From: Escherichia coli
Lineage (GTDB): Bacteria; Pseudomonadota; Gammaproteobacteria; Enterobacterales; Enterobacteriaceae
Assembly: GCF_001677475.2 (NCBI RefSeq)
Contig: NZ_CP015229.1
Reading direction: 5' to 3' (one strand)
Length of the DNA: 64,000 nt
Shown: one piece after another, positions 1 to 64,000 of the stretch
Layout of the letters: the number at the start of each line of letters is the position of its first letter
Numbering within the stretch: the first letter of the stretch is position 1
Notes under the pieces: model-generated
Databases searched by the model: none
What the model was told of the DNA's origin: nothing
What the model saw: only the letters and a program-made list of their open reading frames with translations
Position numbers and translations under genes: made by a program

Positions 1-454
1 ACTGTCCCTTAGCAGCAAACTCCACCGGGTAATTCACCGAATGACTGTCCTGAGTCAGACGTCCGCGATAATCAGCCTGAACATCCACTGCCCGCACATC
101 CACGCGAATACCATCACCGGCACCGCGGGTGACCACACCTCCCGCGTCCAGTTGGCCCGGGTTACCAAAATCCAAGGTGGCGACCTGCCCAGCCTTAAAG
201 GCTGAGCAGCCCTGAACCGAGGCGCCGGACTCATACAGACGCACCGTGAAGTCACGCGGCGGTACAGACGCCCCCGTGGACTTGCGGTAAGTCCCGAATG
301 TCAGCCGGCCACTGTTGCCGGTGCTGTCCGCATCCACCACCACATGACAGGCTGAGGCCACCACGTCAGCACTGAATACGGTTTTCTGAACAGTGGCGTG
401 AGAAACCCCGCCCCCTGCCAGAAGCAGAAGTACTGAAAGCGATAAATTTTTCAT
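1..454 (-). CDS. Fimbrial/pilin-like secreted protein, N-terminal part only (gene runs off the left edge)
   Basis: Manual reverse translation from ATG at 452-454 gives [20 protein letters not shown] (signal-peptide-like) followed by about 130 codons with no stop and two Cys about 47 residues apart; lies directly downstream of a PapB-family regulator on the same strand. Confidence 0.45.
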
Positions 455-461
455 GCAACTG

Positions 462-761
462 TTATCCCGTATATGGAATACTGGCTTCTGATATATAAAA
501 AGGAACCAGCCTGTTTACCGCCTGATGGGTACGCTGAATACGCCCGAGAGCACCAGAGAAATATCCCTGAGAAACCTCATGTCGTTCACAGGCCTCCCTT
601 CGGGTATAACCCAGAACCAGAAAATCCCTCAGCGCATTAAGAACCTTTTCACTGTGAACCGGAGATATTTCAGCTAATAACCAGAACTGGCTCTCTGACA
701 TTTTTCCGGGCGACAAAGTACGCCCGTGCTTCTTGCTCAGGTACAGGTCACTGCTGTTCAT
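462..761 (-). CDS. PapB-family fimbrial operon transcriptional regulator
   Basis: 99-aa ORF; core [55 protein letters not shown] parallels the PapB/SfaB/DaaA family as recalled; same strand and immediately upstream of the pilin-like gene. Confidence 0.7.
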
Positions 762-1332
762 TTACATCTATTCCAGAAACATAACCAGACAAAAAGACGA
801 CATAAATCCGGATAACAAAAACGTATTCACTCTGCTGCCGTCCTGTTTTCTGCGGCGAAGACTATCATGGTGTTTTATAGCGAAAAACACTAATTTCACG
901 ATCTTTATAACTAAAATAAAGAACAACAACAGCACAAACAGCCAAACAAAAACCAAAGACACAGAACAAACAACCAAAAACAAACAAAAATACAGATAAA
1001 AAGATCGTCGTTTTTGTGAGCATCAATATTGAATTCTGAACGAACTTTTTATGTTAATTTGGATTTTCATCAAAAAACAGATCATGTTTTTCATATAAAA
1101 AATGAATTTAGAATCACAGGAAATATTAAAGTGGGAAATTAAAATAACAGAAGGAAATATACGCATAATCATCTGCAGGTTAATAACGTAATCAATAACC
1201 AGAAACATTGTAAAAAACATGTTATGTGGTTGATTTTTTATGTGTTTTATAAGAATCAAAAGTGGGCGTGGAGGAGGAAGTCAGAGGCAGGTTATAATAA
1301 AGTGAATATTACAGATAAGGATGTAAACAGAA
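762..1332. promoter_or_regulatory. Divergent papI/papB-type intergenic control region with three GATC sites
   Basis: AT-rich 570 bp between divergent PapB-like and PapI-like genes; GATC at 900-903 (CGATCTTTAT), 1003-1006 (AAAGATCGTC) and 1080-1083; first two are 103 bp apart. Confidence 0.45.
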
Positions 1333-1539
1333 ATGAAGAAAACGCAGATACTGTCTTTTATTCAGGAGATAAACATGCCATGCAGAACGACTGATATTTC
1401 TTCACATTTTGACATGAGCACTTATCAGGCCCGCCATTACCTTATGTGTCTTGAAAAAGAGGGAAAAATAAGACGTACACCTCTTCGTCGTGGTGCCCGT
1501 ACTTTATGGGAGGTGGTCAGAGAAACAGAAAAGCATTAA
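1333..1539 (+). CDS. PapI/FaeA-family regulator
   Basis: 68-aa ORF with YQARHYLMCLEKEGKIRRTPLRRGARTLW, matching the PapI-family winged-helix core as recalled; divergent from the PapB-like gene. Confidence 0.7.
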   Translation: MKKTQILSFIQEINMPCRTTDISSHFDMSTYQARHYLMCLEKEGKIRRTPLRRGARTLWEVVRETEKH

Positions 1540-1809
1540 TAAAAAAATATGCATTTTTTCAGCATAAAATTAACTCATTCTTCTACTGAGATATAACCAT
1601 GATTTAACAACCAAGAACTTATATTGTTACTTTACGGCGTTATCTGAAATGTTGCCTAATCAAGAGTCTTTTTATACCACTCTCAGATACAGATTACTGA
1701 TGCGATATCCTGCACAGCCTGATTTTTGTCACAAAAGTTACGAAAATGAGTCTTCCACAACCTGGGGAGAAGAAAATGGATGAAACAAATATATAAGCTG
1801 TTTTAAGTT

Positions 1810-2139
1810 ATGGGCAACGTAATGCACTCTCTTAAGACACTTCTACAGTTACCTTGCGGATGGCGATGCAGTCGACAAATTATTAGCTCTGACGGTATAA
1901 CCCTCCATCTCCGCGGGAAACGCAAAACAGCACAATGCCCTGAATGCCTTAAATGCAGCGACTCTGTTCATAGTTGTCGTCAGCGCCGGATACAGCATTT
2001 ACCCTGCTCAGGGCAGACACTATGGCTTGTATTTTCCGTCCGCCACTGGTACTGCCGTAACCCTGCTTGTTCACGAAAAATTTTTGCCGGGTCGCTTGCT
2101 CCCTTCGCCGGTTCACACCTGCATATGAGACGACAATAA
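1810..2139 (+). pseudogene. ISL3-family transposase, N-terminal zinc-finger fragment
   Basis: 109-aa ORF rich in spaced Cys/His (CPECLKC...HSC...C) typical of the ISL3 N-terminal zinc-binding region; reading frame ends just before the IS21-family element. Confidence 0.5.
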
Positions 2140-2216
2140 CTCAGTCCGCCTGGCGCCGATTATTCTGGCCGGTTTTGTAACCTGAGTGTCATTTACATGA
2201 TCCAACAGGAAATGGC

Positions 2217-3716
2217 GTGACGCTCAATACTTCTCAGGTCAGTTACTATATGACTCAGCGTAAGAAAGGTATAACTCAGCATATCTCGGCCATGAAGGCT
2301 GGTATCTCAGTCCGTTCTGGTCGTCGGATCGAAAAAGGAGAGTGGGCAAAAAACAGTGTTCGGCACTGGCGCACACGCAAAGATCCTCTGGAAGCTGTGT
2401 GGGACAGCATGCTTGTTCCTCTGTTGAAAGAGAGGCCGGCTCTGACACCAACAACTCTACTGGAGATGCTACAGGATAAATATCCCGGCCAGTACCCCAA
2501 CAGCCTTCGAAGAACAATGCAACGGCGGGTTCGCGAATGGAAACTACAGTATGGTACAGAGCAGGAGGTCATGTTCCGCCAGCAACATCAGCCCGGCCTG
2601 CGAGGCCTGTCGGACTTTACTGAACTGAAAGGTGTAGTTGTCACCATCGCCGGTAAGTTGTTGGCGCATAAGTTGTATCACTTCCGTCTGGAATGGAGCC
2701 ACTGGAGCTGGATGCGGGTTGTTCTGGGTGGTGAGAGCTTCTCTGCTCTGGCTGAAGGCCTGCAGGAAGCCCTCGGACAACTGGGCGGAGTGCCGGTAGA
2801 ACATAAAACGGACAGCCTGAGGGCAGCATGGAAACAACAGGGCGAAGATGGACGCCGCGAGCTGACTGAGCGTTATGCTACTCTCTGTCAGCACTACGGA
2901 ATGCAGGGCGTACACAATAATGCCGGTCGGGGCCACGAAAATGGCTCGGTTGAAAGTGCCCACGGACATCTGAAAAGGCGTATCTGTCAGGCGCTGATAC
3001 TGCGGGGCAGTAACGACTTCAGCACCATAGAAGAATATCAGGCCTTCATCACTCAGCAGGTTATGCGGCACAACCGTAACAATCAGGATCTGGTCAAGGA
3101 AGAACGTCTTCATCTGAAACCGCTGCCGCTTCGTCGCAGTGCTGACTATGATGAGCTGACTGTGAGGGTTAGTCGCAGCAGTACCATCAATGTGAAGCAC
3201 GTCGTCTACAGCGTACCTTCCCGGCTTGTAGGTCAACTGTTACGGGTCAGGTTATGGGACGATCGTCTGAGCTGTTACGTTGGCAGCAGCGAGGTCATGA
3301 GCTGCCCTCGCGTCAGACCAGAAAAAGGGAAGACGCGGGCCCGTCGTATCGACTTCCGACATGTGATCGACAGTCTGGCAAAAAAGCCCGGTGCGTTCTG
3401 CCATGCAACGCTGAGAAATGACATCCTGCCGGACGATGAATGGCGGAGGCTGTGGCGTCGCTTATGTAATCATCTGGAGCCCGATATGGCAGGAAGGCTG
3501 ATGGTACATGCCCTGAAACTGGCTGCAGGATACGACGATATCTCAGTCGTGGCAAAAGGTATGGAGCAGATGCTGAATACCCCGGGAAACGTGGATCTGC
3601 ACCGGCTGATGCGCTTCCTGGGTATAAAAGAAAAGGCGTTGCCGGTAGTCAATGTGATACAGCATAACCTGAGCAGTTATGAGCAACTACTGCGTGGCAA
3701 GGGAGGTTCGCAGTGA
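2217..3716 (+). CDS. istA: IS21-family transposase IstA
   Basis: 499-aa ORF immediately upstream of, and overlapping, an IstB ATPase gene; size and arrangement fit IS21-family IstA. True start may be internal. Confidence 0.7.
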   Translation: MTLNTSQVSYYMTQRKKGITQHISAMKAGISVRSGRRIEKGEWAKNSVRHWRTRKDPLEAVWDSMLVPLLKERPALTPTTLLEMLQDKYPGQYPNSLRRTMQRRVREWKLQYGTEQEVMFRQQHQPGLRGLSDFTELKGVVVTIAGKLLAHKLYHFRLEWSHWSWMRVVLGGESFSALAEGLQEALGQLGGVPVEHKTDSLRAAWKQQGEDGRRELTERYATLCQHYGMQGVHNNAGRGHENGSVESAHGHLKRRICQALILRGSNDFSTIEEYQAFITQQVMRHNRNNQDLVKEERLHLKPLPLRRSADYDELTVRVSRSSTINVKHVVYSVPSRLVGQLLRVRLWDDRLSCYVGSSEVMSCPRVRPEKGKTRARRIDFRHVIDSLAKKPGAFCHATLRNDILPDDEWRRLWRRLCNHLEPDMAGRLMVHALKLAAGYDDISVVAKGMEQMLNTPGNVDLHRLMRFLGIKEKALPVVNVIQHNLSSYEQLLRGKGGSQ

Positions 3717-4468
3717 GCAATATCCATCACCTTGAACATAGCCTGCGTAAACTACGCCTGACACGAGTTGGAGCTGAATGGCACGCTCTGGAAAAACGAG
3801 CGCTGGCAGAAGGCTGGACACCATCGCGCTATCTTCTGACGCTATGCAATGAAGAACTCCTGTGGCGCGAGAGTGAAAAACTGCGTCGTTATAAAAAGGA
3901 GGCCCGGTTGCCAGTTGCCAAAACGCTGAGCGAATACGACTTCAGTCAGGTGCCGGAACTGAATGGAGCTCAGTTCCGGCAACTCTGTGAAACGACAGAC
4001 TGGGTTGATGCAGGAGAAAACGTTCTGCTGTTCGGAGCCAGCGGGTTGGGGAAAAGCCATCTGGCGGCAGCGATCGTGGATGGCGTAGTAGGTCAGGGCT
4101 ACCGGGCCCGGTTCTACAGCGCAGGAGAGCTGTTGCAGGAACTACGTAAAGCCAGAGCTCAGTTGAAACTGAATGAGCTGCTACTGAAACTGGATCGCTA
4201 CCGGGTGATAGTGGTGGATGATCTTGGCTATGTCAAACGCGATAGTGCCGAAACGGGTGTGCTGTTCGAGTTAATAGCGCATCGCTATGAACGTGGGAGC
4301 CTGGTGATAACCAGTAACCATCCGTTCAGCATGTGGGGCAGCATCTTCGTGGATGAGACTATGGCGGTGGCTGCGGCAGACAGGCTGCTCCATCACGGAT
4401 ATATGTTCGAACTGAAAGGGGAAAGCTACAGGAAAAAGACAGCGAAGGCAGTAACAAGCGCGACTTGA
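3713..4468 (+). CDS. istB: IS21-family helper ATPase IstB
   Basis: 251 aa with Walker A GASGLGKSHLA and Walker B VIVVDDLGY; start overlaps istA stop. Confidence 0.85.
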   Translation: MSNIHHLEHSLRKLRLTRVGAEWHALEKRALAEGWTPSRYLLTLCNEELLWRESEKLRRYKKEARLPVAKTLSEYDFSQVPELNGAQFRQLCETTDWVDAGENVLLFGASGLGKSHLAAAIVDGVVGQGYRARFYSAGELLQELRKARAQLKLNELLLKLDRYRVIVVDDLGYVKRDSAETGVLFELIAHRYERGSLVITSNHPFSMWGSIFVDETMAVAAADRLLHHGYMFELKGESYRKKTAKAVTSAT

Positions 4469-4621
4469 TGTCGCCCTGAAGGGTGCGGCCAGTATAGTTG
4501 GCGCGAGTCGGCAAAACTAGTTGACGTCTAATACCTGCAGTCTTCACAGGCGTTACAAAATTTACAACGTCAACTGGGATTAATAGCCGGAGGTGAGGCT
4601 GGAAAACGGGCTGCAACGGCA

Positions 4622-5482
4622 GTGGGTCTCCGTTGCAGTGCAGATACTCATCTTCGCAGGGTTATCAATACCCCAGAGACGAAACTGTCAGGCTCATCCC
4701 ATGTCGGTATTGATGAGTGGGCGTGGCATCGGGGCCACCGTTACGGTACGTTAATCGTCAATCTTGATACTCACCGTCCCCTCGTCCTGCTTCCCGGCCG
4801 TGATCAGCGTACGCTGGCGACCTGGTTCAGAAAATATCCGGAAATACAGGTTGTCTCACGTGATCGCAGTGGAGTCTATACGACAACAGCACGTGTAGGT
4901 GCACCTCAGGCCAGACAGGTGGCCGATCGATGGCACCTGCTAAAAAATATTGGCGATGCGCCTGAACAAATGATGTACAGACATATACCTCAGATACGTC
5001 TTGTTGCCAGTGAGTTGTCACCAAAGAAATCACCTGATCCAGAACCATCTGTGCCTGCAGCATCGCTCCGTCGTCCGGAACACCTAAAACAGCAAACCCG
5101 CAAAAAACGGCATCAGCATTGGACAGAGGTTATGGCCCTGCATAACAAGGGATGTAGTTTCAGGGAAATATCCCGTATTACAGGCCTGTCGCGTGTGACA
5201 GTCAGTCGCTGGGTACGTTCAGGAACATTCCCTGAAATGTCAACCCGACCTCCAAAGCGAGGGCTTCTGGAACCATGGCGGGAGTGGTTAAAAGAGCAAC
5301 GAGAAAGTGGTAATTATAACGCCAGCCAGATATGGCGGGAAATGGTGGCCCGGGAGTTTACAGGCAGTGAAACCATTGTCAGGGATGCTGTTGCCAAATG
5401 GCGTAAAGGCTGGATCCCACCGGTTACTACTGCCGTCAGACTTCCTTCAGTGTCCCGGGTAAGCCGCTGGTTGATGCCCTAG
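4622..5482 (+). pseudogene. ISL3-family transposase, catalytic-core fragment (continuation of the 1810-2139 fragment)
   Basis: HVGIDEWAWHRGHRYGTLIVNLDTHRPLVLLPGRDQRTL...VVSRDRSGVY...ADRWHLLKN fits the ISL3 DDE-domain pattern as recalled; further C-terminal fragment in another frame at 5531-5683. Confidence 0.6.
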
Positions 5483-5583
5483 AGAATAATCAGGGATGAA
5501 GAAAATTATGCTTCCTGATTTATTAGTCTGATGTGTGAAAAAGAACCTGAGCTGAAAATAGCGCAGCAACTGGCACTCGAGTT

Positions 5584-8845
<3,262 letters not shown>

Positions 8846-8903
8846 ATTTGTGTAATTGCCTGATTTTGATATGTTCAATCCAGCATCAAATGAAGGTTAA
8901 TTT

Positions 8904-10101
8904 ATGGCCGAAAAACAGTTACAGACTCTGGCTAACGAACTGGCCAAAAACCTCAAAACCCCTGAAGACCTCAGTCAGTTTGATCGGCTGCTGAAGAAGC
9001 TCAGCGTTGAAGCCGCTCTCAATGCAGAATCTTGGGTATGAGAAAAATCAGTCCAGACCAGGAGCTAACTCCCGCAACGGTTATTCCACAAAGACCGTTA
9101 TCACAAGCGACGGTCCACTGGAACTGCGTACTCCGCGCGATCGTGAAGCTACCTTCGAACCACAACTGGTAAAGAAAAATCAGACCCGTATTACCGGGAT
9201 GGATAACCAGATCCTCTCGTTGTATGCCAAAGGGATGACCACCCGTGAGATAGCTGCTGCGTTCAAAGAACTGTATGACGCAGATGTTTCACCGGCACTG
9301 ATATCAAAGGTCACCGATGCCGTGATGGAGCAGGTTGTAGAATGGCAAAACCGACCACTGGATGCTGTTTACCCCATTGTTTATCTTGACTGTATCGTCC
9401 TGAAAGTTCGGCAGGACAGTCGCGTCATCAACAAATCGGTGTTCCTGGCACTGGGCATCAATATCGAAGGTCAGAAAGAACTGCCAGGTATGTGGCTGGC
9501 CGAAAATGAAGGGGAGAAGTTCTGGCTCAATGTGCTGACTGAACTGAAAAACCGCGGTCTGAACGATATCCTCATCGCCTGTGTGGATGGCCTGAAAGGC
9601 TTCCCGGATGCCATCAACACAGTATATCCGAAGGCCTGCATCCAGTTATGCATCGTGCATATGGTGCGCAACAGCCTGCGCTTCGTGTCATGGAAGGACT
9701 ACAAAGCCGTCACTCGCGACCTGAAAGCGATTTATCAGGCTCCCACGGAAGAGGCAGGTCAGCAGGCACTGGAAGCGTTCGCTGCGGCCTGGGACAGTCG
9801 CTATCCTCAGATAAGCCGAAGCTGGCAGGCTAACTGGCCGAATCTTGCCACGTTCTTCGCTTATCCAACGGACATCCGCAAAGTGATCTATACGACGAAT
9901 GCCATCGAGTCGCTAAACAGCGTGATCCGCCATGCGATCAAAAAGCGTAAAGTGTTCCCGACAGACGACTCGGTGAAAAAAGTGGTGTGGCTGGCAATCC
10001 AGTCTGCGTCCCAGAAATGGACGATGCCGTTGAAGGACTGGCGAATGGCAATGAGCCGCTTTATTATCGAGTTCGGTGACCGCCTGGACGGTCACTTCTG
10101 A
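8904..10101 (+). pseudogene. IS256-family (mutator-type) transposase, frameshifted near 9030
   Basis: N-terminus MAEKQLQTLANELAKNLKTPEDLSQFDRLLKKLSVEAALNAE in one frame stops near 9040; remainder (GYSTKTVITSDGPLELRTPRDREATFEPQLVKKNQTRITGMDNQILSLYAKGMTTREI...) continues in the 9007-10101 frame. Confidence 0.65.
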
Positions 10102-10181
10102 GAAAAGGCATTTACACAGAATCCTAAACAGGCTCTCCATTCCGGGAACGGCATCACCGCAAACTGCGCCGGAGGCAACCA

Positions 10182-10616
10182 TTACAGCCTCTGTAACGGA
10201 TTATCAGTTCCGATATTTTCCGGCGGCGCCTTCTGCCGCTCGCCCTCTCTGCTGTATACCCCGGTACCGCAGCGTGGGCAGCACTTTTCCCCCTCATAAT
10301 TTTCGTCACACATCAGACAAAACCACTTTCTCACCTTCACCGTATAATCCGGAACCGTCATGCCTTGCAGATGCAAACGACGGGCCTCTTTCTCTGCCGG
10401 GTCAAGCCAGGTGCATCGCAGCAGGATTTTCGCAGCAACAGTCATCTGGTCATGTTCAAACCACGGCGGTTGTCCGTCATTGCCCCGCTTAAGTGTTAAC
10501 GGACAACCACAGGACACACAGCACAAAACGTCCTGGCGGTTGTGCTTCGCGGCTTCTTTCGCCGTAACAAAATGGCCCTTGCTGTCATTCGCCATATAGC
10601 AGTTCAGAATTCGCAT
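10182..10616 (-). CDS. Cys-rich zinc-ribbon-like hypothetical protein (PWFEH motif)
   Basis: 144 aa; CCVSCGC...PPWFEH and C-terminal CLMCDENYEGEKCCPRCGTG; paralog of the 11562-11969 ORF. Confidence 0.5.
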   Translation of the reverse strand: MRILNCYMANDSKGHFVTAKEAAKHNRQDVLCCVSCGCPLTLKRGNDGQPPWFEHDQMTVAAKILLRCTWLDPAEKEARRLHLQGMTVPDYTVKVRKWFCLMCDENYEGEKCCPRCGTGVYSREGERQKAPPENIGTDNPLQRL

Positions 10617-10801
10617 ATCTCCTCCTTGTATCTTGACAATTGGTTAAAATAACTATGATTAGATTTGGCAAAGTGTATGTAGTCCGATCCCTCAAGGGAT
10701 TCATAGCCCGTAGCTCAGCGAATGGCGCATACACTGAGCCACTCATCTGAAACCCGAACAGTTGTCAGTACGCCATAACGCATTTGCAAGGATGGGTAAT
10801 C

Positions 10802-11549
<748 letters not shown>

Positions 11550-11561
11550 TAATTTTTACGT

Positions 11562-11969
11562 TCAAGACAGTTGCTGAGCTGTCCGGGGAAGACTGAAACC
11601 TCCGGTCTGGCAGTGTGTGCAGTACCGCTCCCCATAATAATCGTGGTGACATTGTCTGCAGTGCCAGCTGGCTTTACGCACCACGGGTAAGGCATCCGGT
11701 ACGAATTGCTGCAGACGTTTAATCAACCGTATTTCTCTGCGCTCTGGCCTGACATAAGGGCACTGTTGACCGTGCTCTGTCAGCCCGTCGTCAGTGTGTT
11801 CAAACCAGGGACGTTCAGTGTCGTATTGCGGGTGATATCTGAGCGAACTGCCACAAAGATGACAGGTATAACGATCATATGGCGCAGTCTGTGCGGTACG
11901 GGCACCGGTCAGACGTCCGTTGCCATCAAATGCAATAAAGGATTTTGCGTACATAATCATACTCCTCAA
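11562..11969 (-). CDS. Cys-rich zinc-ribbon-like hypothetical protein (PWFEH motif), paralog of 10182-10616
   Basis: 135 aa; CHLCGSS...RPWFEH and C-terminal WHCRQCHHDYYGERYCTHCQTGG; same Cys spacing as the paralog. Confidence 0.5.
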   Translation of the reverse strand: MRSMIMYAKSFIAFDGNGRLTGARTAQTAPYDRYTCHLCGSSLRYHPQYDTERPWFEHTDDGLTEHGQQCPYVRPERREIRLIKRLQQFVPDALPVVRKASWHCRQCHHDYYGERYCTHCQTGGFSLPRTAQQLS

Positions 11970-12214
11970 CCGCCAGACGACACGCAGGCGTCAGCCGTCC
12001 CGGTACGGGCTGCGTGGTCAGAGTGTGAATGGCGGTTCAGTTAAAATCTGGATCCGGGGTTGGGTAAAGCAGGCTGGTTGTTGTTACAGCACTGTGGTTG
12101 TCACACAATGGCGCTCTGGCGTAAAAAACAACCAGTGGGAGAAAAGGTACATCGTTGCAGCCAGACAACAGTCCATTGTTTTGGTTTTACTGAATACTGG
12201 TGCGCCAGTCGTAC

Positions 12215-12820
12215 TCAATTCCGGCTACAGCCAAAATTACGCTCACCGGTACCGTTGACTTTGGTATACTCTTTCGCGAGATAGTCAGCACGGTTCAGCA
12301 TATCCCGTAAACCAGCATCATCATCGCGTTCCAGCCACACCACCGGCCTGGACGGAAAATTCGCCAGTGTGGCATAGCATCCGGCATCCACCCCCAGGGC
12401 ACTGCACCACGCCTGTTTAATCATCCCGGCCAGTGACCCCGGATCGCGGTAATCGCCCGCACCACACCAGGTATCACGGTTGACCAGCAGTATCAGGTGA
12501 TAGTGTTTTTTACCTTTGTTCTCCCCGAACTCCCGGGCCCAGACGTAATGCAGCCTTGTGGTATGTACGCGTTTACCTTCACGGCGCTTACGCTTCTGGT
12601 AAGCGTCGATTCGGGCTTTCAGGGCATTGATGAAGCGGGATATTACAGCCGCGTCCGTTGCTGCCGGTACATCCGGGAGACGCAGATCAACCCGCAATGC
12701 CGTCAGACGGGGATGAACATCCAGTGCGTGCAGCACCGTCTCACGGATACGTTGTTGCCAGAAGGGGTTGTATTTGTAGGTCATGGTTAAATCTCCGTAT
12801 GTTTCATACGGAATAGCCAC
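12215..12820 (-). CDS. YagK/YfjJ-like (inovirus Gp2-type) cryptic-prophage protein
   Basis: 201-aa ORF; MTYKYNPFWQQRI... start region and overall composition resemble the YagK/YfjJ family as recalled; likely start at the internal Met (12784). Confidence 0.5.
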   Translation of the reverse strand: MAIPYETYGDLTMTYKYNPFWQQRIRETVLHALDVHPRLTALRVDLRLPDVPAATDAAVISRFINALKARIDAYQKRKRREGKRVHTTRLHYVWAREFGENKGKKHYHLILLVNRDTWCGAGDYRDPGSLAGMIKQAWCSALGVDAGCYATLANFPSRPVVWLERDDDAGLRDMLNRADYLAKEYTKVNGTGERNFGCSRN

Positions 12821-12983
12821 GTCGTAAAAAATGCGCAGAGCCCCTGAGGTGACCTCCGGCAGGACACTGTCTCAGGCCCTCTGTGATAACCCGAACGGTC
12901 GTCTCCGGACTGACGGTTGAATTTTCAGCGTTGTTTTTTTAATGTAAAAAACCGGTTACGGGTAAGGCTGTGAGGAGGGAGTT

Positions 12984-13184
12984 ATGGTGATACGCAAAAA
13001 GAAGTGCAGGGACTGTGGAAACGCGATTACTCATAATACAGTGTGTTGCCCGTATTGTGGTTCTGTCGACCCCTTCGGCTATTACCGGAATACAGACCGT
13101 ATCGTTACCATACTGCTGGCACTGATTATTGTGGTCCTGCTGACTACTGTCAGCGTCAGTGTGTATATACTGTGTAGCTGGTGA
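12984..13184 (+). CDS. Small zinc-ribbon plus single-transmembrane hypothetical protein
   Basis: 66 aa; CRDCGN...CCPYCGS followed by hydrophobic IVTILLALIIVVLLTTVSVSVYIL. Confidence 0.3.
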   Translation: MVIRKKKCRDCGNAITHNTVCCPYCGSVDPFGYYRNTDRIVTILLALIIVVLLTTVSVSVYILCSW

Positions 13185-14240
13185 GATAACGGTTCATGTA
13201 TCCCCTGAGCTGACAGTGTACCGGGTATATTAAGCGTAACCGACAGGTTCTCCTTCATACCATATTAAATTTTTCCAGGTATTGCCGCTGCCTTATTTCG
13301 TCCCATACAGGAAAACTCGTCTGGGTTTCTGACAAATACGTGAAACTCACAGCCCCTCAATATCAACCACACGCTGTAAGCCGGTAATACCTGAAAATCA
13401 GCCTATTACCGCCCACGCCTCCGGTACCATTCCCTTTTGATTTCGAATTCTTTGTTGTCGCTATACCGCGTAACATCACCGATACCACACACCGGCACAG
13501 ATAACACCGGACTTATCGTAGCGCTGCTTCAATATTCAGGTGACATATTTCCAGACGGAAGCCGGCACGCGATCGTAAAATTTGCGGTCAGTTCTGCCAG
13601 CCGGTTGTCAACGGCAGAGTTAAAGGCTTCCAGCTCCGCAAGGGTAAGTTTATAACGCGTGTAGGAATTCACTTTTCCCGCGTCTCCTGACGTATTACGG
13701 GCTGCCACTTACCTGGTGTCCCGCAATACAGCCTTAGTGTTCCGTTATCGGGGATCCAGACGCACCGCAACAACCGGGGAAGTATTTTTGGTTAGAGCAG
13801 TGTCAAGAGGGATTTCTCAGCCCCTCACTCACCGGCTCAGTTTCAGGGCAGGAGCATTAATACGCTCAGTTCATGTCTTATACAGGAATGGGCACAGGGG
13901 GAGCTGGCGTGTCACTGCTGATTTTACGCATCAGCGTTCATGTATCTGCACTCTGATACAGAATGCTTCACAGCGCTCTGTTACCGGAGAGATTTACTAT
14001 CTTAGGTTATTCTGGCAAATCCTTTACGTTACTCTCTGATGACTTCTTATATTCATAATACCAATCAGACAACCTTATCCCATCGGTGATATCAGTCTCC
14101 TGCTCGCCAGGAACGGGCTGACTCACTGTAACCACCTCCGAAAACAACTCTGCAATTATCAGAACGCCTGCTTCTCTCCCTGTCCTCACGAAAACTATCC
14201 CCTCTTTATCGCGCGTGCGTGCGGAAGCATCTTTTCGCAA

Positions 14241-14256
14241 CCCCCCCCCCCCCCCC
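14241..14256. repeat. Homopolymeric C16 tract
   Basis: Direct read: gcaa-cccccccccccccccc-ggga at 14241-14256. Confidence 0.85.
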
Positions 14257-14420
14257 GGGATTCCGCTACGGCTCTGCCATCGCAATCCCCCCGTTTATCT
14301 CCGGACAGCCAGATTCCCGATTATTTTTTACGTTTCTCCCCGGTTGTTATGCCGGTGAAGGTGGCGCGCTGTTTTCATGACCACACCGGCTGGTTTAACA
14401 ACATCCGGAGGAACATTCTC

Positions 14421-14627
14421 ATGGCTACCCCAGTTTCGCTGATGGATGACCAGATGGTCGACATGACGTTTATCACTCAACTGACCGGCTTAACCGATAA
14501 GTGGTTTTACAAACTCATCAAAGATGGGGCCTTTCCTGCCCCCATCAAACTGGGTCGCAGTTCCCGCTGGCTGAAAAGCGAAGTGGAAGCCTGGCTGCAG
14601 GCGCGGATTGCTCAGTCCCGTCCGTAA
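14421..14627 (+). CDS. AlpA-family phage-type transcriptional regulator
   Basis: 68 aa from ATG at 14421 with GGAGG 9 nt upstream; FITQLTGLTDKWFYKLIKDGAFPAPIKLGRSSRWLKSEVEAWL matches the AlpA HTH pattern. Confidence 0.65.
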   Translation: MATPVSLMDDQMVDMTFITQLTGLTDKWFYKLIKDGAFPAPIKLGRSSRWLKSEVEAWLQARIAQSRP

Positions 14628-14720
14628 TTTTTAACCACTAACCCTTCGCCCAAAGCAGACGCAATCTCCGGCCTGCCGGCGGCGCTCTGCTGCCTGTTAT
14701 CCCCCGTGAGGAATATGAAA

Positions 14721-15323
14721 ATGAAACAACAGTATCAGACCCGTTACGAGCTGCTCCATGAAAACTACCAGAAATGGCTGACCGGCTTCACCCGGCACGC
14801 CGTATCATGGGGCGTGTGTCATCCGAATATCTACTATTTCCATAATCTGACGCCCGGGTGGGTGTCATTCAATGGCGAAAAACCGGAGATTGCCATCGTT
14901 CCCCAGAGTCTGCACCGGCTGATTTATGGTCCGGACAAACGGAGCTCCCCGTCTCTGGGTGATGATCTGATAGTGAATTTATGCACCAGCGAACACCTGC
15001 TGGTTCATCATCCGATGCTGGAAGGGATCCTGCTATCTGAATGTGAGCGCCTGAAGCAACATTCTCTGGCAAACAAACTGATCAGCCTCTTCCGTCAGTT
15101 TGGCGGCACGGAGTTACGTCTCAAACTGGTCTGGCTCTGCTGGCTTGATTTAATGACCGGAAACAGCCTTGACGACTGGACGAAAAACCTGAAACACAAA
15201 TCAGAAAAAGATCTGGAGCAATGGATCATTGCACGTCAGGGTCAGAGTGAACCACTGACAAATCTGATGGATCAGTACGTGCTTATGGCATACCGTACAT
15301 CGGTTGATGCCGCTCACAGTTGA
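14721..15323 (+). CDS. Hypothetical protein (about 200 aa), no recognised family
   Basis: Uninterrupted ORF directly downstream of the AlpA-like gene, RBS-like GAGGA upstream; start choice (14706/14715/14721) uncertain. Confidence 0.4.
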   Translation: MKQQYQTRYELLHENYQKWLTGFTRHAVSWGVCHPNIYYFHNLTPGWVSFNGEKPEIAIVPQSLHRLIYGPDKRSSPSLGDDLIVNLCTSEHLLVHHPMLEGILLSECERLKQHSLANKLISLFRQFGGTELRLKLVWLCWLDLMTGNSLDDWTKNLKHKSEKDLEQWIIARQGQSEPLTNLMDQYVLMAYRTSVDAAHS

Positions 15324-16125
15324 TGTCTGAGAACCACAGGGCTGGCAGTTGAAAACCAGCCCTGTGGTAAAATACAGTAATAGCGGCGTACATCAGGCAC
15401 GCCGCTCACTCGTCCACAGATCATATACGTCATTATACTGCGCGATAACGGAGGGCTTCAGCACCCGGTCATTTCTGAGCGGGTATGAATACCATTGATG
15501 ATGCGAAGCAGCCACGGGCAGAAACGTTCTTCACAACCAGGTGCCTCCATCTTCACTGCAGGCTGAATGTGCCGGCTTGTTATCCACCAGATAATGGTAT
15601 GCTCCGGTACATGCATACCCCGGTGACTATAAACGCACTGAATCATAGCCTCCCACCTCAGCAGGAGGCAGTCAGCTTTCAGGCGGAAAAACGTTGCAGT
15701 TAAAGATCGTGAGAATCGCTGTTTCGTTGCATAGCAACCTGAACAGTTGTAGTGAAACATTTTCCTGCATCAGCACATGGTCAGGGGCCGTCTGTATGGC
15801 GTGGAATACTGATGTTTCGGCTGATGGCAAGCCTCATTCTCTGTGGAAAAAGGGGCGCGCATTAGCTTCTCAACCAGAGAGCGTCACAAAGACAAATATT
15901 GCTGAAAATCGCATTCATCGTTCAGACGTGAATGCCCGGAGACAAAAGCCGCTGTCCGTACAGCCCCCCTCTGACCTGAACAAAAAGCATACACACAACA
16001 GGCTCACCTGCCCCCGAAAAACCATAACTTCAGCAATACCAGTGACACCAGCACGTTACCTCAGTGCCACATCTTTAGACCGCGATCAATCTGAAATGTG
16101 ACTATCGGGGCAATATCCCTGCTTT

Positions 16126-16515
16126 GTGGTACACGATAACCAGAAAACATCCCCTGAACCGCCAGCCAGAAAGACTGGCCACAAAAGGGGTAAGCTGAAA
16201 TCGTTTATGGATTACATCGACATATGCCTAGCAGAGAATGTCCGGAATGACGAGATTATCTTTGCGGAGATTAAGGCAATGGGCTATACGGGCCGACGTT
16301 CCATGCCGCGTTACTACATTCAGCCCGGACGTAAAATGCGCCCGTCAAAAAGAACGGTTCGCTTCGAAACTCAGCCAGGATACCACCTCTCCGTCACACC
16401 CGGGAAGAAGTTGATATGGTGGTTGCCGGACAACAGCGCTCCTGGATTGACTGCTGCATCACTCAACCACGCTGAATATCAAAGGAGAGCGTTACCGGTT
16501 AAAAGAGAAACGTAA
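16126..16515 (+). pseudogene. IS21-family IstA N-terminal remnant
   Basis: PEPPARKTGHKRGKLKSFMDYIDICLAENVRNDEIIFAEIKAMGYTGRRSMPRYYIQPGRKMRPSKRTVRFETQPGY closely parallels the IS21 IstA N-terminal region as recalled; homology stops after about 80 residues. Confidence 0.55.
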
Positions 16516-17706
16516 AGCTATGGTGATGACCCAAAACGCAACGCCTGTCAGTGAGGATGAAATGGTGAAAAGCGGACAGCATCAGTAACGGAAGTATCTT
16601 AGCGGGTACGAAAATGGCAGGATCGTGACATTGACAGAATATCTCCTGATCATCTTGAATGACTGCAGTTGCTGTGGAAAAGTAAGCTATCTCCACCCAC
16701 GGCACCACTTAACAGGCATTCCGTAACTTCCCCCAGACTTACTATGACGCATTATCGGTGCACTGAAAACAGGAGAGTGCGCTTAAAACCGCAGACCGCA
16801 TGCGGGTGTTACTGCATGACAGTCTGGCCGTATTGTGAGATGTCGGCAGGAACCGATGTCCGCGCAGGGGGGAACTTCCTGTAGTACCTGACGCTTCAAA
16901 TGGTATTAACCGTAGGGCGTTGTTGGTTCCGGATCGCGGAAATGGGAGCACAGGTCTGCTACGGGGTGTACCTCTGACAGTAAATCCGGCTCGCTCATCT
17001 GACAGCCTCTCTCCCGGAAAAGACCAAAAATGAGATCGTCTCCTCAACAGCAGAGAAAAGGTCTTGACAGACAGGCTACATTGCATACGATTTATGAAGA
17101 AAAAGACAGCAAATATGGAGGTTATAGCGGAGAACACCCTACGAAATTCCTATGAAAAACGATTGGAAAAAATATCAAATTCGATTCGTTTTTATATGCT
17201 TTTTGGGAGCGTGGCGATGACGAACTGTTGCATGTACAGAGGAGAATGCACCCGGAAGCACCAGAATCATCCAGAAAGGCAGAACGATTACGCATCAAAC
17301 CAGGAGACAGCAATATCACGGTAATATACTGATTTAAAATGAATTTACAGCAATACGTGAAAACATTTTTTACTTAAAGGAGACAGATGCGCTGAAGAGA
17401 GTGCAGGTATTTTTATATAAAAATGAGAAGTTTACGGGATGTATATCCGGCACACTATGACCGGAGAATATCAGTCAAGCTTAAAAAGGCAATAAATACA
17501 GTGAGTTAAATACACAGAGAAAACGTAGTATCAGAGGGTACATCTTACAACAGAGACTGAATTTCCGGTTTTTCATAACCGGCGCATTTCGGAAAGTGCA
17601 GGCGGCCAGGAGGTTTTCTGACGCCACTACCTAGTAGATTGTTCTGTACATCATGTACGGAGGTTTTTGTTTGCTTTTTTAAAATCTGCAAATGTGAGAA
17701 GAGCAG

Positions 17707-18873
17707 GTGAGGTGTATTGTGGGAAAGGAACTGGATGATATCTGCACCAGCTGTCCGTATATCGATGCTGTAAAACGGCACAAACAACAGCTCGGTGCCA
17801 TAGAGGAATATACACAGTGGTTAAAAAAAGAACCACGGGCATCTTATTTTTTTCTGTTCCGGCTGTATACCCGCATTCACAATACATTTTTCCCCCAAAA
17901 GCAACAACTCCCGTTCACTCCCGGTGGCACTCACTGCCCGGAACCTGATGTCACCCTTCGGGACTTAACGCTTTCCCCGGGCTACCACAGTGATTATGCC
18001 CCTCACCCCATTCCGGAGATGGACAGTTCTATTGTTGTTCCCCCCACTAATGAAAACACCTCGCCTCCGGAAGATACTCCCGACAACACTCCGGCCGGAG
18101 GCAATACCGGACAAGCGGAAAAGACCAGAAACGCAGGACTCACACCCATTCCTGAAAAACGTTCAGGAATGCCCCCGGAACATCTGCGGTTTGCCATGGG
18201 TTTTCCATCGCAACCGAAGATTGCCGGTCCCAGAGAAAAGCCGATGCGCACCGTGCATCCGGATAATATCTACCGTGAAATTATATGGTTCTGCTCCAGT
18301 TACCTGCTGAAATCCGGACCAGAGGCTACGAGGACGATTATCAACTCAGTATTCTCTGAATGGGCCAGCATAAACAATGATTACCCCTCCCCCTTTTCGT
18401 GGGTGGACAGCAGGGACAGTGAACAGTGTGACTGGTTATGGAACGCCATGCAGGTCCGGTGTGTGGGAACCCCGCTGAATCCCCTTACCCCGGAGCAGAA
18501 ATACTGGTTCGCCTGCGCCACATTTGATAACTGGGAAGGCTGGAATGAGCAACAGGTACAGTTTTTACTGGAAAGTAATCCCAGACGAAACAGAGCGAAG
18601 TTTGCGATAAACTCCTTCCAGACTCTCGGGGTTAAACAGCATAAAGCAGTTCTTCTTGATGAACTGAAAAGTGCCCGGGAGCAACAAAAAAGGCGTGATG
18701 AACGTGCTGATGGTTCCGTCCCGCTGAAACTGTCCGGAAAAATCCACAAACAGCTTGAAAGTGTTGCCCGAAGTCGTGGTGTCCCCCCCAAAAAACTGCT
18801 GAATGAAATGATTGAGCAGGCGTACCGGGATTTGGTGGCAACCAGGCAGAACAGCCAGATCGATTCCAGATAA
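17707..18873 (+). CDS. Hypothetical protein with Pro/Thr-rich segment and C-terminal ribbon-helix-helix-like tail
   Basis: 388-codon ORF from GTG (first in-frame ATG at 18019); low-complexity PPTNENTSPPEDTPDNTP; C-terminal LKLSGKIHKQLESVARSRGVPPKKLLNEMIEQAY resembles an RHH/CopG-type motif. Confidence 0.4.
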   Translation: MRCIVGKELDDICTSCPYIDAVKRHKQQLGAIEEYTQWLKKEPRASYFFLFRLYTRIHNTFFPQKQQLPFTPGGTHCPEPDVTLRDLTLSPGYHSDYAPHPIPEMDSSIVVPPTNENTSPPEDTPDNTPAGGNTGQAEKTRNAGLTPIPEKRSGMPPEHLRFAMGFPSQPKIAGPREKPMRTVHPDNIYREIIWFCSSYLLKSGPEATRTIINSVFSEWASINNDYPSPFSWVDSRDSEQCDWLWNAMQVRCVGTPLNPLTPEQKYWFACATFDNWEGWNEQQVQFLLESNPRRNRAKFAINSFQTLGVKQHKAVLLDELKSAREQQKRRDERADGSVPLKLSGKIHKQLESVARSRGVPPKKLLNEMIEQAYRDLVATRQNSQIDSR

Positions 18874-18956
18874 TTTCAGACATATATTATCTCCGTGAAT
18901 CCCCCGCCACCTTTCCGGTGTGCGGGGTTTTGTCTTTTTTCACCGGGAATACATGT

Positions 18957-19829
18957 ATGAATCCGTCTGATGCCATTGAGGCAATTGAAAAACCACTTTC
19001 TTCCCTGCCTTACTCGCTTTCCCGTCACATCCTGGAACATCTGCGCAAACTCACCAGTCACGAACCCGTGATTGGCATTATGGGTAAAAGCGGGGCCGGT
19101 AAATCCTCACTCTGTAATGCGCTGTTTCAGGGGGAGGTCACACCGGTCAGTGATGTTCACGCCGGCACCCGGGAAGTGAAGCGTTTCCGTCTGAGTGGAC
19201 ACGGTCACAGCATGGTTATCACTGACCTGCCCGGGGTGGGCGAGAGCCGGGAGCGGGATGCAGAGTATGAAGCTCTGTACCGTGACATTCTGCCCGAACT
19301 GGACCTGGTACTGTGGCTGATTAAAACCGATGACCGTGCCCTGTCTGTGGATGAGTATTTCTGGCGACACATCCTGCACCGGGGACATCAGCAGGTGCTG
19401 TTTGTGGTGACGCAGGCCGATAAAACGGAGCCCTGCCATGAATGGGATATGGCCGGTATTCAGCCTTCTCCCGCACAGGCACAGAACATTCGCGAAAAAA
19501 CGGAGGCGGTATTCCGTCTGTTCCGGCCCGTACATCCGGTTGTGGCCGTATCGGCCCGCACCGGCTGGGAACTGGATACGCTGGTCAGTGCGCTCATGAC
19601 AGCGCTTCCCGACCATGCCGCCAGTCCCCTGATGACCCGCCTGCAGGACGAGCTGCGCACGGAATCTGTCCGCGCTCAGGCCCGTGAACAGTTTACCGGT
19701 GCGGTGGACCGGATATTTGACACGGCGGAGAGCGTCTGTATTGCCTCTGTTGCATGCACGGTTCTGCGTGCCGTCCGTGACACGGTGGTCTCTGTTGCCC
19801 GCGCTGTATGGAACTGGATTTTCTTCTGA
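18957..19829 (+). CDS. YeeP/YkfA/YfjP-family small GTPase
   Basis: P-loop GIMGKSGAGKSS, switch-like DLPGVGE and G4-like region; sits immediately upstream of the Ag43 gene as in CP4-44-type modules. Confidence 0.7.
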   Translation: MNPSDAIEAIEKPLSSLPYSLSRHILEHLRKLTSHEPVIGIMGKSGAGKSSLCNALFQGEVTPVSDVHAGTREVKRFRLSGHGHSMVITDLPGVGESRERDAEYEALYRDILPELDLVLWLIKTDDRALSVDEYFWRHILHRGHQQVLFVVTQADKTEPCHEWDMAGIQPSPAQAQNIREKTEAVFRLFRPVHPVVAVSARTGWELDTLVSALMTALPDHAASPLMTRLQDELRTESVRAQAREQFTGAVDRIFDTAESVCIASVACTVLRAVRDTVVSVARAVWNWIFF

Positions 19830-19944
19830 ACACTCTGCCAGGGGAAATGCCTGATTACATTGCGTTAACCAACTGAAAACATGACACAAACACCTCATAC
19901 CCCTCCTGTTTCTCTTGCGTGGCCGCCTTGTTATTAATAGAATA

Positions 19945-19988
19945 AAACGATCGATAAAACAGGTATCGATCGTTACTATCGATCGTTT
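19945..19988. promoter_or_regulatory. Ag43 phase-variation switch (three GATC sites, OxyR-binding region)
   Basis: GATC at 19949-19952, 19968-19971 and 19981-19984 within AACGATCGATAAAACAGGTATCGATCGTTACTATCGATCG, about 220 bp upstream of the Ag43 start codon. Confidence 0.7.
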
Positions 19989-20201
19989 ATAGTGGTTAAT
20001 GGCCTGCGAAAAGGCAGCTGAATCTCTTCATCATGCAGAACGGAATTGCACACAACGGACTGATACTTCTCTGGCGGATGAGAGAGGGGAAGCATTTATG
20101 TCCGGGAAAAACCACTTTATCTGACCATGCTGTTTTGTACCTGCCGGTATCCACATTTGTGGGTACCGGCTTTTTTATTCACCCTCTGTAAGGAAAAGCT
20201 G

Positions 20202-23048
20202 ATGAAACGACATCTGAACACCAGCTACAGGCTGGTATGGAATCACATTACAGGCACCCTGGTGGTGGCTTCCGAACTGGCACGCTCACGGGGAAAAGGC
20301 GCCGGTGTGGCGGTTGCTCTGTCTCTTGCTGCTGTCACGTCAGTCCCGGCACTGGCTGCTGACACGGTTGTACAGGCGGGAGAAACCGTGAACGGCGGAA
20401 CACTGACAAATCATGACAACCAGATTGTCCTCGGTACGGCCAACGGAATGACCATCAGTACCGGTCTGGAGTATGGGCCGGATAACGAGGCCAATACCGG
20501 CGGGCAATGGATACAAAATGGCGGTATCGCCAACAACACTACTGTCACCGGTGGTGGTCTTCAGAGAGTGAATGCCGGAGGAAGCGTTTCAGACACGGTT
20601 ATCAGTGCCGGAGGCGGACAGAGCCTTCAGGGGCAGGCAGTGAACACCACTCTGAACGGCGGTGAGCAGTGGGTACATGAAGGCGGGATTGCAACGGGTA
20701 CCGTCATTAATGAGAAGGGCTGGCAGGCCGTCAAATCCGGCGCAATGGCAACCGACACGGTTGTGAATACCGGCGCGGAAGGGGGACCGGATGCAGAAAA
20801 TGGTGATACCGGGCAGTTTGTTCGCGGAAATGCCGTACGTACCACCATCAATAAAAATGGTCGTCAGATTGTGGCTGCTGAAGGAACGGCAAATACCACT
20901 GTGGTTTATGCCGGCGGCGACCAGACTGTACATGGTCACGCACTGGATACCACGCTGAATGGGGGGTACCTGTATGTGCACAACGGCGGTACGGCGTCTG
21001 GCACTGTTGTAAACAGTGACGGCTGGCAGATTATCAAGGAAGGTGGTCTGGCGGATTTCACCACCGTTAACCAGAAAGGCAAACTGCAGGTGAACGCCGG
21101 TGGTACAGCCACGAATGTCACCCTGACGCAGGGAGGCGCACTGGTCACCAGTACGGCGGCAACCGTCACCGGCAGCAACCGTCTGGGCAATTTCACTGTG
21201 GAAAACGGTAATGCTGACGGTGTTGTTCTGGAGTCCGGTGGTCGCCTGGATGTACTGGAGGGCCATTCAGCGCAGAAAACATTGGTGGATGACGGCGCTA
21301 TCCTGGCAGTGTCTGCCGGTGGTAAGGCAACAGATGTCACCATGACATCCGGTGGTGCCCTGATTGCAGACAGTGGTGCCACTGTTGAGGGGACCAATGC
21401 CAGCGGTAAGTTCAGTATTGATGGCATATCCGGTCAGGCCAGCGGCCTGCTGCTGGAAAATGGCGGCAGCTTTACGGTTAATGCCGGGGGACAGGCTGGC
21501 AACACCACTGTCGGACATCGTGGAACACTGACGCTGGCTGCCGGGGGAAGTCTGAGTGGAAGAACACAGCTCAGTAAAGGCGCCAGTATGGTACTGAATG
21601 GTGATGTGGTCAGTACCGGCGATATTGTTAACGCAGGAGAGATTCACTTTGATAATCAGACGACACAGGATGCCGTACTGAGCCGTGCTGTTGCAAAAGG
21701 CGACTCCCCGGTAACGTTCCATAAACTGACCACCAGTAACCTCACCGGTCAGGGTGGCACCATCAATATGCGTGTTCGCCTTGATGGCAGCAATGCCTCT
21801 GACCAGCTGGTGATTAATGGTGGTCAGGCAACCGGCAAAACCTGGCTTGCGTTTACAAATGTCGGAAACAGTAACCTCGGGGTGGCAACCTCCGGACAGG
21901 GTATCCGGGTTGTGGATGCACAGAATGGTGCCACCACAGAAGAAGGTGCGTTTGCCCTGAGTCGCCCGCTTCAGGCCGGCGCCTTTAACTACACCCTGAA
22001 CCGTGACAGCGATGAAGACTGGTACCTGCGCAGTGAAAATGCTTATCGTGCTGAAGTCCCCCTGTATGCCTCCATGCTGACACAGGCAATGGACTATGAC
22101 CGGATTCTGGCAGGCTCCCGCAGCCATCAGACTGGTGTAAGCGGTGAAAATAACAGCGTCCGTCTCAGCATTCAGGGCGGTCATCTCTGTCACGATAACA
22201 ACGGCGGTATTGCCCGTGGAGCCACGCCGGAAAGCAGCGGCAGCTATGGCTTCGTCCGTCTGGAGGGTGACCTGCTCAGAACAGAGGTTGCCGGTATGTC
22301 TCTGACGACAGGGGTGTATGGTGCTGCAGGCCATTCTTCCGTTGATGTTAAGGATGATGACGGCTCCCGTGCCGGCACGGTCCGGGATGATGCCGACAGT
22401 CTGGGCGGATACCTGAATCTGGTACACACGTCCTCCGGCCTGTGGGCTGACATTGTGGCACAGGGAACCCGCCACAGCATGAAAGCGTCATCGGACAATA
22501 ACGACTTCCGCGCCCGGGGCTGGGGCTGGCTGGGCTCACTGGAAACTGGTCTGCCCTTCAGTATCACTGACAACCTGATGCTGGAGCCACAACTGCAGTA
22601 CACCTGGCAGGGGCTCTCCCTGGATGACGGCCAGGATAACGCCGGTTATGTGAAGTTCGGGCATGGCAGTGCACAACATGTGCGTGCCGGCTTCCGTCTG
22701 GGCAGCCACAACGATATGACCTTTGGCGAAGGCACCTCATCCCGTGACACTCTGCGCGACAGTGCAAAACACCGTGTGAGTGAACTGCCGGTGAACTGGT
22801 GGGTACAGCCTTCTGTTATCCGCACTTTCAGCTCCCGGGGTGACATGAGCATGGGTACAGCCGCAGCCGGCAGTAACATGACGTTCTCACCCTCACAGAA
22901 TGGCACATCACTGGACCTGCAGGCCGGACTGGAAGCCCGTGTCCGGGAAAATATCACCCTGGGCGTTCAGGCCGGTTATGCCCACAGTGTCAGCGGCAAC
23001 AGCGCTGAAGGCTATAACGGTCAGGCCACGCTGAATGTGACCTTCTGA
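20202..23048 (+). CDS. flu: Antigen 43 self-associating autotransporter
   Basis: MKRHLNTSYRLVWNHITGTLVVASELARSRGKGAGVAVALSLAAVTSVPALAADTVV N-terminus, repetitive beta-helical passenger, C-terminal beta-barrel ending ...GYNGQATLNVTF; 948 aa from the ATG at 20202. Confidence 0.9.
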   Translation: MKRHLNTSYRLVWNHITGTLVVASELARSRGKGAGVAVALSLAAVTSVPALAADTVVQAGETVNGGTLTNHDNQIVLGTANGMTISTGLEYGPDNEANTGGQWIQNGGIANNTTVTGGGLQRVNAGGSVSDTVISAGGGQSLQGQAVNTTLNGGEQWVHEGGIATGTVINEKGWQAVKSGAMATDTVVNTGAEGGPDAENGDTGQFVRGNAVRTTINKNGRQIVAAEGTANTTVVYAGGDQTVHGHALDTTLNGGYLYVHNGGTASGTVVNSDGWQIIKEGGLADFTTVNQKGKLQVNAGGTATNVTLTQGGALVTSTAATVTGSNRLGNFTVENGNADGVVLESGGRLDVLEGHSAQKTLVDDGAILAVSAGGKATDVTMTSGGALIADSGATVEGTNASGKFSIDGISGQASGLLLENGGSFTVNAGGQAGNTTVGHRGTLTLAAGGSLSGRTQLSKGASMVLNGDVVSTGDIVNAGEIHFDNQTTQDAVLSRAVAKGDSPVTFHKLTTSNLTGQGGTINMRVRLDGSNASDQLVINGGQATGKTWLAFTNVGNSNLGVATSGQGIRVVDAQNGATTEEGAFALSRPLQAGAFNYTLNRDSDEDWYLRSENAYRAEVPLYASMLTQAMDYDRILAGSRSHQTGVSGENNSVRLSIQGGHLCHDNNGGIARGATPESSGSYGFVRLEGDLLRTEVAGMSLTTGVYGAAGHSSVDVKDDDGSRAGTVRDDADSLGGYLNLVHTSSGLWADIVAQGTRHSMKASSDNNDFRARGWGWLGSLETGLPFSITDNLMLEPQLQYTWQGLSLDDGQDNAGYVKFGHGSAQHVRAGFRLGSHNDMTFGEGTSSRDTLRDSAKHRVSELPVNWWVQPSVIRTFSSRGDMSMGTAAAGSNMTFSPSQNGTSLDLQAGLEARVRENITLGVQAGYAHSVSGNSAEGYNGQATLNVTF

Positions 23049-23168
23049 CAGAACCATCGCCTCTTTGTGGTCCCGGTCATCATGATCGGGACCCGGACCG
23101 GCGCAACGGATATTCAACGCCACATTCGCTGGCATTAACAATAACATGATATTCATCACGGAGTGACT

Positions 23169-25685
23169 ATGTTACAGATAGTCGGCGCGCTGATCCTGCT
23201 GATAGCAGGATTTGCCATTCTTCGCCTTTTGTTCAGAGCATTAATCAGCACGGCTTCTGTGCTGGCAGGGCTTATATTGCTGTGTCTGTTCGGCCCGGCC
23301 TTACTGGCTGGCTATATCACCGAACGCATAACACGGTTGTTCCATATTCGCTGGCTGGCAGGCGTATTTCTGACGATTGCCGGAATGATCATCAGCTTCA
23401 TGTGGGGACTTGATGGTAAACATATCGCGCTGGAGGCTCACACCTTTGACTCTGTGAAATTTATTCTGACCACCGCTCTCGCCGGTGGTCTGCTGGCTGT
23501 TCCCCTGCAGATCAAAAACATTCAGCAGAACGGGATCACACCAGAAGATATCAGCAAGGAAATTAACGGGTATTACTGCTGTTTTTATACTGCCTTTTTC
23601 CTTATGGCATGTTCTGCATGCGCACCATTGATCGCGTTACAGTACGATATTTCACCGTCACTGATGTGGTGGGGCGGGTTGTTGTACTGGCTGGCTGCAT
23701 TAGTGACGCTGCTATGGGCGGCCAGCCAAATCCAGGCGCTGAAAAAACTGACCTGTGCCATCAGCCAGACACTGGAAGAACAACCGGTGCTCAACAGTAA
23801 ATCGTGGCTGACCAGTTTGCAAAACGATTACAGCCTTCCTGACTCACTGACGGAGCGCATCTGGCTGACGCTCATTTCTCAACGGATTTCCCGGGGAGAG
23901 CTGAGGGAATTTGAACTGGCAGACGGAAACTGGTTACTGAACAATGCCTGGTATGAAAGAAACATGGCAGGTTTTAACGAACAGTTGAAAGAGAACCTGT
24001 CATTCACACCTGATGAACTGAAAACGCTCTTCCGGAACCGCCTGAATTTATCACCGGAAGCGAATGACGATTTTCTCGATCGTTGCCTGGACGGCGGTGA
24101 CTGGTATCCCTTTTCAGAAGGTCGCCGTTTTGTATCATTCCATCACGTGGATGAGCTTCGTATCTGTGCCTCCTGCGGGCTGACAGAAGTACATCATGCC
24201 CCGGAAAATCATAAGCCGGATCCGGAATGGTACTGCTCCTCTCTTTGTCGCGAAACAGAAACACTGTGTCAGGAAATTTATGAACGCCCTTACAACTGTT
24301 TTATTTCCGATGCAACGGCGAATGGTCTGATTCTCATGAAACTGCCGGAAACCTGGAGTACAAATGAGAAAATGTTTGCTTCCGGAGGGCAGGGACATGG
24401 GTTTGCCGCTGAACGGGGAAACCATATTGTCGACAGAGTCCGTCTGAAAAACGCACGGATCCTCGGTGATAATAATGCCAGAAATGGAGCAGACAGACTG
24501 GTCAGCGGAACAGAAATCCAGACGAAATATTGTTCAACTGCAGCCCGTAGCGTCGGTGCGGCATTCGACGGACAAAACGGACAGTATCGTTACATGGGAA
24601 ATAATGGCCCCATGCAACTGGAAGTCCCCCGTGATCAGTATGCCGGCGCTGTTGAAACCATGAGGAATAAGATCCGCGAAGGTAAAGTACCCGGTGTAAC
24701 CGATCCCGCAGAAGCGTCCCGGCTGATTCGTCGGGGACATCTGACTTATACTCAGGCCCGTAATATCACCCGGTTCGGGACCATCGAATCGGTCACTTAT
24801 GATATTGCCGAGGGTTCGGTTGTCAGTCTGGCGGCCGGAGGGATCAGTTTTGCACTGACGGCATCGGTCTTCTGGCTCAGCACCAGCGATCGCGATGCAG
24901 CCCTGCAGACAGCTGCTGTCCAGGCAGGAAAAACCTTCACCCGCACACTGGCTGTCTACATCACAACCCAGCAACTCCACCGGCTCAGTGTTGTTCAGGG
25001 TATGCTGAAGCACATTGATTTTTCGACTGCCAGCCCGACTGTCCGACTGGCTCTTCAGAAGGGGACCGGTGCAGGAAATATCAGTGCCCTGAACAAAGTA
25101 ATGAAGGGTACGCTGGTGACATCTCTGGCACTGGTAGCTGTCACAACCGGCCCTGACATGATCAAAATGTTGCGGGGACGGATCTCCGGTGCGCAGTTCA
25201 TCAGGAATCTTGCCGTGGCATCTTCCGGTGTGGCAGGTGGTGCTGTCGGGTCAGTGGCGGGCGGAATACTGTTCAGTCCACTGGGACCATTTGGTGCACT
25301 GACAGGGCGTGTGGTTGGCGGTGTTCTGGGGGGAATGATTGCCTCCGCTGTATCAGGAAAAATTGCCGGAGCGCTGGTTGAAGAAGATCGCGTCAAAATT
25401 CTGGCAATGATTCAGGAGCAGGTGACATGGCTTGCCGGCAGTTTCCTGCTGACCGGACATGAGATTGAAAATCTGAACGAGAATCTGGCCCGTGTTATCG
25501 ATCAGAATGCTCTGGAGATCATTTTCGCCGCCGGTATACAACAACGGGCCGCGACCAATATGTTAATCAAACCACTGGTGGTCAGTATCATCAGGCAACG
25601 CCCCGTCATGGAATATGATGCATCCCATCTCGGCAATATGGTTAACCGACTGGAAGAAGCATTACCCCCGGAGTTACCGGCATAA
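23169..25685 (+). CDS. YeeR-like inner-membrane protein (uncharacterised)
   Basis: About 838 aa; several N-terminal hydrophobic helices, central Cys cluster CASCGLTEVHH...YCSSLC, Gly-rich C-terminal helices (GVAGGAVGSVAGGILF...VVGGVLGGMIASAVSG); position right after flu as for yeeR. Confidence 0.5.
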   Translation: MLQIVGALILLIAGFAILRLLFRALISTASVLAGLILLCLFGPALLAGYITERITRLFHIRWLAGVFLTIAGMIISFMWGLDGKHIALEAHTFDSVKFILTTALAGGLLAVPLQIKNIQQNGITPEDISKEINGYYCCFYTAFFLMACSACAPLIALQYDISPSLMWWGGLLYWLAALVTLLWAASQIQALKKLTCAISQTLEEQPVLNSKSWLTSLQNDYSLPDSLTERIWLTLISQRISRGELREFELADGNWLLNNAWYERNMAGFNEQLKENLSFTPDELKTLFRNRLNLSPEANDDFLDRCLDGGDWYPFSEGRRFVSFHHVDELRICASCGLTEVHHAPENHKPDPEWYCSSLCRETETLCQEIYERPYNCFISDATANGLILMKLPETWSTNEKMFASGGQGHGFAAERGNHIVDRVRLKNARILGDNNARNGADRLVSGTEIQTKYCSTAARSVGAAFDGQNGQYRYMGNNGPMQLEVPRDQYAGAVETMRNKIREGKVPGVTDPAEASRLIRRGHLTYTQARNITRFGTIESVTYDIAEGSVVSLAAGGISFALTASVFWLSTSDRDAALQTAAVQAGKTFTRTLAVYITTQQLHRLSVVQGMLKHIDFSTASPTVRLALQKGTGAGNISALNKVMKGTLVTSLALVAVTTGPDMIKMLRGRISGAQFIRNLAVASSGVAGGAVGSVAGGILFSPLGPFGALTGRVVGGVLGGMIASAVSGKIAGALVEEDRVKILAMIQEQVTWLAGSFLLTGHEIENLNENLARVIDQNALEIIFAAGIQQRAATNMLIKPLVVSIIRQRPVMEYDASHLGNMVNRLEEALPPELPA

Positions 25686-25760
25686 CGGCTATTCTGCGCC
25701 TTTTACGTTTTATCACCTGATTTGTCAGTGTCATCGTCATGACTCAGAGAGGTAAATACC

Positions 25761-26216
25761 ATGATTCACCTGTTCAAAACCTGCATGATTACCGCCTTCA
25801 TTCTGGGGTTAACGTGGTCTGCCCCACTCCGGGCACAGGATCAACGTTACATCAGTATACGCAATACAGATACGATATGGCTCCCGGGAAATATTTGTGC
25901 TTACCAGTTCCGGCTGGATAATGGCGGAAACGATGAAGGATTTGGCCCCCTCACCATCACTCTGCAACTCAAAGACAAATATGGTCAGACGCTGGTGACC
26001 AGAAAAATGGAAACGGAAGCTTTTGGTGACAGTAATGCCACGCGAACCACAGACGCATTTCTGGAAACGGAGTGCGTGGAAAATATCGCCACAACCGAAA
26101 TCATTAAAGCAACTGAAGAAAGTAACGGCCATCGTGTCAGTCTGCCGTTATCGGTTTTCGATCCCCAGGACTACCATCCACTGCTAATTACCGTTTCCGG
26201 AAAAAACGTTAACTGA
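25761..26216 (+). CDS. Secreted hypothetical protein
   Basis: 151 aa with signal-peptide-like MIHLFKTCMITAFILGLTWSAPLRA; RBS AGAGAGG upstream. Confidence 0.45.
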   Translation: MIHLFKTCMITAFILGLTWSAPLRAQDQRYISIRNTDTIWLPGNICAYQFRLDNGGNDEGFGPLTITLQLKDKYGQTLVTRKMETEAFGDSNATRTTDAFLETECVENIATTEIIKATEESNGHRVSLPLSVFDPQDYHPLLITVSGKNVN

Positions 26217-26294
26217 TCCCTGAACTCAGTTTCATGCTTCAGCCTCTGTCACAACGCGTGGCAGAGGCTTTTTATTTATCAGGAGAAAACAGAT

Positions 26295-26528
26295 ATGCCG
26301 GGTTACACAGAGTATGTTCTGGCTGAAGGATCTTTCTCATACGGGCAGGCGGTTGCTGTCATAACAGCTTACCGCAATGTGTTTATCCAGAATGACCCGG
26401 GAATGCATTTCCGTTGGGTTATCCGCAACGCGGAAGGTCAGCGACGCTGGAGCTACCGGAATTCTGAACCCGATGCCGGAAAGGTGCTTAATACGCAGCT
26501 CGCCAGTGACGGTCTTCTCAGACAATAA
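26295..26528 (+). CDS. DUF905-type small protein (YkfF-like)
   Basis: 77 aa [30 protein letters not shown]...; AGGAG RBS; typical member of this island module as recalled. Confidence 0.5.
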
Positions 26529-26627
26529 ACGTCATTCATTTCACCCATCAGGCCGCGTCTTCTCCGGGAGACGTGGCTTTTTCATTTATTACACCAGTAA
26601 ATCTTAACCACCGATAAGGAGCAAATT

Positions 26628-27446
26628 ATGCGACTAGCCAGTCGTTTTGGTTATGCGAACCAGATACGCCGTGACCGTCCGCTGACACACGAAGAACTGA
26701 TGCACTATGTTCCCGGTATTTTCGGTGAAGACCGGCATACTTCCCGCAGTAAACGATATGCGTACATTCCCACTATCACCGTACTGGAAAGCCTGCAGCA
26801 GGAAGGTTTTCAGCCATTCTTCGCCTGCCAGACCCGCGTGCGCGACCCGGGCCGCCGGGGATACACCAAACACATGCTGCGTCTGCGCCGTGACGGGGAG
26901 ATAAACGGACAACATGTCCCTGAAATCATCCTGCTGAACTCCCATGACGGTACCTCCAGCTACCAGATGCTGCCGGGTTACTTCAGGTTCGTCTGCCAGA
27001 ACGGATGCGTCTGTGGTCAGTCTCTGGGGGAAGTGCGTGTTCCACACCGGGGAAATGTAGTGGAGAAAGTTATCGAAGGGGCTTACGAGGTGGTGGGCGT
27101 GTTTGACCGGATAGAGGAGAAGCGTGATGCCATGCAGTCTCTGGTTCTGCCGCCACCGGCACGCCAGGCGCTGGCACAGGCGGCACTGACTTACCGTTAT
27201 GGTGACGAACATCAGCCGGTCACCACCGCTGACATTCTGACACCACGACGCAGGGAGGATTACGGTAAGGACCTGTGGAGCGCATATCAGACCATCCAGG
27301 AGAATATGCTGAAAGGCGGAATTTCCGGTCGCAGTGCCAGAGGAAAACGTATCCACACCCGTGCCATTCACAGCATCGACACGGACATTAAGCTCAATCG
27401 CGCATTGTGGGTGATGGCAGAAACACTGCTGAAGAGTATGCGCTGA
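26628..27446 (+). CDS. DUF932-type protein (YafZ/YfjQ-like)
   Basis: 272 aa; family resemblance to YafZ/YfjQ from cryptic-prophage modules, from memory. Confidence 0.55.
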   Translation: MRLASRFGYANQIRRDRPLTHEELMHYVPGIFGEDRHTSRSKRYAYIPTITVLESLQQEGFQPFFACQTRVRDPGRRGYTKHMLRLRRDGEINGQHVPEIILLNSHDGTSSYQMLPGYFRFVCQNGCVCGQSLGEVRVPHRGNVVEKVIEGAYEVVGVFDRIEEKRDAMQSLVLPPPARQALAQAALTYRYGDEHQPVTTADILTPRRREDYGKDLWSAYQTIQENMLKGGISGRSARGKRIHTRAIHSIDTDIKLNRALWVMAETLLKSMR

Positions 27447-27536
27447 TGCCTTTTCCCTGAAAGCGCAGTTCTGACTCATGTCCGTCCCTGCCCCGCGACT
27501 TCTTCCATTCATTTACTTTTTATAAGGAATAATCTC

Positions 27537-28022
27537 ATGACAACCGTTTCGCATAATTCCACCACACCTTCTGTTTCCGTAACCGCTGTATCAGAGAATA
27601 ACCCGCCTCAACTGGTTGCCACCCTCGTCCCTGATGAACAGCGCATCAGCTTCTGGCCGCAGCACTTTGGCCTCATTCCACAGTGGGTGACCCTGGAGCC
27701 CCGTGTCTTCGGCTGGATGGACCGTCTGTGCGAAGACTACTGCGGTGGTATCTGGAATCTGTACACCCTGAACAACGGCGGGGCATTTATGGCACCCGAA
27801 CCGGATGACGATGATGACGAAGCATGGGTACTGTTCAATGCCATGAACGGTAACCGCGCTGAAATGAGCCCGGAAGCCGCCGGCATTGCTGCCTGTCTGA
27901 TGACGTACAGTCATCATGCCTGTCGTACGGAGAATTATGCCATGACAGTTCATTATTACCGGCTGCGGGATTACGCCCTGCAGCATCCGGAATGCAGCGC
28001 CATTATGCGCATCATCGACTGA
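27537..28022 (+). CDS. Antirestriction protein (KlcA/ArdB-like; YfjX/YafX type)
   Basis: 161 aa with acidic stretch PEPDDDDDEAW and conserved position immediately upstream of the RadC-like gene. Confidence 0.6.
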   Translation: MTTVSHNSTTPSVSVTAVSENNPPQLVATLVPDEQRISFWPQHFGLIPQWVTLEPRVFGWMDRLCEDYCGGIWNLYTLNNGGAFMAPEPDDDDDEAWVLFNAMNGNRAEMSPEAAGIAACLMTYSHHACRTENYAMTVHYYRLRDYALQHPECSAIMRIID

Positions 28023-28037
28023 ATGGAGGCAGGGACA

Positions 28038-28514
28038 ATGCAGCAGCTTTCCTTTCTGCCCGGAGAGATGACGCCCGGCGAGCGCAGTCTCATTCTGCGG
28101 GCCCTGAAAACCCTGGACCGCCATCTTCATGAACCCGGCGTGGCCTTCACCTCCACCCGTGCAGCACGGGAATGGCTGATTCTGAACATGGCGGGACTGG
28201 AGCGTGAAGAGTTCCGGGTGCTGTATCTGAACAACCAGAATCAGCTGATTGCCGGTGAAACCCTCTTCACCGGCACCATCAACCGCACGGAAGTCCATCC
28301 CCAGGAAGTGATTAAACGCGCCCTGTATCACAATGCCGCTGCTGTGGTGCTGGCACACAATCACCCGTCCGGTGAAGTCACCCCCAGCAAGGCAGACCGC
28401 CTTATCACGGAACGTCTGGTACAGGCACTGGGCCTGGTGGATATCCGGGTGCCGGACCATCTGATAGTCGGTGGCAGCCAGGTTTTCTCCTTTGCCGAAC
28501 ACGGTCTGCTTTAA
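28038..28514 (+). CDS. RadC-like JAB/MPN-domain protein (YeeS/YfjY/YkfG type)
   Basis: JAMM-like motif HNHPSGEVTPSKAD; GGAGG RBS 8 nt upstream of the ATG at 28038. Confidence 0.7.
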   Translation: MQQLSFLPGEMTPGERSLILRALKTLDRHLHEPGVAFTSTRAAREWLILNMAGLEREEFRVLYLNNQNQLIAGETLFTGTINRTEVHPQEVIKRALYHNAAAVVLAHNHPSGEVTPSKADRLITERLVQALGLVDIRVPDHLIVGGSQVFSFAEHGLL

Positions 28515-28582
28515 CCCGTCACCGTCACAACTACATCACACTTGTTTTCACTTTTATCTTCTGTCTTCAGAGGTATCCCATC

Positions 28583-28804
28583 ATGAAAATTATCACCCGT
28601 GGTGAAGCCATGCGTATTCACCAACAGCATCCTGCATCCCGTCTTTTTCCGTTCTGTACCGGTAAGTACCGCTGGCACGGCAGCGCTGAAGCGTATACCG
28701 GTCGTGAAGTGCAGGATATTCCCGGCGTTCTTGCCGTGTTTGCTGAACGCCGTAAGGACAGTTTTGGCCCGTATGTCCGGCTGATGAGCGTCACCCTGAA
28801 CTAA
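28583..28804 (+). CDS. DUF987 protein (YeeT-like)
   Basis: 73 aa; position between the RadC-like and antitoxin genes as in CP4-44. Confidence 0.6.
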   Translation: MKIITRGEAMRIHQQHPASRLFPFCTGKYRWHGSAEAYTGREVQDIPGVLAVFAERRKDSFGPYVRLMSVTLN

Positions 28805-28882
28805 GTCAGGAAGGGCATTCTGATGAGCCGAATTATCGCCACCATTGAACTATTCTTAACTGATTTCTGTGAGGACTTTATC

Positions 28883-29251
28883 GTGTCAGACACACTGCCC
28901 GGGACAACGCATCCCGACAACAACAACGACCGCCCCTGGTGGGGGCTACCCTGCACCGTGACGCCCTGTTTCGGTGCACGTCTGGTGCAGGAGGGTAACC
29001 GGTTGCATTACCTTGCAGACCGCGCCGGTATCAGAGGCCGGTTCAGCGACGCGGATTCGTACCACCTGGACCAGGCCTTTCCGCTGCTGATGAAACAACT
29101 GGAGCTCATGCTCACCAGCGGTGAACTGAATCCCCGCCATCAGCATACCGTGACACTGTATGCGAAGGGGCTGACCTGCGAAGCCGACACCTTCGGCTCC
29201 TGTGATTACGTTTATCTGGCTGTTTATCCGACGCCCGAAACGAAAAAGTAA
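28883..29251 (+). CDS. cbeA: CbeA (YeeU)-type antitoxin of a type IV toxin-antitoxin pair
   Basis: 122 aa from GTG at 28883: [51 protein letters not shown]...; directly upstream of the CbtA-like gene. Confidence 0.75.
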
Positions 29252-29340
29252 ACCACCGGAATAACCCTCTGCTCCGGCCTGGTGTTTTCACCACGCCACT
29301 GTCCCATTTTTTATCTCTGCATATCAGGAAAATCTTCAGT

Positions 29341-29715
29341 ATGAAAACATTACCCGACACGCATGTACGGGAGGCATCGAGCTGCCCGTCTCCCGTCACC
29401 ATCTGGCAGACACTGCTCACCCGGTTACTGGACCAGCATTACAGCCTTACGCTGAATGACACACCGTTCGCGGATGAACGTGTGATTGAGCAGCATATTG
29501 AGGCAGGCATTTCACTGTGTGATGCGGTGAATTTTCTCGTGGAAAAATACGCGCTGGTGCGTACCGACCAGCCGGGATTCAACACTTGTCCCCGCTCTCA
29601 GTTAATAAACAGTATTGATATCCTCCGGGCTCGCCGGGCGACCGGCCTGATGACCCGCGACAATTACAGAACAGTAAATAACATTACCCTTGGTAAGCAT
29701 CCGGAGAAACGATGA
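29341..29715 (+). CDS. cbtA: CbtA (YeeV)-type toxin (cytoskeleton-targeting)
   Basis: 124 aa [70 protein letters not shown]...; classic CbtA family sequence. Confidence 0.8.
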
Positions 29716-30200
29716 AACTGGCCCTGATGCTGGAAGCCGACAGCATTAATGTGCAGGCACTGAACATGGGGCGAATTGTCGTTGACGTCGATGGTGTTAA
29801 TCTCACTGAACTGATTAACAAGGTCGCTGAAAACGGTTATTCACTCCGCGTGGTGGAGGAATCCGACCAACAGTCAACCTGCACACTACCACCGTTTGCA
29901 ACCCTTGCCGGCATACGCTGCAGTACCGCACATATCACGGAAAAGGATAACGCCTGGCTGTACTCGCTGTCACACCAGACCAGTGACTTCGGTGAATCAG
30001 AATGGATTCATTTCACAGGTAGCGGATATCTGTTACGTACCGATGCGTGGTCATATCCGGTTCTGCGGCTTAAACGCCTGGGGCTGTCAAAAACGTTCCG
30101 TCGTCTGGTTGTCACACTCATCCAACGTTATGGCGTCAGTCTCATTCATCTGGATGCCAGCGCTGAATGTCTGCCGGACCTGCCCACTTTCGACTGGTAA
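29712..30200 (+). CDS. YeeW-like hypothetical protein
   Basis: 162 aa; start overlaps cbtA stop; GGAG RBS. Confidence 0.45.
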
Positions 30201-30211
30201 CCAGGAACAAC

Positions 30212-30409
30212 ATGAAATCATTAACCACGGAAACCGCACTGGATATTCTGATTGCGTGGCTACAGGACAATATCGACTGCGAATCGGGAATTATCTTTGA
30301 CAACGATGAGGATAGAACGGATTCGGCAGCACTGTTGCCCTGTATCGAACAGGCCAGAGAGGATGTCCGTACCCTGCGTCAGCTGCAGTTTCTGCAACAG
30401 AACCGGTGA
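30212..30409 (+). CDS. Small hypothetical protein
   Basis: 65 aa from ATG at 30212 with AGGA upstream; followed by a terminator hairpin. Confidence 0.35.
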   Translation: MKSLTTETALDILIAWLQDNIDCESGIIFDNDEDRTDSAALLPCIEQAREDVRTLRQLQFLQQNR

Positions 30410-30438
30410 GTCTTACTCACCAGACTTCATTCCACTGA

Positions 30439-30470
30439 CGCCAGCCTGAATACGGCTGGCGTTTTCGTTT
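30439..30470 (+). terminator. Rho-independent terminator-like hairpin
   Basis: CGCCAGCC-tgaatac-GGCTGGCG followed by TTTTCGTTT. Confidence 0.5.
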
Positions 30471-30493
30471 ATCTGCAAAAAGGAATATCGATT

Positions 30494-31336
30494 ATGTCTG
30501 AAATCACAGCCTCTCGTCCGGAAGTGGTCAACGGGCATACGGACGTTATCTGCTCAACCAGTATCCGCCACATTCTGGCTGTACGAAAGAGTACATTGCT
30601 GCAAATCGACACACTTATCCGACAACTGGCTGAAATATCAGCAATGACAGAAAGTATTAGAGGTAAAACGGCTCTGGACTGGGCCATGAAACAGGATTTT
30701 CGCTGCGGTTGCTGGCTGATGGAGAAACCGGAAACCACAATGAAAGCCATCACACGCAATCTTGATCGCGAACTCTGGCGTGATCTGATGCAACGTTCCG
30801 GGATGCTGAGTCTGATGGATGCGCAGACCCGGGACACATGGTACAGGTCACTGGAATATGATAATTTTCCGGAAATCAGCGAAGCGAACATTCTGAGCAC
30901 ATTTGAACAACTGCACCAGAACAAAGATGAAGTGTTTGAACGGGGAGTGATCAACGTCTTCAAAGGGCTGAGCTGGGATTACAAAACCAACTCACCCTGT
31001 AAATTTGGCAGTAAAATTATCGTCAACAATCTGGTGAGGTGGGACCAGTGGGGATTTCATCTTATCAGTGGAATGCAGGCAGATCGCCTGGCTGACCTGG
31101 AAAGAATGTTGCATCTGCTCAGAGGAAAACCGATCCCCGACAACCGGGGGAATATCACCATTAATCTGGATGACCACATACAGTCCGTTCAGGGTAAAGG
31201 ACGCTATGAAGATGAGATGTTCATCATTAAATACTTTAAGAAGGGATCTGCACACATCACTTTCAAAAGGCTGGAGCTGATTGACAGAATTAACGATATA
31301 ATAGCCAGGCACTTTCCTTCTGTGCTCTCAGCCTGA
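30494..31336 (+). CDS. DUF4942-like hypothetical protein at the island terminus
   Basis: 280 aa; AGGA RBS; last gene before the tRNA-Phe-derived junction; family call from memory. Confidence 0.45.
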   Translation: MSEITASRPEVVNGHTDVICSTSIRHILAVRKSTLLQIDTLIRQLAEISAMTESIRGKTALDWAMKQDFRCGCWLMEKPETTMKAITRNLDRELWRDLMQRSGMLSLMDAQTRDTWYRSLEYDNFPEISEANILSTFEQLHQNKDEVFERGVINVFKGLSWDYKTNSPCKFGSKIIVNNLVRWDQWGFHLISGMQADRLADLERMLHLLRGKPIPDNRGNITINLDDHIQSVQGKGRYEDEMFIIKYFKKGSAHITFKRLELIDRINDIIARHFPSVLSA

Positions 31337-31446
31337 CCCCGAGTTTGATTCCCTTTCGATATCAAAAGGGACTGCGGGTACAAAAGAGGGTACATCTTTC
31401 ACCAAACCAAACAAAATAAACTAATATCAACATGATAGAAGCATTC

Positions 31447-31468
31447 TTCGATTCCGAGTCCGGCACCA
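31447..31468 (+). repeat. Remnant of tRNA-Phe 3' end (T-arm, acceptor stem, CCA): island attR-type direct repeat
   Basis: TTCGATTCCGAGTCCGGCACCA matches the 3' end of E. coli tRNA-Phe except for one missing G in the acceptor stem (from memory); no upstream D or anticodon arm, so not a complete tRNA. Confidence 0.6.
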
Positions 31469-31482
31469 CTAATTCTTAAGAA

Positions 31483-31504
31483 CCCGCCCACAAGGCGGGT
31501 TTTT
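31483..31504 (+). terminator. Rho-independent terminator
   Basis: CCCGCC-cacaa-GGCGGG followed by TTTTT, immediately after the tRNA-derived repeat. Confidence 0.55.
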
Positions 31505-31560
31505 GCTTTTGGATCTGACAATAACCTTCACGAAAAAAATTAGCTTATAAAGTCTGGGGG

Positions 31561-31598
31561 AATTACTCTCGCCACGTTAACGAGAGTAATTTTATTGA
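31561..31598 (+). terminator. Strong hairpin (11-bp perfect stem) with T-rich tail
   Basis: AATTACTCTCG-ccacgttaa-CGAGAGTAATT then TTATTGAT; lies between the island junction and the gspM stop. Confidence 0.4.
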
Positions 31599-31615
31599 TA
31601 TTAATCTCCTGATAC

Positions 31616-32152
31616 TTACCCCCCTCCAAATTCCAGCCGCTGCACATTCACCATCCCTGGCTTCTCACCTACGCTGACATCAATTTGTGTCACCCGCAGC
31701 GCATATTTTTCATCCAGTGCGTTTAACCATTTCAGCAGGTCATTAAACACCACAGGTTCTATCCAGACCTGAATATTCTCCCCACGCTCGGCTATCCGCT
31801 TGATGACCACCGAGTGCGCGGAAGCACTGTCACTGATGACCCGCGATACCTGCGCAGGCGTTGTTGTGGCAGATTTTCGCGCTGCAATAATATCCGGCGC
31901 GGCGCTCTTCAGTCGCGCGTTCATCGCCACCAGCTGCTGCAACATCGTCTCCTGTTGTTCTATCCGTTCGCTCAACGGCTGCCAGATGAGGACGCAATAT
32001 CCGGCGCTAAACAGGAACACCACCGCTGCCAGTAACATGCCCTTTTCACGCGGAGAACGCCCCGCCAGGTGTTGTGTCAGCCAGTGTTCGCCACGGCTTA
32101 ACTGGCGTTCACGCCATTGCTGAAAATAGTGAATAAATTTATCGCGTAACAT
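31616..32152 (-). CDS. gspM: Type II secretion system protein M
   Basis: 178 aa, single N-terminal TM helix; last gene of the gsp operon. Confidence 0.75.
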   Translation of the reverse strand: MLRDKFIHYFQQWRERQLSRGEHWLTQHLAGRSPREKGMLLAAVVFLFSAGYCVLIWQPLSERIEQQETMLQQLVAMNARLKSAAPDIIAARKSATTTPAQVSRVISDSASAHSVVIKRIAERGENIQVWIEPVVFNDLLKWLNALDEKYALRVTQIDVSVGEKPGMVNVQRLEFGGG

Positions 32153-32156
32153 GTTA

Positions 32157-33332
32157 TTACCTCCGCAACGTTACGCCGCCGGAAACCGCATCACCCTCTT
32201 TCTGTAACGCGTCCTGTTGCACAACATAATCTGCCGCCAGTGCGCTACGCAGTTTGTCGAAACTGGCAAAGTTCGCGGCCCGCAACTGAAGGTGGAGCGT
32301 CTGGCGTTTTTGATCAAAGGTGAAACCACGCATTTCGATGTCGGAAAGTGATGCTGATTTCAGGGTGCTGGCTATCGCTGACAACTCAGCGAGCAGCCGG
32401 GTATCGTCGGCCTGTGGGCGATATTTTTTCAGCGCCATCGTCACCTGAGAGCGTAAATTCACAATCCGCTTCTGCTCCGGGAATAGCGTTAAGAACTGTT
32501 TCTCCGCCTGGGTGCGGCTTTGCGCCACCTGTTCGCTGACGCTCCATAACGTCACGCCCCGTTCCACTACCAGCGCAACCAGAATCAGCAATATCGGCAG
32601 AATCATCACCCGCCAGCGCGCCCACTGTTTTCGGTAGCTGACGCGAGGCTGCCACTGGCCGCTTAGCAAGTTCCCTTCTGGTTCTCCGAATGTGGTAATG
32701 GCTGGCAGTGCCGTGATTGTCAGGCGTTCTGCGTCCGCATCAGCCCATGTAGATAGCTCTTCCGGCGCAATACCGACCACGGTCAACGAAAGCGGTAAAT
32801 CCTGCTCATTGAGCTGTGCGCGTAACATGACCGGAGCCAGCGCCCGCCCGGCGCTCCATCCCCGGCACTCATTGATGCGGCAGATAACTCGTTGCGCATC
32901 GCCAGCCATATAGCCACAAGGAATGGACATCCAGTCCGGCGCGACGGTAGCGCGGGTGATGCCGTTTTCCTGCAACCACTGCGCAATGTTGCGCATATGC
33001 TGCTGGTGAATCACTGCCACGGTTGCCAGTTGCTGGTCGATTTTCAACGGCGCAAAATGCAGTTCGTCGATATCCTGGTTCAGTTCTTCTTCCAGTAAGG
33101 CGGGCAGAATAGTGGGTATCTCCTTACGGAGGACATCAGGCAGTTCAACCTGCCAGACGCTGATCCATTCGCCGGGAATGTAGAGTCGAATCGCATCGGT
33201 TTGCAGCCATTGCTGAAGCTGTTCGTTGTCGACGTCAGGCCAGATACCGCACTCCACGTCGGCGGTACGGCGCTGCCAGCGGATGGGGTCGGTGGCGCAA
33301 AGCGGGAAAAAAATCTCAAGCATGGAACTCAC
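32157..33332 (-). CDS. gspL: Type II secretion system protein L
   Basis: 391 aa; operon position between gspK and gspM. Confidence 0.75.
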   Translation of the reverse strand: MSSMLEIFFPLCATDPIRWQRRTADVECGIWPDVDNEQLQQWLQTDAIRLYIPGEWISVWQVELPDVLRKEIPTILPALLEEELNQDIDELHFAPLKIDQQLATVAVIHQQHMRNIAQWLQENGITRATVAPDWMSIPCGYMAGDAQRVICRINECRGWSAGRALAPVMLRAQLNEQDLPLSLTVVGIAPEELSTWADADAERLTITALPAITTFGEPEGNLLSGQWQPRVSYRKQWARWRVMILPILLILVALVVERGVTLWSVSEQVAQSRTQAEKQFLTLFPEQKRIVNLRSQVTMALKKYRPQADDTRLLAELSAIASTLKSASLSDIEMRGFTFDQKRQTLHLQLRAANFASFDKLRSALAADYVVQQDALQKEGDAVSGGVTLRR

Positions 33333-34306
33333 TCACTTTCTCCTGTCTGATGCCAGAGAACCGAAAAGTGTTGTGGCCCCATGCGGACAATTAACGAGTT
33401 CATCGTCAGTTCAATCTCATTCACGGTGATATCCGAACGCAGCCAGAAGTAATTGCTGTCCACGCTCAGGACGGTTTTTAGCTGTTTTTTAGTACGCTCA
33501 TCGACGTCAGCAAGTAGCGGCTGCGCAAGAAACTGATCGACATCTTCCCACCCCTTCGCCGGACGTTGTTGTAATAACGCCCGCGCCTGAACAGGGCTTA
33601 ACCACGGGTCAAACAGTGCTTCAAGAATCACACTTTGCGCAACGTCCAGGGTATTGATGTTGATTTGCTGGCGGGTCATCGGCAGCGCACAGACCAGCGG
33701 TTTCAGTTTTTGATAAAGCCCGGCGTCCATTCCCTGCACCACTCGCATCTCGCTGATATCAGCTAACGGTTGATTAGCGGCGTAGAACGGCACCGAGCGG
33801 GCGAGATACTCGCTGTCTTCACGCCCCAGACGCGTCTGCACGCTGCGGTCTTCATCAATAAACTCCCACAGGCTTTCGGCTATCAGTTCGGCCCGATAAG
33901 CAGGCACATCCAGGCGCGAGATCAGGGCAATCAGTTGTTGTACCGCGATAGGACGCGACGCCGTCGTCGGCTGAGCGAGGGCATTCAGGTTAAAGCAGGC
34001 CTGTGCGTCGCGCAGGGTGACGGCAATTTGCCCCTGCGGCAGTGGGAAGAAACGAGGGCCGGATGCCCACGGCTGTGCCAGATGCACGCGTTGTTCATTT
34101 TTCAGGCTCAGACTGAGTGCGCTCAACGCCAGGCTTTCTGCACTGGCGCTGTACCACAGCGCCTGCTGGTACTCCTGCTGGCTGCGCGTTCGCCCAAGTT
34201 GTTGCTGCATCCGCCCGGAAAGCGTGATGGTTACCAGCATCATAACCGCCAGCAATATCAGCACCACAACCAGTGCCATTCCGCGTTTTGGTGGTGAGGT
34301 GATCAT
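33329..34306 (-). CDS. gspK: Type II secretion minor pseudopilin K
   Basis: 325 aa with N-terminal hydrophobic helix; overlaps gspJ stop. Confidence 0.75.
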   Translation of the reverse strand: MITSPPKRGMALVVVLILLAVMMLVTITLSGRMQQQLGRTRSQQEYQQALWYSASAESLALSALSLSLKNEQRVHLAQPWASGPRFFPLPQGQIAVTLRDAQACFNLNALAQPTTASRPIAVQQLIALISRLDVPAYRAELIAESLWEFIDEDRSVQTRLGREDSEYLARSVPFYAANQPLADISEMRVVQGMDAGLYQKLKPLVCALPMTRQQININTLDVAQSVILEALFDPWLSPVQARALLQQRPAKGWEDVDQFLAQPLLADVDERTKKQLKTVLSVDSNYFWLRSDITVNEIELTMNSLIVRMGPQHFSVLWHQTGESE

Positions 34307-34908
34307 GATAATTGCGGCCCGCGTAACAACCAGATGCGTTCAATCTCGCCCCATTGCGGCGAATGCAGAGTCATGCGCACTGCCACAGGGATCGCCTGCA
34401 CTGATGACCAGCTCTCCTGCCAGCGCGTGCCGTCGTAGAACTGCAAACGGAGCGAATCTGCCGGGATTAATTTTTGCGTTGTTGGCTTCACGCTGCCTGC
34501 TGCATCGGTCAGCGGCCAGGCTAACCGTTCGAGATAACCGTCATGAATGCGGTAACCAACGGTGAGCAGATTACTGCGCGGCAGGCGCATCAACGGATTA
34601 ACCACACCGCCACGCACAAAGCGCATCCCTTCACTCTCAGACGCCAGCACGCCAGCGCCAGCCAGTAACGCCGGTTCCCGCTGGCCCTGATCGCCTCTTA
34701 CCGGGCGTGGCATCATTTGTGTCAGATCGTGGGTCAGAAAACTCATCGTTTGCTGCATGAGGTTTAGTTTTTGATCGTGTCCGGCGACGGCGCTATTCAC
34801 GCGCGTGACGCCGTTTGTCACCTGCTGCGCCATCAGCGCCAGTGAGGCAAAAATGGCGATTGCCACCAGCATTTCCAGTAACGTTAAACCAGCGTGGGTC
34901 CTTTTCAC
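34303..34908 (-). CDS. gspJ: Type II secretion minor pseudopilin J
   Basis: Prepilin-type N-terminus MKRTHAGLTLLEMLVAIA. Confidence 0.8.
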   Translation of the reverse strand: MKRTHAGLTLLEMLVAIAIFASLALMAQQVTNGVTRVNSAVAGHDQKLNLMQQTMSFLTHDLTQMMPRPVRGDQGQREPALLAGAGVLASESEGMRFVRGGVVNPLMRLPRSNLLTVGYRIHDGYLERLAWPLTDAAGSVKPTTQKLIPADSLRLQFYDGTRWQESWSSVQAIPVAVRMTLHSPQWGEIERIWLLRGPQLS

Positions 34909-35276
34909 TGTTGGCCTCCCACGGCGCTAAACCAGGCGCGTCGTGACTGAATCACCGGCGAAAAATCTTCGTGACGGCTGACTTCAATATCCACCGCCTG
35001 GAGCAGCGCGTTACCGGTATTCAGCGGTGTGGTTCGCCAGTACCAGCGGCTTCCTGCCATATCGCTCTCGCCCTGGTGCCTGACCGCCCGTTGTTCGCGG
35101 GTCATCAGGTAGAGTAGAGCGGTCTGGTTTTCAGCTACCCAGCCCGCTACTGTTTTCTCCTCAAGAACTTGCTGATTACTCAGCGCACCGCTGGCAATCT
35201 GTAACACTGCCGTGGCAGCCAGCGCAAAAATCGCCAGCGCGAGCATCACTTCCAGCAACGTAAATCCGCGCTTCAT
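34905..35276 (-). CDS. gspI: Type II secretion minor pseudopilin I
   Basis: Prepilin-type N-terminus MKRGFTLLEVMLALAIF. Confidence 0.8.
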   Translation of the reverse strand: MKRGFTLLEVMLALAIFALAATAVLQIASGALSNQQVLEEKTVAGWVAENQTALLYLMTREQRAVRHQGESDMAGSRWYWRTTPLNTGNALLQAVDIEVSRHEDFSPVIQSRRAWFSAVGGQQ

Positions 35277-35836
35277 GGCATCCTCTCATCACATTGATTG
35301 AGGGATAACGCGCCATCGTGCGCCAGTTTTACCGCCCAACATGCGTTTTGCACCGCCGAGTAAAAGCGCAGCGTAAACGGCGTGGCGGGTTCAAAAGGCG
35401 AAAAACGGATCTGCGGCGTCTTCTTTTTCGCCTCTTTTTGCAGCTCCAGTTCAATATCATGCAGCGTCAGGCGACGACGTTGCAGCTCCAGCGCATACTC
35501 TTTCTGCCAGATATCACTTCCGGGTTGTAACAGCATCTGCACCTGTTTCGACACCGTAACCTGTGCCGATAACCGGGTCGCAGAAACGGGCAACCACTGC
35601 CCCTGACGACGTTGCATAAACTGGTAGCCAGGTGGGTCGATTAGCACACCGAGTGTTTTCCCTTCGATCACTGCCCTGTCCTTAAACTGCGCAAAGCGAG
35701 TCAGAAAATCCTGCGCCGCTTTTTTCGCAGGCGATTCAGAATCGGTCGCAAAAGTCTGTACCACGCCCACACTGGCAAGGCCGATAAGGAAAATCACCAG
35801 CATGATTTCCAGAAGAGTGAATCCGCGTCCAGGCAC
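35273..35836 (-). CDS. gspH: Type II secretion minor pseudopilin H
   Basis: Prepilin-type N-terminus GRGFTLLEIMLVIF. Confidence 0.8.
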   Translation of the reverse strand: MPGRGFTLLEIMLVIFLIGLASVGVVQTFATDSESPAKKAAQDFLTRFAQFKDRAVIEGKTLGVLIDPPGYQFMQRRQGQWLPVSATRLSAQVTVSKQVQMLLQPGSDIWQKEYALELQRRRLTLHDIELELQKEAKKKTPQIRFSPFEPATPFTLRFYSAVQNACWAVKLAHDGALSLNQCDERMP

Positions 35837-35839
35837 TGA

Positions 35840-36295
35840 TTACTGAAACTCCTGCAAATTCCAGTTACCGATATCTGCGCCAGCGCCTTCCCCGTTTTCC
35901 TGACCATCCGCCCCTAAGGTGTAAACATCAAACATCCCTTTTTCGCCAGGGCTGAGATACTGATAATCATTGCCCCACGGATCTTTTGGCAGTCGTTTAA
36001 TGTATCCACCGGTACGGTAGTTGCGGGAATCCGCCATATTGGCCGGTTGCTGGATCAGCGCTTCCAGCCCCTGTTCGGTGGTCGGATAACGCCCGTTATC
36101 CAGTCGGTACATATCCAGCGCGTTCTCCAGCGCCACGATATCGCTGATGGCTTTTTGCCGATCCGCTTTCTCTTTATTGCCCAACAGGTTAGGCACCACC
36201 AGACTTGCCAGGACGCCAAGAATAACAATCACCACCATCACTTCCAGCAGGGTAAAACCTGCCCGTGGTTTTTGTGTGCGGGATAACGAATTCAT
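35840..36295 (-). CDS. gspG: Type II secretion major pseudopilin G
   Basis: MNSLSRTQKPRAGFTLLEVMVVIVILGVLASLVVPNLLGNKEKADRQKA; GGAG RBS 7 nt upstream of the ATG at 36295. Confidence 0.85.
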   Translation of the reverse strand: MNSLSRTQKPRAGFTLLEVMVVIVILGVLASLVVPNLLGNKEKADRQKAISDIVALENALDMYRLDNGRYPTTEQGLEALIQQPANMADSRNYRTGGYIKRLPKDPWGNDYQYLSPGEKGMFDVYTLGADGQENGEGAGADIGNWNLQEFQ

Positions 36296-36311
36296 GTGAT
36301 AACTCCGTAAA

Positions 36312-37535
36312 TTACATTCCAACCATATTGTTCAGTTGCAGCATCGGCTCGAGGATGGCGATGACGATAAACAGCACCACGCCCGCCATCATCACCACCA
36401 GCGCCGGTTCAAACAGCCCTAACGCCAGCCCCACCTGGGTATCAAATTCCCGTTCCTGGTTGACTGCGGCCTGCTCAAGCATGGTTTCCAGTTCGCCGCT
36501 CTGTTCGCCGGAGGCGATCATGTACAGCATCATCGGCGGGAACAGGCGCAACTCCGCCAGCGCAGCGCGCAGACTGCTTCCTTCGCGGACGCGATCTGCC
36601 GCCAGCAGCAGTTGTTGTTCGACATAGCGATTTGCCGACACGGCGGCAGCTGTCTGAATGCCTTCCAGTAGCGGAACACTGCTGGCGGTGAGGATGCTTA
36701 ACGTGCGGGAAAAACGCGCCGTATTCAGCCCGCGCGCAACACGCCCCGTCACGGGCAAACGCAGCAAGGTTTTATCCCAGCGCAAGCGCATGGCAGGATT
36801 TTTGAGTAGCCGTTGCCCCAGCACCAGAAGCCCCAGCAAACCTACCAGCCAGTAAACGCCGCTGGTCTGTAACGTGTCGCTCATGGCGATGAGCATTCGG
36901 GTGGAGGCAGGCAGCGCGTGTCCGAGATGATCAAACTGTTCGATGATTTTCGGCACCACTGCCGTCAGCAAAATAGTGACCACGCCCGTTGCCACCACCA
37001 GCAGTACCAGCGGATAGAGCATGGCCTGCAGCAGGCGTGATTTCAGGCGCTGCCGCTGTTCGGTGTAATCCGCCAGGCGATTGAGCACCACATCGAGATG
37101 CCCGGATTTTTCTCCGGCAGCGACCATCGAACAAAACAGGGAGTCAAAGACGCGGGGATGTTCGCGCAGGCTGTCCGACAGGGTATAGCCTTCCTGAATC
37201 CGACTGCGCAGCGCCATTCCGAGGCTTTTCACATGCAGTTTTTCACTTTGCTCACTGACCGCCTGTAAGCAGGTTTCCAGCGGCATTGCTGCCTGCACCA
37301 GCGTTGCCAGTTGGCGCGTGAACAGCGCCAAATCTGCCGCCGCCACGCGACGATGTGCGTGCCGCCGACGCTGCAACATTCCCCCTGTCGAAGCATTCAG
37401 CCGGGCTTCAATGTGCACGGGGATAAGCTCTTTACCACGCAACAATTGACGGGCATGACGCGCGGAATCCGCCTCAATCATGCCTTTGGTTTTGCGACCA
37501 TTACGCTCCAGCGCCTGATAGTAAAACAGTGCCAT
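36312..37535 (-). CDS. gspF: Type II secretion inner-membrane platform protein F
   Basis: 407 aa polytopic membrane protein; overlaps gspE stop. Confidence 0.8.
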   Translation of the reverse strand: MALFYYQALERNGRKTKGMIEADSARHARQLLRGKELIPVHIEARLNASTGGMLQRRRHAHRRVAAADLALFTRQLATLVQAAMPLETCLQAVSEQSEKLHVKSLGMALRSRIQEGYTLSDSLREHPRVFDSLFCSMVAAGEKSGHLDVVLNRLADYTEQRQRLKSRLLQAMLYPLVLLVVATGVVTILLTAVVPKIIEQFDHLGHALPASTRMLIAMSDTLQTSGVYWLVGLLGLLVLGQRLLKNPAMRLRWDKTLLRLPVTGRVARGLNTARFSRTLSILTASSVPLLEGIQTAAAVSANRYVEQQLLLAADRVREGSSLRAALAELRLFPPMMLYMIASGEQSGELETMLEQAAVNQEREFDTQVGLALGLFEPALVVMMAGVVLFIVIAILEPMLQLNNMVGM

Positions 37536-39028
37536 TACGCCTCCATGGTTACCCGCAGCACTTCATCGAGAGAGGTTTCTCCGGCGAGCACTTTCTCAAT
37601 GCCGTTGCTGCGGATGCCCGCAGAGTGTTGCCGGACATAACGTTCCAGCTCCAGTTCCCCGGCCTGACGGTGGATCAAATCACGCAATGTGGCGTCCACC
37701 ACGATCAACTCATGGATGGCAGTACGCCCGCGAAAACCTTTGTGATTACAGGCGGGGCAGCCCTGCGGATGGTACAGCGTGACAGTACGCGCGTCGGTAA
37801 TCCCCAGCAGGCGTTTTTCTTCGTCAGTGGCAGGCGCGGGCTGGCGGCAGTCGGGGCACAGCGTGCGAATCAGCCGCTGCGCCATCACGCCCGTCAGACT
37901 GGAAGAGAGCAGGAAAGGCTCCACGCCCATATCCTGCAAACGCGTAATCGCCCCCACCGCCGTGTTGGTATGCAGCGTGGAAAGTACCAGGTGCCCAGTG
38001 AGCGACGCCTGAACAGCGATTTCTGCGGTTTCGGTATCGCGGATTTCACCGACCATCACCACATCCGGGTCCTGACGCAAAATCGCGCGCAGGCCACGGG
38101 CGAAGGTCATGCCGACGCGGGTGTTGACCTGCGTCTGACCGATCCCTTCAATCATGTATTCGATGGGGTCTTCAACCGTGAGAATGTTGCGCGAGTGGTT
38201 GTTCAGCTCCTGCAATCCGGCGTACAGCGTGGTGCTTTTGCCGGAACCTGTCGGCCCCGTCACCAGAAAGATACCGTGCGGTTTGTGTAACAGCTGGCGC
38301 AAATGCGCGGTCAGTTCATGACTCAGCCCCAGACGCTCCAGCGTCAGGCGGGCCTGGTTTTTGTCCAGCAATCGCAGTACCACGCGCTCGCCCCAGGCGG
38401 AAGGCATGGTGGAGACACGCACGTCAATCGCCCGACCGCCCAGCAGCAGCGCAATGCGTCCATCCTGCGGTACGCGCTTTTCGGCAATATCCAGCCGCGC
38501 CATCACCTTGATACGCGATACCAGCAGCGAGGCCAGTTTGCGCCCCGGACGCAGCATTTCATGTAATGTGCCGTCAACGCGAAAACGGATCACCAGACTC
38601 TTTTCAAATGTCTCAATGTGGATATCCGAAGCGCCTTCTTTAATCGCCTCTGCCAGCATAGCGTTGATCAGTTTGATGATTGGCGCGTCGTCGTCGCTTT
38701 CCAGCAGATCTTCCGTTTCCGGCAGTTCTTCAGCGAGAGTAAAAAAGTCCTCAGCAGAACCGAGATCTTCCATCAGCTGGCGGGCCTCGGAAGAGTCCCG
38801 CTGCCAGACCGCATTCAGCCGCTGTTCAAATTCGGCTTCGTCGATTTGCCGCAGCGTAAAGGGCGCGTTCAGCCCCCGCTGCAGCTCCTGCAAAACAGAG
38901 AGCGATAGCGGATGAACGTGGAGGATCTCCAGCGACGCTTCGCACCATGCCACCAGGCTAAACCGACGGCTGAAACTGTAGGGCAGACGCACGGTGTTAG
39001 CGGTGGTTTCCTGTGCTACAGGCACCAT
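37535..39028 (-). CDS. gspE: Type II secretion ATPase E
   Basis: Walker [11 protein letters not shown]-terminal tetracysteine CPDC...CPAC; 497 aa. Confidence 0.85.
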
Positions 39029-41088
39029 TAACGCGTTCTCCCGGCATTGAGGAATGCGCGTACTTCCGGCGGTAAGGCCTGGTTTTGCGCTGGCAGTACC
39101 GGCTGCGCGGTGTGCGGCATCAGGCTTAAGCCTTGCTCATCGCGATAGATCTGTTCGGCGCGCATATAGTTATATTTGCGCTGCGACACGCCGTCTGCCG
39201 CCATACCGTCACGCAGAATGGTCGGACGGATAAACACCATCAGGTTACGTTTTTCTTTTTTATCCGCCGTCGATTTAAACAGGTTACCAATCAATGGGAT
39301 ATCGCCAAGCAGCGGCACTTTCGCCACGCTTTCTCCCGCCTGGTCGTCCATCAGACCGCCAAGCACAATTAGCTCACCATCGTTAGCCAACACGGTGGTT
39401 TTCAGTTTGCGCTCACCAAACACCACGTCGAGGCTGGTCTGTCCTTCCACCTTCGAGACTTCCTGCTCAATCACCATCTGTACCGCGTTACCTTCGTTAA
39501 TCTGCGGCGTGACTTTCAGCATGATGCCGACTTTTTTCCTTTCTACCGTGTTGAAAGGATTGCTGTTATTGGAGCCAACGGTAGATCCAGTTAATACCGG
39601 AACGTCCTGGCCCACCATGAAGAAGGCTTCCTGGTTGTCCAGCGTGGTGATGCTCGGCGTGGAGAGCACGTTCGAGCTGGAGTCGTTTTTAACCGCCTGT
39701 ACCAATGCCATCCAGTCGCCTTTCACCACGCCAACCGCCGTACCGCTAAAGCCGGAAAGAAGCTGGGCGAGCGTGGAGAGATCGCCGTTGGTATCCGGAT
39801 TAATGGTGGTTGCGCCGTTTTCACTGATCACCGTCGAGCCTTTCTGCGGTTTCGCCTGAGAAATGGCTGCGCCCAGCGTACCGATAGGGATCTGCGTACC
39901 ATTAGCAAACTGCATTAATCCGGCATCTTTCGACGCCCACTGCACGCCGAAATTGATATTGCTGCCTTCGGCAACTTCCACGATCAACGCCTCGACATGC
40001 ACCTGAGCACGGCGAATATCCAGTTGTTCAATCACGCTTTGCAGCGACTGCATGATGTCCTGCGGCGCGGTTACAATCAGGGCATTACTGTGTTTGCTGG
40101 CGGCGATGGAGACAACCTCACGCCCGCTACCGACCGTGCCTTCCGCCTCTTCTTTAGCCGCCGTGAGCGTGCCGCTGACCTGCTTCAGTACATCGACCAG
40201 ATCTTCGGCTTTGCTGTATTTGAGATAGAACACCTGGCTGTTGCCGCTGCGCTCCATTTCTGAGTCCAGGCGACGGATCAGGCGGCGCATTTTGTCCCGC
40301 GTGGCCGGGTCACCACTGACAATCACGCTGTTGGTGCGTTCATCGGCGACAATCTGTGATTTCAGCGTCGCTGGCTGGTTCTCGCCGCTGTTTTTAGTCA
40401 GGCTTTCCAGCACGCGAGCAATTTCCGAAGCCGAGGCGTTATCCAGCGGGATCACCTCTTCGGTGCGATTACCCGCGTGATCCACGCGCTGGATCACTTC
40501 CGTCAGGCGCTCCACAACGGAGGCGCGTCCGGTGAGCATAATCACGTTGGAGGGATCGTAATTAACAACGTTGCCAGAACCTGCGCTATCGATCATCTGG
40601 CGCAAAATCGGTGCCAGCTCGCGTACCGACACATTGCGTACCGGCACCACTTTAGTGACCATTTCATCACCCGCGTAGTTGTCGCTACCTTCACCGACCA
40701 GCGGCAGCGGCTCGACTTTCGCGGCGCTGGATTTCACCACCTTCAGCACGTCGTTTTCCATCGGTACGACGGCATACCCCTGTGCTTCCAGCAGGTTAAG
40801 GAATAGCTGGTAATACTGGCGTTCATTGAGCGGGGTCATGGTACGAATACTCACCTTCCCCTGCACGCCCGGCCCCATAATGATGGTTTTATTAAGGTTA
40901 GCGCCGACGGTTTCGATGAACGATTTCAGGTCGGTATCTTTAAAATTGGCGGTGAAGGTGGCTTCTTCCGCCCAGACCGGTGAACTACATAATGCCGCTG
41001 CCAGCACCAGCGGCAGTAAACGCTTTTTTGTTTTGAGGCCAGTTGTCTTCTTACGCCAGACCGACAACGTAATATCACGCCAAAACAC
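39028..41088 (-). CDS. gspD: Type II secretion outer-membrane secretin D
   Basis: 686 aa with signal peptide ...[16 protein letters not shown] and secretin-type C-terminal domain. Confidence 0.85.
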
Positions 41089-41117
41089 GATGAATGATTC
41101 TCCTGGATTAAATGCGG

Positions 41118-42077
41118 TTAGCGCAGCGCGATGGAAATATCGTAGCGCGCACCCTTGCGTAAAACCGTAAGTTGAATGGAATCCATTGAAGGTAACTGCC
41201 GCATCAGAGCAATCATTGCTCGTGGATCAGTAAAATCCTGCTGATTTAGCGCAATGGCGATATCGCCGTCCTTGAAACCGCTGGCATCGAACAGAGAACG
41301 ATCTGCCCCCGGTTTCACTGCATAACCGACAATCCCCTCCTTACGCACGGGCGTAAGCTGGATATAGTTAAAAATTTTCTGCGGATCTTTCGCCAGTGCC
41401 TGACGCACGGCAACCGGGATCTCAACTGGCGCACTGGCAGTAGGTTCGGCAACAGCTTGCTTTACTTCGTCACTGACGGCTTTTTTGTTGGTCACGGCTA
41501 CGGTGGAACGCTCCTCTTCTGCCAGACTCAGGCGCTCCATTTTTCCCTGATAGCGCAGCATCACATGGTCGCGATTGATTTCCTCAATCACCGCGTTGTG
41601 AGAGCCAAGCCGTTCCCCCTGTAAATAGACCTGTTGTTTGCCGCCTTCTTCAATAACCGCGCCGGGTCTGGCACCAAAGGCGATCCCGCGCAGCACCACG
41701 TTAAGACGCGTTTCTGCCACCGGCGCAGGTTCGGGTTGTTTTACCGGCGCGGCGACGGGCTGATATTTGCCAAACCAGTTTTGCTGGCTGATTAATTGCA
41801 CGTCTTTTTGCTCAAACGTTTTTGCATCCGCACGTGCCGGTTTATTCGCCGATGGAGAAGGCGATGTATATTCCGCAGAAAAGGAGATATAGCGCCAGAG
41901 TGAATACGCCATTTTTGCAGAAATAATAAGCAGCATCAGCCAGAACATCGCGCGTACAATTTTTCGCAGATGCTCTTTGTCTGTATTAAGAGATTGTCTC
42001 TGGCTAAGAGTGTGACGAATTTTAGTCAGCCACTGAATGAGATAAATTCGTGCGTCACGAAAAACAACCCGCGCCAA
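41118..42077 (-). CDS. gspC: Type II secretion protein C
   Basis: Membrane anchor MFWLMLLIISAKMAYSLW followed by periplasmic domain; first gsp gene downstream of yghG. Start codon uncertain (ORF opens at TTG; first ATG at 41948). Confidence 0.6.
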   Translation of the reverse strand: MARVVFRDARIYLIQWLTKIRHTLSQRQSLNTDKEHLRKIVRAMFWLMLLIISAKMAYSLWRYISFSAEYTSPSPSANKPARADAKTFEQKDVQLISQQNWFGKYQPVAAPVKQPEPAPVAETRLNVVLRGIAFGARPGAVIEEGGKQQVYLQGERLGSHNAVIEEINRDHVMLRYQGKMERLSLAEEERSTVAVTNKKAVSDEVKQAVAEPTASAPVEIPVAVRQALAKDPQKIFNYIQLTPVRKEGIVGYAVKPGADRSLFDASGFKDGDIAIALNQQDFTDPRAMIALMRQLPSMDSIQLTVLRKGARYDISIALR

Positions 42078-42092
42078 TTTATATACCCGACG

Positions 42093-42503
42093 TTATGCTT
42101 TGACTATTCCACAGGTGGTACGATCCAGTTTCCGCTGATACTGGTTACCTGTACGTGTATCATTAATCGTTATGCTGTAATTAATTCCCTCAGTGATCAT
42201 TAATTTCACCGTCGGGTCAGCGCACATTTGTCGTTGATAGCTGGTTAAAAAGGCGTCAGGCGTCTGCGTGGTTTGTGTACCCGCTTCGCTGATAATGGTC
42301 ATTTTTACCGTCGCACCGCTACTTTGCGCCAGCACTAAGGTATATCCCGCAGATTTAATTGGCAGGTTTTGACTGATATTTTGCGCCTGTTTTTTCGCCA
42401 GTAAACTGGCGTTTTCATTATGGCTGGCGCAGCCACTTAATAATCCTGTAACGCTCAACAATAGCGATATTAATACCCTCCCTGGCATCTGTTTTATCGA
42501 CAT
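42093..42503 (-). CDS. yghG: Type II secretion pilotin lipoprotein (YghG/AspS-type)
   Basis: 136 aa with lipobox LLSGC after signal peptide. Confidence 0.7.
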   Translation of the reverse strand: MSIKQMPGRVLISLLLSVTGLLSGCASHNENASLLAKKQAQNISQNLPIKSAGYTLVLAQSSGATVKMTIISEAGTQTTQTPDAFLTSYQRQMCADPTVKLMITEGINYSITINDTRTGNQYQRKLDRTTCGIVKA

Positions 42504-42568
42504 GGTAAATAATCTCTAAGGTTATTAATAAGAGTTAAAATGTCACTTTGATAATGACGTTGTTATCA

Positions 42569-43378
42569 TTAAAACAATGCCTGTAGATAAAGTGTTGCTA
42601 TACCGCCCAGACTTAAACACGGTCCAAAAGGCAGCGTCGTTGATCCTTTTTTTGTAATAACGGCATATATCAGGCCGCAGCATGAGGCGATTAAAGCAAC
42701 ATTGGGCAGTGACAACGGCCCCACCCAACTACCTAACGCAGCGAACAATAATACATCGCCCATGCCTAATGCTTCTTTACGCAGAACTATTCCGGCTATC
42801 CAGCGCAGAGAGTAAAAAGTGATAAACCCCACCAGGACGCCGGTGACTGCATCTTGTAGCGTGAGCGGGCTCTGCTGCGCCCATGCCGCAATTAGTCCCG
42901 TCCACAATACGCCCTGAGTAAAAACATCGGGCAGCCATTGGTTATCGAGGTCGATGACACTCGCGGCAATCAGCCAGGCGGATAATATCATCACCGCCAG
43001 CCCCCATCCACTTTCCGGCCAGACCAGACTCGCCAGCAAAAAAGCGAGTGCCGTCAATAACTCCACCAGCGGATAACGCTTGCTGATTTTCGTCTGACAG
43101 TCGCGGCAGCGCCCTTTGAGCATCAGCCAGGAGAATAGCGGAATATTGTCACGAACGCGGATGGTCTGCTGGCAATGCGGACAGTGCGAACGTGGCAGCG
43201 CCAGGCTTATTTTTGACTGCGCACTCGGCGTTTCCCCCTGAAACTCCGCCATTTGTTGGCGAAGCATGATGGGGTAACGCCAAATCACCACATTCAAAAA
43301 ACTGCCGATGATTAATCCTCCAACGGTTGCCAGGATGGGCATCACCGCTGGATATTGCTGAAAAACATCAAAATGCAT
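42569..43378 (-). CDS. pppA: Prepilin peptidase (GspO-type)
   Basis: 269 aa from ATG at 43378 ([21 protein letters not shown]...); zinc-finger CPHC...CRDC plus polytopic membrane domain. Confidence 0.8.
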
Positions 43379-43399
43379 GGTTAAAGGTTGTTTGTTGTA

Positions 43400-43571
43400 A
43401 TTTGCCGGATGCGGCGTAAAACGCCTTATCCGGCCTACAGGAGTCTGCCAACGCAAGTAATTGCGGCTTTCCCTGTAGACCCGATAAGTTGGCGCATCGG
43501 GCACATGTGTTAACCCGATGCGCCTTATTTCATGCCGGATGCGGCGTGAACGCCTTATCCGGCATACAGGC
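43400..43571. repeat. REP/BIME-type extragenic palindromic repeats
   Basis: Two near-identical GCCGGATGCGGCGT(A/G)AACGCCTTATCCGGCCTACAG-type units (43404-43440 and 43533-43570) plus an internal palindrome. Confidence 0.6.

Positions 43572-64000: not shown

Follow-up and report, generated by a model that had tools for sequence, protein, structure and literature searches.

The window, the 64,000-nucleotide stretch of DNA analyzed here, begins within a fimbrial operon and continues into a pair of small divergent regulatory genes. Between the two regulators, at 762-1332, lies an AT-rich intergenic region of 571 bp (31% G+C).

2-454, minus strand: the first 151 codons, at the 5' end, of a gene for a FaeC-type minor fimbrial subunit, truncated where the window stops; in its K88 (F4)-family operon it is the structural gene that comes first
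462-761, minus strand: intact gene for a PapB-family regulator of 99 aa (PF03333, E 1.4e-37)
762-1332: divergent regulatory region between the PapB-family and FaeA/PapI-family genes, which holds the putative switch and can be aligned end to end with 11 related intergenic regions (alignment A1)
1333-1539, plus strand: intact gene for a FaeA/PapI-family regulator of 68 aa (PF04703, E 1.4e-29)

A preliminary description of this DNA had proposed divergent PapI-like and PapB-like regulators with a pilin-like gene downstream. Matches to PF04703 on the plus strand and PF03333 on the minus strand bear out the regulators, and the fimbrial-subunit open reading frame is present, although its homologs identify the visible "pilin" as a FaeC-type minor subunit. 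The same description regarded the fimbrial type as not identifiable, a view that has to be given up: judged by full-length homologs in relatives, the operon is of the K88 (F4)/F41/CS31A family. Those homologs, of 180 aa, have the PapB-like gene on one side and the faeD usher on the other, and they carry PF27684 (K88_fimbrial_pA). The 151-codon fragment itself had no match in the Pfam copy that was searched, and none of the PapB-like, PapI-like and FaeC-type proteins of the window had a match in NCBIfam. E. coli A41 has a complete operon of the K88 (F4) type, which runs from the PapB-like regulator through the 180-aa subunit, the faeD usher, the faeE chaperone, faeF and a major subunit to faeH, faeI and faeJ. 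Relatives with the full order carry PF27684, Usher, PapD_N, DUF5462 and three Fimbrial_K88 genes, of which the window shows the regulator and the 151 FaeC-type codons.

Both regulators have named homologs in characterized fimbrial systems. The PapB-family protein is 97% identical to the regulator of operons found in an F41 strain and on bovine plasmids, 61% identical to AfaA, 48% to a K88-like FaeB, and 41% to PapB. For the 68-aa protein, which retains the family-invariant residues YQAR.YL...R.P.R.G....W, identity is 59% to AfaF, 56% to a K88-like FaeA, and 42% to PapI. This exact 68-aa sequence is indexed in 103 blocks of a public assembly collection, six of which were viewed; five of the six hold the full operon, while the sixth (L140) shows no more of it than the regulator and the FaeC-type gene.

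The viewed loci that share the protein are 96.0 to 97.4% identical to positions 1-1710 of the window. Among complete E. coli genomes and PLSDB, no record was identical to the locus, the best local identity being 97.4%, and each of the two collections holds about 150 records of relatives at 80 to 96% identity. The switch regions of E. coli CP099344.1 and A41 are nearly the same as that of the window. The operons of some relatives sit in an island beside a P4-type integrase and the yqgA-speC-nupG-mltC-yggX-mutY genes. Those of others adjoin accessory genes as in the window, including Zn-ribbon, YagK/YfjJ, Hha, AlpA, GTPase and Ag43 genes. The clade is found on chromosomes and on plasmids, it comes from isolates of wild animals, water, soil and farms, and it appears to lack individual characterization. 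On the far side of the PapI-like gene, a pile-up of insertion sequences starts about 270 bp past the stop codon with an ISL3-type transposase split by IS21 and continues with further IS21, IS3 and Mutator-type transposases to about 10 kb. Elsewhere in the window, at 50.6-58.1 kb, lies the glc operon, for which the highest identity to any complete E. coli genome is 97.2%.

GATC boxes and their conservation

GATC occurs at 900-903, 1003-1006 and 1080-1083, and no further copy lies within 762-1332. The distances between successive sites, measured from G to G, are 103 bp and 77 bp. Re-reading the sequence thus returned the first two positions, their 103-bp spacing and the third site at 1080 as they had been described. 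The immediate contexts of the first two sites are CGATCTTTAT (900-903) and AAAGATCGTC (1003-1006), and the wider contexts of GATC-900, GATC-1003 and GATC-1080 are tttcaCGATCtttat, aaaaaGATCgtcg and aaacaGATCatg, respectively.

We rejected the number of sites as evidence for a switch: composition alone predicts 1.5 GATCs in the gap against the three observed, and at least three occurred in 20% of shuffles (P of about 0.2). Nor is there enrichment across the whole window, where 236 sites compare with 249 expected. The nonrandom signal is the arrangement of the first two GATCs. Both lie inside ACGATC, in inverted orientation and flanked by runs of T or A, with ACGATCTTT at 898-906 and AAAGATCGT at 1000-1008. 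The pattern ACGATCTTT-N93-AAAGATCGT was found at one place in the window, and none of 100 shuffles contained it even with two mismatches permitted. ACGATC is present in both boxes of the window; the PapI-dependent rise in Lrp affinity reportedly requires it, a result attributed to Hernday et al. in 2003.

893-908: promoter-proximal GATC box, TTTCACGATCTTTATA, with GATC at 900-903 and ACGATC at 898-903; homologous to GATC-prox of pap, which lies in Lrp site 2
909-992: inter-box spacer, rich in A and C on the plus strand; its length is fixed but its sequence varies freely
993-1009: promoter-distal GATC box, CAGATAAAAAGATCGTC, with GATC at 1003-1006 and minus-strand ACGATC at 1003-1008; homologous to GATC-dist of pap, which lies in Lrp site 5
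1080-1083: third GATC, polymorphic, in the linker AGATCATG

Alignment A1 comprised 12 sequences over the whole gap, with conservation scored for each column. Its three most conserved 12-column blocks start at 895, 994 and 1066 and correspond to the proximal box, the distal box and a CRP-like site. Within the proximal box, which is common to pap, afa, K88, the F41 type and pSalSendai, CGATCTTT is invariant in all 12 aligned regions and falls in one of these blocks. The distal box, the second of the three, is kept in every locus but an Escherichia marmotae plasmid (L015). Only 6% of columns are invariant in the 82-bp core of the spacer, even though its length varies by no more than one base.

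GATC offsets were counted from the start codon of the PapB-family gene in each locus. The comparison covered a pap locus (L003), two K88 plasmids (L002 and L018), an afa/dra plasmid (L017), the chromosome of an F41-named strain (L013), bovine plasmids of the F41-like type (L014 and L146), a Salmonella plasmid (L016) and a dozen closer relatives.

pap: offsets 106 and 208; spacing 102 bp; contexts aaACGATCtttt and aaaaGATCGTct
Window: offsets 139, 242 and 319; spacing of the box pair 103 bp
afa/dra: offsets 141 and 243; spacing 102 bp
F41 type and bovine plasmids: offsets 139 and 242; spacing 103 bp
pSalSendai: offsets 151 and 253; spacing 102 bp
K88: offsets 73, 104 and 207; the last two GATCs form the box pair, 103 bp apart
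K88-like pSE11-3: offsets 80, 111 and 213; the last two GATCs form the box pair, 102 bp apart
Close relatives: offsets 137-139 and 240-242; spacing 102-103 bp

Across about 25 related loci, the sequence of the boxes, their orientation and the spacing of 102-103 bp are kept in all but one, the sole exception being plasmid L015, in which the distal GATC has been lost. The preliminary description put the pap spacing at 102 bp, and the real pap locus (L003) has exactly that spacing and the same inverted ACGATC boxes. That the boxes and the distance between them are constrained while the intervening sequence is free is what a protein-bridged two-site switch would predict.

Other searches of the region were less specific. 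As candidates for Lrp sites, both boxes contain GN3TTT cores, and a GGTGTTTT motif lies about 31 bp promoter-ward, but such motifs are frequent in AT-rich DNA, and sequence is not a reliable guide to Lrp binding. A scan for CGATCTTT-N91-94-AAAGATCG, which specifies 16 bases and is too loose a pattern, covered 100,044 species genomes (298 Gb), a search space in which about 280 matches are expected by chance; the matches listed included unrelated metagenome-assembled genomes, and among them PapB or PapI neighbors were found at only three Edwardsiella hoshinae loci. An Rfam search of positions 1-2200, with E values up to 1, returned no RNA family.

CRP-like site and predicted promoters

The remaining elements were placed largely by their position relative to the boxes.

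859-886, minus strand: predicted promoter of the PapB-like gene and fimbrial operon, assigned by position (-35-like TTTTCG at 886-881; -10-like TAGTCT at 864-859)
1059-1074: CRP-site homolog, TTGGATTTTCATCAAA; positional homolog of the pap CRP site
1293-1298, plus strand: candidate -10 element of the PapI-like gene, TATAAT, with a poor -35

The center of the CRP-like site lies 63.5 bp beyond GATC-dist, an offset that is identical in pap, afa, K88-like pSE11-3 and pSalSendai, and the right half of the site forms the third of the conserved blocks in A1. Relative to TGTGA-N6-TCACA, the pap site (TGTGATATACATCAAA) has one mismatch, whereas the core in the window has three in the 10 consensus positions. 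By homology, CRP would bind at 1059-1074. A different candidate overlapping the third GATC, GATCATGTTTTTCATA, has four mismatches and was not adopted. At that same place, the F41 type has a better CRP-like match, TGTCACACTTTTCATA, with two mismatches. From the CRP-like site to the ATG of the PapI-like gene is about 266 bp here, compared with about 133 bp in pap, so the PapI side is not arranged exactly as it is in pap. On that side, TATAAT is retained in most aligned relatives (A1 columns about 570-580), and a Shine-Dalgarno-like AAGGAT stands at 1317, ahead of the gene.

On the operon side, a -35-like hexamer begins 13 nt past GATC-prox and a -10-like hexamer follows 16-17 nt on, in pap and the F41 type and afa as well as in the window.

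pap: TTTACA-N17-TAACTT
Window: TTTTCG-N16-TAGTCT
F41 type: TTTTCG-N16-TAATCT
afa: TTTTAA-N16-TAGTAT

Transcription would start near 852 on the minus strand and near 1305 on the plus strand. A generic sigma-70 scan found no promoter on either strand at the predicted, pap-homologous places. Its one minus-strand candidate lay at 1183-1156, and it reported fewer candidates than in shuffled sequence. Failure of such a scan to detect the predicted operon promoter fits an activator-dependent promoter, a class for which the scan is uninformative.

Comparison with pap, afa, clp and fae

Features common to the window and pap are PapI-family and PapB-family genes in divergent orientation, a pair of ACGATC boxes inverted with respect to each other, an A/C-rich spacer, and the offsets of the CRP-like site and the -35-like hexamer. 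The differences lie in the surroundings. The box spacing is 103 bp rather than 102 bp, and the gap is 571 bp rather than 404 bp, the PapB side accounting for 33 bp of the difference and the stretch from the CRP-like site to the PapI-like gene for about 130 bp. The core of the CRP-like site departs further from consensus, the regulators are only 41-42% identical to PapB and PapI, and the operon is of the K88 family instead of the P-pilus operon. In addition, the GTCTA element adjacent to GATC in pap (PMC4417163) is not retained, the window having GTCGT and GTGAA. The afa/dra/daa loci are similarly close in layout, as their boxes are 102 bp apart and their offsets from the ATG, 141 and 243, are nearly those of the window. 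Like the window, afa has a TTGGA...TCAAA CRP-like core, and the block that follows it is TTTTTCATG in afa and TTTTTCATA here. AfaF is also the named PapI homolog with the highest identity to the window protein. These loci differ in having an 801-bp gap, a different adhesin class and no third GATC.

The closest characterized type is that of F41/CS31A, represented by the F41-named strain (L013) and the bovine plasmids (L014 and L146). Besides the near-identity of its PapB-like regulator, DNA identity is about 91% over window positions 1-1143, the two GATC offsets are the same, and the promoter-like hexamers are nearly so. In these loci, however, homology stops near window position 1131-1143 and gives way to insertion sequences, with no PapI-like gene adjacent, whereas the window keeps its cognate PapI-like gene in place. 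On pCE0007a, an orphan PapI-like copy with 79% identity is found about 16 kb from the locus. Judging from this pattern, loci of the F41/CS31A type have lost their PapI homolog to insertion; they also lack the third GATC. Horton et al. (PMC4417163), in their account of the sites, give the GATC flanks of clp as GTCTA and GTTAA. The flanks in L013 and L014 are exactly these, which, along with the strain name, supports equating the two loci with the clp type.

For the K88 family, precedents for ON/OFF control are mixed. The account by Horton et al. lists both clp and fae among promoters that depend on GATC methylation (PMC4417163), and Graveline et al. 2014 state in their title that Lrp and homologues of PapI affect phase variation in CS31A (PMC4135631). 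In its passage on clp, on the other hand, a 2025 review (PMC12388093) that cites Martin 1996 places clp outside Dam and phase-variation control, and the title of Martin 1996 describes negative control by Lrp and ClpB. Outside the family, afa and sfa undergo Dam/Lrp phase variation by the same route as pap (PMC9820224).

The fae (K88/F4) region resembles the window in operon family, gene order, a box pair 102-103 bp apart, and the presence of FaeA and FaeB homologs, to which the window regulators are 48-56% identical. It differs in several features of the switch region. K88 carries an extra GATC 31 bp from GATC-prox on the faeB/promoter side; the window has GGTG at the equivalent position, and its own third GATC lies 77 bp beyond GATC-dist. 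The distal box of K88 reads GATCGC, whereas ACGATC is present in both boxes of the window. In K88 proper, an IS1 lies between the switch and a truncated faeA, and the window has no such element. Because the extra K88 GATC and the IS1 are absent and ACGATC is found on both sides, the window resembles, in its sequence, the pap/clp/afa type more than it does K88 proper.

Predicted switch and its alternatives

From the genes, boxes, spacing, conservation and positional homology with pap, we infer that Lrp, CRP and a PapI-like protein would bind in the region, that the operon promoter lies at 859-886, and that the two GATCs would be differentially methylated with inheritance of ON and OFF states. 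Our most likely reading, which we consider probable, is that 762-1332 is the regulatory switch of a K88 (F4)/F41/CS31A-family operon, homologous to the papI-papB region and working in the same way. That the region is a functional homolog of the Lrp/Dam region of the pap family is very likely; that it produces true heritable phase variation is a less secure prediction, albeit one that we favor. At the level of sequence, the pap-like Dam/Lrp switch between divergent regulators proposed in the preliminary description stands, as the inverted ACGATC boxes are those of pap and the CRP-like site and promoter-like hexamers have the same offsets from the GATCs as in pap. The host is an Escherichia, its glc operon being 97% identical to that of E. 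coli, and Dam, Lrp and CRP are therefore to be expected in it.

The proposed mechanism follows pap, with roles assigned by homology: GATC-900 would be the proximal and GATC-1003 the distal site, and the 68-aa and 99-aa proteins would be the equivalents of PapI and PapB. In pap OFF cells, Lrp at sites 1-3 over GATC-prox blocks both the promoter and methylation at that site, while GATC-dist is methylated; in ON cells, PapI moves Lrp to sites 4-6 over GATC-dist, the methylated GATC-prox bars its return, CRP and Lrp activate papBA, and PapB activates papI (PMC11316696, PMC9820224). By analogy, Lrp would bind cooperatively at one of two alternative clusters in the window, around GATC-900 or around GATC-1003. 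In the OFF state, Lrp on the proximal cluster would cover the promoter at 859-886 and shield GATC-900 from Dam, with GATC-1003 methylated. After replication, the FaeA/PapI-like protein may give Lrp a higher affinity for the ACGATC-containing distal site. A shift of Lrp to the distal cluster would permit Dam to methylate GATC-900 and so exclude Lrp from the promoter. In the resulting ON state, cAMP-CRP at 1059-1074 would cause the PapB-like/fimbrial promoter to fire, and the PapB-like protein may feed back on the PapI-like gene.

An argument can be made that the same boxes serve a different kind of control. K88 fae is said to be repressed by Lrp and FaeA and not to be phase-variable, a finding attributed to Huisman and de Graaf in 1995. 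The title of the 1995 fae paper presents Lrp as a negative regulator of fae whose control FaeA modulates and methylation affects. Were the window to operate in this manner, Lrp and the FaeA-like protein would exert a graded, methylation-modulated repression, that is, a rheostat instead of a heritable ON/OFF switch. Membership in the K88 family is consistent with such control, as are the 1995 title, the negative control by Lrp and ClpB named in the title of Martin 1996, and a PapI-like protein that is about as close to K88-like FaeA (56%) as to AfaF (59%), with PapI at 42%. Nevertheless, we regard it as unlikely, given that GGTG replaces the extra GATC that distinguishes K88, the IS1 that disrupts the K88 region is missing, and both boxes carry ACGATC as in pap, unlike the GATCGC of the K88 distal box. 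Furthermore, the title of Graveline et al. 2014 describes phase variation in CS31A, and the CS31A regulator is 97% identical to the one here. A bleaker view is that the locus is a decayed remnant, in which an intact switch sequence regulates nothing because nearby insertion activity has inactivated the operon. The pile-up of insertion sequences so soon after the PapI-like stop codon lends this some weight, and the window shows the operon only up to codon 151 of its first subunit gene. We consider it quite improbable, however, as the two regulator genes and the whole stretch between them are intact and match relatives that have complete operons at 96-97% identity. Homology with those relatives runs to about position 1710, which indicates that the insertion elements left the switch untouched.

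A further alternative would make GATC-1080 a third methylation-sensitive input that alters the binding of CRP, the PapB-like protein or Lrp, or the rate of switching. The site, whose existence the preliminary description had correctly noted, starts 5 bp past the 16-bp CRP-like core, is present in 12 of the related loci, and has a precedent in the third GATC of K88 within the same family. It cannot be counted as part of the conserved core, however. GATC-1080 occupies the only variable stretch, an 8-bp linker, between the conserved blocks TTCATCAAAAAAC and TTTTTCATA. The linker is AAATCATG in L142-L145, the four relatives closest to the window, which have AATC in place of GATC and surroundings that are otherwise identical; other relatives have GAATCTGT, AATTCCGA, TGTCACAC or AAGTTATA. 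The site is absent from 10 loci that retain the adjacent conserved block, and it is missing from the F41/CS31A type, pSalSendai, afa and pap. It also lacks the ACGATC and A-tract context of the boxes and is not equivalent in position to the extra GATC of K88. A role as a third input is thus highly improbable. Given the variable linker, the AATC of the nearest relatives and the difference from the K88 position, GATC-1080 is probably incidental, a bystander to the switch. Two bolder suggestions, for which we see only a slim chance even when they are taken jointly, are that the G/A polymorphism at 1080 is a natural allele that gains or loses a third Dam target next to the CRP-like site and so tunes the switching rate or catabolite control between strains, or that the clade is a natural clp-type system with its cognate PapI.

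The kind of switch described here is a textbook one, and the known picture of the pap family is unchanged. For specialists, the comparison shows that the spacing and sequence of the boxes are far more constrained than the rest of the region, that extra GATCs have been gained and lost at different places in different lineages, and that the regulatory region of the F41/CS31A type exists in complete form, with its own PapI homolog. If the clade does prove to be a clp-type system, its retention of that homolog would make it a natural setting in which to study the clp-type switch without a borrowed PapI. For annotation, the two small regulators and the GATC pair are to be read as one unit. More generally, an operon truncated by the edge of the window can be identified as encoding a K88-family adhesin, located in a chromosomal island of an Escherichia strain and predicted to be under epigenetic control of the pap type, and its expression within a clone is likely to be heterogeneous.

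Variation within and beside the switch

Between the two GATC boxes, the spacer at 909-992 shows strong A/C richness on the strand shown, with CAAA/CAAC-like runs. The spacer of the authentic pap locus (L003, 2191-2288) is similarly A/C-rich, yet the two cannot be aligned, and the composition bias itself may be a conserved property. An Escherichia marmotae plasmid (L015, pRHB24-C12_2, 3262-3812) carries a variant switch in which the distal GATC is gone, the site reading AAAAAAATAATT, and an additional GATC is found on the promoter side, 31 bp from the proximal GATC. The extra GATC of K88 has the same 31-bp arrangement as this new site. Extra GATCs about three helical turns from the proximal GATC seem to have originated repeatedly.

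On the PapI-like side, IS elements interrupt the regulatory region in the chromosome of an F41 strain and in bovine plasmids (L013 from 3643 and L014 from 3631, respectively), with the cut in F41-type loci falling about 190 bp short of the expected start of the PapI-like gene. In the bovine plasmid pCE0007a, an orphan FaeA/PapI-family gene lies about 16 kb away, amid IS fragments (L146, 27346-27555); it has 79% identity to the PapI-like gene of the window. K88 proper (L002, pUMNK88_K88, 3298-4108) has an IS1 directly ahead of the position of the CRP-site homolog, and its faeA was seen by tblastn as the C-terminal half only (query residues 29-64).

Surroundings of the locus

In the window, homology with the relatives stops about 175 bp past the PapI-like stop codon, where an IS pile-up (1714-10100) begins that includes an ISL3-family transposase gene in two pieces, interrupted by an IS21. 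The remainder of the island (12215-31336) is similar to that of the close relatives L142-L145 and E. coli A41; a Pfam search with its 840-amino-acid ORF returned no match.

Features of the IS pile-up and the remainder of the island
1810-2139, ISL3-family transposase, Zn-ribbon N-terminal part
2217-3716, IS21 istA, inside the ISL3-family transposase gene
3713-4468, IS21 istB, inside the ISL3-family transposase gene
4622-5482, ISL3-family transposase, DDE part
5584-7271, minus strand, second IS21-type istB/istA
7540-8845, IS3-type element
9007-10101, Mutator-family transposase
12215-12820, YagK/YfjJ-type protein
18918-19829, GTPase
20127-23048, Ag43/AIDA-type autotransporter
23163-25685, 840-amino-acid ORF
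26628-27446, DUF932 protein
30494-31336, DUF4942 protein

The core chromosome returns at 32157-58100, and no tRNA genes were found within the 64-kb window.

Features of the core chromosome
within 32157-58100, type II secretion genes GspL, GspK, GspF, and GspD
43572-48149, 1525-amino-acid M60-peptidase lipoprotein of the SslE/YghJ type
within 32157-58100, lactate or glycolate permease and glc operon

Because the best identity of the glc segment to 5,426 complete E. coli genomes is 97.2%, the host seems, by this sequence measure, to lie slightly beyond sampled E. coli diversity.

Regulation and distribution of the switch type

According to section 6 of a 2025 review (PMC12388093), Dam methylation and phase-variation control are absent for clp, the CS31A operon. 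This appears to conflict with Graveline et al. (2014), whose title states that CS31A phase variation is influenced by Lrp and PapI homologues.

The two-box pattern (both GATC boxes with N91-94 between them) was scanned over 100,044 species genomes. Among the matches listed, at least four exact ones fall in the single genome of Edwardsiella hoshinae NBRC 105699, and three of these four (L096, L097, and L099) adjoin PapB-family or PapI-family ORFs. Given this adjacency, the switch type is, as judged from sequence, present in multiple copies beyond Escherichia and Salmonella.

Follow-up and report, generated by a model that had tools for sequence, protein, structure and literature searches.

A length-variable poly(C) tract upstream of an AlpA-family regulator gene in an Escherichia genomic island

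The tract and its genomic neighbourhood

The window analysed here (the whole stretch of 64,000 nucleotides, or 64 kb) contains an uninterrupted run of 16 cytosines that exactly fills positions 14241-14256 of the plus strand (G16 on the minus strand), as the original prediction had it, between ...TTTTCGCAA on the left and GGGATTCC... on the right (in a longer reading, ...GCATCTTTTCGCAA and GGGATTCCGCTACGG...). The gap between the tract and the ATG of the alpA-like gene is 164 nt, in accord with the earlier estimate of about 165 bp. The tract is the only homopolymer of more than 9 bases in the 64 kb. Runs of C of lengths 1 to 7 occur 9499, 2684, 486, 130, 33, 4 and 1 times, respectively, and are followed by the single run of 16. 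The next longest G/C run measures 7 bases in the window; across 309 kb of fetched Escherichia sequence, the maximum is 8, so that the earlier assessment of this length as very unusual is borne out. By our own arithmetic, with C at 26.7%, about 1e-4 or fewer such runs are expected by chance. Thus, the C16 run is far beyond both chance and the local norm and, because the examined Escherichia DNA has no comparable run elsewhere (maximum 8), the site is an outlier for the genus.

The tract is located within a 712-bp divergent intergenic region that extends from the start of an hha-like ORF at 13708 to the start of the alpA-like gene at 14421 (Table 1). The RefSeq homologues of the alpA-like gene are annotated as helix-turn-helix or AlpA-family regulators, and those of the Hha-family ORF as Hha/YmoA or hha, some of the latter being intact and others pseudogenes. 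The description of 13200-14350 as ORF-poor holds in part only, as the minus strand carries the 59-aa Hha-family ORF. Those mechanical ORFs that run across the tract lack conservation. In the region of this ORF (13400-13700), E. coli M172-1 and E. coli SMS-3-5 (loci L001 and L045 below) have unrelated sequence.

To the left of the tract, the island encodes transposases of the IS21, IS256-type (Mutator-family) and IS110 families, two DUF7828/zinc-ribbon proteins, a YagK/YfjJ-family protein and a 66-aa protein, in addition to the Hha-family ORF; the right side comprises the alpA-like gene, genes for proteins of 205 aa and 388 aa, a YeeP-like GTPase and an Ag43-type autotransporter (20127-23048). 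The host island is a member of the CP4-44-type (flu/yeeR) family that carries hha2/hha3. According to the passages of PMC6480617 drawn on here, the flu-yeeR island family is duplicated in pathogenic E. coli, and hns and hha mutations in EAEC 042 relieve its repression, so that expression of the island genes is regulated; the term alpA is absent from that source, and a repeat is not mentioned in these passages. An N-terminal fragment of an IS110-family transposase (PF01548) lies at 10784-11281, between the two DUF7828/zinc-ribbon genes; given that these two genes are adjacent in L001 and L045, the island of the window carries extra IS debris. For the core genes glcB, glcA and glcG (48600-52900), the best identity found among 4,555 complete E. 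coli genomes is no higher than 98.1%. The strain of the window appears to represent a divergent Escherichia lineage that bears an E. coli-type island and tract allele. The upstream region of the CP4-57 alpA gene of K-12 is not orthologous to the one analysed here (in MG1655, alpA is 43 bp from yfjH and the upstream sequence is different), and this gene was therefore dropped as a promoter guide.

Across seven paralogues, the invariant columns of the intergenic region cluster at 14050-14090, 14150-14170 and, above all, 14293-14420, and the tract occupies the least conserved patch (50% invariant) between conserved blocks. The block next to alpA probably holds the promoter and the 5' UTR of this gene, and a promoter role can be envisaged for the block at 14050-14090. 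The alternating CGCGCGTGCGTGCG run is kept in the paralogous islands, being 6 bp shorter in one of them (L014); it looks like a second small slippage site and may form Z-DNA. The motif YCGCAAY, the local enrichment of which was spotted post hoc, has four plus-strand copies within 566 bp (13721, 13765, 14235 and 14280), compared with 36 copies on both strands of the 64 kb, and the last two of the four belong to the TCGCAAYCCCCCC direct repeat and are 45 bp apart. These copies could be sites for a regulator. Another candidate for a repeated motif, CGCAACNNCCNCCC, is not enriched.

Table 1. Features of the locus in the window and alleles read at the tract site (L numbers denote individual loci)
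Feature	Position in the window, or source of allele	Strand	Basis and remarks
AlpA-family HTH regulator gene, 68 aa	14421..14627	+	Pfam PF05930, 37 bits against a cut-off of 21, residues 11-59
Hha/YmoA-family ORF, 59 aa, GTG start	13529..13708	-	Pfam PF05321, 28.6 bits
Poly(C) microsatellite, C16	14241..14256	+	Sequence; length alleles at the same site elsewhere
Near-invariant block abutting the alpA ATG	14293..14420	+	85-100% invariant columns, 7 paralogues
Second conserved block	14050..14090		80-95% invariant; minus-strand promoter-like hexamers including TGgTATTAT
C-rich, G-poor stretch including the tract	14000..14340	+	C/G ratio 1.7-3.1 in 78-nt windows
Direct repeat TCGCAA(C/T)CCCCCC	14235..14292	+	Copies at 14235-14247 and 14280-14292; the second carries a C6 run
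Alternating purine-pyrimidine run CGCGCGTGCGTGCG	14210..14223		17 bp left of the tract
Mechanical ORF, 92 aa, tract read as poly-Gly	14007..14285	-	Probably not a gene
Predicted RNA hairpin	14332..14415	+	-34.5 kcal/mol, z = -2.2; outer stem GUUUCUCC (14332-14339) pairs with the alpA Shine-Dalgarno region GGAGGAAC
Non-repetitive allele AACCACCC	L009, L011-14 (divergent paralogous islands); 9 metagenome contigs		Sequence read
C6 allele AACCCCCC	L010; 10 metagenome contigs		Sequence read
C7 alleles	L002, L007, L008, L038, L042		Sequence read
Interrupted allele C6TCC, ACCCCCCTCC / CACCCCCCTCC	L006 (as CAC6TCC); 4 metagenome contigs		Sequence read
Intermediate alleles	A+C9 in L034; C10 in L027		Sequence read
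Long pure-C alleles	C12 L005; C14 L004; C15 L046; C16 window and L001; C18 L047; C27 L048
CA-prefixed long alleles	CA+C14 E. coli SMS-3-5 (L045); CA+C15 L003; CA+C20 L049

Length alleles at the site in other genomes

A search of 5,426 complete E. coli genomes with a 196-bp query centred on the tract identifies the site in 3,307 of them (3,309 records, 5,989 places), with at least 99% identity to the C16 query in 199 records and without any 100% match to the tract region among these genomes. Alleles, which follow a fixed TTTTCGCAAC, were read in 22 fetched genome loci and 27 short-read metagenome contigs (Table 1). Most genomes have the non-repetitive or the C6-C7 form, and AACCACCC is taken to be the ancestral one; in the class of 95-99% identity, the interrupted form ACCCCCCTCC is the commonest. 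Two scans of the GTDB species representatives (a single genome for each species), one with the flanks and one with an invariant 35-mer as query, give 0 matches each.

Nine long alleles were read directly, including that of SMS-3-5. A synthetic C26 query, which ranks the longest alleles first, provides a broader view: in the best 60 records, the numbers of bases between the fixed flanks are 27 (1 record), 22 (1), 21 (2), 20 (1), 19 (5), 18 (6), 17 (10), 16 (28) and 15 (6). In a systematic sample of 60 records (every ~55th), the tract has at least 12 bases in 3, so that long tracts (12 or more Cs) are present in about 5% of the site-bearing genomes. The observed lengths (12, 14-22 and 27) display no evident preferred phase, periodicity or clustering into ON and OFF classes. 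The islands with long tracts occupy two or more chromosomal contexts, and the flanks of these tracts fall into two haplotypes that differ by about 2%, those of the window and L001.

This distribution bears directly on the suggestion, made in the original prediction, that the run of 16 could be a sequencing or assembly artefact of the source record. Most platforms do indeed tend to misread long G/C homopolymers, the figure of exactly 16 for the window rests on the assembly, and the 27 short-read metagenome contigs contain no long allele. However, tracts of 15-27 bases recur at the same site in well over 60 independent complete genomes; six assemblies match the C16 query over the 196 bp at equal length with a single mismatch, and C16 was also read in M172-1; SMS-3-5, a 2008 genome that we take to have been Sanger-sequenced, bears CA+C14; and the intermediate alleles C9 and C10 exist. 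Given the recurrence of long tracts in independent assemblies, we reject the explanation by artefact, which is extremely improbable.

Comparison of the flanks shows how rapidly the site evolves. There are 0 SNPs across the 520+520 bp of flanking sequence among L001 (C16), L045 (CA+C14), L003 (CA+C15) and L006 (CAC6TCC), so that lengths of 11, 16, 16 and 17 bases coexist on identical 1,040-bp flanks. M172-1 and SMS-3-5 have a common island context and differ at the site by a single A-to-C change that fuses C+A+C14 into C16. Two more alleles, C14 in L004 and C12 in L005, are separated from this group by 2 SNPs in the flanks. The flanks of the window itself show 22 differences from the L001 group in 1,040 bp (~2%), most of them more than 190 bp from the tract. 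The neighbouring C6 run in the second copy of the direct repeat (given as 14281-14286) varies in one read allele only, a C7 in a metagenome contig (L032). Different tract lengths on SNP-free flanks imply that the tract mutates far faster than its surroundings, and the site changes both by length shifts and by loss of interrupting bases. Within five pairs of near-identical isolates, tract length is identical, which indicates that the consensus length does not change on very short timescales. Long-read assemblies may miscount homopolymers by 1-2 bases, so fine-scale differences are soft evidence. Nevertheless, the tract is almost certainly real and hypermutable; the C6 to C27 alleles at one site, some of them on SNP-free flanks, agree with the original expectation of a slippage-prone sequence.

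A different possibility is that the tract is a structural landmark, either a recombination junction, as also proposed initially, or mainly a target for IS110-family insertion. An IS110-family element occupies this very position in about 5% of the sampled genomes. NZ_CP061206.1 (4020200-4022600; L044, and L015 at 1-706) has an insertion of ISEc20, a member of the IS110 family, precisely at the tract site, with the junctions ...TTTTCGCA|CCCCCGTTAC... and ...AATAGGGGCA|CCCCCCGGGATTCC and CACCCCC at both, so the C run may form part of the ISEc20 target. In addition, 3 of the 60 systematically sampled genomes (H127-129, ~5%) match from the tract rightwards only, and mosaics of paralogues (L009 and L010) switch type near the site. 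The IS-bearing allele, however, has a short C6 run, which means that insertion does not need a long tract, and growth of the tract to 27 bases is left unexplained. A recombination breakpoint at the tract is not seen in comparisons with L001 or L045: both flanks of the window are of one haplotype, and 13900-14400 is nearly identical to L001 on both sides of the tract, with 3 differences only, contrary to the proposed junction. Altogether, a role as a landmark of either kind is highly improbable.

Coding, promoter and RNA features around the tract

None of the ORFs that cross the tract has a Pfam match. The minus-strand 92-aa ORF was rejected as a gene, given that its frame is broken in L010-L014 and that it accumulates many non-synonymous differences. 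In some genomes only, PGAP/RefSeq places a 'hypothetical protein' across the tract (e.g., at 458-724 of L009, and in H140 and H142); because the tract-crossing ORF is not conserved, this looks like a spurious call that varies with tract length and allele. Also rejected were plus-strand uORFs in which the tract would encode poly-proline (open in some alleles, interrupted by stops in L012-L014 and, by eye, lacking a Shine-Dalgarno sequence) and an N-terminally extended AlpA read in frame through the tract (not conserved and closed by stops in L012-L014). All three downstream frames end in or just before the predicted hairpin or join the alpA frame, so that the choice of frame is not obviously relevant.

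A consensus scan detects no sigma-70 site in 13600-14750, and a relaxed consensus scan detects no -35/-10 pair bracketing the tract, the latter yielding weak plus-strand promoter-like sites at 14023-14053 and 13857-13884. A terminator scan gives two weak terminator-like sites, no more than in shuffled controls, and there is no Rfam match in 12800-15400 at E up to 1. With regard to the features that characterize contingency loci, the site combines a homopolymer of at least about 8 bases (C16 here, up to C27 elsewhere) with length polymorphism among close relatives (11, 16, 16 and 17 on SNP-free flanks); it lies neither within a real, conserved ORF nor, as far as consensus scanning alone can tell, inside a core promoter.

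The hairpin predicted just upstream of alpA may control translation of this gene. A common variant, GCCAGT, breaks one inner pair of the predicted structure, and the alignment is without covariation. Should this structure exist, the 5' end of the alpA mRNA would lie no further downstream than ~14332, which would place the tract about 75-90 bp upstream of the probable transcript start. RNA folds predict no pairing of the tract at any of the lengths examined (paired probability 0.03-0.04). An interaction between the tract and the alpA ribosome-binding site was discarded as a candidate, because the tract remains unpaired and the Shine-Dalgarno sequence is equally likely to be paired with any tract length from C0 to C20 in the model.

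Probable slippage, possible regulation and comparison with known systems

The observations are best compatible with a slippage microsatellite that originated in point mutations and serves little or no programmed function, an explanation that we consider probable. The divergent paralogous islands (L009, L011-14) and 9 metagenome contigs have a non-repetitive sequence, CAACAACCACCC, at the site, and single A-to-C changes or loss of an A separate the alleles, yielding C6 or C7. Such point changes would have turned CAACAACCACCC into C6/C7; past about 8 bases, slipped-strand mispairing at replication would drive a random walk in length, and the C16 of the window would be one draw from this walk. 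The relatives thus provide the non-repetitive proto-sequence expected of a neutral microsatellite, together with a graded series from C6 to C27, a CA-prefixed series and the interrupted form CACCCCCCTCC. At most, the tract would bring the upstream conserved blocks nearer to, or farther from, the block next to alpA. Given that the tract lies outside any conserved ORF and any recognisable -35/-10 pair, we infer that it most likely arose as a by-product of mutation and that any programmed regulatory role is slight or absent. Counting against the absence of a role is the position of the tract: a long divergent regulatory region beside a regulator gene is a place where a spacing-sensitive element would act. 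Furthermore, selection could maintain the long tracts, in view of the persistence of tracts of 12-27 bases in about 5% of the site-bearing genomes and the absence of other long G/C runs. A length-dependent effect on the expression of alpA or the hha-like gene is accordingly a possible, if doubtful, prospect.

One form of such an effect would be a promoter-upstream rheostat or contingency switch, in which tract length sets the distance and the helical phase between upstream elements (the blocks at 14050-14090 and 14150-14170, the alternating CG run and the first TCGCAAC motif) and the alpA-proximal block. Through slippage, subpopulations would arise that differ in the expression of the AlpA-family regulator and hence of the H-NS/Hha-silenced island; the effect could equally be exerted on the divergent hha-like gene. 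The hypermutable lengths, the location between conserved blocks of a 712-bp divergent regulatory region, and the regulated expression of this island family in EAEC 042 (in the cited passages of PMC6480617) are consistent with such a device. The tract is also in the length class of the Bordetella pertussis Pfim3 poly(C) (PMC10172299), and upstream SSR rheostats are known, e.g., the Helicobacter pylori sabA T-tract (in the part of PMC4081817 drawn on here). Against it stand the failure to find a -35/-10 pair bracketing the tract, the spread of lengths without a preferred phase or ON/OFF clustering, and the non-repetitive or C6-C7 form of most genomes, which implies that the island works without a long tract; the equal lengths in the five pairs of near-identical isolates argue, if weakly, against very fast switching at the consensus level. 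On this evidence, a rheostat is unlikely, and the more specific proposition that repeat slippage sets the level of the AlpA-family regulator and, thereby, the activity (transcription or excision) of the H-NS/Hha-silenced Ag43 island is distinctly unlikely.

The tract might also act in RNA. Poly(C) is the classic strong Rho activator, and in E. coli this factor silences DNA acquired by horizontal transfer. A plus-strand transcript started upstream (e.g., at ~14060 or 13890) would carry the tract in a C-rich, G-poor leader of about 340 nt, where the unpaired poly(C) would be a Rho loading site; a longer tract would cause more premature termination and tighter silencing of alpA and the downstream island. 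The base composition of 14000-14340 (Table 1) and the predicted lack of pairing of the tract fit this scheme, in that the region, as a description of sequence, presents the unstructured C-rich, G-poor RNA of ~70-80 nt or more that is typical of a rut region, and the two weak plus-strand promoter-like sites are candidates for its origin. However, the upstream-started transcript is putative, the candidate promoters are weak (8-9/12 matches and unfavourable spacers) and lack conservation in the -35 region; moreover, the region is C-rich even without the tract, so that extra Cs may add little. We regard this scenario as improbable.

Under the favoured explanation, a slippage microsatellite, one site displays the origin, growth and interruption of a repeat, and if the tract is without effect on expression, the finding is a mutational curiosity only. 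There are also practical consequences: tract length alters automated gene calls, with a 'hypothetical protein' appearing or disappearing, and the tract is a likely source of noise in assembly and variant calling. If the switch were real, clonal populations would be mixed for the state of the island, by a mechanism that is not established in E. coli and is different from its known ones. The site adjoins the regulator gene of a widely duplicated, pathogen-associated island and offers a ready natural test of the regulatory use of repeat slippage in E. coli.

The literature on alpA, homopolymeric or poly-C tracts and genomic islands yielded no published description of the site. A polymorphic homopolymer as such is a well-known kind of object, and all stages of the neutral microsatellite life cycle are represented here at one site: birth from AACCACCC to C6/C7, growth from C9 to C27, and interruption as CACCCCCCTCC. 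The case departs from the usual one in that the examined Escherichia DNA contains no other run of such length, and it is for E. coli, a species with hardly any long G/C homopolymers in its genome, that the site is notable. Phase variation in E. coli is known from the fim invertible switch and from the Dam/Lrp and Dam/OxyR switches at pap and agn43, Ag43 being a classic phase-variable gene. These systems, with which the present island has in common an Ag43-type autotransporter, use site-specific inversion or DNA methylation, not repeat slippage, and in a 2025 review of phase variation the E. coli examples are confined to inversion and methylation (PMC11868660).

Among repeat-based systems of other bacteria, the TAAA repeats of Neisseria meningitidis nadA are an SSR rheostat located upstream of the promoter. 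The sabA T-tract of H. pylori (PMC4081817) likewise resembles the present tract in being a repeat upstream of the core promoter that would act through spacing or DNA shape, not through the reading frame. Length-dependent expression has been measured for sabA and nadA, whereas the promoter in the present case is a putative one. Similarly to B. pertussis fim2/fim3, where a poly(C) of about 11-16 upstream of a gene is varied by slippage, with several lengths among isolates, the tract described here is a run of C upstream of a gene with multiple length alleles. In Pfim3, lengths range from 11C to 16C, and Fim3 production peaks at 14C; the run is part of the core promoter, where it separates the BvgA site from the -10 element, and gain or loss of one C switches expression (PMC10172299). 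Unlike Pfim3, the present run has no flanking promoter hexamers, and the downstream gene encodes a small regulator, not a fimbrial subunit. Pfim3 is the nearest model in length and base, without its core-promoter position being matched here, and the upstream route through spacing or DNA shape is the only way in which the present tract could act on transcription initiation.

Follow-up and report, generated by a model that had tools for sequence, protein, structure and literature searches.

The open reading frame studied here encodes a 384-residue protein that defines a family, and with it a helical domain, named by no database at present. The gene is real, conserved and under selection, previously without a name, and it belongs to the backbone of the AlpA/YfjJ/integrase ('CP4-like') islands and not to their cargo. 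Judging from the predicted fold and from profile matches, the tail of the protein is probably a small DNA-binding ribbon-helix-helix (RHH). We consider the chances about even that the protein regulates the island by binding DNA site-specifically, at an element upstream of its own gene, and is not a partner of the neighbouring GTPase. The window, by which we mean the whole stretch of 64,000 nucleotides of Escherichia coli DNA that was analysed, holds the features listed in Table 1.

The frame 17707..18873 on the plus strand is present in the list of open reading frames, and every peptide quoted in the initial annotation is found in its translation. Numbered from the GTG at 17719, the low-complexity peptide PPTNENTSPPEDTPDNTP lies at residues ~105-122, WFACATFDNW and WEGWNEQQVQF at 263-282, and the C-terminal peptide LKLSGKIHKQLESVARSRGVPPKKLLNEMIEQAY at 336-369. 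The same annotation offered GTG 17707 and ATG 18019 as starts, and both fail. GTG 17707 is absent or out of frame in the P0004 allele, which is 77% identical. ATG 18019 is excluded because the motif WLKxxPRAxxFxLF (W34...F47), encoded 5' of it, is conserved across the family and the segment is under purifying selection. The GTG at 17719 and its Shine-Dalgarno sequence (GAGGTG or CAGGTG) are both retained in the P0004 allele, and PGAP and other gene callers place the start at the equivalent position in E. coli genomes. Against that allele dN/dS is 0.29 for the N-terminus, 0.59 for the linker, 0.38 for the core and 0.64 for the C-terminus, with an overall value of 0.50. The folded parts of the protein are under purifying selection, and with all these values below 1 the folded domains have no sign of positive selection.

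The coding sequence was found in 2096 of 5426 complete E. coli genomes (39%) at 95-99% identity. It is called a CDS each time and is annotated throughout as "hypothetical protein"; 1963 genomes carry it as an unbroken reading frame. Each of these genomes has 1-3 copies, and at least 3 divergent lineages of the protein exist side by side within E. coli. The database copies P0014, P0015 and P0017 are frameshifted or truncated. A sensitive profile search revealed a small family, with full-length homologues at 20-30% identity in Klebsiella, Salmonella, Citrobacter, Kosakonia, Yersinia, Serratia, Photorhabdus and Vibrio. Its one-piece architecture recurs as far away as Vibrio, and the linker is largely missing from short members (~290 aa). 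The family signature is WLKxxPRAxxFxLF, then PFSWxDxxxExQCxWxW and FDxW, then KAWxQKxxR, then the C-terminal RHH, and all of these are present in the 384-residue protein.

The initial annotation could assign the protein to no family, and the wider searches agree. Pfam had no match at E <= 1, NCBIfam and PADLOC had none, and PHROGs returned only noise (a weak HicB-like match at residues 300-376, E = 0.15). Nothing matched in a phage genome collection, a plasmid search gave only 3 matches, and a PDB search with the single sequence gave none. Literature searches found no study of the protein. From the annotation of the SRL island onward the gene has been entered as 'no similarity, hypothetical' (PMC6980539). 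SEN1998 of ROD21 is an AlpA-type factor that lies outside the family.

Table 1. Features of the gene, its product and its surroundings (positions are those of the window).
Feature	Position	Strand	Description
Promoter-like site	17064..17091	+	TTGACA-16-TACGAT; consensus match only, 10/12 positions (consensus scan)
Candidate operator/binding site, E. coli counterpart of the conserved element	17135..17204	+	CCTACGAAATTCCTATG ... TTCGATTCGTTTTTATATGCTTTTT; blastn
Near-palindrome, then phased T-tracts	17642..17683	+	CTGTACAT-C-ATGTACGG, then GGTTTTTGTTTGCTTTTTT; 36-77 nt before the start; terminator-like/inverted-repeat call
Shine-Dalgarno-like sequence	17709..17714	+	GAGGTG, 4 nt before GTG 17719, read from the sequence; CAGGTG in the P0004 allele
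CDS of the 384-aa protein	17719..18873	+	Stop included; GTG start; ORF list, PGAP start, conserved start, dN/dS <1 in every segment
N-terminal helix pair, aa 15-57	17761..17889	+	Carries WLKxxPRAxxFxLF; predicted helices 15-31, 33-37, 39-57, pLDDT 85-96
Disordered, hypervariable Pro/Thr/acidic linker, aa ~60-148	17896..18162	+	pLDDT <50 at residues 74-141; indel-rich, unalignable across the family
All-alpha Trp-rich core, aa 150-331	18166..18711	+	ANG motif, PFSWxDxxxExQCxWxW, FDxWxGW, long basic helix KAWxQKxxR (aa 297-331)
Predicted C-terminal ribbon-helix-helix, aa 332-384	18712..18870	+	Strand ~335-339 (PLKLS), helix 340-353, helix 357-383
Conserved leader of the GTPase gene	18874..18956	+	TTTCAGACA(G/T)ATATTATCTCC; GC hairpin 18902-18927, U-tract 18928-18940
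YeeP/YfjP-like GTPase (context)	18957..19829	+	Pfam MMR_HSR1 5e-15; 49-59% identical in other genera, there 3' of the gene for the 384-aa protein

Structure prediction had been proposed as a check, and it gave a confident AlphaFold model with an alignment of 34 sequences (pLDDT 78, pTM 0.70). With 5 close sequences the pLDDT was 38, so the model becomes confident only once distant homologues are added. In the N-terminal helix pair W34 and R40 are conserved in at least 90% of the family. An hhalign alignment of this N-terminal motif to the central FSW...CxWxW (P = 0.0027) suggests, though weakly, an internal repeat. The low-complexity linker seen in the initial annotation is borne out by its low pLDDT, by its indels and by a nucleotide identity of 49-75% between E. 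coli alleles, compared with 87-98% for the rest of the gene; dS is 0.76 in the linker vs 0.08-0.29 in the flanks. The Trp-rich central region that it had also pointed out proves to be the best-conserved part of the family, with W215, W228 and W239 invariant in 34 sequences. Foldseek found nothing significant for the model in the PDB or BFVD. As modelled, the Trp-rich helical core is a new domain without a convincing structural relative or functional clue.

The case for the RHH is made by the model and the profiles together. Members of the CopG/Arc/MetJ superfamily share a strand-helix-helix fold of ~45 residues, and the tail has this fold in the AlphaFold model: an extended segment is followed by two helices at a pLDDT of ~95, the second of which ends the protein. 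Compared with the PDB, the tail profile matches the MatP RHH best (E = 0.0055); HP0222, CopG, CopG-family regulators, Reg576 and MazE7 come next. Every one of these matches is in register, and they are marginal (E = 0.005-0.5). None of the curated RHH models reached threshold; the best among 25 members were RepB-RCR_reg at 0.02 (4 members), RHH_7 at 0.035 and RHH_1 at 0.054. The tail had been likened to RHH/CopG DNA-binding or antitoxin motifs. The RHH half of that comparison stands on the predicted fold and the profile matches, and the antitoxin half is unlikely. The classical CopG/Arc/MetJ repressors (PF01402, PF16777) are 45-100 aa long and mostly consist of the RHH alone, whereas here it makes up the last 50 of 384 residues.

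It is worth considering MatP (macrodomain Ter protein; PDB 4D8J, 3VEA, 7NYW) more closely, as it is the best sequence match of the tail. The match spans ~54 residues against MatP 75-129, with E = 0.0055, 0.047 and 0.091 for three orthologues, and the basic helix before the strand aligns with the RARRKRHF segment of MatP. Both proteins share a plan of helical N-terminal domain, basic helix and RHH. MatP chains are also 4 of the 5 top Foldseek matches, which are not significant (4D8J: E 6-9, TM 0.26-0.29). However, when the family is aligned with E. coli MatP by hhalign, only the RHH is matched, at a probability of 16%. Neither the N-terminal four-helix bundle of MatP (PF06303, at E <= 10) nor its RHH-region model (PF17414) matches any of 25 family members, and the separate C-terminal coiled coil of MatP is absent. 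At 2.5 times the size of MatP, the 384-residue protein also stands apart by its disordered linker and its Trp-rich core. MatP is a single chromosomal core gene whose product acts on matS sites, whereas ours is an island gene with 1-3 copies in 39% of E. coli genomes. With only the RHH aligning, and neither the N-terminal bundle nor the coiled coil present, membership in the MatP family is rejected.

The context of the family, the AlpA/YfjJ module of an integrase island, is seen in the window and in 15 other loci. The gene is usually the first rightward gene by alpA and lies 5' of a YeeP-like GTPase gene. In L004-L006, L008, L012-L016, L018 and L019 the order is YfjJ-like (-), hyp205 (-), AlpA (-), a gap, our gene (+) and the GTPase (+), except that L013 and L016 have no YfjJ-like match. 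In L025 the leftward genes are ordered differently and the homologue comes after the YfjJ-like gene. The homologue in L017 is truncated and the locus ends directly after it, with no GTPase seen. In 12 non-E. coli loci the gene is divergent from the alpA operon, whereas in E. coli the alpA-hyp205 pair runs in the same direction as the gene. IS debris is abundant around the gene. The protein evolves much faster than its neighbours: identity across genera is 24-31%, vs 49-59% for the GTPase, 60-76% for AlpA and 69-74% for DUF932. This fast divergence beside conserved neighbours would fit a specificity or sensor role.

The gene is its own unit, split from the GTPase gene by a conserved hairpin and U-tract. 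The leader RNA folds at -30.5 kcal/mol (z = -3.4), and a hairpin with a U-tract occurs at the equivalent position in 11/11 loci, with differing stem sequences, according to single-sequence folds. RNAalifold gave no consensus for the leader, as hairpins of variable length were misaligned. Since it is also found 5' of yfjP in CP4-57 of K-12, where the gene for the 384-residue protein is absent, the leader is part of the GTPase unit and keeps the two genes apart.

Between E. coli and the Klebsiella-type upstream regions the only non-coding similarity is the candidate operator in Table 1 (blastn E = 0.005). It is the counterpart of a TAACYNATTGAT/CTACG element that in 12 non-E. coli loci consists of TAACYNATTGATWTT and 2-3 phased 11-bp repeats of CTACGTTTTTA. 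In those loci the element, with its 11-bp phased CTACGTTTTT repeats, occurs once per locus and only 5' of our gene, at 100-175 nt; in E. coli it is ~515-585 nt upstream of the gene. CP4-57 of K-12 has neither the element nor the gene. Short Vibrio-type members have a TACGTA-centred palindrome upstream instead. The near-palindrome closer to the start is conserved between alleles and is tied to 17106-17242 by the direct-repeat families D1, D2 and D4, a partial repetition. The promoter-like site lies in a non-coding block, 16928-17527, that is 89-96% identical between alleles.

RHH (CopG/Arc/MetJ) proteins are obligate dimers whose two-stranded antiparallel sheet binds the DNA major groove. Like every RHH protein, ours would dimerise through its RHH strand, and the resulting two-stranded sheet, which includes the conserved K337, would enter the major groove. 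By analogy with the equivalent helix of MatP, the basic helix KAWxQKxxR may contribute backbone contacts. The likely target would be the element 5' of the gene itself, in the form of its phased 11-bp repeats or, for short Vibrio-type members, the palindrome. Binding there could bring about autoregulation and set the state of the switch region near alpA, with the Trp-rich core serving as an oligomerisation or signal-receiving part. In E. coli the simple picture of a divergent switch fails, as the element is ~515-585 nt upstream and alpA-hyp205 is co-directional with the gene. It must be noted that CTACG is invariant among loci while family members differ in the RHH strand (LKL, ISL, ITL, LVL), so the reader of the motif could instead be AlpA, the YfjJ Rep-like protein or RNA polymerase. 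A search for covariation between the RHH strand residues and CTACG gave a negative result.

One can imagine that the protein is a dedicated partner of the GTPase, either as an RHH antitoxin or regulator or as the adaptor that connects DNA to a partition-like system driven by the GTPase. The gene lies directly 5' of the GTPase gene in E. coli and 12 other loci, RHH proteins are known both as antitoxins and as centromere binders, and the 11-bp iterons are reminiscent of parC/ParR. Conservation of this position had been suggested as a check; the arrangement turns out to be frequent but not obligatory, as the Vibrio locus L010 and also L024 have the homologue beside YfjJ/AlpA/integrase without a GTPase. 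Conversely, K-12 CP4-57 has the leader and the GTPase without our gene. A type II antitoxin is co-transcribed with a toxin to which it is always linked, and here the genes are separable, the conserved hairpin and U-tract leader lies between them and PADLOC is empty. At 384 aa with a C-terminal RHH the protein is unlike typical antitoxins. HicB-type antitoxins do have their RHH C-terminal after a larger domain, but the N-terminal domain here is not HicB-like and no HicA-type or other toxin gene adjoins. ParG, ParR and omega invite comparison through the phased repeats of the non-E. coli loci, but the neighbour is an MMR_HSR1/dynamin-like GTPase, not ParA/ParM, does not always accompany the gene and has no known activity as a toxin or partition motor. 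We reject the protein as antitoxin or partition partner of the GTPase, since both genes occur independently, and regard such a partnership as very improbable. Still less credible, and already contradicted, is a frame that is decaying, lacks a function or was left over from known genes by fusion or frameshift. IS debris in the surroundings, the damaged database copies and an overall dN/dS that signals moderate constraint only would speak for decay. Against it are the number of genomes with an intact frame, the one-piece architecture shared with Vibrio and the confident model. The initial annotation had named descent from known genes as something that would undo its reading, and no part of the protein matches a known gene family.

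Two further readings have a modest chance of being right and concern what a regulator would do. The RHH, bound in the switch region, might silence the island until a helper phage or plasmid protein acting on the Trp-rich domain releases it, a picture we hold as unlikely. In SaPIs it is phage proteins that release the Stl repressors, and the functional analogy is that Stl and our protein are both fast-diverging, sit at a divergent regulatory junction and join a small DNA-binding domain to a larger, possibly signal-receiving one. The divergence from the alpA operon in the 12 non-E. coli loci, an evolutionary rate far above that of every neighbour, the several divergent lineages within E. coli and, in the model, the large non-DNA-binding domain joined to the small DNA-binding one all favour such a sensor-repressor. 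However, Stl is a helix-turn-helix protein of Gram-positive hosts without homology to ours, no inducer is known, and dN/dS stays below 1 without signs of positive selection in the folded domains. The divergent arrangement is also lost in E. coli. Alternatively, and in our opinion again rather doubtfully, the element might be an oriT or a rolling-circle origin for the YfjJ/inovirus-Gp2-like initiator, where the RHH protein would attach to the phased repeats, help build the nicking complex and also autoregulate. TraM and TraY act in this way beside the F oriT, and so do accessory RHH proteins in relaxosomes. The YfjJ/Gp2-like gene module adjoins our gene, the element has a TTGATA/TTGATT box and TACTACG-like repeats at an 11-bp phase, which may resemble known nick sites, and the downstream genes (DUF932, antirestriction, RadC, toxin-antitoxin) are like those of a conjugative leading region. 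A related class of islands (integrase, AlpA, RadC and Gp2-like) moves horizontally (bioRxiv 10.1101/2024.08.29.610337), which also counts for an origin. Against it, the box has no convincing conserved hairpin around it, and K-12 CP4-57 keeps yfjJ without the element and without our gene. F-like TraM (PDB 3ON0) has its RHH at the N-terminus, the reverse of ours, with no sequence similarity beyond the RHH. We know of no nick site, oriT, relaxase or replication for CP4-like islands. That the protein and the upstream element together form a control or mobilisation module of these islands, the most frequent 'cryptic prophage' islands of E. coli, as a sensor-repressor or as a TraM-like origin factor, is a tentative and rather unlikely proposal.

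CP4-like islands are present in most E. coli genomes and carry adhesins (Ag43), anti-phage systems and the CbtA/CbeA toxin-antitoxin pair, and to our knowledge their regulation and movement are poorly understood. An anonymous open reading frame now has a confident predicted fold, a probable DNA-binding tail and a candidate binding element, which makes it a testable candidate for an island regulator. If the control or mobilisation module is true, it would explain how supposedly inert CP4-like islands get switched on and moved.

We conclude that the reading frame which the initial annotation noticed at 17707..18873 (+) is a gene and not a chance ORF. It is present, and its translation contains every peptide quoted there. 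Among 5426 complete E. coli genomes, 2096 have a match to the CDS alone (95-99% identity; 1-3 copies per genome), and at least 80% of it is covered in 1963 of the 2096. It is called "hypothetical protein" in all of them, and no pseudogene label was found among the matches listed from complete E. coli genomes. In the comparison with the divergent P0004 allele (locus L021; protein 77% identical), dN/dS is lowest for residues 1-60 (0.29) and the core (0.38), and higher for the linker (0.59) and the C-terminus (0.64). The evidence contradicts a decaying or fused ORF, a reading to which we give almost no credence.

Neither start proposed for this gene can be kept. GTG 17707, though in frame, is not kept in the P0004 allele. 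ATG 18019 is excluded because a family-wide motif, WLKxxPRAxxFxLF (residues 34-47), is encoded upstream of it; this motif is kept down to 20% identity across the family, and the segment is under purifying selection. PGAP and other gene callers choose the GTG equivalent to 17719. This codon and a GAGGTG/CAGGTG Shine-Dalgarno 4 nt upstream are retained in the P0004 allele. The start is GTG 17719, and therefore the protein has 384 residues. With that correction both the observation and the interpretation of the initial annotation hold.

The statement that no family could be assigned was correct: Pfam, NCBIfam and PADLOC gave no match to the protein, and PHROGs gave only noise. A word-indexed search finds relatives of the E. 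coli type only. A small alignment, used as query in an exhaustive HMM search, finds 60 proteins, full-length relatives at 20-30% identity among them. A genome scan added members from Yersinia, Kluyvera, Serratia, Hafnia, Brenneria, Enterobacter and Photorhabdus, and cluster look-ups gave Klebsiella oxytoca, Salmonella enterica, Citrobacter, Cronobacter, Kosakonia, Yersinia ruckeri, Y. enterocolitica and Vibrio diazotrophicus, each entry again named "hypothetical protein". At least three very divergent lineages exist within E. coli: the window type, the P0031 type (~32% identity) and the P0045 type (~25%). A literature search for the protein found no paper. In the SRL pathogenicity island the ORFs immediately 5' of the YeeP/YfjP homologue are annotated as "no similarity" (PMC6980539). 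The family is uncharacterised; its members join a DNA-binding module of known type to a helical domain that is new.

In the family alignment the N-terminal motif with W34 and R40 comes first. The low-complexity linker is indeed there; it is unalignable across the family and mostly missing from short-type members (~290 aa). The Trp-rich centre is a highly conserved core, PFSWxDxxxExQCxWxW ... FDxWxGW, in which W215, W228 and W239 are invariant. A basic stretch, KAWxQKxxR, and a C-terminal strand-helix-helix pattern follow. AlphaFold with five close sequences gave a pLDDT of 38; with 34 sequences the mean was 78 and pTM 0.70, with pLDDT mostly >90 at residues 15-57 and 150-384 and <50 at 74-141. 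The linker is a hot spot of divergence at the DNA level: its identity between E. coli alleles is 49-75%, against 87-98% over the rest of the gene, and its dS is 0.76 versus 0.08-0.29 in other parts. Foldseek found no significant match for the core in PDB or BFVD. By hhalign the N-terminal motif falls on the central FSW...CxWxW in the by-eye register (P = 0.0027, probability 11%), a weak hint of a possible internal repeat; the likeness is plainer in short-type members.

Three lines of evidence, in part independent of one another and each weak alone, support the RHH (ribbon-helix-helix) reading of the C-terminal tail. The strand-helix-helix pattern is there. A 74-position tail profile has MatP of three species as its top matches (E = 0.0055, 0.047, 0.091), over MatP 75-129, the basic helix plus RHH; then come HP0222, CopG (2CPG, 1B01), CopG-family regulators, Reg576, MazE7 and protein 56B, all in register. 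When the whole family is aligned to E. coli MatP with hhalign, the sole aligned part is residues 335-371 on MatP 93-129. In Pfam, 25 family members give only weak RHH-type noise at E <= 10 (RepB-RCR_reg, RHH_7, RHH_1, HicB). Membership of the MatP family is unsupported: the likeness is confined to the RHH and its basic helix.

The window carries a CP4-like island, which appears to end after the DUF4942 gene at ~31340, where type II secretion genes start.

Features of the island and of the region around the gene
Feature	Coordinates	Strand	Remark
IS debris	1-11300; 15300-16600		first stretch heads the island order
YfjJ/inovirus-Gp2-like gene	12215-12820	minus	
AlpA	14421-14627		
hyp205	14706-15323	+	205 aa, directly after alpA; no Pfam or PADLOC family
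IS21 remnants			between hyp205 and the 384-aa gene
Promoter-like TTGACA-16-TACGAT	17064-17091		inside block 16928-17527
Mechanical 86-aa ORF	17064-17324		inside block 16928-17527; called by no annotation
Partial second element copy	17642-17683		with near-palindrome
384-aa gene	17719-18873	+	
Leader hairpin; U-tract	18902-18927; 18928-18940		fold -30.5 kcal/mol, z = -3.4
YeeP-like GTPase	18957-19829		follows the 384-aa gene
IS102/IsrC RNA	19947-20183	+	Rfam, 74.8 bits, E = 1e-11; between GTPase and Ag43 genes
Ag43 gene			after IS102/IsrC RNA
YeeR-like membrane protein	23163-25685	+	840 aa; after Ag43; no Pfam family
IrmA (interleukin-receptor mimic) homologue	25761-26216		within island
DUF932, antirestriction protein, RadC, DUF5983, DUF4942			in this order after IrmA
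Chromosomal T2SS genes	from 31616 (GspM 31616-32152)	minus (GspM)	

The IS graveyard is dense, with transposase genes of IS21 (istA/istB, twice), ISL3, IS3, IS256/Mutator and IS110 type. IS102/IsrC is placed likewise in K-12 CP4-44. PADLOC matches of the YeeR-like protein are only weak, to candidate defence protein PDC-M09B (E ~1e-5).

Eleven loci of other Enterobacterales share the order YfjJ-like(-), hyp205(-), AlpA(-), a 500-900 bp gap, the homologue of our gene(+) and GTPase(+); where the locus reaches far enough, genes for DUF932, antirestriction and RadC come next. L013 and L016 gave no YfjJ-like match, and L017 has a truncated copy of our gene at its end and no GTPase seen. Integrase, AlpA, RadC and a Gp2-like protein are also the core of a related island class in Pseudomonas (bioRxiv 10.1101/2024.08.29.610337). 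Of this set our gene evolves by far the fastest: across genera its protein is 24-31% identical, the GTPase 49-59%, AlpA 60-76% and DUF932 69-74%. The 205-aa hyp205 accompanies AlpA in every related locus (28-63% identity) and is a second unnamed backbone gene. The alpA-hyp205 pair (14349-15323) has the same direction as our gene in E. coli and the opposite one in every other Enterobacterales locus (L004, L008, L012-L019), which implies that this regulatory junction was inverted or rearranged in the lineage of E. coli, where remnants of IS21 now separate the pair from our gene. E. coli B379 (L001, 10643-15008) has the same gene and GTPase with a dynamin-family protein, an RdcB-family protein and a patatin-like phospholipase in place of Ag43, so the slot 3' of the GTPase is a cargo-exchange site. 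At the leftward end (210-2814) of the Klebsiella oxytoca-type island (L004-L006) a reverse transcriptase gene adjoins a PRTase-CE/wHTH gene, probably retron-type or other RT-based defence cargo.

Is the protein a dedicated partner of the GTPase, as antitoxin or partition adaptor? It precedes YeeP-like GTPases in other Enterobacterales too, but not as a fixed pairing. In Kosakonia (L025) the GTPase again follows, but our gene adjoins the YfjJ-like gene. In Vibrio diazotrophicus it is flanked by a YfjJ-like gene on one side and the integrase on the other, in L024 it comes after AlpA as the final gene of the island, and K-12 CP4-57 and CP4-44 have the GTPase without it. The link is not obligatory. 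Just 5' of the GTPase start every locus has a near-invariant TTTCAGACAGATATTATCTCC, which includes the -10-like hexamer TATTAT, then a GC-rich hairpin and a U-tract (18874-18956 in the window, 14620-14710 in K-12 CP4-57, and 10 other loci). The stem sequence is lineage-specific, and a complementary segment flanking the hairpin reaches the GTPase Shine-Dalgarno. This leader looks like a promoter-proximal terminator or attenuator, and is possibly a target of AlpA-type antitermination. It also precedes K-12 yfjP, though our gene is absent there, so it belongs to the GTPase unit and our gene is a separate unit. Because the genes occur independently and are under separate control, a dedicated partnership is very unlikely.

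A box, TAACYNATTGATWTT, is common to all non-E. coli Enterobacterales loci upstream of the gene; ~25 nt after it come two or three CTACGTTTTTA repeats with 11-bp phasing, 100-175 nt 5' of the start and once per locus. Short-type loci have a TACGTA-centred palindrome just 5' of the ATG, ACTACGTAGT in Vibrio. The E. coli counterpart is 17135-17204 (unbiased blastn, E = 0.005), within a ~600 nt non-coding block (16928-17527) that has no Rfam match. Two E. coli alleles agree at 89-96% over this block and at only 49-75% over the downstream linker. The element is absent from K-12 CP4-57.

The reading with most support is that the protein belongs to the island backbone and binds DNA site-specifically, and we judge its chances about evenly balanced. 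An RHH dimer with its basic helix would bind the phased candidate element; through such binding the protein would regulate its own gene and affect the alpA-proximal switch. The Trp-rich core would act in oligomerisation or in receiving a signal, with the linker as a flexible tether. Since the RHH strand varies but CTACG is invariant, the element may instead be read by AlpA, YfjJ or RNA polymerase. Two proposals are more specific versions of DNA binding. In one, which we consider doubtful, the protein would be a TraM-like accessory factor, acting at an origin that the YfjJ/Gp2-like initiator uses; in the other, to which we likewise allow only an outside chance, it would be a Stl-like sensor-repressor. 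For an island family that is among the most widespread in E. coli, the gene is a plausible candidate regulator that can now be tested.

Follow-up and report, generated by a model that had tools for sequence, protein, structure and literature searches.

The window, a 64,000-nt (64-kb) stretch of an E. coli chromosome presented on one strand, carries an intact gene for an Ag43/Cah-family autotransporter (flu) with a yeeP-like GTPase gene upstream, and the intergenic region between the two holds the regulatory features listed in Table 1. The Ag43 ORF is covered over residues 1-948 of 948 by NCBIfam NF033177 (1970 bits against a cut-off of 1200), contains the Pfam domains ESPR, AIDA, AC_1 and Autotransporter (beta-barrel), and shares 71% identity with K-12 Flu; among solved passenger domains, 7KO9 and 7KOH come nearest. 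The yeeP-like ORF matches Pfam MMR_HSR1 (5.7e-15) and carries the annotation 'GTPase family protein' in RefSeq loci identical to or syntenic with this one. The island in which both genes lie adjoins yghD and the gsp type II secretion genes and has the usual module of DUF932, antirestriction, RadC-like, cbeA and cbtA genes. Two further ORFs, 23163-25685 (840 aa) and 17707-18873 (388 aa), have no Pfam or NCBIfam match and are hypothetical in the syntenic RefSeq loci. A tblastn search of the 64-kb window with Dam and OxyR, using approximate query sequences, gave no match; dam and oxyR map elsewhere on E. coli chromosomes.

Table 1. Coordinates of the genes and predicted regulatory elements of the yeeP-flu region, numbered from the first letter of the window
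Feature	Position	Strand	Remarks
yeeP-like GTPase gene, 5' of the switch	18918-19829	+	GTG at 18918; the annotated homologue of 873 nt corresponds to 18957-19829
Putative -35 hexamer TTGCGT	19915-19920	+	placed by position and by homology to K-12 TTGTCC; 17 nt 5' of the -10
Predicted OxyR half-site 1, ATAGAATAAAACGAT	19937-19951	+	8/10 to ATAGnTnnnAnCTAT; overlaps the -10 hexamer, with GATC-I in its right arm
Putative -10 hexamer TAGAAT	19938-19943	+	same in K-12; near-invariant in 66 distinct alleles of both types
GATC-I	19949-19952	+	G at 19949 is the putative transcription start
agn43 leader (IsrC/IS102 RNA)	19949-20176	+	+1 through the last T of the terminator T-run, ~228 nt
GATC-II	19968-19971	+	overlaps the left arm of OxyR half-site 2
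Predicted OxyR half-site 2, ATCGTTACTATCGAT	19969-19983	+	8/10; arms are GATC-II and GATC-III, 13 bp apart
GATC-III	19981-19984	+	overlaps the right arm of OxyR half-site 2
Upstream ATG in frame with flu	20127-20129	+	25 codons 5' of the main start and 13 nt 5' of the terminator stem
Intrinsic terminator, GCCGGTATCCAC-ATTT-GTGGGTACCGGC plus T6	20143-20176	+	ends 25 nt before the flu ATG
Shine-Dalgarno AAGGA of the main start	20190-20194	+	read in the sequence; invariant in alignments
Ag43/Cah-family autotransporter gene, intact	20202-23048	+	948 aa plus stop

The original prediction, made from the sequence alone, was that an intact Dam/OxyR-type phase-variation switch of Ag43 lies upstream of flu, marked by three GATC sites. 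These sites are present where it had placed them and span 36 bp, and the string that it quoted around them was found at 19946-19985. Its distance to flu of about 220 bp is a fair figure, since the ATG lies 217 nt from the end of GATC-III and 253 nt from the start of GATC-I, but the start codon itself, read in the sequence and in agreement with homologous RefSeq annotation, is 20202 and not 20203. The start-to-start spacing of the three sites, 19 and 13 bp, is identical to that of the K-12 agn43 (flu) operator in an ungapped comparison, with the K-12 sites (positions 1818, 1837 and 1850 of locus L001) in register with those of the window. A MAFFT alignment of the two sequences introduced a spurious 13-nt gap in the operator and was discarded in favour of the ungapped comparison.

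The same register extends to the promoter. The AATAGAATAAAACGATC block, comprising the -10 hexamer and +1, is the same in the window and in K-12, as is the order TAGAAT-AAAAC-GATC, and the K-12 isrC feature in RefSeq begins at the G of the homologous GATC-I. Transcription of agn43 reportedly starts at the G of the upstream GATC, with an OxyR footprint from -16 to +42. As a simple sigma-70 scan called no promoter in this region, the promoter was placed by homology, which points to a sigma-70 promoter with its +1 at the G of GATC-I. The putative -35 matches the consensus weakly (3/6), and its TTG is unchanged in 66 distinct alleles.

For OxyR, half-sites were scored against the consensus ATAGnTnnnAnCTAT taken from PMC2909390. 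Half-site 1 and half-site 2 separated by N17 together score 16/20, the sole score of at least 14 in the 64-kb window, where the next best is 13. The canonical contiguous 37-mer (N7) reached 13/20 and was equalled at three other positions in the window; being non-discriminating, it was replaced by the N17 arrangement. Wider spacing of the half-sites is reportedly that described for reduced OxyR. The same point has been made for the gtr switch (PMC2909390). An OxyR recognition sequence is thus predicted over all three GATCs.

A tight GATC triple by itself is not rare in the 64-kb window, and clustering alone is no argument for a switch. GATC is not over-represented window-wide (236 sites, 249 +/- 14 expected), and triples within 36 bp or less occur six times against ~1.0 expected, with a maximum of five in 300 first-order Markov simulations. 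The remaining five triples, which fall at 57883-57907, 45957-45998, 46101-46133 and 62407-62452, all read as coding; their hosts are ORF 57233-58063, the sslE-like ORF 43572-48149 and, near 62340-62520, a small ACP-like ORF absent from the ORF list. These triples look codon-driven and not regulatory. What marks the operator cluster as non-random is its K-12 agn43 spacing and flanks, its isolation, and its retention in the large majority of natural alleles, as described below. Between 18861 and 23083, GATC and TCGA are each present solely in the operator, as three GATCs and three overlapping TCGAs.

The intergenic region (373 bp) was matched in 4017 of 5426 complete E. coli genomes, with at least 80% coverage in 3445 of them and up to seven copies per genome; the copy in RefSeq strain YP3 is 100% identical. 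To sample alleles with an anchor independent of the switch, metagenome contigs were scanned for the 22-nt terminator sequence, which yielded 117 loci with enough upstream DNA. All three GATCs are in exact register in 110 of these 117 alleles. The other seven are point mutants of a single GATC, namely GATC-II (L137, L151, L199 and L225), GATC-I (L146 and L227) or GATC-III (L178), in which the site has become AATC, TATC or GATG and the remaining operator is unchanged. Assembly error on low-coverage contigs is possible for these loci, and we regard the seven as candidate natural variants with altered or locked switching. Elsewhere the switch is lost altogether. In the pair L130 (STEC2018-553) and L131 (PigCaeca_2), one example has an IS3-family element about 90-190 nt upstream of the Ag43/Cah ATG, and the other has an unrelated GATC-free upstream region with only the 3' half of the terminator left. 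Because alleles with a lost GATC (7/117) or a lost switch exist in nature, the label 'intact' given to this copy is informative.

The 110 alleles with all three GATCs fall into two operator types, for which we coined the labels A (as in the window; 79 loci) and B (as in K-12; 31 loci). Type A is the commonest natural sequence variant in E. coli. Across 66 distinct sequences of both types, little or no variation is seen in columns -13 to +8, +16 to +24 and +30 to +36, columns +9 to +15 are type-specific, and columns +25 to +29, the centre of half-site 2, vary freely; the GATC columns of this table are invariant by construction, the unbiased figure being the 110/117 given above. Conserved half-site arms combined with a variable centre and a variable tract between the half-sites are the pattern expected for ATAGnTnnnAnCTAT contacts. 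Types A and B are alike only in the core of the promoter and in the arms of the OxyR half-sites. When the window (19904-20009) is set against the 66 distinct alleles, the hotspots of variation are the half-site 2 centre (19973-19977) and the promoter spacer (19922-19935), a pattern that recalls the 'structured promoter variability' described for Salmonella opvAB (PMC12902445).

The small RNA that was suspected in the intergenic region is borne out. Rfam RF00124 (IS102/IsrC) matches 19947-20183 on the + strand over model positions 1-206 of 206, with 74.8 bits against a gathering score of 46 and an E value of 5.5e-12. A second Rfam match, to HIV_PBS inside flu, was rejected as chance (21 bits against a threshold of 61). 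The RNA is the agn43 leader and not a separate gene, since it starts at GATC-I and ends at the terminator hairpin, and since only the terminator and GATC-box hairpins are conserved. The literature likewise treats IsrC RNA as the agn43 leader. A dCas13a screen in which repression of IsrC changed a phenotype describes its mechanism as undisclosed or unknown (PMC10783499). The 'sRNA' is then the prematurely terminated leader, and its output should be phase-variable too.

The terminator stem has 12 pairs, eight of them G-C, with a loop of 4 in the terminator scan; it is found in both the MFE and the centroid fold and is conserved across types A and B. Consensus folding of the A and B leaders gave the terminator and a 5' hairpin with palindromic GATC-box arms as the conserved structure, with almost no covariation support elsewhere. 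An antiterminator structure is not proposed, because covariation support beyond these two hairpins was not meaningful. The ORF that opens at the upstream ATG runs from 20127 to 23048. Every one of the 77 type-A leaders examined has an upstream ATG in frame with flu, 70 of them at 25 codons and 7 at 56; of 11 type-B leaders, 8 have one, at 52 codons. Translation from the upstream in-frame start reportedly raises expression, and a ribosome at 20127 could block formation of the terminator hairpin.

Taken together, the region is very probably an ordinary agn43-type Dam/OxyR ON/OFF switch before an Ag43-family adhesin gene. The classical arrangement that had been claimed is upheld at the level of its sequence elements, all of which are present and in K-12 register (GATCs, -10 and +1, half-sites, leader with terminator, and an intact ORF). 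Such a switch is already known, and nothing is added here to the mechanism itself. In the window, the sigma-70 promoter (-35 TTGCGT, -10 TAGAAT) would start transcription at 19949, and an OxyR tetramer would bind across the two half-sites, whose arms carry GATC-I, -II and -III. In the OFF state, bound OxyR would cover the -10 and the start site, repress transcription and keep Dam off the three GATCs. Should Dam reach and methylate the sites before OxyR binds, in the interval that follows replication, OxyR would be excluded and the promoter would fire, giving the ON state. Each round of replication would reopen the competition between Dam and OxyR, and each state would be self-maintaining, so that states are inherited and flips are rare. 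The leader would form a second gate: with a terminator 25 nt before the flu ATG in a leader of 253 nt, many transcripts would end as an IsrC-like RNA of ~228 nt, and flu would be expressed only by read-through of the leader terminator. The in-frame ATG, 13 nt before the terminator stem, may allow a ribosome to prevent the hairpin.

OxyR binding, methylation sensitivity, switching and antitermination at this copy are predicted by homology, and so is phase variation of the type A variant. At agn43, repression is by OxyR, which has a single site, and activation by Dam; expression is locked OFF in a dam mutant and locked ON when dam is overexpressed (PMC2909390, PMC13337833, PMC3764049). Six unmethylated GATCs were reported upstream of two agn43 genes of CFT073 (PMC4752239), and both CFT073 operators are type B in the loci that we checked. 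The doubt that we retain about the switch comes from the fact that the K-12 genetics and the CFT073 unmethylated GATCs both concern type B. Our search for a published direct experiment on a type A operator found none, the K-12 genetics and CFT073 methylation data being on type B; a search for methylome evidence for type A likewise found none, the ST131, O111 and qDNAmod papers mentioning Ag43 as background only. The EAEC 042 genome paper infers phase variation for type A. In annotation, a complete switch can be noted for this Ag43/Cah copy, as it cannot for some natural alleles (IS insertion, replaced upstream region or single GATC knockout). With a complete switch present, expression, aggregation, biofilm and methylome data of the strain should be read with ON/OFF heterogeneity in mind.

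It is unlikely, though conceivable, that all elements are present and the switch of this variant or strain is nonetheless in effect locked, or heavily biased towards OFF or towards ON, instead of flipping at the classical ~1e-3 per generation. The diverged tract between the half-sites, the weak -35 or efficient termination in the leader could each be the cause. Positions +9 to +15 and those past +37 do set type A apart from type B, on which the experiments were done. The recurrent variation at +25 to +29 and in the spacer from -27 to -14, together with the 7/117 single GATC knockouts, suggests natural tuning; in Salmonella, an analogous structured promoter variation alters opvAB phase variation (PMC12902445). 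However, the half-site arms, the -10 and the three GATCs of the window are intact and match the consensus of the 66 distinct alleles, and the standing of this variant as the commonest in E. coli argues for function. We find it quite improbable that the GATC boxes chiefly control IsrC/IS102 as an independent small RNA with its own function in trans or cis, with regulation of Ag43 being secondary. The Rfam match spanning the whole model, the strong terminator before flu, the annotation of K-12 isrC as a separate ncRNA and the phenotype of IsrC repression in the dCas13a screen by a mechanism described as unknown (PMC10783499) would fit such an RNA. Against it, its 5' end and strand are those of the flu leader, conservation between the types is confined to the terminator and the 5' GATC-box hairpins with almost no covariation elsewhere, and the in-frame upstream ATG and read-through into flu are conserved, in line with the leader view of the literature.

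The cluster might also be read by another methylation-sensitive factor in place of OxyR, such as Lrp/PapI as at pap, Fur as at sci1, HdfR as at std, or SeqA. Several Dam-dependent switches do use non-OxyR proteins, and seqA mutations alter the switching bias of Ag43 (PMC13337833), but later work gives the sequestration to OxyR and not SeqA (PMC13337833), the conserved columns fit the OxyR half-site consensus, and the pap signature of GATC boxes ~102 bp apart is absent, the nearest other GATCs being >1 kb away. A factor other than OxyR is, on balance, very improbable here. That the cluster arose by chance and has no regulatory role has a probability close to nil. Six triples of 36 bp or less in one window would be in its favour, yet these are the only GATCs in 4.2 kb, they share the K-12 operator spacing and flanks, the OxyR half-site match over them is unique in the window, and 110/117 independently anchored alleles conserve the sites; the conservation data effectively refute a chance origin. 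The Dam/OxyR switch of the agn43 type is thus the reading that we retain.

Three side observations seem worth the attention of specialists: the almost complete lack of GATC and TCGA in Ag43 ORFs, the two operator types, and an agn43-like operator before a CBASS-like cassette. As for the first, flu of the window contains no GATC against 6.3 +/- 1.9 expected from synonymous-codon shuffles (zero was reached in 0/1000), K-12 flu contains none against 8.7 expected, and the yeeP-like ORF none against 3.1. Pooled over 75 complete Ag43 ORFs (loci L132-L251), GATC occurs 4 times against ~537 expected and TCGA once against ~346, in alleles that are closely related within classes, so that the counts are not phylogenetically independent. 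Among the other tetramers of the same composition, those without TAG all reach at least 0.36 of expectation, and depletion is seen also in CTAG (0.03) and TAGC (0.07). At the codon level, Ile in every nnG+Ile pair is encoded by ATT or ATA, and GAC is the codon of every Asp that precedes a codon starting with C. GATC and TCGA appear to have been actively purged from yeeP-flu at synonymous sites, a depletion of which a limited search of the open literature found no mention for Ag43.

The module at 26333-30763 (DUF932, antirestriction, RadC-like JAB, DUF987, cbeA, cbtA, DUF5983 and DUF957) runs for 4.4 kb without GATC, where 17 would be expected from composition and ~10.5 from synonymous shuffles of six ORFs; TCGA is not depleted in it. 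K-12 yeeS-yeeW (positions 9-1835 of L252) is likewise without GATC. The 840-aa ORF at 23163-25685, between flu and this module, has 18 GATCs against 15.5 expected and is not depleted, which points to a different origin. We are doubtful that this 'Dam-site desert' is part of the switching mechanism and not just avoidance of restriction or MutH sites by a mobile element. If it were, the lack of sites would keep processive Dam and SeqA tracts away from the operator and leave OxyR able to win the post-replication race.

A loose pattern, CGATC-N14-CGATCG-N7-CGATCG, run over species genomes gave almost only chance matches (GC-rich, cyanobacterial) among the matches listed, with one useful exception in Citrobacter. 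In Citrobacter werkmanii (L007, 7270-4708, minus strand), an operator with agn43-like architecture has -35 TTGTCA, an 18-nt spacer and -10 TAGTTT, followed by ATAGTTTTTATCGAT-N17-ATCGTTTTTATCGAT, which scores 17/20, and its GATC spacing is 19 and 13. A four-gene cassette follows ~60 nt downstream, encoding a 186-aa membrane protein, a 131-aa hypothetical protein, a SLATT 2TM effector and a SMODS cyclase, the last two recognized by PADLOC at 6e-72 and 1e-115, respectively, and the cassette looks CBASS-like. A homologous operator with the first two cassette genes was found in 174 of 5426 E. coli genomes. In E. coli NCTC86 (L256, ~4080-5151) and SW071618 (L257, 3001-5784), the three GATCs are conserved on alignment and the flanks vary. 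This makes it a candidate Dam/OxyR phase-variable cassette.

Compared with known switches, the window resembles K-12 agn43 of the CP4-44 prophage in its half-site arms (ATCG-N7-CGAT), terminator, Shine-Dalgarno sequence and first codons, in the yeeP-like gene upstream and in the GATC-free flu ORF. It differs in the +9 to +15 tract, which is AAACAGG in the window and TCTATTT in K-12 (seven consecutive differences), in the sequence past +37, and in the -35 (TTGCGT against TTGTCC). The leader measures 253 nt in the window and 222 nt in K-12, the in-frame upstream ATG lies at 25 codons against 52, the protein has 948 aa against 1039 aa, and yeeP is intact in the window whereas it is a pseudogene in K-12. 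The cah gene of EHEC O157 and other 948-aa Ag43/Cah alleles have the type A operator with almost all promoter and operator columns identical, an intergenic region 90-100% identical, and the same protein class with 7KO9 as the nearest solved structure. Within this group, the half-site 2 centre is TTACT, TTTAT, TTACC or CTGAT, and the cah alleles of O157 and AH01 have a divergent leader stretch at about +125 to +180 and no ATG at 25 codons.

Farther afield, the gtr genes of Salmonella/P22 and opvAB share with the window OxyR half-sites with a GATC pair 13 bp apart, at which methylation and OxyR binding are mutually exclusive (PMC2909390). In contrast to the single predicted repressor site over +1 and the three GATCs of the window, these systems have four GATCs in two pairs, their alternative OxyR sites lie upstream of the promoter, and OxyR both activates and represses (PMC2909390); the operator of the window is not of the gtr/opvAB type. 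The pap family is alike in that heritable ON and OFF states arise from competition between Dam and a DNA-binding protein. However, pap uses Lrp/PapI and two GATC boxes ~102 bp apart, neither of which is found in the window, so that the operator is not of the pap type either, and the genes that flank the operator here encode a GTPase and Ag43.

Follow-up and report, generated by a model that had tools for sequence, protein, structure and literature searches.

Autotransporters of the Ag43 family fall into two subfamilies of different size, SF-I and SF-II, whose EJ, BL and AC subdomains are inherited together (PMC6668479, PMC10058404). The BL subdomain comprises 143 amino acids in type BL1 versus 90 in type BL2 (PMC10058404), and the bottom arm of the passenger carries seven rungs in the long form versus four in the short form (PMC8993888). 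Network analyses derive the classes of the family from shuffling of subdomains and distinguish two EJ-BL-AC modules, both ancient (PMC10058404). The short form has been described previously as Cah, as subfamily II, and as classes C2 and C4 (2019 scheme) or C2, C4, C5 and C6 (2023 scheme), and crystal structures followed in 2022. As cited in PMC6668479 (its reference 26), Cah was first characterised in EHEC; the RefSeq family name is 'Ag43/Cah'.

A member of this family is encoded in the stretch of Escherichia coli DNA analysed here (64,000 nucleotides, hereafter the window):

20202 to 23048, plus strand: agn43/flu/cah coding sequence, 948 amino acids plus stop, identified by NF033177, its Pfam architecture and an exact protein on record

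A single uninterrupted frame runs from the ATG at 20202 to the stop codon at 23046-23048 (948 codons plus stop). The mechanically called open reading frame starts farther upstream, at an ATG at position 20127 (973 amino acids). We place the start at 20202 because the ESPR signal peptide begins there, with MKRHLNT, and because RefSeq annotates the same 2847-bp coding sequence in other genomes. The protein scores 1970.5 bits against the NCBIfam Ag43/Cah equivalog model NF033177 (cutoff 1200), with residues 1-948 aligned to profile positions 1-948 of 948, and its Pfam domains reproduce the complete T5aSS modular order: ESPR (PF13018, residues 6-52), four copies of PF16168 (AIDA), AC_1 (PF18883, residues 488-599) and Autotransporter (PF03797, residues 675-924). 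This gene is almost certainly an intact, natural, phase-variable self-associating autotransporter Ag43 (flu/agn43/cah) of subfamily II, class C4 (2019 scheme), which is shorter than the K-12 protein through its EJ2-BL2-AC module.

The subdomains of the protein, numbered by precursor residue, are arranged as follows:

20202 to 20357, plus strand: extended signal peptide, residues 1-52; the mature UTI89 passenger begins with ADTVVQ, which corresponds to residue 53
20358 to 21122, plus strand: SL, the stem of the L and self-association surface, residues 53-307 (255 amino acids), 98.0% identical to the UTI89 class C4 SL
21123 to 21377, plus strand: EJ, the elbow, type 2, residues 308-392 (85 amino acids), 96.5% identical to the UTI89 EJ
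21378 to 21647, plus strand: BL, the bottom of the L, type 2, a short four-rung arm, residues 393-482 (90 amino acids), 96.7% identical to the UTI89 BL
21648 to 21998, plus strand: flexible loop and autochaperone, residues 483-599
21999 to 23045, plus strand: linker helix and beta-barrel translocator, residues 600-948

The UTI89 alpha-domain crystallised as 7KO9 aligns gaplessly with residues 52-613 (1132 bits), and by this identity the passenger is predicted to form an L-shaped three-stranded beta-helix. In 7KO9, the helix and the AC are joined by an 18-residue disordered loop. The EJ of the window allele contains the conserved VVLESGGRLDVL rung (PMC6668479).

UTI89 Ag43 (c1139; PDB 7KO9; SF-II C4) has the same SL 255, EJ 85 and BL 90 layout, and 419 of its 430 passenger residues (97.4%) are identical to those of the window protein. 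The 7KO9 construct covers the same residues, 53-613, within the family model of 948 amino acids, and the autochaperone and disordered linker loop region is also shared. The 11 passenger changes relative to UTI89 are T206F, Y208R, D210N, Q257L, D267G, W358Q, G366A, T367I, L431Q, S433G and R482H, and two more, P489Q and A492V, fall in the helix-AC loop (residues 486-503); this comparison covers the passenger and that loop. Cah/Ag43 of EHEC O157:H7 EDL933 (z1211; PDB 7KOH; SF-II C2) shares the short EJ2-BL2-AC module and the translocator, but its stem is of type SL2, and its match is correspondingly weaker (945 bits versus 1132 for 7KO9), with the drop in identity located in the stem. AIDA-I and TibA display the same T5aSS self-associating design and AIDA-type strand-loop-strand repeats, yet they stand outside the Ag43 family, as evident by weak partial matches to the AIDA-I model (171 bits, cutoff 1200) and to the TibA structure 4Q1Q (119 bits).

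The features described above place the allele, by sequence, in subfamily II, class C4 (SL1-EJ2-BL2, Ageorges et al. 2019), and in SF-II of the 2023 scheme as well. Its 430-residue passenger (residues 53-482) is collinear with the UTI89 entry, which the supplementary table of Ageorges et al. 2019 lists as subfamily II, C4. The stem is of the SL1 type, with 88% amino acid identity to the SL1 of K-12. The C4 label is that of the 2019 scheme; the six-class scheme of Ageorges et al. 2023 divides these alleles by SL1 subtype, such that C4 carries SL1b, C5 carries SL1c and C6 carries SL1a. The EJ1-BL1-AC(E) module of subfamily I, the K-12/CFT073 type of ~1039 amino acids, with its 143-residue BL1 and seven-rung arm, is absent, and K-12 residues ~470-602 have no counterpart in the window protein. 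The K-12 BL yields a partial match of 33 bits to 7KO9, compared with 291 bits, at 100% identity, to 4KH3, the seven-rung structure that is identical to K-12 residues 399-551.

K-12 MG1655 Flu (b2000; SF-I C1) belongs to the same family and has the same architecture, but it carries the EJ1-BL1-AC(E) module, whereas the window allele is without that seven-rung arm. An earlier note, made from the window sequence, had put this flu copy at about 948 amino acids against about 1039 for K-12, and both figures are accurate: the frame holds 948 codons and MG1655 flu translates to 1039 amino acids, a gap of 91 residues. Under three gap regimes, the net difference is confined to K-12 residues ~470-602. 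Only this envelope is robust, given that the precise boundaries depend on the gap penalty and resolve either to 41 plus 51 amino acids or to a gap of ~106 minus 13 amino acids. Approximately 22 of the 91 residues lie past the end of the K-12 alpha-domain, in the junction to the autochaperone. The note's proposal that the proteins differ in passenger beta-helix repeat number thus holds as regards the beta-helix, with four versus seven bottom rungs, and fails as regards repeat number, because there are no tandem repeats and the module itself is divergent.

Nor is 948 amino acids an unusual length for the family. The curated NF033177 model is itself 948 positions long, and the short form is commoner than the K-12 long form among complete E. 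coli genomes, with the short module in 2972 of 5426 and the K-12 module in 2400 of 5426. The 1039-amino-acid Flu of K-12 is not the species norm, and the length of an Ag43 allele reflects which of the two ancient EJ-BL-AC modules the gene carries.

Three explanations for the short length can be weighed against one another. It could be an artefact or a lesion, through a frameshift, a premature stop or a collapse of beta-helix rungs during assembly, and such a collapse is conceivable in principle for a passenger built of degenerate rungs of ~19-23 amino acids, in a gene that holds short dispersed direct repeats (18-48 nt, 70-83% identity). We consider this explanation to be practically excluded. 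Nothing interrupts the frame between the ESPR and the conserved LNVTF at the C-terminus, both ends are collinear with K-12, the protein matches the curated model end to end, and the UTI89 protein of the same length has a crystal structure. TRF detected no tandem repeat array in the gene. Furthermore, databases already contain the identical protein (e.g. ANO90853.1), which occurs on no fewer than 24 independent contigs drawn from different assemblies and belongs to a cluster of 26,437 members, and each of the top 30 listed full-length matches, all of them complete genomes, has the same 2847-bp coding sequence annotated. Among complete RefSeq E. coli genomes, no DNA match over the full length exceeds 97.9% identity. 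The allele is therefore a natural one, as the note had supposed, and it is an already catalogued, ordinary short-class Ag43.

A second possibility, that a long allele of the K-12 type recently lost ~4-5 rungs through an in-frame deletion, which would constitute true variation in repeat number, is somewhat less remote but still very improbable. The net difference does fall mainly in a single region, and opening one gap of ~106 amino acids gives an alignment score close to that obtained with several gaps. However, a recent deletion would leave flanks that resemble K-12, and the regions flanking the gap are instead divergent over ~270 codons. Nucleotide identity to K-12 is 89% in SL (88% at the amino acid level, gapless), 67% in EJ, 55% in BL and 62% in the loop and autochaperone segment, before it returns to 94% in the translocator (95% at the amino acid level, collinear). 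This mosaic profile rules out a simple loss of rungs from a K-12-like gene. In addition, the EJ2 and BL2 types common to classes C2 and C4, and in the 2023 scheme also to C5 and C6, match the short module with 96-97% identity, and the published network analyses noted above trace the classes to shuffled subdomains. The evidence from the sequence thus points to the third explanation, in which the short length derives from an alternative, divergent EJ2-BL2-AC module, with a four-rung bottom arm and a junction from helix to autochaperone unlike that of K-12, rather than from loss of repeats.

Upstream of the gene, the following elements are present:

19949 to 19984, plus strand: Dam/OxyR switch region of agn43, with GATC sites at 19949, 19968 and 19981 (-253, -234 and -221)
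19947 to 20183, plus strand: agn43 leader/IsrC (IS102) RNA region, Rfam RF00124
20143 to 20177, plus strand: terminator-like leader hairpin, a 12-bp stem with a U-run behind it, located 25 nt ahead of the start codon

The cluster of three GATC sites, which we take to be the phase-variation switch of agn43 and which is a candidate for this function here, compares with ~1.4 sites expected from composition across the whole 372-bp upstream region. Direct counting of coordinates gives a spacing of 19 and 13 bp, as in K-12 and in two other short alleles. A MAFFT DNA alignment had suggested a rearranged switch with a 13-bp insertion between the GATC sites, which the coordinate counts reveal to be an artefact. 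The RF00124 match covers the full model (1-206) and, at 74.8 bits (E=8.9e-12), exceeds the gathering score of 46, and isrC is annotated at the equivalent location just upstream of flu in K-12, which shares the leader hairpin. A 74-nt stretch carrying the hairpin has a minimum free energy of -26.1 kcal/mol (z = -3.9; 0 of 200 shuffled sequences fold as well), and the hairpin is near-invariant across the window, K-12 and H1.

The earlier note had also tied allele length to the strength of autoaggregation, a link that published assays contradict. Aggregation is fast for the short EDL933 and the long Ag43a alleles and slow for the short UTI89 and the long Ag43b alleles, and these differences map to residues of the stem interface, which is an extensive double interface in EDL933 (fast) and a single interface in the UTI89 type (slow) (PMC8993888). 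Length is no predictor of aggregation strength, because short and long alleles occur in both the fast and the slow groups, and length alone is unfit to serve as a proxy. The UTI89 self-association interface, validated by mutation, comprises nine residues, all of which the window SL retains, and from their conservation we infer that the window allele probably mediates homotypic autoaggregation. By near-identity to characterised proteins, the protein would be exported by the Sec pathway through its ESPR signal peptide, and the beta-barrel would then insert, followed by autochaperone-assisted folding of the passenger at the cell surface. Head-to-tail 'Velcro' self-association through the SL interface would lead to clumping and biofilm with slow, UTI89-like kinetics, and expression would switch ON or OFF according to whether the three GATC sites are methylated by Dam or bound by OxyR.

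Some features of the window allele might alter this behavior. Relative to 12 other alleles of 948 amino acids, six residues are private to it, including Q257L, G366A, T367I, G663C and G732D; G663C introduces the sole cysteine of the protein, and G732D lies in the translocator. Ag43 proteins are cleaved after translocation into alpha and beta chains that remain associated non-covalently, and the K-12 alpha/beta junction NGAID/PTN (residues 549-554) lies within the segment that is missing from the window allele. All subfamily II alleles, including the one in the window, lack this AID/PTN junction. The window allele may be processed at a different site, plausibly the 18-residue loop at residues 486-503, or the private changes in the elbow (G366A, T367I) or the barrel (G663C, G732D) may shift bend angle, secretion or aggregation away from those of UTI89 Ag43, but we regard such departures as unlikely. 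A more severe consequence, in which the private translocator or elbow changes, or a switch locked OFF, leave an intact gene impaired in function or silent in this lineage, seems less probable again. Two glycine replacements give it some credence, one by cysteine where the barrel region begins and one by aspartate inside the barrel, since glycine residues can be important in the strands and turns of a barrel. Against impairment, several independent isolates carry the same unchanged allele, neither the frame nor the leader nor the set of three canonically spaced GATC sites is disrupted, the stem interface is retained in full, and the window gene sequence bears no sign of decay.

The gene sits in a yeeP-flu-yeeR-...-cbtA module of a pheV-type genomic island, with these neighboring features:

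18918 to 19829, plus strand: YeeP-like GTPase gene directly upstream of the gene, PF01926 MMR_HSR1
23163 to 25685, plus strand: YeeR-like gene of 840 amino acids directly downstream, PF27347 YeeR_C (precomputed for the same gene in L004)
31447 to 31468, plus strand: putative tRNA-Phe (pheV) 3'-end remnant of 22 bp at the right boundary of the island, TTCGATTCCGAGTCCGGCACCA, read directly

K-12 flu has the same yeeP-flu-yeeR...cbtA neighborhood, but it resides in the cryptic prophage CP4-44, where yeeR occupies the position of the YeeR-like gene. Other genomes carry the YeeP-like gene in the same position under the annotation 'GTPase family protein'. In an annotation of the window, the gene can be described as an intact Ag43 of class C4, phase-variable and UTI89-like, carried on a pheV-type island. 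No intact tRNA was found within the window, and a pattern search for the pheV 3' end that allowed mismatches returned no match because the remnant has a one-base deletion. On direct reading the remnant is visible at 31447 to 31468, and it is probably the pheV 3' end; a terminator hairpin comes next, and then gspM.

The flu/agn43/cah gene of the window encodes an intact Ag43, a self-associating autotransporter. Its frame runs uninterrupted from the ATG at 20202 to a stop codon at 23046-23048 and specifies 948 residues, and translation of K-12 MG1655 flu (b2000, from NC_000913.3) gives 1039 aa, so both lengths claimed in the earlier note are correct. Aligned to K-12 Flu, the protein is collinear from residue 1 through the last (...LNVTF) and carries the full ESPR / AIDA (four copies) / AC_1 / Autotransporter architecture. 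A mechanically called ORF starts 25 codons further 5′, at ATG 20127, yielding a spurious 973-aa product. This start was rejected because the extension (20127-20201) overlaps a conserved leader hairpin, the ESPR signal peptide starts at MKRHLNT, and the protein annotated in other genomes lacks the extension. Three minus-strand ORFs inside the gene (402 aa, 21267-22475; 225 aa, 20589-21266; 163 aa, 20936-21427) are probably a by-product of G+C-rich, Gly/Thr/Asn-biased repeat coding.

The features upstream of and including the coding region are as follows.

19949, 19968 and 19981: GATC sites, spaced by 19 and 13 bp
19947-20183: IS102/IsrC RNA (Rfam RF00124), full match, 74.8 bits (gathering score 46)
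20143-20177: leader hairpin of 12 bp with a U-run, almost invariant and of exceptional thermodynamic stability (z = -3.9)
20202-23048 (+): Ag43 coding sequence

We take the GATC sites, leader RNA and hairpin to be the Dam/OxyR phase switch and leader of agn43; their presence indicates that the gene is probably under normal control. The RF00124 match corresponds to the isrC annotation upstream of flu in K-12. A first multiple alignment suggested a rearranged GATC switch, but this was ruled out, as the spacing is identical to that of K-12 and of two other short alleles.

Under MAFFT and under each of three Needleman-Wunsch gap regimes, the window and K-12 proteins align without gaps up to residue 403 and again from K-12 residue 620 (window residue 529) onward. 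All of the net length difference is confined to K-12 residues ~470-602, within which its placement is not robust (41 plus 51 aa, or ~106 aa partly compensated by 13 inserted residues). This envelope contains the alpha/beta junction of K-12, ...NGAID|PTN... (549-554), and ...NGAID is the exact end of the alpha-domain construct in the Ag43a structure 4KH3. In published terms, the window passenger comprises 430 aa (aa 53-482) versus 499 aa in K-12; this accounts for 69 residues, and the other 22 of the 91 fall in the stretch from the K-12 cleavage point to the autochaperone.

An artefactual origin of the shorter gene was rejected. Besides the collinearity with K-12 and the complete domain set, the protein scores 1970.5 bits (cutoff 1200) against the curated NCBIfam equivalog NF033177 (‘Ag43/Cah family autotransporter adhesin’), its residues 1-948 covering all 948 profile positions. 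The corresponding coding sequence, also of 2847 bp, is annotated by RefSeq in other genomes, and the identical protein is already recorded (ANO90853.1, EFI6953288.1 and others, named Ag43/Cah, Escherichia coli) and carried by at least 24 contigs. Tandem Repeats Finder reported no tandem repeats in 19800-23200. The repeats in the gene are short, degenerate and dispersed, which makes array collapse or slippage implausible as an origin. A recent deletion from a K-12-like gene should have left K-12-like flanks, yet the flanks diverge. Identity to K-12 falls sharply at ~residue 330 and recovers at ~residue 575-605, leaving the elbow, bottom and autochaperone as the most divergent modules.

Identity of the window allele to K-12 by module (nucleotide; amino acid)
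Signal peptide: 0.86; 0.83
SL (stem): 0.89; 0.88
EJ (elbow): 0.67; 0.69
BL (bottom): 0.55; 0.51
AC (autochaperone): 0.62; 0.61
Linker and barrel: 0.94; 0.95

Because the gap flanks are not K-12-like, the shortness of the allele is best described as a module swap rather than repeat loss. The profile matches published accounts, in which Ag43 classes are ascribed to subdomain shuffling and EJ, BL and AC types are invariably co-inherited (PMC6668479, PMC10058404). Subfamily I (classes C1 and C3) has a passenger of ~500 aa with EJ1-BL1 (BL1, 143 aa), and subfamily II (C2, C4 and later C5 and C6) one of ~430 aa with EJ2-BL2 (BL2, 90 aa) (PMC6668479, PMC10058404).

The closest solved structure is 7KO9 (1132 bits, residues 52-613, gap-free), the UTI89 alpha-domain (PMC8993888, Table 1). 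The UTI89 passenger, whose SL, EJ and BL sequences are given explicitly in a 2019 supplementary table, belongs to subfamily II, class C4, and is 430 aa long (PMC6668479). The window allele differs from it at 11 of 430 positions (identity of 98.0% in SL, 96.5% in EJ and 96.7% in BL). The alpha-domains of UTI89 and of EDL933, a Cah-type short allele, are 69 aa shorter than those of Ag43a and Ag43b, and their C-terminal beta-helix therefore has four rungs rather than seven (Vo et al., PMC8993888). Over residues 399-551, K-12 shows 100% identity to the seven-rung portion of 4KH3 and only a partial, 33-bit match to 7KO9. The earlier presumption that beta-helix repeat number underlies the difference therefore holds structurally, in that the bottom arm has four rungs versus seven; given the divergence of EJ, BL and AC, a change in repeat number is rejected as its origin. 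The gene is a natural shorter allele, real, correctly measured and ordinary, a member of an already catalogued and structurally characterised Ag43 class.

Nor is the length unusual. Two probes were run against 5426 complete E. coli genomes: one of 408 nt, taken from the window BL2/AC segment, hit 2972 of them (4052 places), and one of 630 nt, taken from the K-12 BL1 segment, hit 2400 (3072 places). By these counts ~57% of copies carry the short module, in line with a total of 55.9% for the subfamily II classes of Ageorges 2023 (PMC10058404), and the K-12 length is the minority state. The 90%-identity cluster holding the window protein has 26,437 members, and among those listed most are 948 aa.

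The suggestion that length alters aggregation strength finds no support. In published assays (sedimentation, microscopy and biofilm rings), one short and one long allele aggregate fast (EDL933 and Ag43a, respectively), and one of each slowly (UTI89 and Ag43b) (PMC8993888). Mutagenesis traces these kinetic differences to stem residues that form hydrogen bonds: UTI89 has one interface of 13 bonds, and the fast variants have double interfaces (PMC8993888). Length is therefore no predictor of strength. All nine UTI89 interface residues (G13, G30, T32, N60, D79, T80, T98, N100 and N137; mature numbering, from precursor aa 53) are unchanged in the window allele, for which we would predict slow, UTI89-like aggregation from sequence. 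Two translocator substitutions, G663C (22188-22190) and G732D (22395-22397), are absent from 12 other 948-aa alleles, and K-12 has Gly at both equivalent positions; G663C creates the sole cysteine of the protein. Elbow G366A/T367I and stem Q257L are likewise private within this small set. Several assemblies share the exact protein despite these private substitutions.

The Ag43 neighbourhood is the usual yeeP-like GTPase / flu / yeeR-like / IrmA / DUF932 / antirestriction / RadC / YeeU-CbtA module. The YeeR-like gene 3′ of Ag43 (23163-25685) encodes 840 aa, compared with 510 aa for K-12 YeeR; profile scans matched no Pfam or NCBIfam domains in it, but its homologue has a precomputed PF27347 YeeR_C assignment. 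The IrmA-family gene follows at 25761-26216. A 22-bp tRNA-Phe 3′-end remnant, TTCGATTCCGAGTCCGGCACCA, lies at 31447-31468. Next comes a terminator hairpin rich in G+C, immediately left of gspM, the two features falling within 31447-31503. The remnant is presumably the pheV 3′ end minus one G. It looks like the attR-type right edge of a pheV-integrated island extending left past the window start; no intact tRNA was found within the 64-kb window. The chromosomal backbone at 25001-64000 diverges to an unusual degree: compared with the best match among the 5426 complete E. coli genomes, identity is only ~94% in the sslE/T2SS-beta (gsp) region and 97.6% in the glc region. Either the source belongs to a divergent Escherichia lineage that complete RefSeq genomes do not include, or it carries divergent sslE/gsp alleles. 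The left 10 kb is IS-rich, with a dense cluster at 2200-10100 (two opposed IS21-type istA/istB pairs, an ISL3-family fragment, IS3-family pieces and an IS256/Mutator-family transposase) that points to heavy rearrangement in the left part of the island.

What the first reader, a model, noticed from the sequence alone, without database searches (positions are those of the whole stretch)
23169..25685. Large YeeR-like membrane protein with Cys cluster and glycine-zipper C-terminus
About 838 aa, larger than the roughly 510-aa K-12 YeeR I recall. It has N-terminal transmembrane helices, a central CxxC...C-x3-C cluster (CASCGLTEVHH...YCSSLC) and a Gly-rich amphipathic C-terminal region (GVAGGAVGSVAGGILF, VVGGVLGGMIASAVSG) typical of glycine-zipper membrane insertions. 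Function unknown; always linked to Ag43 in this module.
Basis: seen in the sequence. Interest (0 to 1): 0.3.

Follow-up and report, generated by a model that had tools for sequence, protein, structure and literature searches.

The report
Full-length YeeR, membrane nuclease-like protein
This is the intact 838-residue form of the uncharacterised E. coli island gene yeeR (K-12 keeps only a deletion stump); its best-conserved part looks like a restriction-enzyme-type nuclease tied to the inner membrane, and its relatives sit among phage-defence genes, which gives a testable function for a long-unexplained gene.

Summary
The ORF is real. It runs 23169-25685 (+) and encodes 838 aa, with a GGAG ribosome-binding site. 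It is under purifying selection (dN/dS 0.19), and the same about 830-aa architecture is kept across Gamma- and Betaproteobacteria, so it is not a fusion artefact. K-12 YeeR (510 aa) is the truncated form: a roughly 3.4-kb deletion joins codon 507 to yeeS. This was already published.

Residues 400-815 form a module (Pfam YeeR_C) found in 1,200 protein clusters across many phyla. There it is fused or adjacent to Sel1/TPR proteins and often follows WYL regulators. It lies next to restriction, viperin, Dnd, DRT, BREX and DarTG genes, and it is remotely related to the PADLOC candidate PDC-M09B.

"Always linked to Ag43" is false.

My best reading is a membrane-anchored nuclease acting against invading DNA. 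This is inferred, not shown.

The parts
23169..25685 (+). yeeR coding sequence, 838 codons plus stop
   Evidence: ORF list and translation. RBS GGAG at 23160-23163. Same CDS length in RefSeq E. coli. dN/dS 0.19 against a 96.5%-identical allele.
23169..23735 (+). N-terminal membrane domain, aa 1-189, about six hydrophobic helices. Specific to the full-length YeeR subfamily.
   Evidence: Hydropathy segments 4-22, 36-54, 63-81, 95-113, 139-157 and 164-188. Model helices at pLDDT 79-94. Absent from most YeeR_C relatives.
23781..24158 (+). Two winged-helix-like domains, aa 205-330, predicted cytoplasmic
24159..24284 (+). Cys cluster, aa 331-372: C333-x2-C336-x19-C356-x3-C360, plus C367. Probable zinc ribbon.
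   Evidence: All five Cys invariant in 42 homologues. A beta-hairpin followed by a helix in the model. No Pfam match.
24369..24812 (+). PD-(D/E)xK (restriction-endonuclease-like) domain, aa 401-548. Candidate catalytic codons: E415 (24411-24413), D442 (24492-24494), Q451 (24519-24521), K453 (24525-24527).
24813..25211 (+). Hydrophobic helix (aa 550-568) and basic amphipathic helices (aa 575-668). Part of the YeeR_C module.
   Evidence: Hydropathy peak at 550-568; residues 569-714 hold 14 K/R against 4 D/E. Model helices. Conserved across the YeeR_C family.
25212..25379 (+). Glycine-zipper segment, aa 682-737
   Evidence: Invariant G694, G698, G713, G717 and G721. Small-xxx-small repeats. Sub-threshold Pfam hits to Gly-zipper_Omp (E 0.008) and C19orf12. 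Model pLDDT below 50 here.
25380..25682 (+). C-terminal helical domain, aa 738-838
   Evidence: Model helices 739-831. Invariant L761, E765, P802 and R811.
24690..28061 (+). Stretch missing in E. coli K-12. Its loss creates the 510-aa K-12 YeeR and removes irmA, DUF905, DUF932, the antirestriction gene and the start of yeeS.
   Evidence: Megablast coverage 1-1521 only. K-12 annotation. Junction alignment. Stated in PMC6480617 and PMC4807369.
20202..23048 (+). Ag43/Cah autotransporter gene upstream (ORF opens at 20127). Context only, not a functional partner.
   Evidence: NCBIfam auto_Ag43 1970 bits, aligned from residue 26. Co-transcription of agn43-yeeR-irmA shown in EC958 (PMC4807369).
25761..26216 (+). 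irmA downstream. Context only.
   Evidence: Pfam IrmA E 1.6e-37. IrmA is secreted without YeeR.

Best explanation
YeeR is an inner-membrane protein whose working parts face the cytoplasm. These parts are two winged-helix-like domains, a Cys4/5 zinc ribbon and a PD-(D/E)xK-type nuclease domain (E415, D442, Q451-x-K453). The nuclease domain is held at the membrane between the N-terminal helix bundle and a C-terminal hydrophobic, glycine-zipper region. The nuclease-plus-membrane half (YeeR_C) is an ancient, mobile module.

I propose that it is an anti-invader effector: a nuclease kept at the membrane, away from the chromosome, that cuts DNA entering the cell from a phage or a plasmid. The variable N-terminal parts or Sel1/TPR partners would set when and on what it acts. 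The glycine-zipper region would anchor and oligomerise it.

In this window it is cargo of a CP4-type integrative island. It is transcribed from the phase-variable agn43 promoter by position, not because it serves Ag43.

Shown: the gene is intact, the residues are conserved, the fold is similar, and the genomic associations exist.

Inferred: cytoplasmic orientation, nuclease activity, the defence role and its target.
For: - **Motif.** D442 sits just before core strand 2 and Q451-x-K453 sits in strand 3. These are the canonical positions described in PMC3424549. The residues are invariant in 42, 48 and 25-sequence alignments.
- **Module.** 1,200 representative clusters match, most of them only over residues 400-815, with Sel1, TPR or beta-helix extensions.
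- **Operon partners.** A Sel1 protein lies directly downstream in 8 loci and a WYL-WCX regulator upstream in 9.
- **Neighbourhood.** Among 148 genes within two positions in 37 dereplicated loci there are strong PADLOC hits to type I, II and IV restriction enzymes, DndF, viperin, DRT, PDC-M27C, PDC-S01, PbeA and mad8. One relative sits inside a BREX locus beside DarTG. Another lies beside TIR and HicAB genes. Another is in an island with BrxE, GIY-YIG and PLD genes.
- **Cassettes on mobile elements.** An IS6-flanked WYL-YeeR_C cassette lies on a Lactococcus conjugative plasmid.
- **Precedent.** SNIPE is a membrane-anchored nuclease that cuts phage DNA during injection.
Against: - No experiment supports any step.
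- The acidic residue of the (D/E)xK triad is Gln, so the domain could bind rather than cut.
- The defence-neighbour count has no matched random control.
- Some homologues sit among ordinary genes, for example Dyella between a GGDEF gene and a TonB receptor gene.
- Topology after residue 549 is unclear. The basic 569-714 stretch argues against a simple transmembrane pass, and the model is poor at 700-737.
- About 30% of E. coli genomes that carry the gene have only truncated copies, so selection on it is not strong everywhere.
Confidence: 0.42

Rival explanations
1. Abortive-infection pore. The glycine-zipper and hydrophobic C-terminal half is the effector and permeabilises the inner membrane. 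The nuclease-like, winged-helix and zinc-ribbon domains only sense foreign nucleic acid.
For: Invariant glycine-zipper residues. Sub-threshold matches to glycine-zipper families and to the membrane parts of LeoB/LeoBC. PDC-M09A resembles the membrane half alone. The defence-island context is the same as for the main model.
Against: E415, D442, Q451 and K453 are invariant over the whole family. That fits catalysis better than mere binding. The zipper segments are only weakly hydrophobic and poorly modelled.
Confidence: 0.17
2. A housekeeping or competition function of the integrative island itself. Examples are processing or excluding DNA during island transfer, or countering host defences, alongside the DUF932, antirestriction and RadC-like genes.
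For: In E. coli, Serratia and Enterobacter the gene lies in CP4-type islands with GTPase, DUF932, antirestriction, JAB/RadC and CbtA/CbeA genes. Nucleic-acid-type domains are present.
Against: Full-length homologues in six other genera stand alone with none of these island genes. Firmicute relatives have quite different partners. K-12 and many E. coli lost it while keeping the rest of the island.
Confidence: 0.15
3. An accessory factor for Ag43 or IrmA (export, anchoring or regulation), as the shared operon suggests.
For: agn43-yeeR-irmA are co-transcribed and OxyR-repressed in EC958 and CFT073 (PMC4807369). No terminator is predicted between agn43 and yeeR.
Confidence: 0.06
4. A metal- or redox-sensing membrane protein. 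The Cys cluster has TRASH-like spacing, and the operon is under OxyR.
Against: No Pfam match to TRASH or related fingers. The Cys cluster is absent from most of the YeeR_C family, whose conserved core is the nuclease-like domain. The PerR match has rmsd 10.8.
Confidence: 0.05
5. The long ORF is an artefact: two genes fused, or a decaying pseudogene.
For: Truncated copies are common in E. coli.
Against: The architecture of about 820-850 aa is collinear in dozens of genera. dN/dS is 0.12-0.32 in all four regions. 1,800 of 5,426 E. coli genomes hold a copy covering at least 80% of the query.
Confidence: 0.01

Closest known systems
E. coli K-12 YeeR (b2001, CP4-44 prophage, 510 aa, 'inner membrane protein YeeR')
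   Same: Same gene. Nt 1-1521 are 99.4% identical and it sits in the same position after agn43.
   Different: K-12 is a deletion remnant that ends at residue 507, inside the nuclease-like domain. It lacks the membrane, glycine-zipper and C-terminal regions. The truncation was already reported (PMC6480617, PMC4807369).
Pfam PF27347 YeeR_C family
   Same: The 99%-identical cluster representative and all listed homologues carry this precomputed domain. It corresponds to residues ~400-815.
   Different: It is a family name only, with no function attached. The local Pfam copy lacks the model.
PDC-M09 (PADLOC candidate defence system, proteins A and B)
   Different: It is not the same family. YeeR scores 22 bits against PDC-M09B where true members score over 700, and BLASTP is not significant. 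PDC-M09AB occurs without YeeR in Aeromonas and Vibrio. This window has no PDC-M09A next to yeeR. PDC-M09 is itself unvalidated.
PD-(D/E)xK nucleases (Hjc, NucS, Mrr-like AF1548, type II restriction enzymes, CdiA-CT, HamA)
   Same: Core fold and placement of the Asp and x-K residues.
   Different: There is no detectable sequence relationship. Gln replaces the strand-3 acid. The domain is embedded between membrane regions.
SNIPE (membrane-bound anti-phage nuclease; bioRxiv 10.1101/2025.11.03.685801)
   Same: Working analogy: a nuclease and a DNA-binding domain held on the cytoplasmic face of the inner membrane, which spares the chromosome and cuts injected DNA.
   Different: SNIPE has one transmembrane helix, DUF4041 and a GIY-YIG nuclease. 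YeeR has about six N-terminal helices, winged helices, a zinc ribbon, a PD-(D/E)xK-like domain and a glycine-zipper region. There is no homology.

Membership tests
YeeR / Pfam YeeR_C (PF27347) | Match to the family model | tested here: met
   Precomputed PF27347 on the 99%-identical representative P0001 and on nearly all homologues; it is named YeeR_C. The local Pfam copy has no such model.
YeeR / Pfam YeeR_C (PF27347) | Full-length architecture: membrane N-terminus, Cys cluster, YeeR_C | tested here: met
   Collinear alignment of 42 proteins, with 805-882 aa listed for those found.
PD-(D/E)xK nuclease superfamily | alpha-beta-beta-beta-alpha-beta core fold | tested here: met
   [not shown]
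PD-(D/E)xK nuclease superfamily | Asp at the start of strand 2 and (D/E)-x-K in strand 3 | tested here: inconclusive
   D442 and K453 are invariant and correctly placed, but the acid is Gln451. Invariant E415 (helix 1) or E485 (strand 4) could substitute, as in the migrated-acid variants of PMC3424549.
PD-(D/E)xK nuclease superfamily | Sequence-profile match to a known member family | tested here: not met
   No Pfam, NCBIfam or PDB sequence hit, even at E=10.
PD-(D/E)xK nuclease superfamily | Metal-dependent phosphodiester cleavage | not testable with these tools
   Needs purified protein.
Glycine-zipper membrane domains (Pfam Gly-zipper_Omp PF13488, Rick_17kDa_Anti PF05433) | Repeated G-xxx-G on two hydrophobic helices | tested here: met
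   Repeats at 682-734 and invariant Gly residues.
Glycine-zipper membrane domains (Pfam Gly-zipper_Omp PF13488, Rick_17kDa_Anti PF05433) | Score above the Pfam gathering threshold | tested here: not met
   Gly-zipper_Omp 16.5 bits against 25; Rick_17kDa_Anti 8.7 against 24.2.
TRASH / FCS-type zinc finger | C-x2-C-x19-22-C-x3-C spacing (pattern recalled from memory) | tested here: met
   C333-x2-C336-x19-C356-x3-C360, invariant.
TRASH / FCS-type zinc finger | Profile match | tested here: not met
   No Pfam family for residues 191-400 at E up to 10.
PDC-M09 candidate defence system | Strong match to the PDC-M09B model | tested here: not met
   22.4 bits, E 9e-6, partial, against 704-710 bits for true members. 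hhalign probability 36%.
PDC-M09 candidate defence system | Adjacent PDC-M09A partner | tested here: not met
   [not shown]
Ag43 operon accessory protein | Co-occurrence with Ag43 wherever the gene occurs | tested here: not met
   [not shown]

The most novel reading that the evidence does not exclude
YeeR_C defines a widespread, unstudied class of membrane-embedded PD-(D/E)xK nucleases that defend cells at the point of DNA entry. The glycine-zipper region, which weakly resembles phage tape-measure segments (phrog_167, E 0.0016), would engage the injection or conjugation channel. In pathogenic E. coli this defence would be switched on and off together with Ag43 by the OxyR/Dam phase switch, so that aggregating cells are also the protected ones.
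Probability: 0.2. Interest if true: 0.7.

Novelty: new variant of a known kind. Interest (0 to 1): 0.45.

Why it matters
yeeR is present at full length in about a third of complete E. coli genomes. It lies in the agn43-irmA operon of uropathogenic strains, yet every paper found calls it uncharacterised. Work in K-12 cannot reveal its function, because K-12 has only a stump.

A specific prediction turns an old 'y-gene' into a bench experiment. The prediction is a cytoplasm-facing nuclease-like domain with four named residues, held at the membrane, in a family that keeps company with defence genes. It also points to a module of 1,200 protein clusters across many phyla.

If the defence role holds, it would add a second, unrelated example of the membrane-tethered-nuclease strategy recently shown for SNIPE. 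It would also link phase-variable adhesion to phage or plasmid resistance.

Tried and rejected
- **Family libraries.** Pfam, NCBIfam and PDB sequence searches with the whole protein, its fragments and a 48-sequence domain profile gave nothing usable. The L7Ae and Hsp70 hits at E 0.1-1.6 are chance.
- **Whole-model Foldseek against PDB.** No hit had E below 0.2.
- **AFDB50 fold library.** Unavailable.
- **PHROGs tape-measure hit** (E 0.0016) and **LeoB/LeoBC hits** (E 5e-5 to 2e-4). Both fall on Gly/Ala-rich hydrophobic sequence, so I treat them as compositional leads only.
- **BLASTP of YeeR against PDC-M09B.** Not significant. The relationship rests on HMM and profile matches and on the shared motif.
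- **Obligate YeeR-PDC-M09 system.** Considered and rejected, because Aeromonas and Vibrio carry PDC-M09AB without YeeR.
- **Small conserved neighbours of the Firmicute relatives.** The proteins of 109-127 aa and of 114-157 aa gave no family or PDB match.
- **Literature.** Searches for PDC-M09, YeeR_C and yeeR together with defence found nothing relevant.
- **Gln variant.** I could not confirm from the held papers my recollection that Tn7 TnsA uses a D...Q-x-K variant.
- **GTG at 23163 as start.** Rejected, because it overlaps the GGAG ribosome-binding site.
Full report
**1. The observation**

The window holds one uninterrupted reading frame ending at 25685. Translated from the ATG at 23169 it gives 838 residues. 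That ATG lies five bases after a GGAG (23160-23163). The GTG at 23163, which the mechanical ORF list offers as the start, overlaps this ribosome-binding site. RefSeq annotates the same 2517-base gene in other E. coli as 'hypothetical protein' or 'YeeR family protein'.

- Six hydrophobic segments lie between residues 4 and 188.
- The motif CASCG...YCSSLC is present at C333/C336/C356/C360.
- A Gly-rich stretch runs from 682 to 737, with overlapping small-xxx-small repeats.

These features are not chance. In an alignment of 42 homologues sharing 29-67% identity with the query, C333, C336, C356, C360 and C367 are invariant. So are G694, G698, G713, G717 and G721.

**2. Why it is larger than K-12 YeeR**

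Megablast against 5,426 complete E. coli genomes finds the gene in 2,582 of them, and 1,800 hold a copy covering at least 80% of the query. K-12 strains match only bases 1-1521, at 99.4%. In K-12 the yeeR CDS overlaps yeeS by four bases.

A three-way alignment shows K-12 following this window up to about 24689 and then continuing at about 28062, inside the 5' end of yeeS. K-12 therefore carries a deletion of roughly 3.4 kb. The deletion removed YeeR residues 508-838, irmA, DUF905, DUF932, the antirestriction gene and the start of yeeS.

[quoted passage not shown] A second decay class, which keeps only bases 1388-2517, also exists.

**3. Not a fusion artefact**

Full-length proteins of about 805-882 aa, collinear from the first membrane helix to the C-terminus, occur in these genera:
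- Serratia
- Methylomonas
- Pseudomonas
- Shewanella
- Dyella
- Herbaspirillum
- Cupriavidus
- Deefgea
- Stenotrophomonas

Between this allele and a 96.5%-identical E. coli allele there are 55 synonymous and 33 non-synonymous changes. Overall dN/dS is 0.19, and it is 0.12-0.32 in each of four regions.

**4.

The most conserved block is residues 405-560. Its consensus is GGQGHGFAAExANxxxDR...GADRLVxGxxIQTKY...PMQLEVPKDQY.

An AlphaFold model of residues 395-565, built from 48 diverse sequences, has mean pLDDT 86. Its elements run helix, strand, strand, strand, helix, strand.

- CdiA-CT
- an XisH-like protein
- N.BspD6I and R.BspD6I
- AF1548
- NgoMIV
- Hjc and Hje
- NucS
- YaeQ
- PaqCI
- FokI
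- VRR-NUC
- influenza PA endonuclease
- HamA
- I-Ssp6803I

The canonical active site is an Asp at the start of the second core strand, plus Glu-x-Lys in the third (PMC3424549). Here D442 immediately precedes strand 443-445, and Q451-T-K453 lies in and just after strand 448-452. E415 lies on the first helix. All four residues are invariant in three alignments that together span the family.

The acid of the triad is Gln. The review cited describes active families in which the acid has moved to a neighbouring element, and invariant E415 or E485 could play that part. I also recall a D...Q-x-K variant in Tn7 TnsA, but I could not verify it here.

No sequence profile connects the domain to any known nuclease family. 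The claim therefore rests on fold and motif. I put it at about 0.75.

**5. The rest of the protein**

The full-length model has mean pLDDT 78.
- *The Cys cluster* forms a hairpin followed by a helix. Its spacing, C-x2-C-x19-C-x3-C, is that of TRASH/FCS-type fingers as I recall them, but there is no profile match.
- *After the nuclease-like domain* come a hydrophobic helix (550-568), basic amphipathic helices (14 K/R against 4 D/E in residues 569-714), the glycine zipper and a helical C-terminal domain.
- *The zipper* reaches only sub-threshold Pfam scores: Gly-zipper_Omp E 0.008 at 16.5 bits, and C19orf12 E 0.008. It is modelled with pLDDT below 50.

With six N-terminal helices, and with the positive charges placed as they are, residues 190-548 should face the cytoplasm. 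A zinc ribbon and a nuclease both require this. It is an inference.

**6. A mobile module**

An exhaustive HMMER search of 1.84 billion representatives finds 1,200 clusters at E of 0.001 or better. Only some tens of the 150 best hits listed align over the whole protein. Most of the rest match residues ~400-815 only. This is the unit Pfam calls YeeR_C.

These shorter relatives carry other extensions: Sel1 repeats (P0149, P0171, P0195), TPR repeats (P0226) or a beta-helix-like region (P0178).

A scan of one genome per species found 233 loci. They come from Proteobacteria, Clostridia, Bacilli, Negativicutes, Lentisphaerae, Riflebacteria, Spirochaetes, Acidobacteria and Campylobacter.

The module is rare in viruses and plasmids:

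| Collection | Result |
|---|---|
| Phage records | 1 of 50,697 |
| IMG/VR | 6 loci |
| Plasmid collection | 11 of 72,556 records, several of them megabase-sized and probably chromosomes |

**7. Genomic company**

'Always linked to Ag43' is wrong. Full-length homologues stand alone in the following settings:

| Organism | Neighbours |
|---|---|
| Pseudomonas | RES-Xre toxin-antitoxin pair |
| Methylomonas | HicAB, a TIR protein, IS66 |
| Dyella | A GGDEF gene and a TonB receptor gene |
| Deefgea | HepT/MNT pairs, IS21 |
| Herbaspirillum | Integrase-bounded island with BrxE, GIY-YIG and PLD genes |
| Stenotrophomonas | IS elements |
| Serratia | CP4-like island with IrmA but no Ag43 |

Among the shorter relatives, clustering of neighbours shows two recurring partners:
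- A Sel1-repeat protein directly downstream, often overlapping, in 8 loci. This echoes the Sel1 fusions.
- A WYL-WCX regulator upstream in 9 loci.

A Lactococcus conjugative plasmid carries an IS6-flanked cassette of WYL, YeeR_C and a hypothetical gene. One relative sits between PglZ and DarTG/PglX in a BREX locus.

I then scanned the 148 genes within two positions of the module in 37 dereplicated loci. They include strong PADLOC matches:
- PDC-M27C
- type I, II and IV restriction enzymes
- DndF
- viperin
- PDC-S01
- a DRT reverse transcriptase-helicase
- PbeA (two genes)
- mad8 (two genes)

That is roughly 15 genes, or 10%. From general knowledge I would expect about 1% of genes to be defence genes. 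I had no matched control, so this is semi-quantitative.

**8. Relation to PDC-M09**

YeeR hits the PADLOC model PDC-M09B weakly: E 9e-6 over residues 410-552. Shorter relatives hit it over most of its length, for example P0216 at E 4.9e-13.

A profile-profile comparison of 25 YeeR_C sequences with 25 PDC-M09B sequences gives probability 36% and E 3.8e-4. It aligns ADRLVxGxxIQTKY...EVPxDQY with aDYlIDGvxVQSKF...hIPKDtW. The same D-x8-Q-x-K spacing is invariant in both families.

I read this as remote homology, not membership. True PDC-M09B proteins score over 700 bits, and BLASTP between the two is not significant. PDC-M09AB occurs without YeeR in an Aeromonas island and in a Vibrio prophage, so YeeR is not an obligate third component.

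**9. How it most likely works**

The conserved unit is a nuclease-like domain with intact catalytic-type residues, welded to a membrane-associated region. The variable parts are repeat domains and nucleic-acid-type domains. The regulators are of the WYL kind, and the neighbours are defence genes.

This pattern fits an anti-invader effector. The closest worked example of the logic is SNIPE, a membrane-anchored nuclease. SNIPE spares the chromosome because it is tethered, it cuts phage DNA during injection, and it becomes toxic when the anchor is removed.

I therefore commit to a membrane-tethered nuclease acting on entering DNA (0.42). The main alternative is an abortive-infection pore in which the nuclease-like domain is the sensor (0.17).

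An island-maintenance role (0.15) is weakened by the stand-alone homologues. An Ag43 or IrmA accessory role (0.06) is weakened by the published finding that IrmA is secreted without YeeR, and by the lack of Ag43 linkage elsewhere.

In this window the gene sits in a CP4-type island inserted beside the yghD-gsp secretion operon. By analogy with EC958 and CFT073, it is probably transcribed from the OxyR/Dam phase-variable agn43 promoter. No terminator is predicted in the 120-base spacer.

**10. Novelty and verdict**

The following were known:
- the gene
- its K-12 truncation
- its operon
- its Pfam family name

I did not find any of these in the held literature:
- the restriction-endonuclease-like domain
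- the tandem winged helices
- the breadth of the YeeR_C module
- its Sel1 and WYL partners
- its defence-island company
- its tie to PDC-M09B

I rate the finding a new variant of a known kind, namely membrane-associated nuclease-type immunity. Interest is moderate: the finding is ordinary as a gene call, but it yields a concrete, testable function for a common and long-unexplained E. coli gene.

Noticed in passing
window 2217-11281: A dense pile of insertion-sequence genes and fragments: IS21 istA/istB twice (2217-4468 on +, 5584-7271 on -), an ISL3 fragment (4622-5482), IS3 (7540-8845), an IS256/Mutator transposase (9007-10101) and an IS110 fragment (10784-11281).
   Followed up: partly
window 20127-23048: The Ag43 ORF opens at 20127, but the NCBIfam Ag43/Cah model aligns only from residue 26 and the RefSeq homologue is 948 aa. 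The true start is therefore probably near 20202. This is the shorter Cah-type allele, not the 1039-aa K-12 form.
   Followed up: partly
window 18918-19829: The island's small GTPase (YeeP-like, MMR_HSR1) gives weak PADLOC hits to the dynamin-like LeoBC and LeoA proteins (E 1e-8 and 2e-5). Weak LeoB/LeoBC hits also fall on the membrane half of some YeeR_C relatives and on PDC-M09A.
   Followed up: no
window 17707-18873: A 388-aa ORF just upstream of the GTPase has no significant match in Pfam, NCBIfam, PADLOC or PHROGs. A similar 'hypothetical protein' is annotated at this position in E. coli EC43.
   Followed up: no
window 23069-23093: An imperfect inverted repeat (GGTCCCGGTCA...TGATCGGGACC) lies in the agn43-yeeR spacer. 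It has no T-run and no terminator was predicted. Its role, if any, is unknown.
   Followed up: no
window 31616-48149: The island ends beside the yghD-gspM..E type II secretion operon and a 1525-aa ORF (43572-48149), probably yghJ/sslE from its position in the locus (not annotated here). No tRNA gene is present anywhere in the window, so the integration site itself is not in view.
   Followed up: partly
[not shown]
   Followed up: no
L101 6143-8431: The PDC-M09A/B candidate defence pair sits in a Vibrio parahaemolyticus prophage next to the Q antiterminator and NinG genes, a typical moron position. In Aeromonas (L099) the pair sits in a CP4-like element.
   Followed up: partly
L104 5997-7130: A second decay class of yeeR occurs in E. 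coli: a 5'-truncated pseudogene that keeps only bases 1388-2517 directly after agn43. Roughly 30% of E. coli genomes with any yeeR sequence have no copy covering 80% of the gene.
   Followed up: partly
L107 4401-6353: The only phage record with a YeeR_C gene is a 75-kb Oscillospirales phage. It carries the gene between the endolysin and a DNA invertase/recombinase, the usual place for lysogeny-associated cargo.
   Followed up: no
L035, L046, L054 and others (neighbours of Firmicute YeeR_C genes): Two families of small unknown proteins recur directly beside short YeeR_C genes on the same strand. One, of 109-127 aa, lies upstream in 7 loci. The other, of 114-157 aa, lies downstream in 7 loci. 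Neither has a Pfam, PADLOC or PDB match.
   Followed up: partly

Follow-up and report, generated by a model that had tools for sequence, protein, structure and literature searches.

Relatives of the gene considered here are carried by plasmids, most of them conjugative, and on IncI, IncL/M and IncF plasmids they lie at the end that enters a recipient cell first. In a survey of these leading regions, the family ranked as the 24th largest, the plasmid genes YdiA and YgfB representing families 24 and 76, and DUF932/YubP-YafZ, KlcA and also DUF905 were among the top families (Samuel et al., 2024; PMC11541004). The uncharacterised leading-region families were proposed to be probably anti-defence (PMC11541004). 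In the literature searched, the name DUF4942 was met only in annotation tables, and neither experimental work on the family nor a functional study of YoeF/CP4-44 or of ydiA/IncI1 was found. Gene and family are thus already known as uncharacterised entities, and as a finding the gene is ordinary. What is described here is its position at the end of a chromosomal island of Escherichia coli, its relation to the plasmid family and the origin of the methyltransferase label that is often attached to it.

The analysed stretch of 64,000 nucleotides of E. coli DNA (contig NZ_CP015229.1) is referred to as the window. The features around the gene are given below; the first six genes were assigned by Pfam and occur in the same order in five other islands.

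26628-27446, + strand: DUF932 gene
27537-28022, + strand: ArdB/KlcA-type antirestriction gene
28023-28514, + strand: RadC/JAB gene
28583-28804, + strand: DUF987 gene
28823-29251, + strand: CbeA antitoxin gene
29341-29715, + strand: CbtA toxin gene
29712-30200, + strand: DUF5983 (YeeW-like) gene (Pfam DUF5983_N and DUF5983)
30212-30409, + strand: DUF957 gene, conserved upstream neighbour, 198-nt CDS (annotated by RefSeq in L001, a locus 99% identical to this one, and in another four islands)
30410-30493, + strand: highly conserved spacer between DUF957 and DUF4942, 84 nt (terminator scan, RNA fold, identity among island copies)
30494-31336, + strand: standalone DUF4942 (YdiA-family) CDS, ATG start, 843 nt, 280 aa (ORF list, Pfam, AF2 model, dN/dS, RefSeq annotation)
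31447-31468, + strand: 3' remnant of tRNA-Phe (TTCGATTCCGAGTCC-GGCACCA), right-end direct repeat and attR core (alignment to K-12 pheV; same repeat in L001, L014 and L015)
31477-31505, + strand: native pheV terminator hairpin of the core chromosome (terminator scan; identical to K-12)
31616-32152, - strand: yghD (GspM family), the first core gene past the island, followed by gspL to gspG of the type II secretion cluster (ORF list, RefSeq of matching loci)

The original prediction had placed an intact ORF of 280 aa at 30494-31336, and it is present exactly so, preceded by a purine-rich ribosome-binding site (AAAGGAA) 7 nt 5' of the ATG. Its description as DUF4942-like was likewise borne out, as PF13708 (DUF4942) was matched over the whole domain, covering residues 87-275 and profile positions 1-189 of 190 at E 1.7e-66 and with 223.9 bits at a gathering score cut-off of 25. 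In RefSeq, the corresponding 843-nt CDS, 99.3% identical at the nucleotide level, is entered as WP_001290183.1, a "DUF4942 domain-containing protein". Pairwise Nei-Gojobori estimates for the window copy against five island paralogues gave dN/dS values of 0.09-0.18 at dS of 0.35-0.55, and on the basis of these values the protein is judged to be under purifying selection. Taken at the sequence level, this ORF is a functional gene, beyond chance, and since the selection signal lies in the + frame, the antisense ORFs overlapping it are by-products. An exhaustive HMMER scan of cluster representatives returned 2191 homologues at E <=0.001, most of which are 255-300 aa long and aligned over their full length, which indicates that the 280-aa form is the native architecture and no island-edge truncation. 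Plasmid homologues of 282-286 aa carry a C-terminal motif similar to that of the window protein.

The gene is common in the species. It was found in 4008 of 5426 complete E. coli genomes, at full length in 3642 of them, with a median of 2 copies and in up to 7 places. A 1.6-kb stretch reaching from the end of the DUF5983 gene through DUF957 and DUF4942 into yghD was covered to at least 80% in 1201 complete E. coli genomes and is annotated alike by RefSeq. The candidate that YoeF of K-12, at the end of CP4-44, might be a DUF4942 fragment was rejected, as BLASTP gave no similarity (E 5.9). Prevalence and selection also bear on the suggestion that the gene, at the edge of the island, is functionless, either a hitch-hiker or a remnant in decay. 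A remnant would suit these cryptic islands with their many IS elements, the existence of truncated copies (e.g., H54-H56) and the terminator-like hairpin shortly before the start codon; however, dN/dS values this low at dS up to 0.55, an intact, full-length ORF in more than three thousand genomes and a length and C-terminal motif as in the plasmid homologues render such decay very improbable.

The spacer that contains this hairpin is itself a conserved element. A terminator scan placed the terminator-like hairpin with its T-run at 30437-30463, 30 nt 5' of the DUF4942 start codon, and a second one, closer to DUF957, lies across the stop codon of that gene (30405-30421). The RNA fold of the spacer region reached -32.7 kcal/mol (z -4.95). 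Mean identity of the spacer among five island copies is about 95%, at a coding dS of 0.35-0.55 for the same copies. An Rfam scan of 26000-31700, including the spacer element, gave no credible family. The spacer may be a conserved terminator, an attenuator or another regulatory element, and because of the hairpin so close to the start codon, expression of DUF4942 in the island is uncertain.

The gene closes a module whose order was constant in five other loci: DUF932, antirestriction gene, RadC/JAB, DUF987, sometimes a hypothetical gene, YeeU/CbeA, CbtA, DUF5983, DUF957 and DUF4942. DUF4942 is the last gene of the module at several integration sites, namely pheV, the pheU side (next to cadC), serX (tRNA-Ser) and a kps-adjacent site. 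It closes the module in every locus compared and is usually the terminal island gene, with further cargo (AbiE toxin genes, an IS110 fragment or kps) following it in some islands. DUF905 was seen in other island copies. The 80-aa ORF version of DUF957 yielded no Pfam match in the scan. As listed, the CbeA ORF has 142 aa; with the Pfam domain beginning at residue 38 and a length of about 122 aa in RefSeq homologues, translation probably starts at an internal codon. An 840-aa ORF (23163-25685), located between an AIDA/Ag43-type autotransporter gene (20127-23048) and the DUF932 module, showed no Pfam match at E <=1e-5. Farther away, positions 2217-10101 of the window hold a pile-up of insertion sequences, with two IS21-type IstA/IstB pairs on opposite strands, an ISL3-type transposase fragment and an IS256/Mutator-type transposase.

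At the island end, positions 31447-31468 align to the 3'-terminal 22 nt of K-12 pheV, from which they differ by the loss of one G. The sequence 3' of the junction matches pheV-terminator-yghD of K-12 nearly base for base and the sequence upstream of it is unrelated. Since ARAGORN detected no intact tRNA within the window, the junction is read as a tRNA remnant. The gene had been described as the last island gene before a tRNA-derived junction, and this position is confirmed: no ORF is found between it and the 22-nt tRNA-Phe remnant, after which core DNA of the pheV-yghD region begins. The tRNA-Phe 3' end at attR reads GAGTCCGGCACCA, with two G residues vs three in pheV, in all four tRNA-Phe junctions examined (window, L001, L014 and L015). 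On the core side, gspM, L, K, J, I, H and G of the yghD-side type II secretion cluster are intact (31616-36322). The O157:H16 locus (L001, 8471-10454) is otherwise 99% identical and carries a truncated pitB directly after yghD, and yghE of K-12 (L013) has only 861 nt vs 1176 nt for the gspL-like ORF in the window.

Between the DUF4942 stop codon and attR, an inverted repeat of CCCTTT (31351-56) and AAAGGG (31365-70) is followed by two GGGTACA direct repeats 12 bp apart (31376-82 and 31388-94). The repeat block 31351-31394 is also conserved in the tRNA-Phe islands L014 and L015 and could represent integrase or excisionase arm sites. Such repeats raise the question of whether the protein serves the island itself, either in recombination directionality or regulation at attR or as a modulator of the CbtA/CbeA-YeeW genes. 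The gene is always the last of the module, only 110 bp from attR in tRNA-Phe islands, and is strictly linked with DUF5983 and DUF957. However, homologues exist on thousands of plasmids and in phages, without an attR or CbtA/CbeA in their vicinity, additional cargo is found after the gene in some islands, and the protein is far larger than known excisionases, so that an island-serving factor is improbable.

Homologues outside the islands were detected by tblastn on 4358 of 72,556 plasmids at 35-39% identity; 4000 of these 4358 were typed as conjugative, and they were mainly from Klebsiella, Escherichia and Salmonella. Genes annotated as DUF4942 on IncI, IncL/M and IncF plasmids share this identity over residues 14-278, and their proteins match the same Pfam family. 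On the IncI-gamma/K1 plasmid pE17.16, the gene follows ssb-psiB-psiA-ardA and is separated from nikA/oriT by one small ORF on the opposite strand. On IncL/M (pOXA-48-type) plasmids, it is accompanied by a JAB protein gene, a KlcA-type antirestriction gene and ssb, upstream of mobA-traI, and on an IncFIB/FII Klebsiella plasmid it is located between psiA and traM. In all three backbones, the gene is co-oriented with the leading-region genes. The window gene is terminal in its module and co-oriented with the other leading-type genes there. Judged by homology and context, it is a chromosomal-island paralogue of the plasmid leading-region YdiA/YgfB family. Three further contexts hold more distant standalone members: a KfrA/integrase/TraG element, a phage RecT early region and an IncP-like KorA-IncC-KorB block that encodes a C5 methylase two genes from the DUF4942 member.

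The right arm of the island (26628-31336) is co-oriented throughout and consists largely of leading-region families (DUF932/YubP, KlcA, DUF4942) together with RadC/JAB, which is seen beside such families in IncL/M; its genes point at the island end as plasmid leading genes point at oriT. By analogy, one idea would be that the right arm is a fossil or active leading region. Neither an oriT nor a relaxase was found in the island.

The company of ArdA, KlcA, PsiB and SSB, with which the gene is co-located and co-oriented in the leading regions of three plasmid backbones, could also mean that the protein, like ArdB/KlcA or PsiB, is an inhibitor or decoy that binds a protein of host defence or repair and makes no contact with nucleic acid. 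This would accord with the anti-defence role proposed for uncharacterised families of these regions (PMC11541004). On the other hand, the protein is not acidic like DNA-mimic inhibitors, its pI being 7.7 and the family median 7.3, and a recurrent fusion to a DNA methyltransferase, described below, would be more easily explained by a shared DNA substrate. PADLOC-DB defence and anti-defence profiles gave no family at E up to 0.1. Taken together, a purely protein-binding inhibitor appears rather unlikely. The narrower candidate of a DNA mimic such as ArdA or Ocr (pI about 4) was rejected on the near-neutral pI and on the lack of PADLOC, Pfam or PDB similarity; the basic C-terminal subdomain described below also speaks against it.

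An AlphaFold2 model built on an alignment of 94 sequences (pLDDT 88, pTM 0.81) predicts a long N-terminal helix (21-53), a helical bundle (79-159) and a basic alpha/beta subdomain (about 160-275). In the model, the latter is composed of a helix, three strands, two helices, three strands and a final helix, and its pI is 9.4. It superposes on the LAGLIDADG/WhiA DNA-binding saddle fold over 70-78 residues at 2.6-3.1 A rmsd, several members of this family being among the top matches. Searches of the PDB by phmmer or with the 94-sequence profile retrieved no solved structure, and the predicted fold is without a solved relative. Across the same alignment, at about 31% mean column identity, W95, D201, H254 and N267 are invariant and D91, S160, Y163, N166 and R204 near-invariant. 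The window protein contains the four invariant residues as well as the motifs LSWDYKTN and HxTFKR...N. NCBIfam gave no match for it. The original prediction had regarded the function as unknown, and it stands in so far as profile and structure checks led to no known enzyme family; the window protein belongs to none.

This does not agree with the names given to some members of the family, such as "restriction methylase", "Restriction endonuclease subunit M" and "Methyltransferase domain". PF13708 presumably once carried a methyltransferase name. An explanation is offered by a minority of relatives, six proteins of 460-543 aa, namely P0186, P0189, P0190, P0247, gp22 of Pseudomonas phage phiPSA1 and EVB37_079 of Rhizobium phage RHph_TM3_3_3. 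In these proteins, a whole DUF4942 unit (260-275 aa, including the N-terminal helix) is followed by a gamma-type N6-adenine methyltransferase domain of about 190-270 aa. The motifs F[FY]xTP (five of six), EPSAGxG (six of six) and [DN]PP[FY] (six of six) appear in the order X-I-IV of gamma-type N6-adenine methyltransferases. The C-terminal domain gives weak Pfam MTS matches and, in P0186, for which this was tested, weak similarity to the catalytic domain of M.TaqI (E 0.04). Phage matches to the family are mostly of the fused form, and the fused sequences also show the invariant residues of the standalone family. The methylase label of the family comes from these fusion relatives.

For the window protein itself, a methyltransferase or restriction-methylase subunit could be argued only from database names and from the match of phrog_6263 "DNA methyltransferase" at E 1e-15. 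This is already contradicted, as motifs X, I and IV were absent in a regular-expression search, in keeping with the earlier remark that no catalytic motif was recognised by eye; moreover, no methyltransferase Pfam match was obtained and the AF2 model contains no Rossmann-type (seven-stranded alpha/beta) fold. Despite the old labels, the window protein is, on motif and model evidence, not a methyltransferase, and the probability of the contrary is close to nil. A split gene with an adjacent methyltransferase is not a general explanation either, since a methylase lies nearby in only some of ten-odd contexts and never in the E. coli module. The reading of the gene as a DUF4942-like terminal island gene is supported, and three points extend it: the module is found at several integration sites, the protein belongs with the plasmid leading-region YdiA/YgfB family, and methyltransferase-fused relatives exist.

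The methyltransferase domain of the fusions has no recognition domain of its own, and the DUF4942 unit is therefore the obvious candidate for substrate engagement. Among the fusions, the unit equals the catalytic domain in conservation, with pairwise identities of 24-48% vs 33-47% for the methyltransferase domain. This weakens the classical target recognition domain (TRD) idea, as a recognition domain would be hypervariable, and suggests either a fixed target or a catalytic site within the unit. If the latter applied, DUF4942 would be an unrecognised enzyme, such as a nuclease or a hydrolase that modifies DNA or nucleotides, acting on incoming DNA or on a component of host defence, and the fusions would combine two activities. 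The invariant and near-invariant residues listed above, the conservation of the unit as strong as that of the adjacent catalytic domain, LAGLIDADG endonucleases as best fold matches and the enrichment of Rpn nucleases in leading regions would all be in line with an enzyme, which we consider unlikely.

We tentatively propose, with a likelihood somewhat short of even, that DUF4942 proteins are non-catalytic, nucleic-acid-engaging factors that act in the establishment or anti-restriction of an incoming mobile element. A nucleic-acid role is suggested because the unit is fused to a methyltransferase without a recognition domain, because its C-terminal subdomain is basic and saddle-like and because anti-restriction genes are its neighbours at the plasmid end that enters first. 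In this model, the protein would act as a mobile element enters a cell new to it. In the phage fusions, the unit would presumably bring the N6-adenine methyltransferase to its DNA substrate; the standalone form would attach to that same target, so as to protect it or to bring in a methylase in trans. Several points weigh against the proposal. The conservation of the unit and the invariant polar residues D201, H254 and N267 would also suit an enzyme, the island module has no methyltransferase gene that could be recruited, early induction was not common to all leading-region genes of pESBL in a study whose text does not name this gene (PMC12672017), and the terminator-like hairpin 30 nt upstream makes expression in the island uncertain. 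We infer DNA binding, an anti-defence role and activity in the island, and confidence in the mechanism is low.

A bolder version can be formulated, which we regard as speculative and rather improbable. The family would then represent a new fold of an early establishment factor that binds incoming DNA, perhaps as a single strand or a fixed structure and not a variable sequence, and either delivers adenine methylation, in cis in the fusions and in trans in the standalone form, or shields the DNA from restriction; the right arm of CP4-type islands would be a preserved leading region. If this were true, widespread "cryptic" islands would be transferred, now or recently, as single strands from an origin near attR.

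As found, the gene matters little, being annotated in thousands of genomes and belonging to a family already flagged as enriched in leading regions. Its value is that of a pointer: among the uncharacterised families located beside the oriT of IncI, IncL/M (pOXA-48-type) and IncF resistance plasmids, this is one of the most abundant, and it is also present, under purifying selection, in E. coli islands. Once worked out, the activity of DUF4942 would fill a gap in the understanding of how resistance plasmids and islands establish themselves in new hosts, and it would correct a widespread "methyltransferase" mis-annotation. As a modest addition, the present analysis connects the island gene with the leading-region family of plasmids and corrects the methyltransferase label.

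Compared with known systems, the DUF4942 genes annotated by RefSeq in E. coli are the same gene, at 85-99% nucleotide identity and in the same place after DUF5983 and DUF957 at the end of a CP4-like module, with an identical pheV-yghD type of junction in 1201 genomes; about 0.7% of nucleotides differ between the window copy and its closest RefSeq match, nothing of substance. The window protein does not qualify as a LAGLIDADG homing endonuclease, for which a significant structural match and a conserved LAGLIDADG helix bearing a catalytic acidic residue would be required. The phage and mobile-element fusions align with it over the entire unit, whereas the window protein ends before the methyltransferase domain, and the likeness to M.TaqI-type gamma N6-adenine methyltransferases, which consists of the motif order X-I-IV and weak sequence similarity, is confined to the fusion partner domain. 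The YdiA/YgfB plasmid family is alike in full-length homology over 95% of the protein, the same length, the same invariant residues and a neighbourhood of antirestriction, RadC/JAB, DUF905 and SSB-type genes. The two differ in their setting: on the plasmids, a known oriT is only a few ORFs away and the genes are among the first to enter recipients, whereas the window gene stands at the end of a chromosomal island, adjoining attR.

Follow-up and report, generated by a model that had tools for sequence, protein, structure and literature searches.

An imperfect copy of the tRNA-Phe 3' end as the very probable attR of a GI-pheV-family genomic island in Escherichia coli

A short segment that resembles the 3' end of tRNA-Phe, followed closely by a hairpin, lies between DNA rich in mobile elements and the gsp genes in the window, that is, in the whole 64,000-nucleotide stretch of Escherichia coli DNA analysed here. 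The locus raises two questions: whether the segment is the attR left by an island that integrated at a tRNA-Phe gene, and where the loss of one G from it comes from. The segment was aligned with the pheV region of E. coli K-12 MG1655, which is island-free at pheV. The 22-mer TTCGATTCCGAGTCCGGCACCA (window 31447-31468, + strand), the core of the putative attR, equals the final 23 nt of K-12 pheV with GG replacing GGG, which amounts to one gap of 1 nt and no substitutions; the copy of the tRNA-Phe 3' end lacking one G that the earlier note had described is thereby confirmed. In pheV these 23 nt run from the 7-nt T-loop (TTCGATT) through the 3' strands of the T-stem (CCGAG) and of the acceptor stem (TCCGGGC) to the discriminator A and the terminal CCA, and the block of identity starts at the first base of the T-loop and stops at CCA. 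Even at three mismatches the 22-mer has a single occurrence in the window, and it was matched in none of 100 dinucleotide-preserving shuffles. No tRNA gene was detected in the 64 kb by ARAGORN (0 genes), and the Rfam scan of the window returned only C0719 and IS102 RNAs and no tRNA. Short-word BLAST with the whole pheV gene located no further pheV fragment and no core of a tandem island in the window, and the 53 nt at the 5' end of pheV left no trace upstream of the attR or anywhere else in it. An integrase gene is likewise absent from the 64-kb window.

Colinearity with K-12 starts exactly at 31447, and the window leftward of that base is unrelated to K-12. From there on, save for the gap given in Table 1, it is identical to K-12 through the tRNA 3' end (minus the G), an 8-nt spacer, the hairpin and the intergenic DNA up to the end of yghD. 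The breakpoint seen against the intact tRNA-Phe gene and the island-free K-12 chromosome thus coincides with the first base of the core. The extent that had been proposed for the island, from 1 to about 31470, agrees with this arrangement, K-12 homology being found only from 31447 and mobile or accessory DNA everywhere to its left. The gsp locus had been placed directly after the junction, and it is there: the first gene encountered is yghD, on the opposite strand and with 94% identity at the protein level to K-12 YghD. The chromosomal T2SS-beta cluster to which it belongs (gspC-M, yghG/gspS-beta, pppA and sslE) reaches to approximately 48149, and the glc genes come next.

The chromosomal part of the window has a peculiarity of its own. 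The backbone from 31447 to 64000, chiefly its segment 50000-64000, is unusually far from all complete RefSeq E. coli genomes, and nearly all of the 4,595 genomes that match it fall in the identity band of 95-99%. The best identities among complete E. coli genomes are 98.1% for the junction, 97.6% for the core (14 kb of glc/ygh genes) and 95.3% for the T2SS-beta region (24.5 kb). Neither window positions 1-60 nor the 31-nt junction had an exact match in 100,044 species-representative genomes. This backbone probably belongs to a lineage that the sampled E. coli phylogroups do not include, such as a cryptic Escherichia clade.

To the left of the junction the order of the island is a pap-like fimbrial operon, an IS-rich stretch, YagK/YfjJ and zinc-ribbon genes, an AlpA-like gene, a GTPase gene, Ag43, IrmA and the yee module (coordinates in Table 1). 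This DNA is accessory or mobile in character, as indicated by the ISL3, IS21, IS3, IS256 and IS110 transposases, Ag43, the yee module and the fimbrial genes. Its modules match islands at pheV (H10407, CFIAFB20180540) and at leuX (F1140), and the matches to other genomes are mosaic, none of them covering at least 80%; for window positions 1-25000 the maximum coverage by any complete E. coli genome is 56%. The pap-like operon occupies window 1-1750 and continues past the left window edge. Its nearest relatives are plasmid-borne, at about 92% (E. coli) and 84-86% (E. coli, E. albertii), with many weaker matches in Salmonella plasmids, and positions 1-1742 gave no megablast match in 5,426 E. coli genomes. 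Next, at 1800-11300, IS elements are densely packed; such elements could have rearranged or truncated the island. The AlpA-family gene is, from its family alone, a candidate excisionase or recombination directionality factor. Two larger open reading frames had no family assigned. One, of 388 aa (17707-18873, + strand), lies upstream of the YeeP-like GTPase gene and has no family match, its equivalents in comparator genomes being annotated as hypothetical or, once, as 'replication regulatory protein RepB'. The other, of 840 aa (23163-25685, + strand), stands between the genes for Ag43 and IrmA; it matches no Pfam or NCBIfam family and is a conserved hypothetical at the same place in comparator islands. 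The right end of the island is formed by a CP4-44-like yee module with DUF932, an antirestriction gene, RadC, CbeA/CbtA, DUF5983 and DUF4942, a module that has been tied to CP4-44 in the literature as well (PMC11537424). Within this module a second terminator-like hairpin is located just 5' of the DUF4942 gene (30437-30463, + strand), with 10 pairs, 7 of them G-C, and a T-rich tail.

Table 1. Coordinates of the features of the island and of its junction with the chromosome (positions are those of the window).
Feature	Position	Strand	Basis or remark
Right-hand part of GI-pheV-type island, at least 31.4 kb; left end beyond the window	1..31446	+	No K-12 colinearity; module matches; family scans
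pap-like major fimbrial subunit, cut by the window edge	454 to 1	-	
PapB/DaaA-like regulator	462-701	-	
PapI/FaeA-like gene, divergent	1333-1539	+	
ISL3 transposase, split by IS21-like ISEc10	1810-2139 and 4622-5482		
IS21-like ISEc10	istA 2217-3716, istB 3713-4468		Inside ISL3 transposase
IS100-like element	5584-7271	-	
IS3, frameshifted	7540-8845		
IS256	9007-10101		
IS110 fragment	10784-11281		
AlpA-family helix-turn-helix gene	14349..14627	+	Pfam Phage_AlpA, E = 6.8e-09, above gathering score
IS102 RNA element, 5' of the Ag43 gene	19947-20183		Rfam RF00124, 74.8 bits
Ag43/Cah-family autotransporter adhesin (flu module)	20127..23048	+	Annotation in matching genomes
DUF4942 gene, final island gene	30494..31336	+	Pfam DUF4942, E = 1.7e-66; adjoins attR in comparators too
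Very probable attR core: copy of pheV 3' end, GG for GGG	31447..31468	+	K-12 alignment; identical to published attR TTCGATTCCGAGTCCGG-CACCA
GGCACCA, proposed 7-bp strand-exchange segment	31462..31468	+	Suggested by the GG core at pheV and pheU
pheV-yghD intergenic region, backbone	31469..31615	.	Differs from K-12 only by a 1-base gap, 6 nt before its end
Predicted ancestral rho-independent terminator of pheV	31477..31505	+	Terminator scan, fold energy, K-12 identity
yghD (GspM homologue), last gene of T2SS-beta cluster	31616..32152	-	Protein identity to K-12 YghD; comparator annotation

The hairpin downstream of the core is present exactly as had been claimed: CCCGCC (31483-31488), the loop CACAA (31489-31493) and GGCGGG (31494-31499), followed by TTTTT (31500-31504). 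The terminator scan extends this structure, with its G/C core of 6 bp, to 12 pairs, and the RNA fold has an energy of -18.1 kcal/mol (z = -3.97), none of 200 shuffles being as stable. A GC-rich stem followed by a T-run is the form of an intrinsic terminator, and the hairpin is predicted to be one. The same hairpin is located in K-12 after the intact pheV gene, with the same spacing of 8 nt past CCA. Because the colinearity with K-12 from 31447 onwards covers the hairpin, it is the chromosomal, ancestral terminator predicted for pheV itself. The earlier note had counted the terminator as part of the signature of integration; that part of its reading fails, since K-12 has the identical hairpin right after an intact pheV, and for the same reason the hairpin is ruled out as an island-borne feature. 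The terminator now stands orphaned between DUF4942 and the convergent yghD gene, 141 nt beyond the stop codon of the former and 111 nt from where the latter ends. In that position it may still stop transcripts of the yee module and, less well, those of the gsp operon.

The other end of the island can be viewed in comparator genomes. The 1.2-kb junction between DUF4942 and yghD was found, at a coverage of at least 80%, in 705 of 5,426 complete E. coli genomes. In one comparator, CFIAFB20180540, the order is yqgA, an intact pheV gene with GGG, a gene for an integrase of 421 aa, an island of about 35 kb, DUF4942, an attR identical to that of the window, and yghD. The domains of this integrase (Arm-DNA-bind_3, Phage_int_M and Phage_integrase) correspond to the P4-type heterobivalent architecture. 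At the attL of the same genome the tRNA with GGG is followed by island sequence, AATTCATATCAACGGACCTCCACGGAGGTCCGTTTTT, which forms a strong hairpin with a T-run, and the 71-nt stretch with this hairpin folds at -27.7 kcal/mol (z = -6.83). Since the hairpin at attL is island-borne, the island would give pheV a replacement terminator and leave the old one stranded past attR. The terminator of the island itself, GGACCTCC-ACGG..., a hairpin with a T-run, stands right after the regenerated pheV in CFIAFB20180540, and a second hairpin is located just downstream. In the genome studied here an intact pheV and an integrase gene would lie to the left of the window, and the left boundary would be expected to consist of yqgA, an intact 76-nt tRNA-Phe gene with GGG, AATTCATAT..., a hairpin and a P4-type integrase gene.

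Sequences of this kind have been catalogued before. The attR of 41 GI-pheV islands are given in Table 1 of a recent study (PLoS Genet 2024; PMC11537424), where TTCGATTCCGAGTCCGG-CACCA, the gap included, is listed for 16 reference strains and named a 23-bp imperfect attR; among those strains are APEC O1, S88, ED1a, H10407, 12009, CB9615, 55989, the O104:H4 outbreak strains, 536, 11128 and REL606. In the window the repeat is positioned at the far end of the island, the breakpoint with respect to K-12 falls at the repeat, the DNA on its left is accessory, and the sequence is that of a published attR. We are therefore highly confident that 31447-31468 is the attR of a genomic island of the GI-pheV family. 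The attR repeat that the earlier note had postulated at tRNA-Phe is supported by the breakpoint at 31447, the accessory DNA leftward of it, the comparator with pheV and integrase, and the identity with the published attR. Integration would be accomplished by a P4-type integrase recombining the attP of the island with the 3' end of pheV, and would generate two copies of the core of about 23 nt, one at attL, in the intact pheV at the integrase end, and the other at attR, at the far end. The tRNA would be regenerated at attL and provided with an island-borne terminator, and the far end of the island would be joined to the chromosome at 31447-31468, the chromosome resuming at or within the core.

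The origin of the missing G can be approached through a second integration site. The same island right flank (...GATAGAAGCATTC) with the G-less core is also found at the pheU/cadC site, where, unlike at pheV, AATTCATATAAACGGACCTCC... and an integrase remnant come next. The AATTCATATAAACGGACCTCC flank is what follows the intact pheU gene in K-12, and the remnant is annotated there as yjdQ. Each type of junction, pheV or pheU, was found in about 1,000-1,270 genomes at a coverage of at least 80%, the number varying with the query. A synthetic junction with GGG had exact matches in only three genomes of the pheV type and only three of the pheU type, against at least roughly 90 and 120 genomes for the native GG junctions, a comparison restricted to exact matches, in which genomes with other SNPs in the flanks do not enter the count and which is not a full census. 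Strains 536, REL606, BL21 and C have the GG core. The three genomes per site with the full GGG core could be revertants by slippage or products of a different crossover.

As the G-less core accompanies the same island end at both pheV and pheU, and GGG is rare, the missing G is probably attP-borne. Judging from these junction sequences, we lean towards a gap that is carried by the attP of the island, and does not stem from random decay, with strand exchange taking place in the terminal GGCACCA. If attP has GG, GGCACCA is the only 7-mer common to attP and attB that, as overlap, gives GGG at attL and GG at attR; an overlap located further 5' would place GG in the tRNA and GGG in attR. The G-run of attL (GGG, which keeps the tRNA functional) would then always be chromosomal, and that of attR (GG) would always come from the island. 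A crossover in GGCACCA would also explain the other attR variants published for GI-pheV islands, namely the CFT073-type TTTCATTCCGATTCCGGGCACCA, that of E2348/69, AAAGTTCTCGAGTCCGGGCACCA, and that of SMS-3-5, TTTTATTCCGAGTCCGGGCACCA (PMC11537424, its Table 1), which differ from pheV only 5' of the heptamer. With slightly more reserve, we favour the wider proposal that the gap is an attP allele moved from site to site, that it marks the lineage of the flu/yee island end, and that the P4-type integrases of pheV and pheU exchange strands in GGCACCA and not in the T-loop.

The arrangement of the identity block points in another direction. In the standard model the tRNA gene is interrupted on integration and made whole again by the island, and the far end is marked by a chromosomal fragment that has been displaced (PMC4383910); this implies that the G was lost after integration. 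It is possible, albeit rather unlikely, that the segment is an attR of this displaced-fragment type, with the crossover in the T-loop or at the T-stem/acceptor junction and the G lost later by slippage; the 16 nt past the T-loop would in that case be the 3' end that pheV had on the chromosome before integration, now free of selection. The general model and the crossover subsites described in PMC4383910 are in favour of such an origin, imperfect attR sites are taken in PMC11537424 as changes that stabilise the island, and the 23 nt of identity from the T-loop to CCA begin exactly at the first T-loop base, the classic pattern when the crossover is in the T-loop and a chromosomal fragment is displaced, and hence an argument against an attP-borne gap. 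However, the same one-G gap is present with the same island flank at pheU, and GGG with the exact flanks occurs in only three genomes per site. A displaced fragment would thus need two identical, independent and nearly fixed deletions, or else a gene conversion that stopped 5 nt from where the homology ends, and excision by such a crossover would leave a defective tRNA-Phe gene with GG. In principle, one ancestral G deletion could also have spread between the two sites by gene conversion of the homologous island ends at pheU and pheV, and this likewise counts against the attP-borne gap.

The remaining explanations concern the nature of the segment itself. A tRNA 3' end would equally be present if the segment were what is left of a second tRNA-Phe gene that arose by duplication and decayed to a pseudogene; this is its single point in favour, and the explanation is very improbable. 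The 5' 53 nt of pheV are absent from the window, the sequence upstream is the conserved right end of the island, common to the pheU islands, and the sequence downstream is the one that follows the single pheV gene in K-12. A functional tRNA or a tRNA pseudogene is accordingly rejected, there being no cloverleaf by ARAGORN or Rfam and no 5' half. A chance resemblance to the tRNA-Phe 3' end, without any history of integration, could appeal only to the short length of the match and is refuted as an extremely improbable reading by the shuffles, none of which matched even at three mismatches, by the position exactly at the breakpoint between accessory and K-12-colinear DNA, directly 5' of the pheV terminator, and by the architecture of the comparators, with the junction in hundreds of genomes and pheV plus integrase at the other end.

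The attR of a GI-pheV-family island, the reading preferred here, can be compared with several known systems. With the GI-pheV islands of 536 (PAI V), H10407, REL606/BL21, 55989 and APEC O1 the window shares an identical attR, gap included, the chromosomal site pheV-yghD and the flu/yee right-end modules ending in DUF4942, and comparators have a P4-type integrase beside pheV; it differs from those strains in the cargo of the left part, which consists of the pap-like operon and an IS set of its own. The pheU islands next to cadC, for which insertions at both pheU and pheV have been described as ending in a 22-bp direct repeat with a shift of one base with respect to K-12 (Gut Pathog 2018; PMC6174562), share the island right flank and the GG core, but there the core leads to AATTCATATAAACGGACCTCC... 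and the integrase remnant, whereas here it leads to the pheV terminator and yghD. The pheU site of K-12 (NC_000913.3 4362191-4362626) is attL-like, the gene being followed by the left flank of an island (the AATTCATATAAACGGACCTCC hairpin) and the remnant yjdQ, with no attR; it is the stump of an old island, into which newer islands have integrated in other strains.

The prototype of the integrase family is that of the satellite phage P4 at leuX. As in P4, the comparator integrase is a heterobivalent tyrosine integrase, the att core equals the 3' end of a tRNA gene, and the regenerated tRNA has the integrase gene beside it; the target tRNA is a different one, however, and no recognisable phage or satellite genes for replication or packaging are found in the part of the island seen here. 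The she island (SHI-1) of Shigella flexneri 2a is also located at pheV. Its boundaries are pheV and, as an imperfect direct repeat, about 22 bp of the pheV 3' end. Its genes include an Ag43-like one and ORFs resembling those of CP4, and it reportedly excises through Int and an AlpA-like factor. Unlike the she island, the window contains no sigA, pic or set genes.

For annotation, the analysis sets the exact right boundary of an island of at least 31 kb, which extends to 31446-31468 and is followed by backbone, and it identifies the hairpin next to it as an orphaned tRNA terminator instead of an island feature. The attR, its sequence and its one-base gap were already described in the literature, and only what is proposed here on attP and on the crossover is of some wider value. 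If the gap is indeed attP-borne, this would refine how the boundaries of the pheV and pheU islands, and their supposed "decay", are read.
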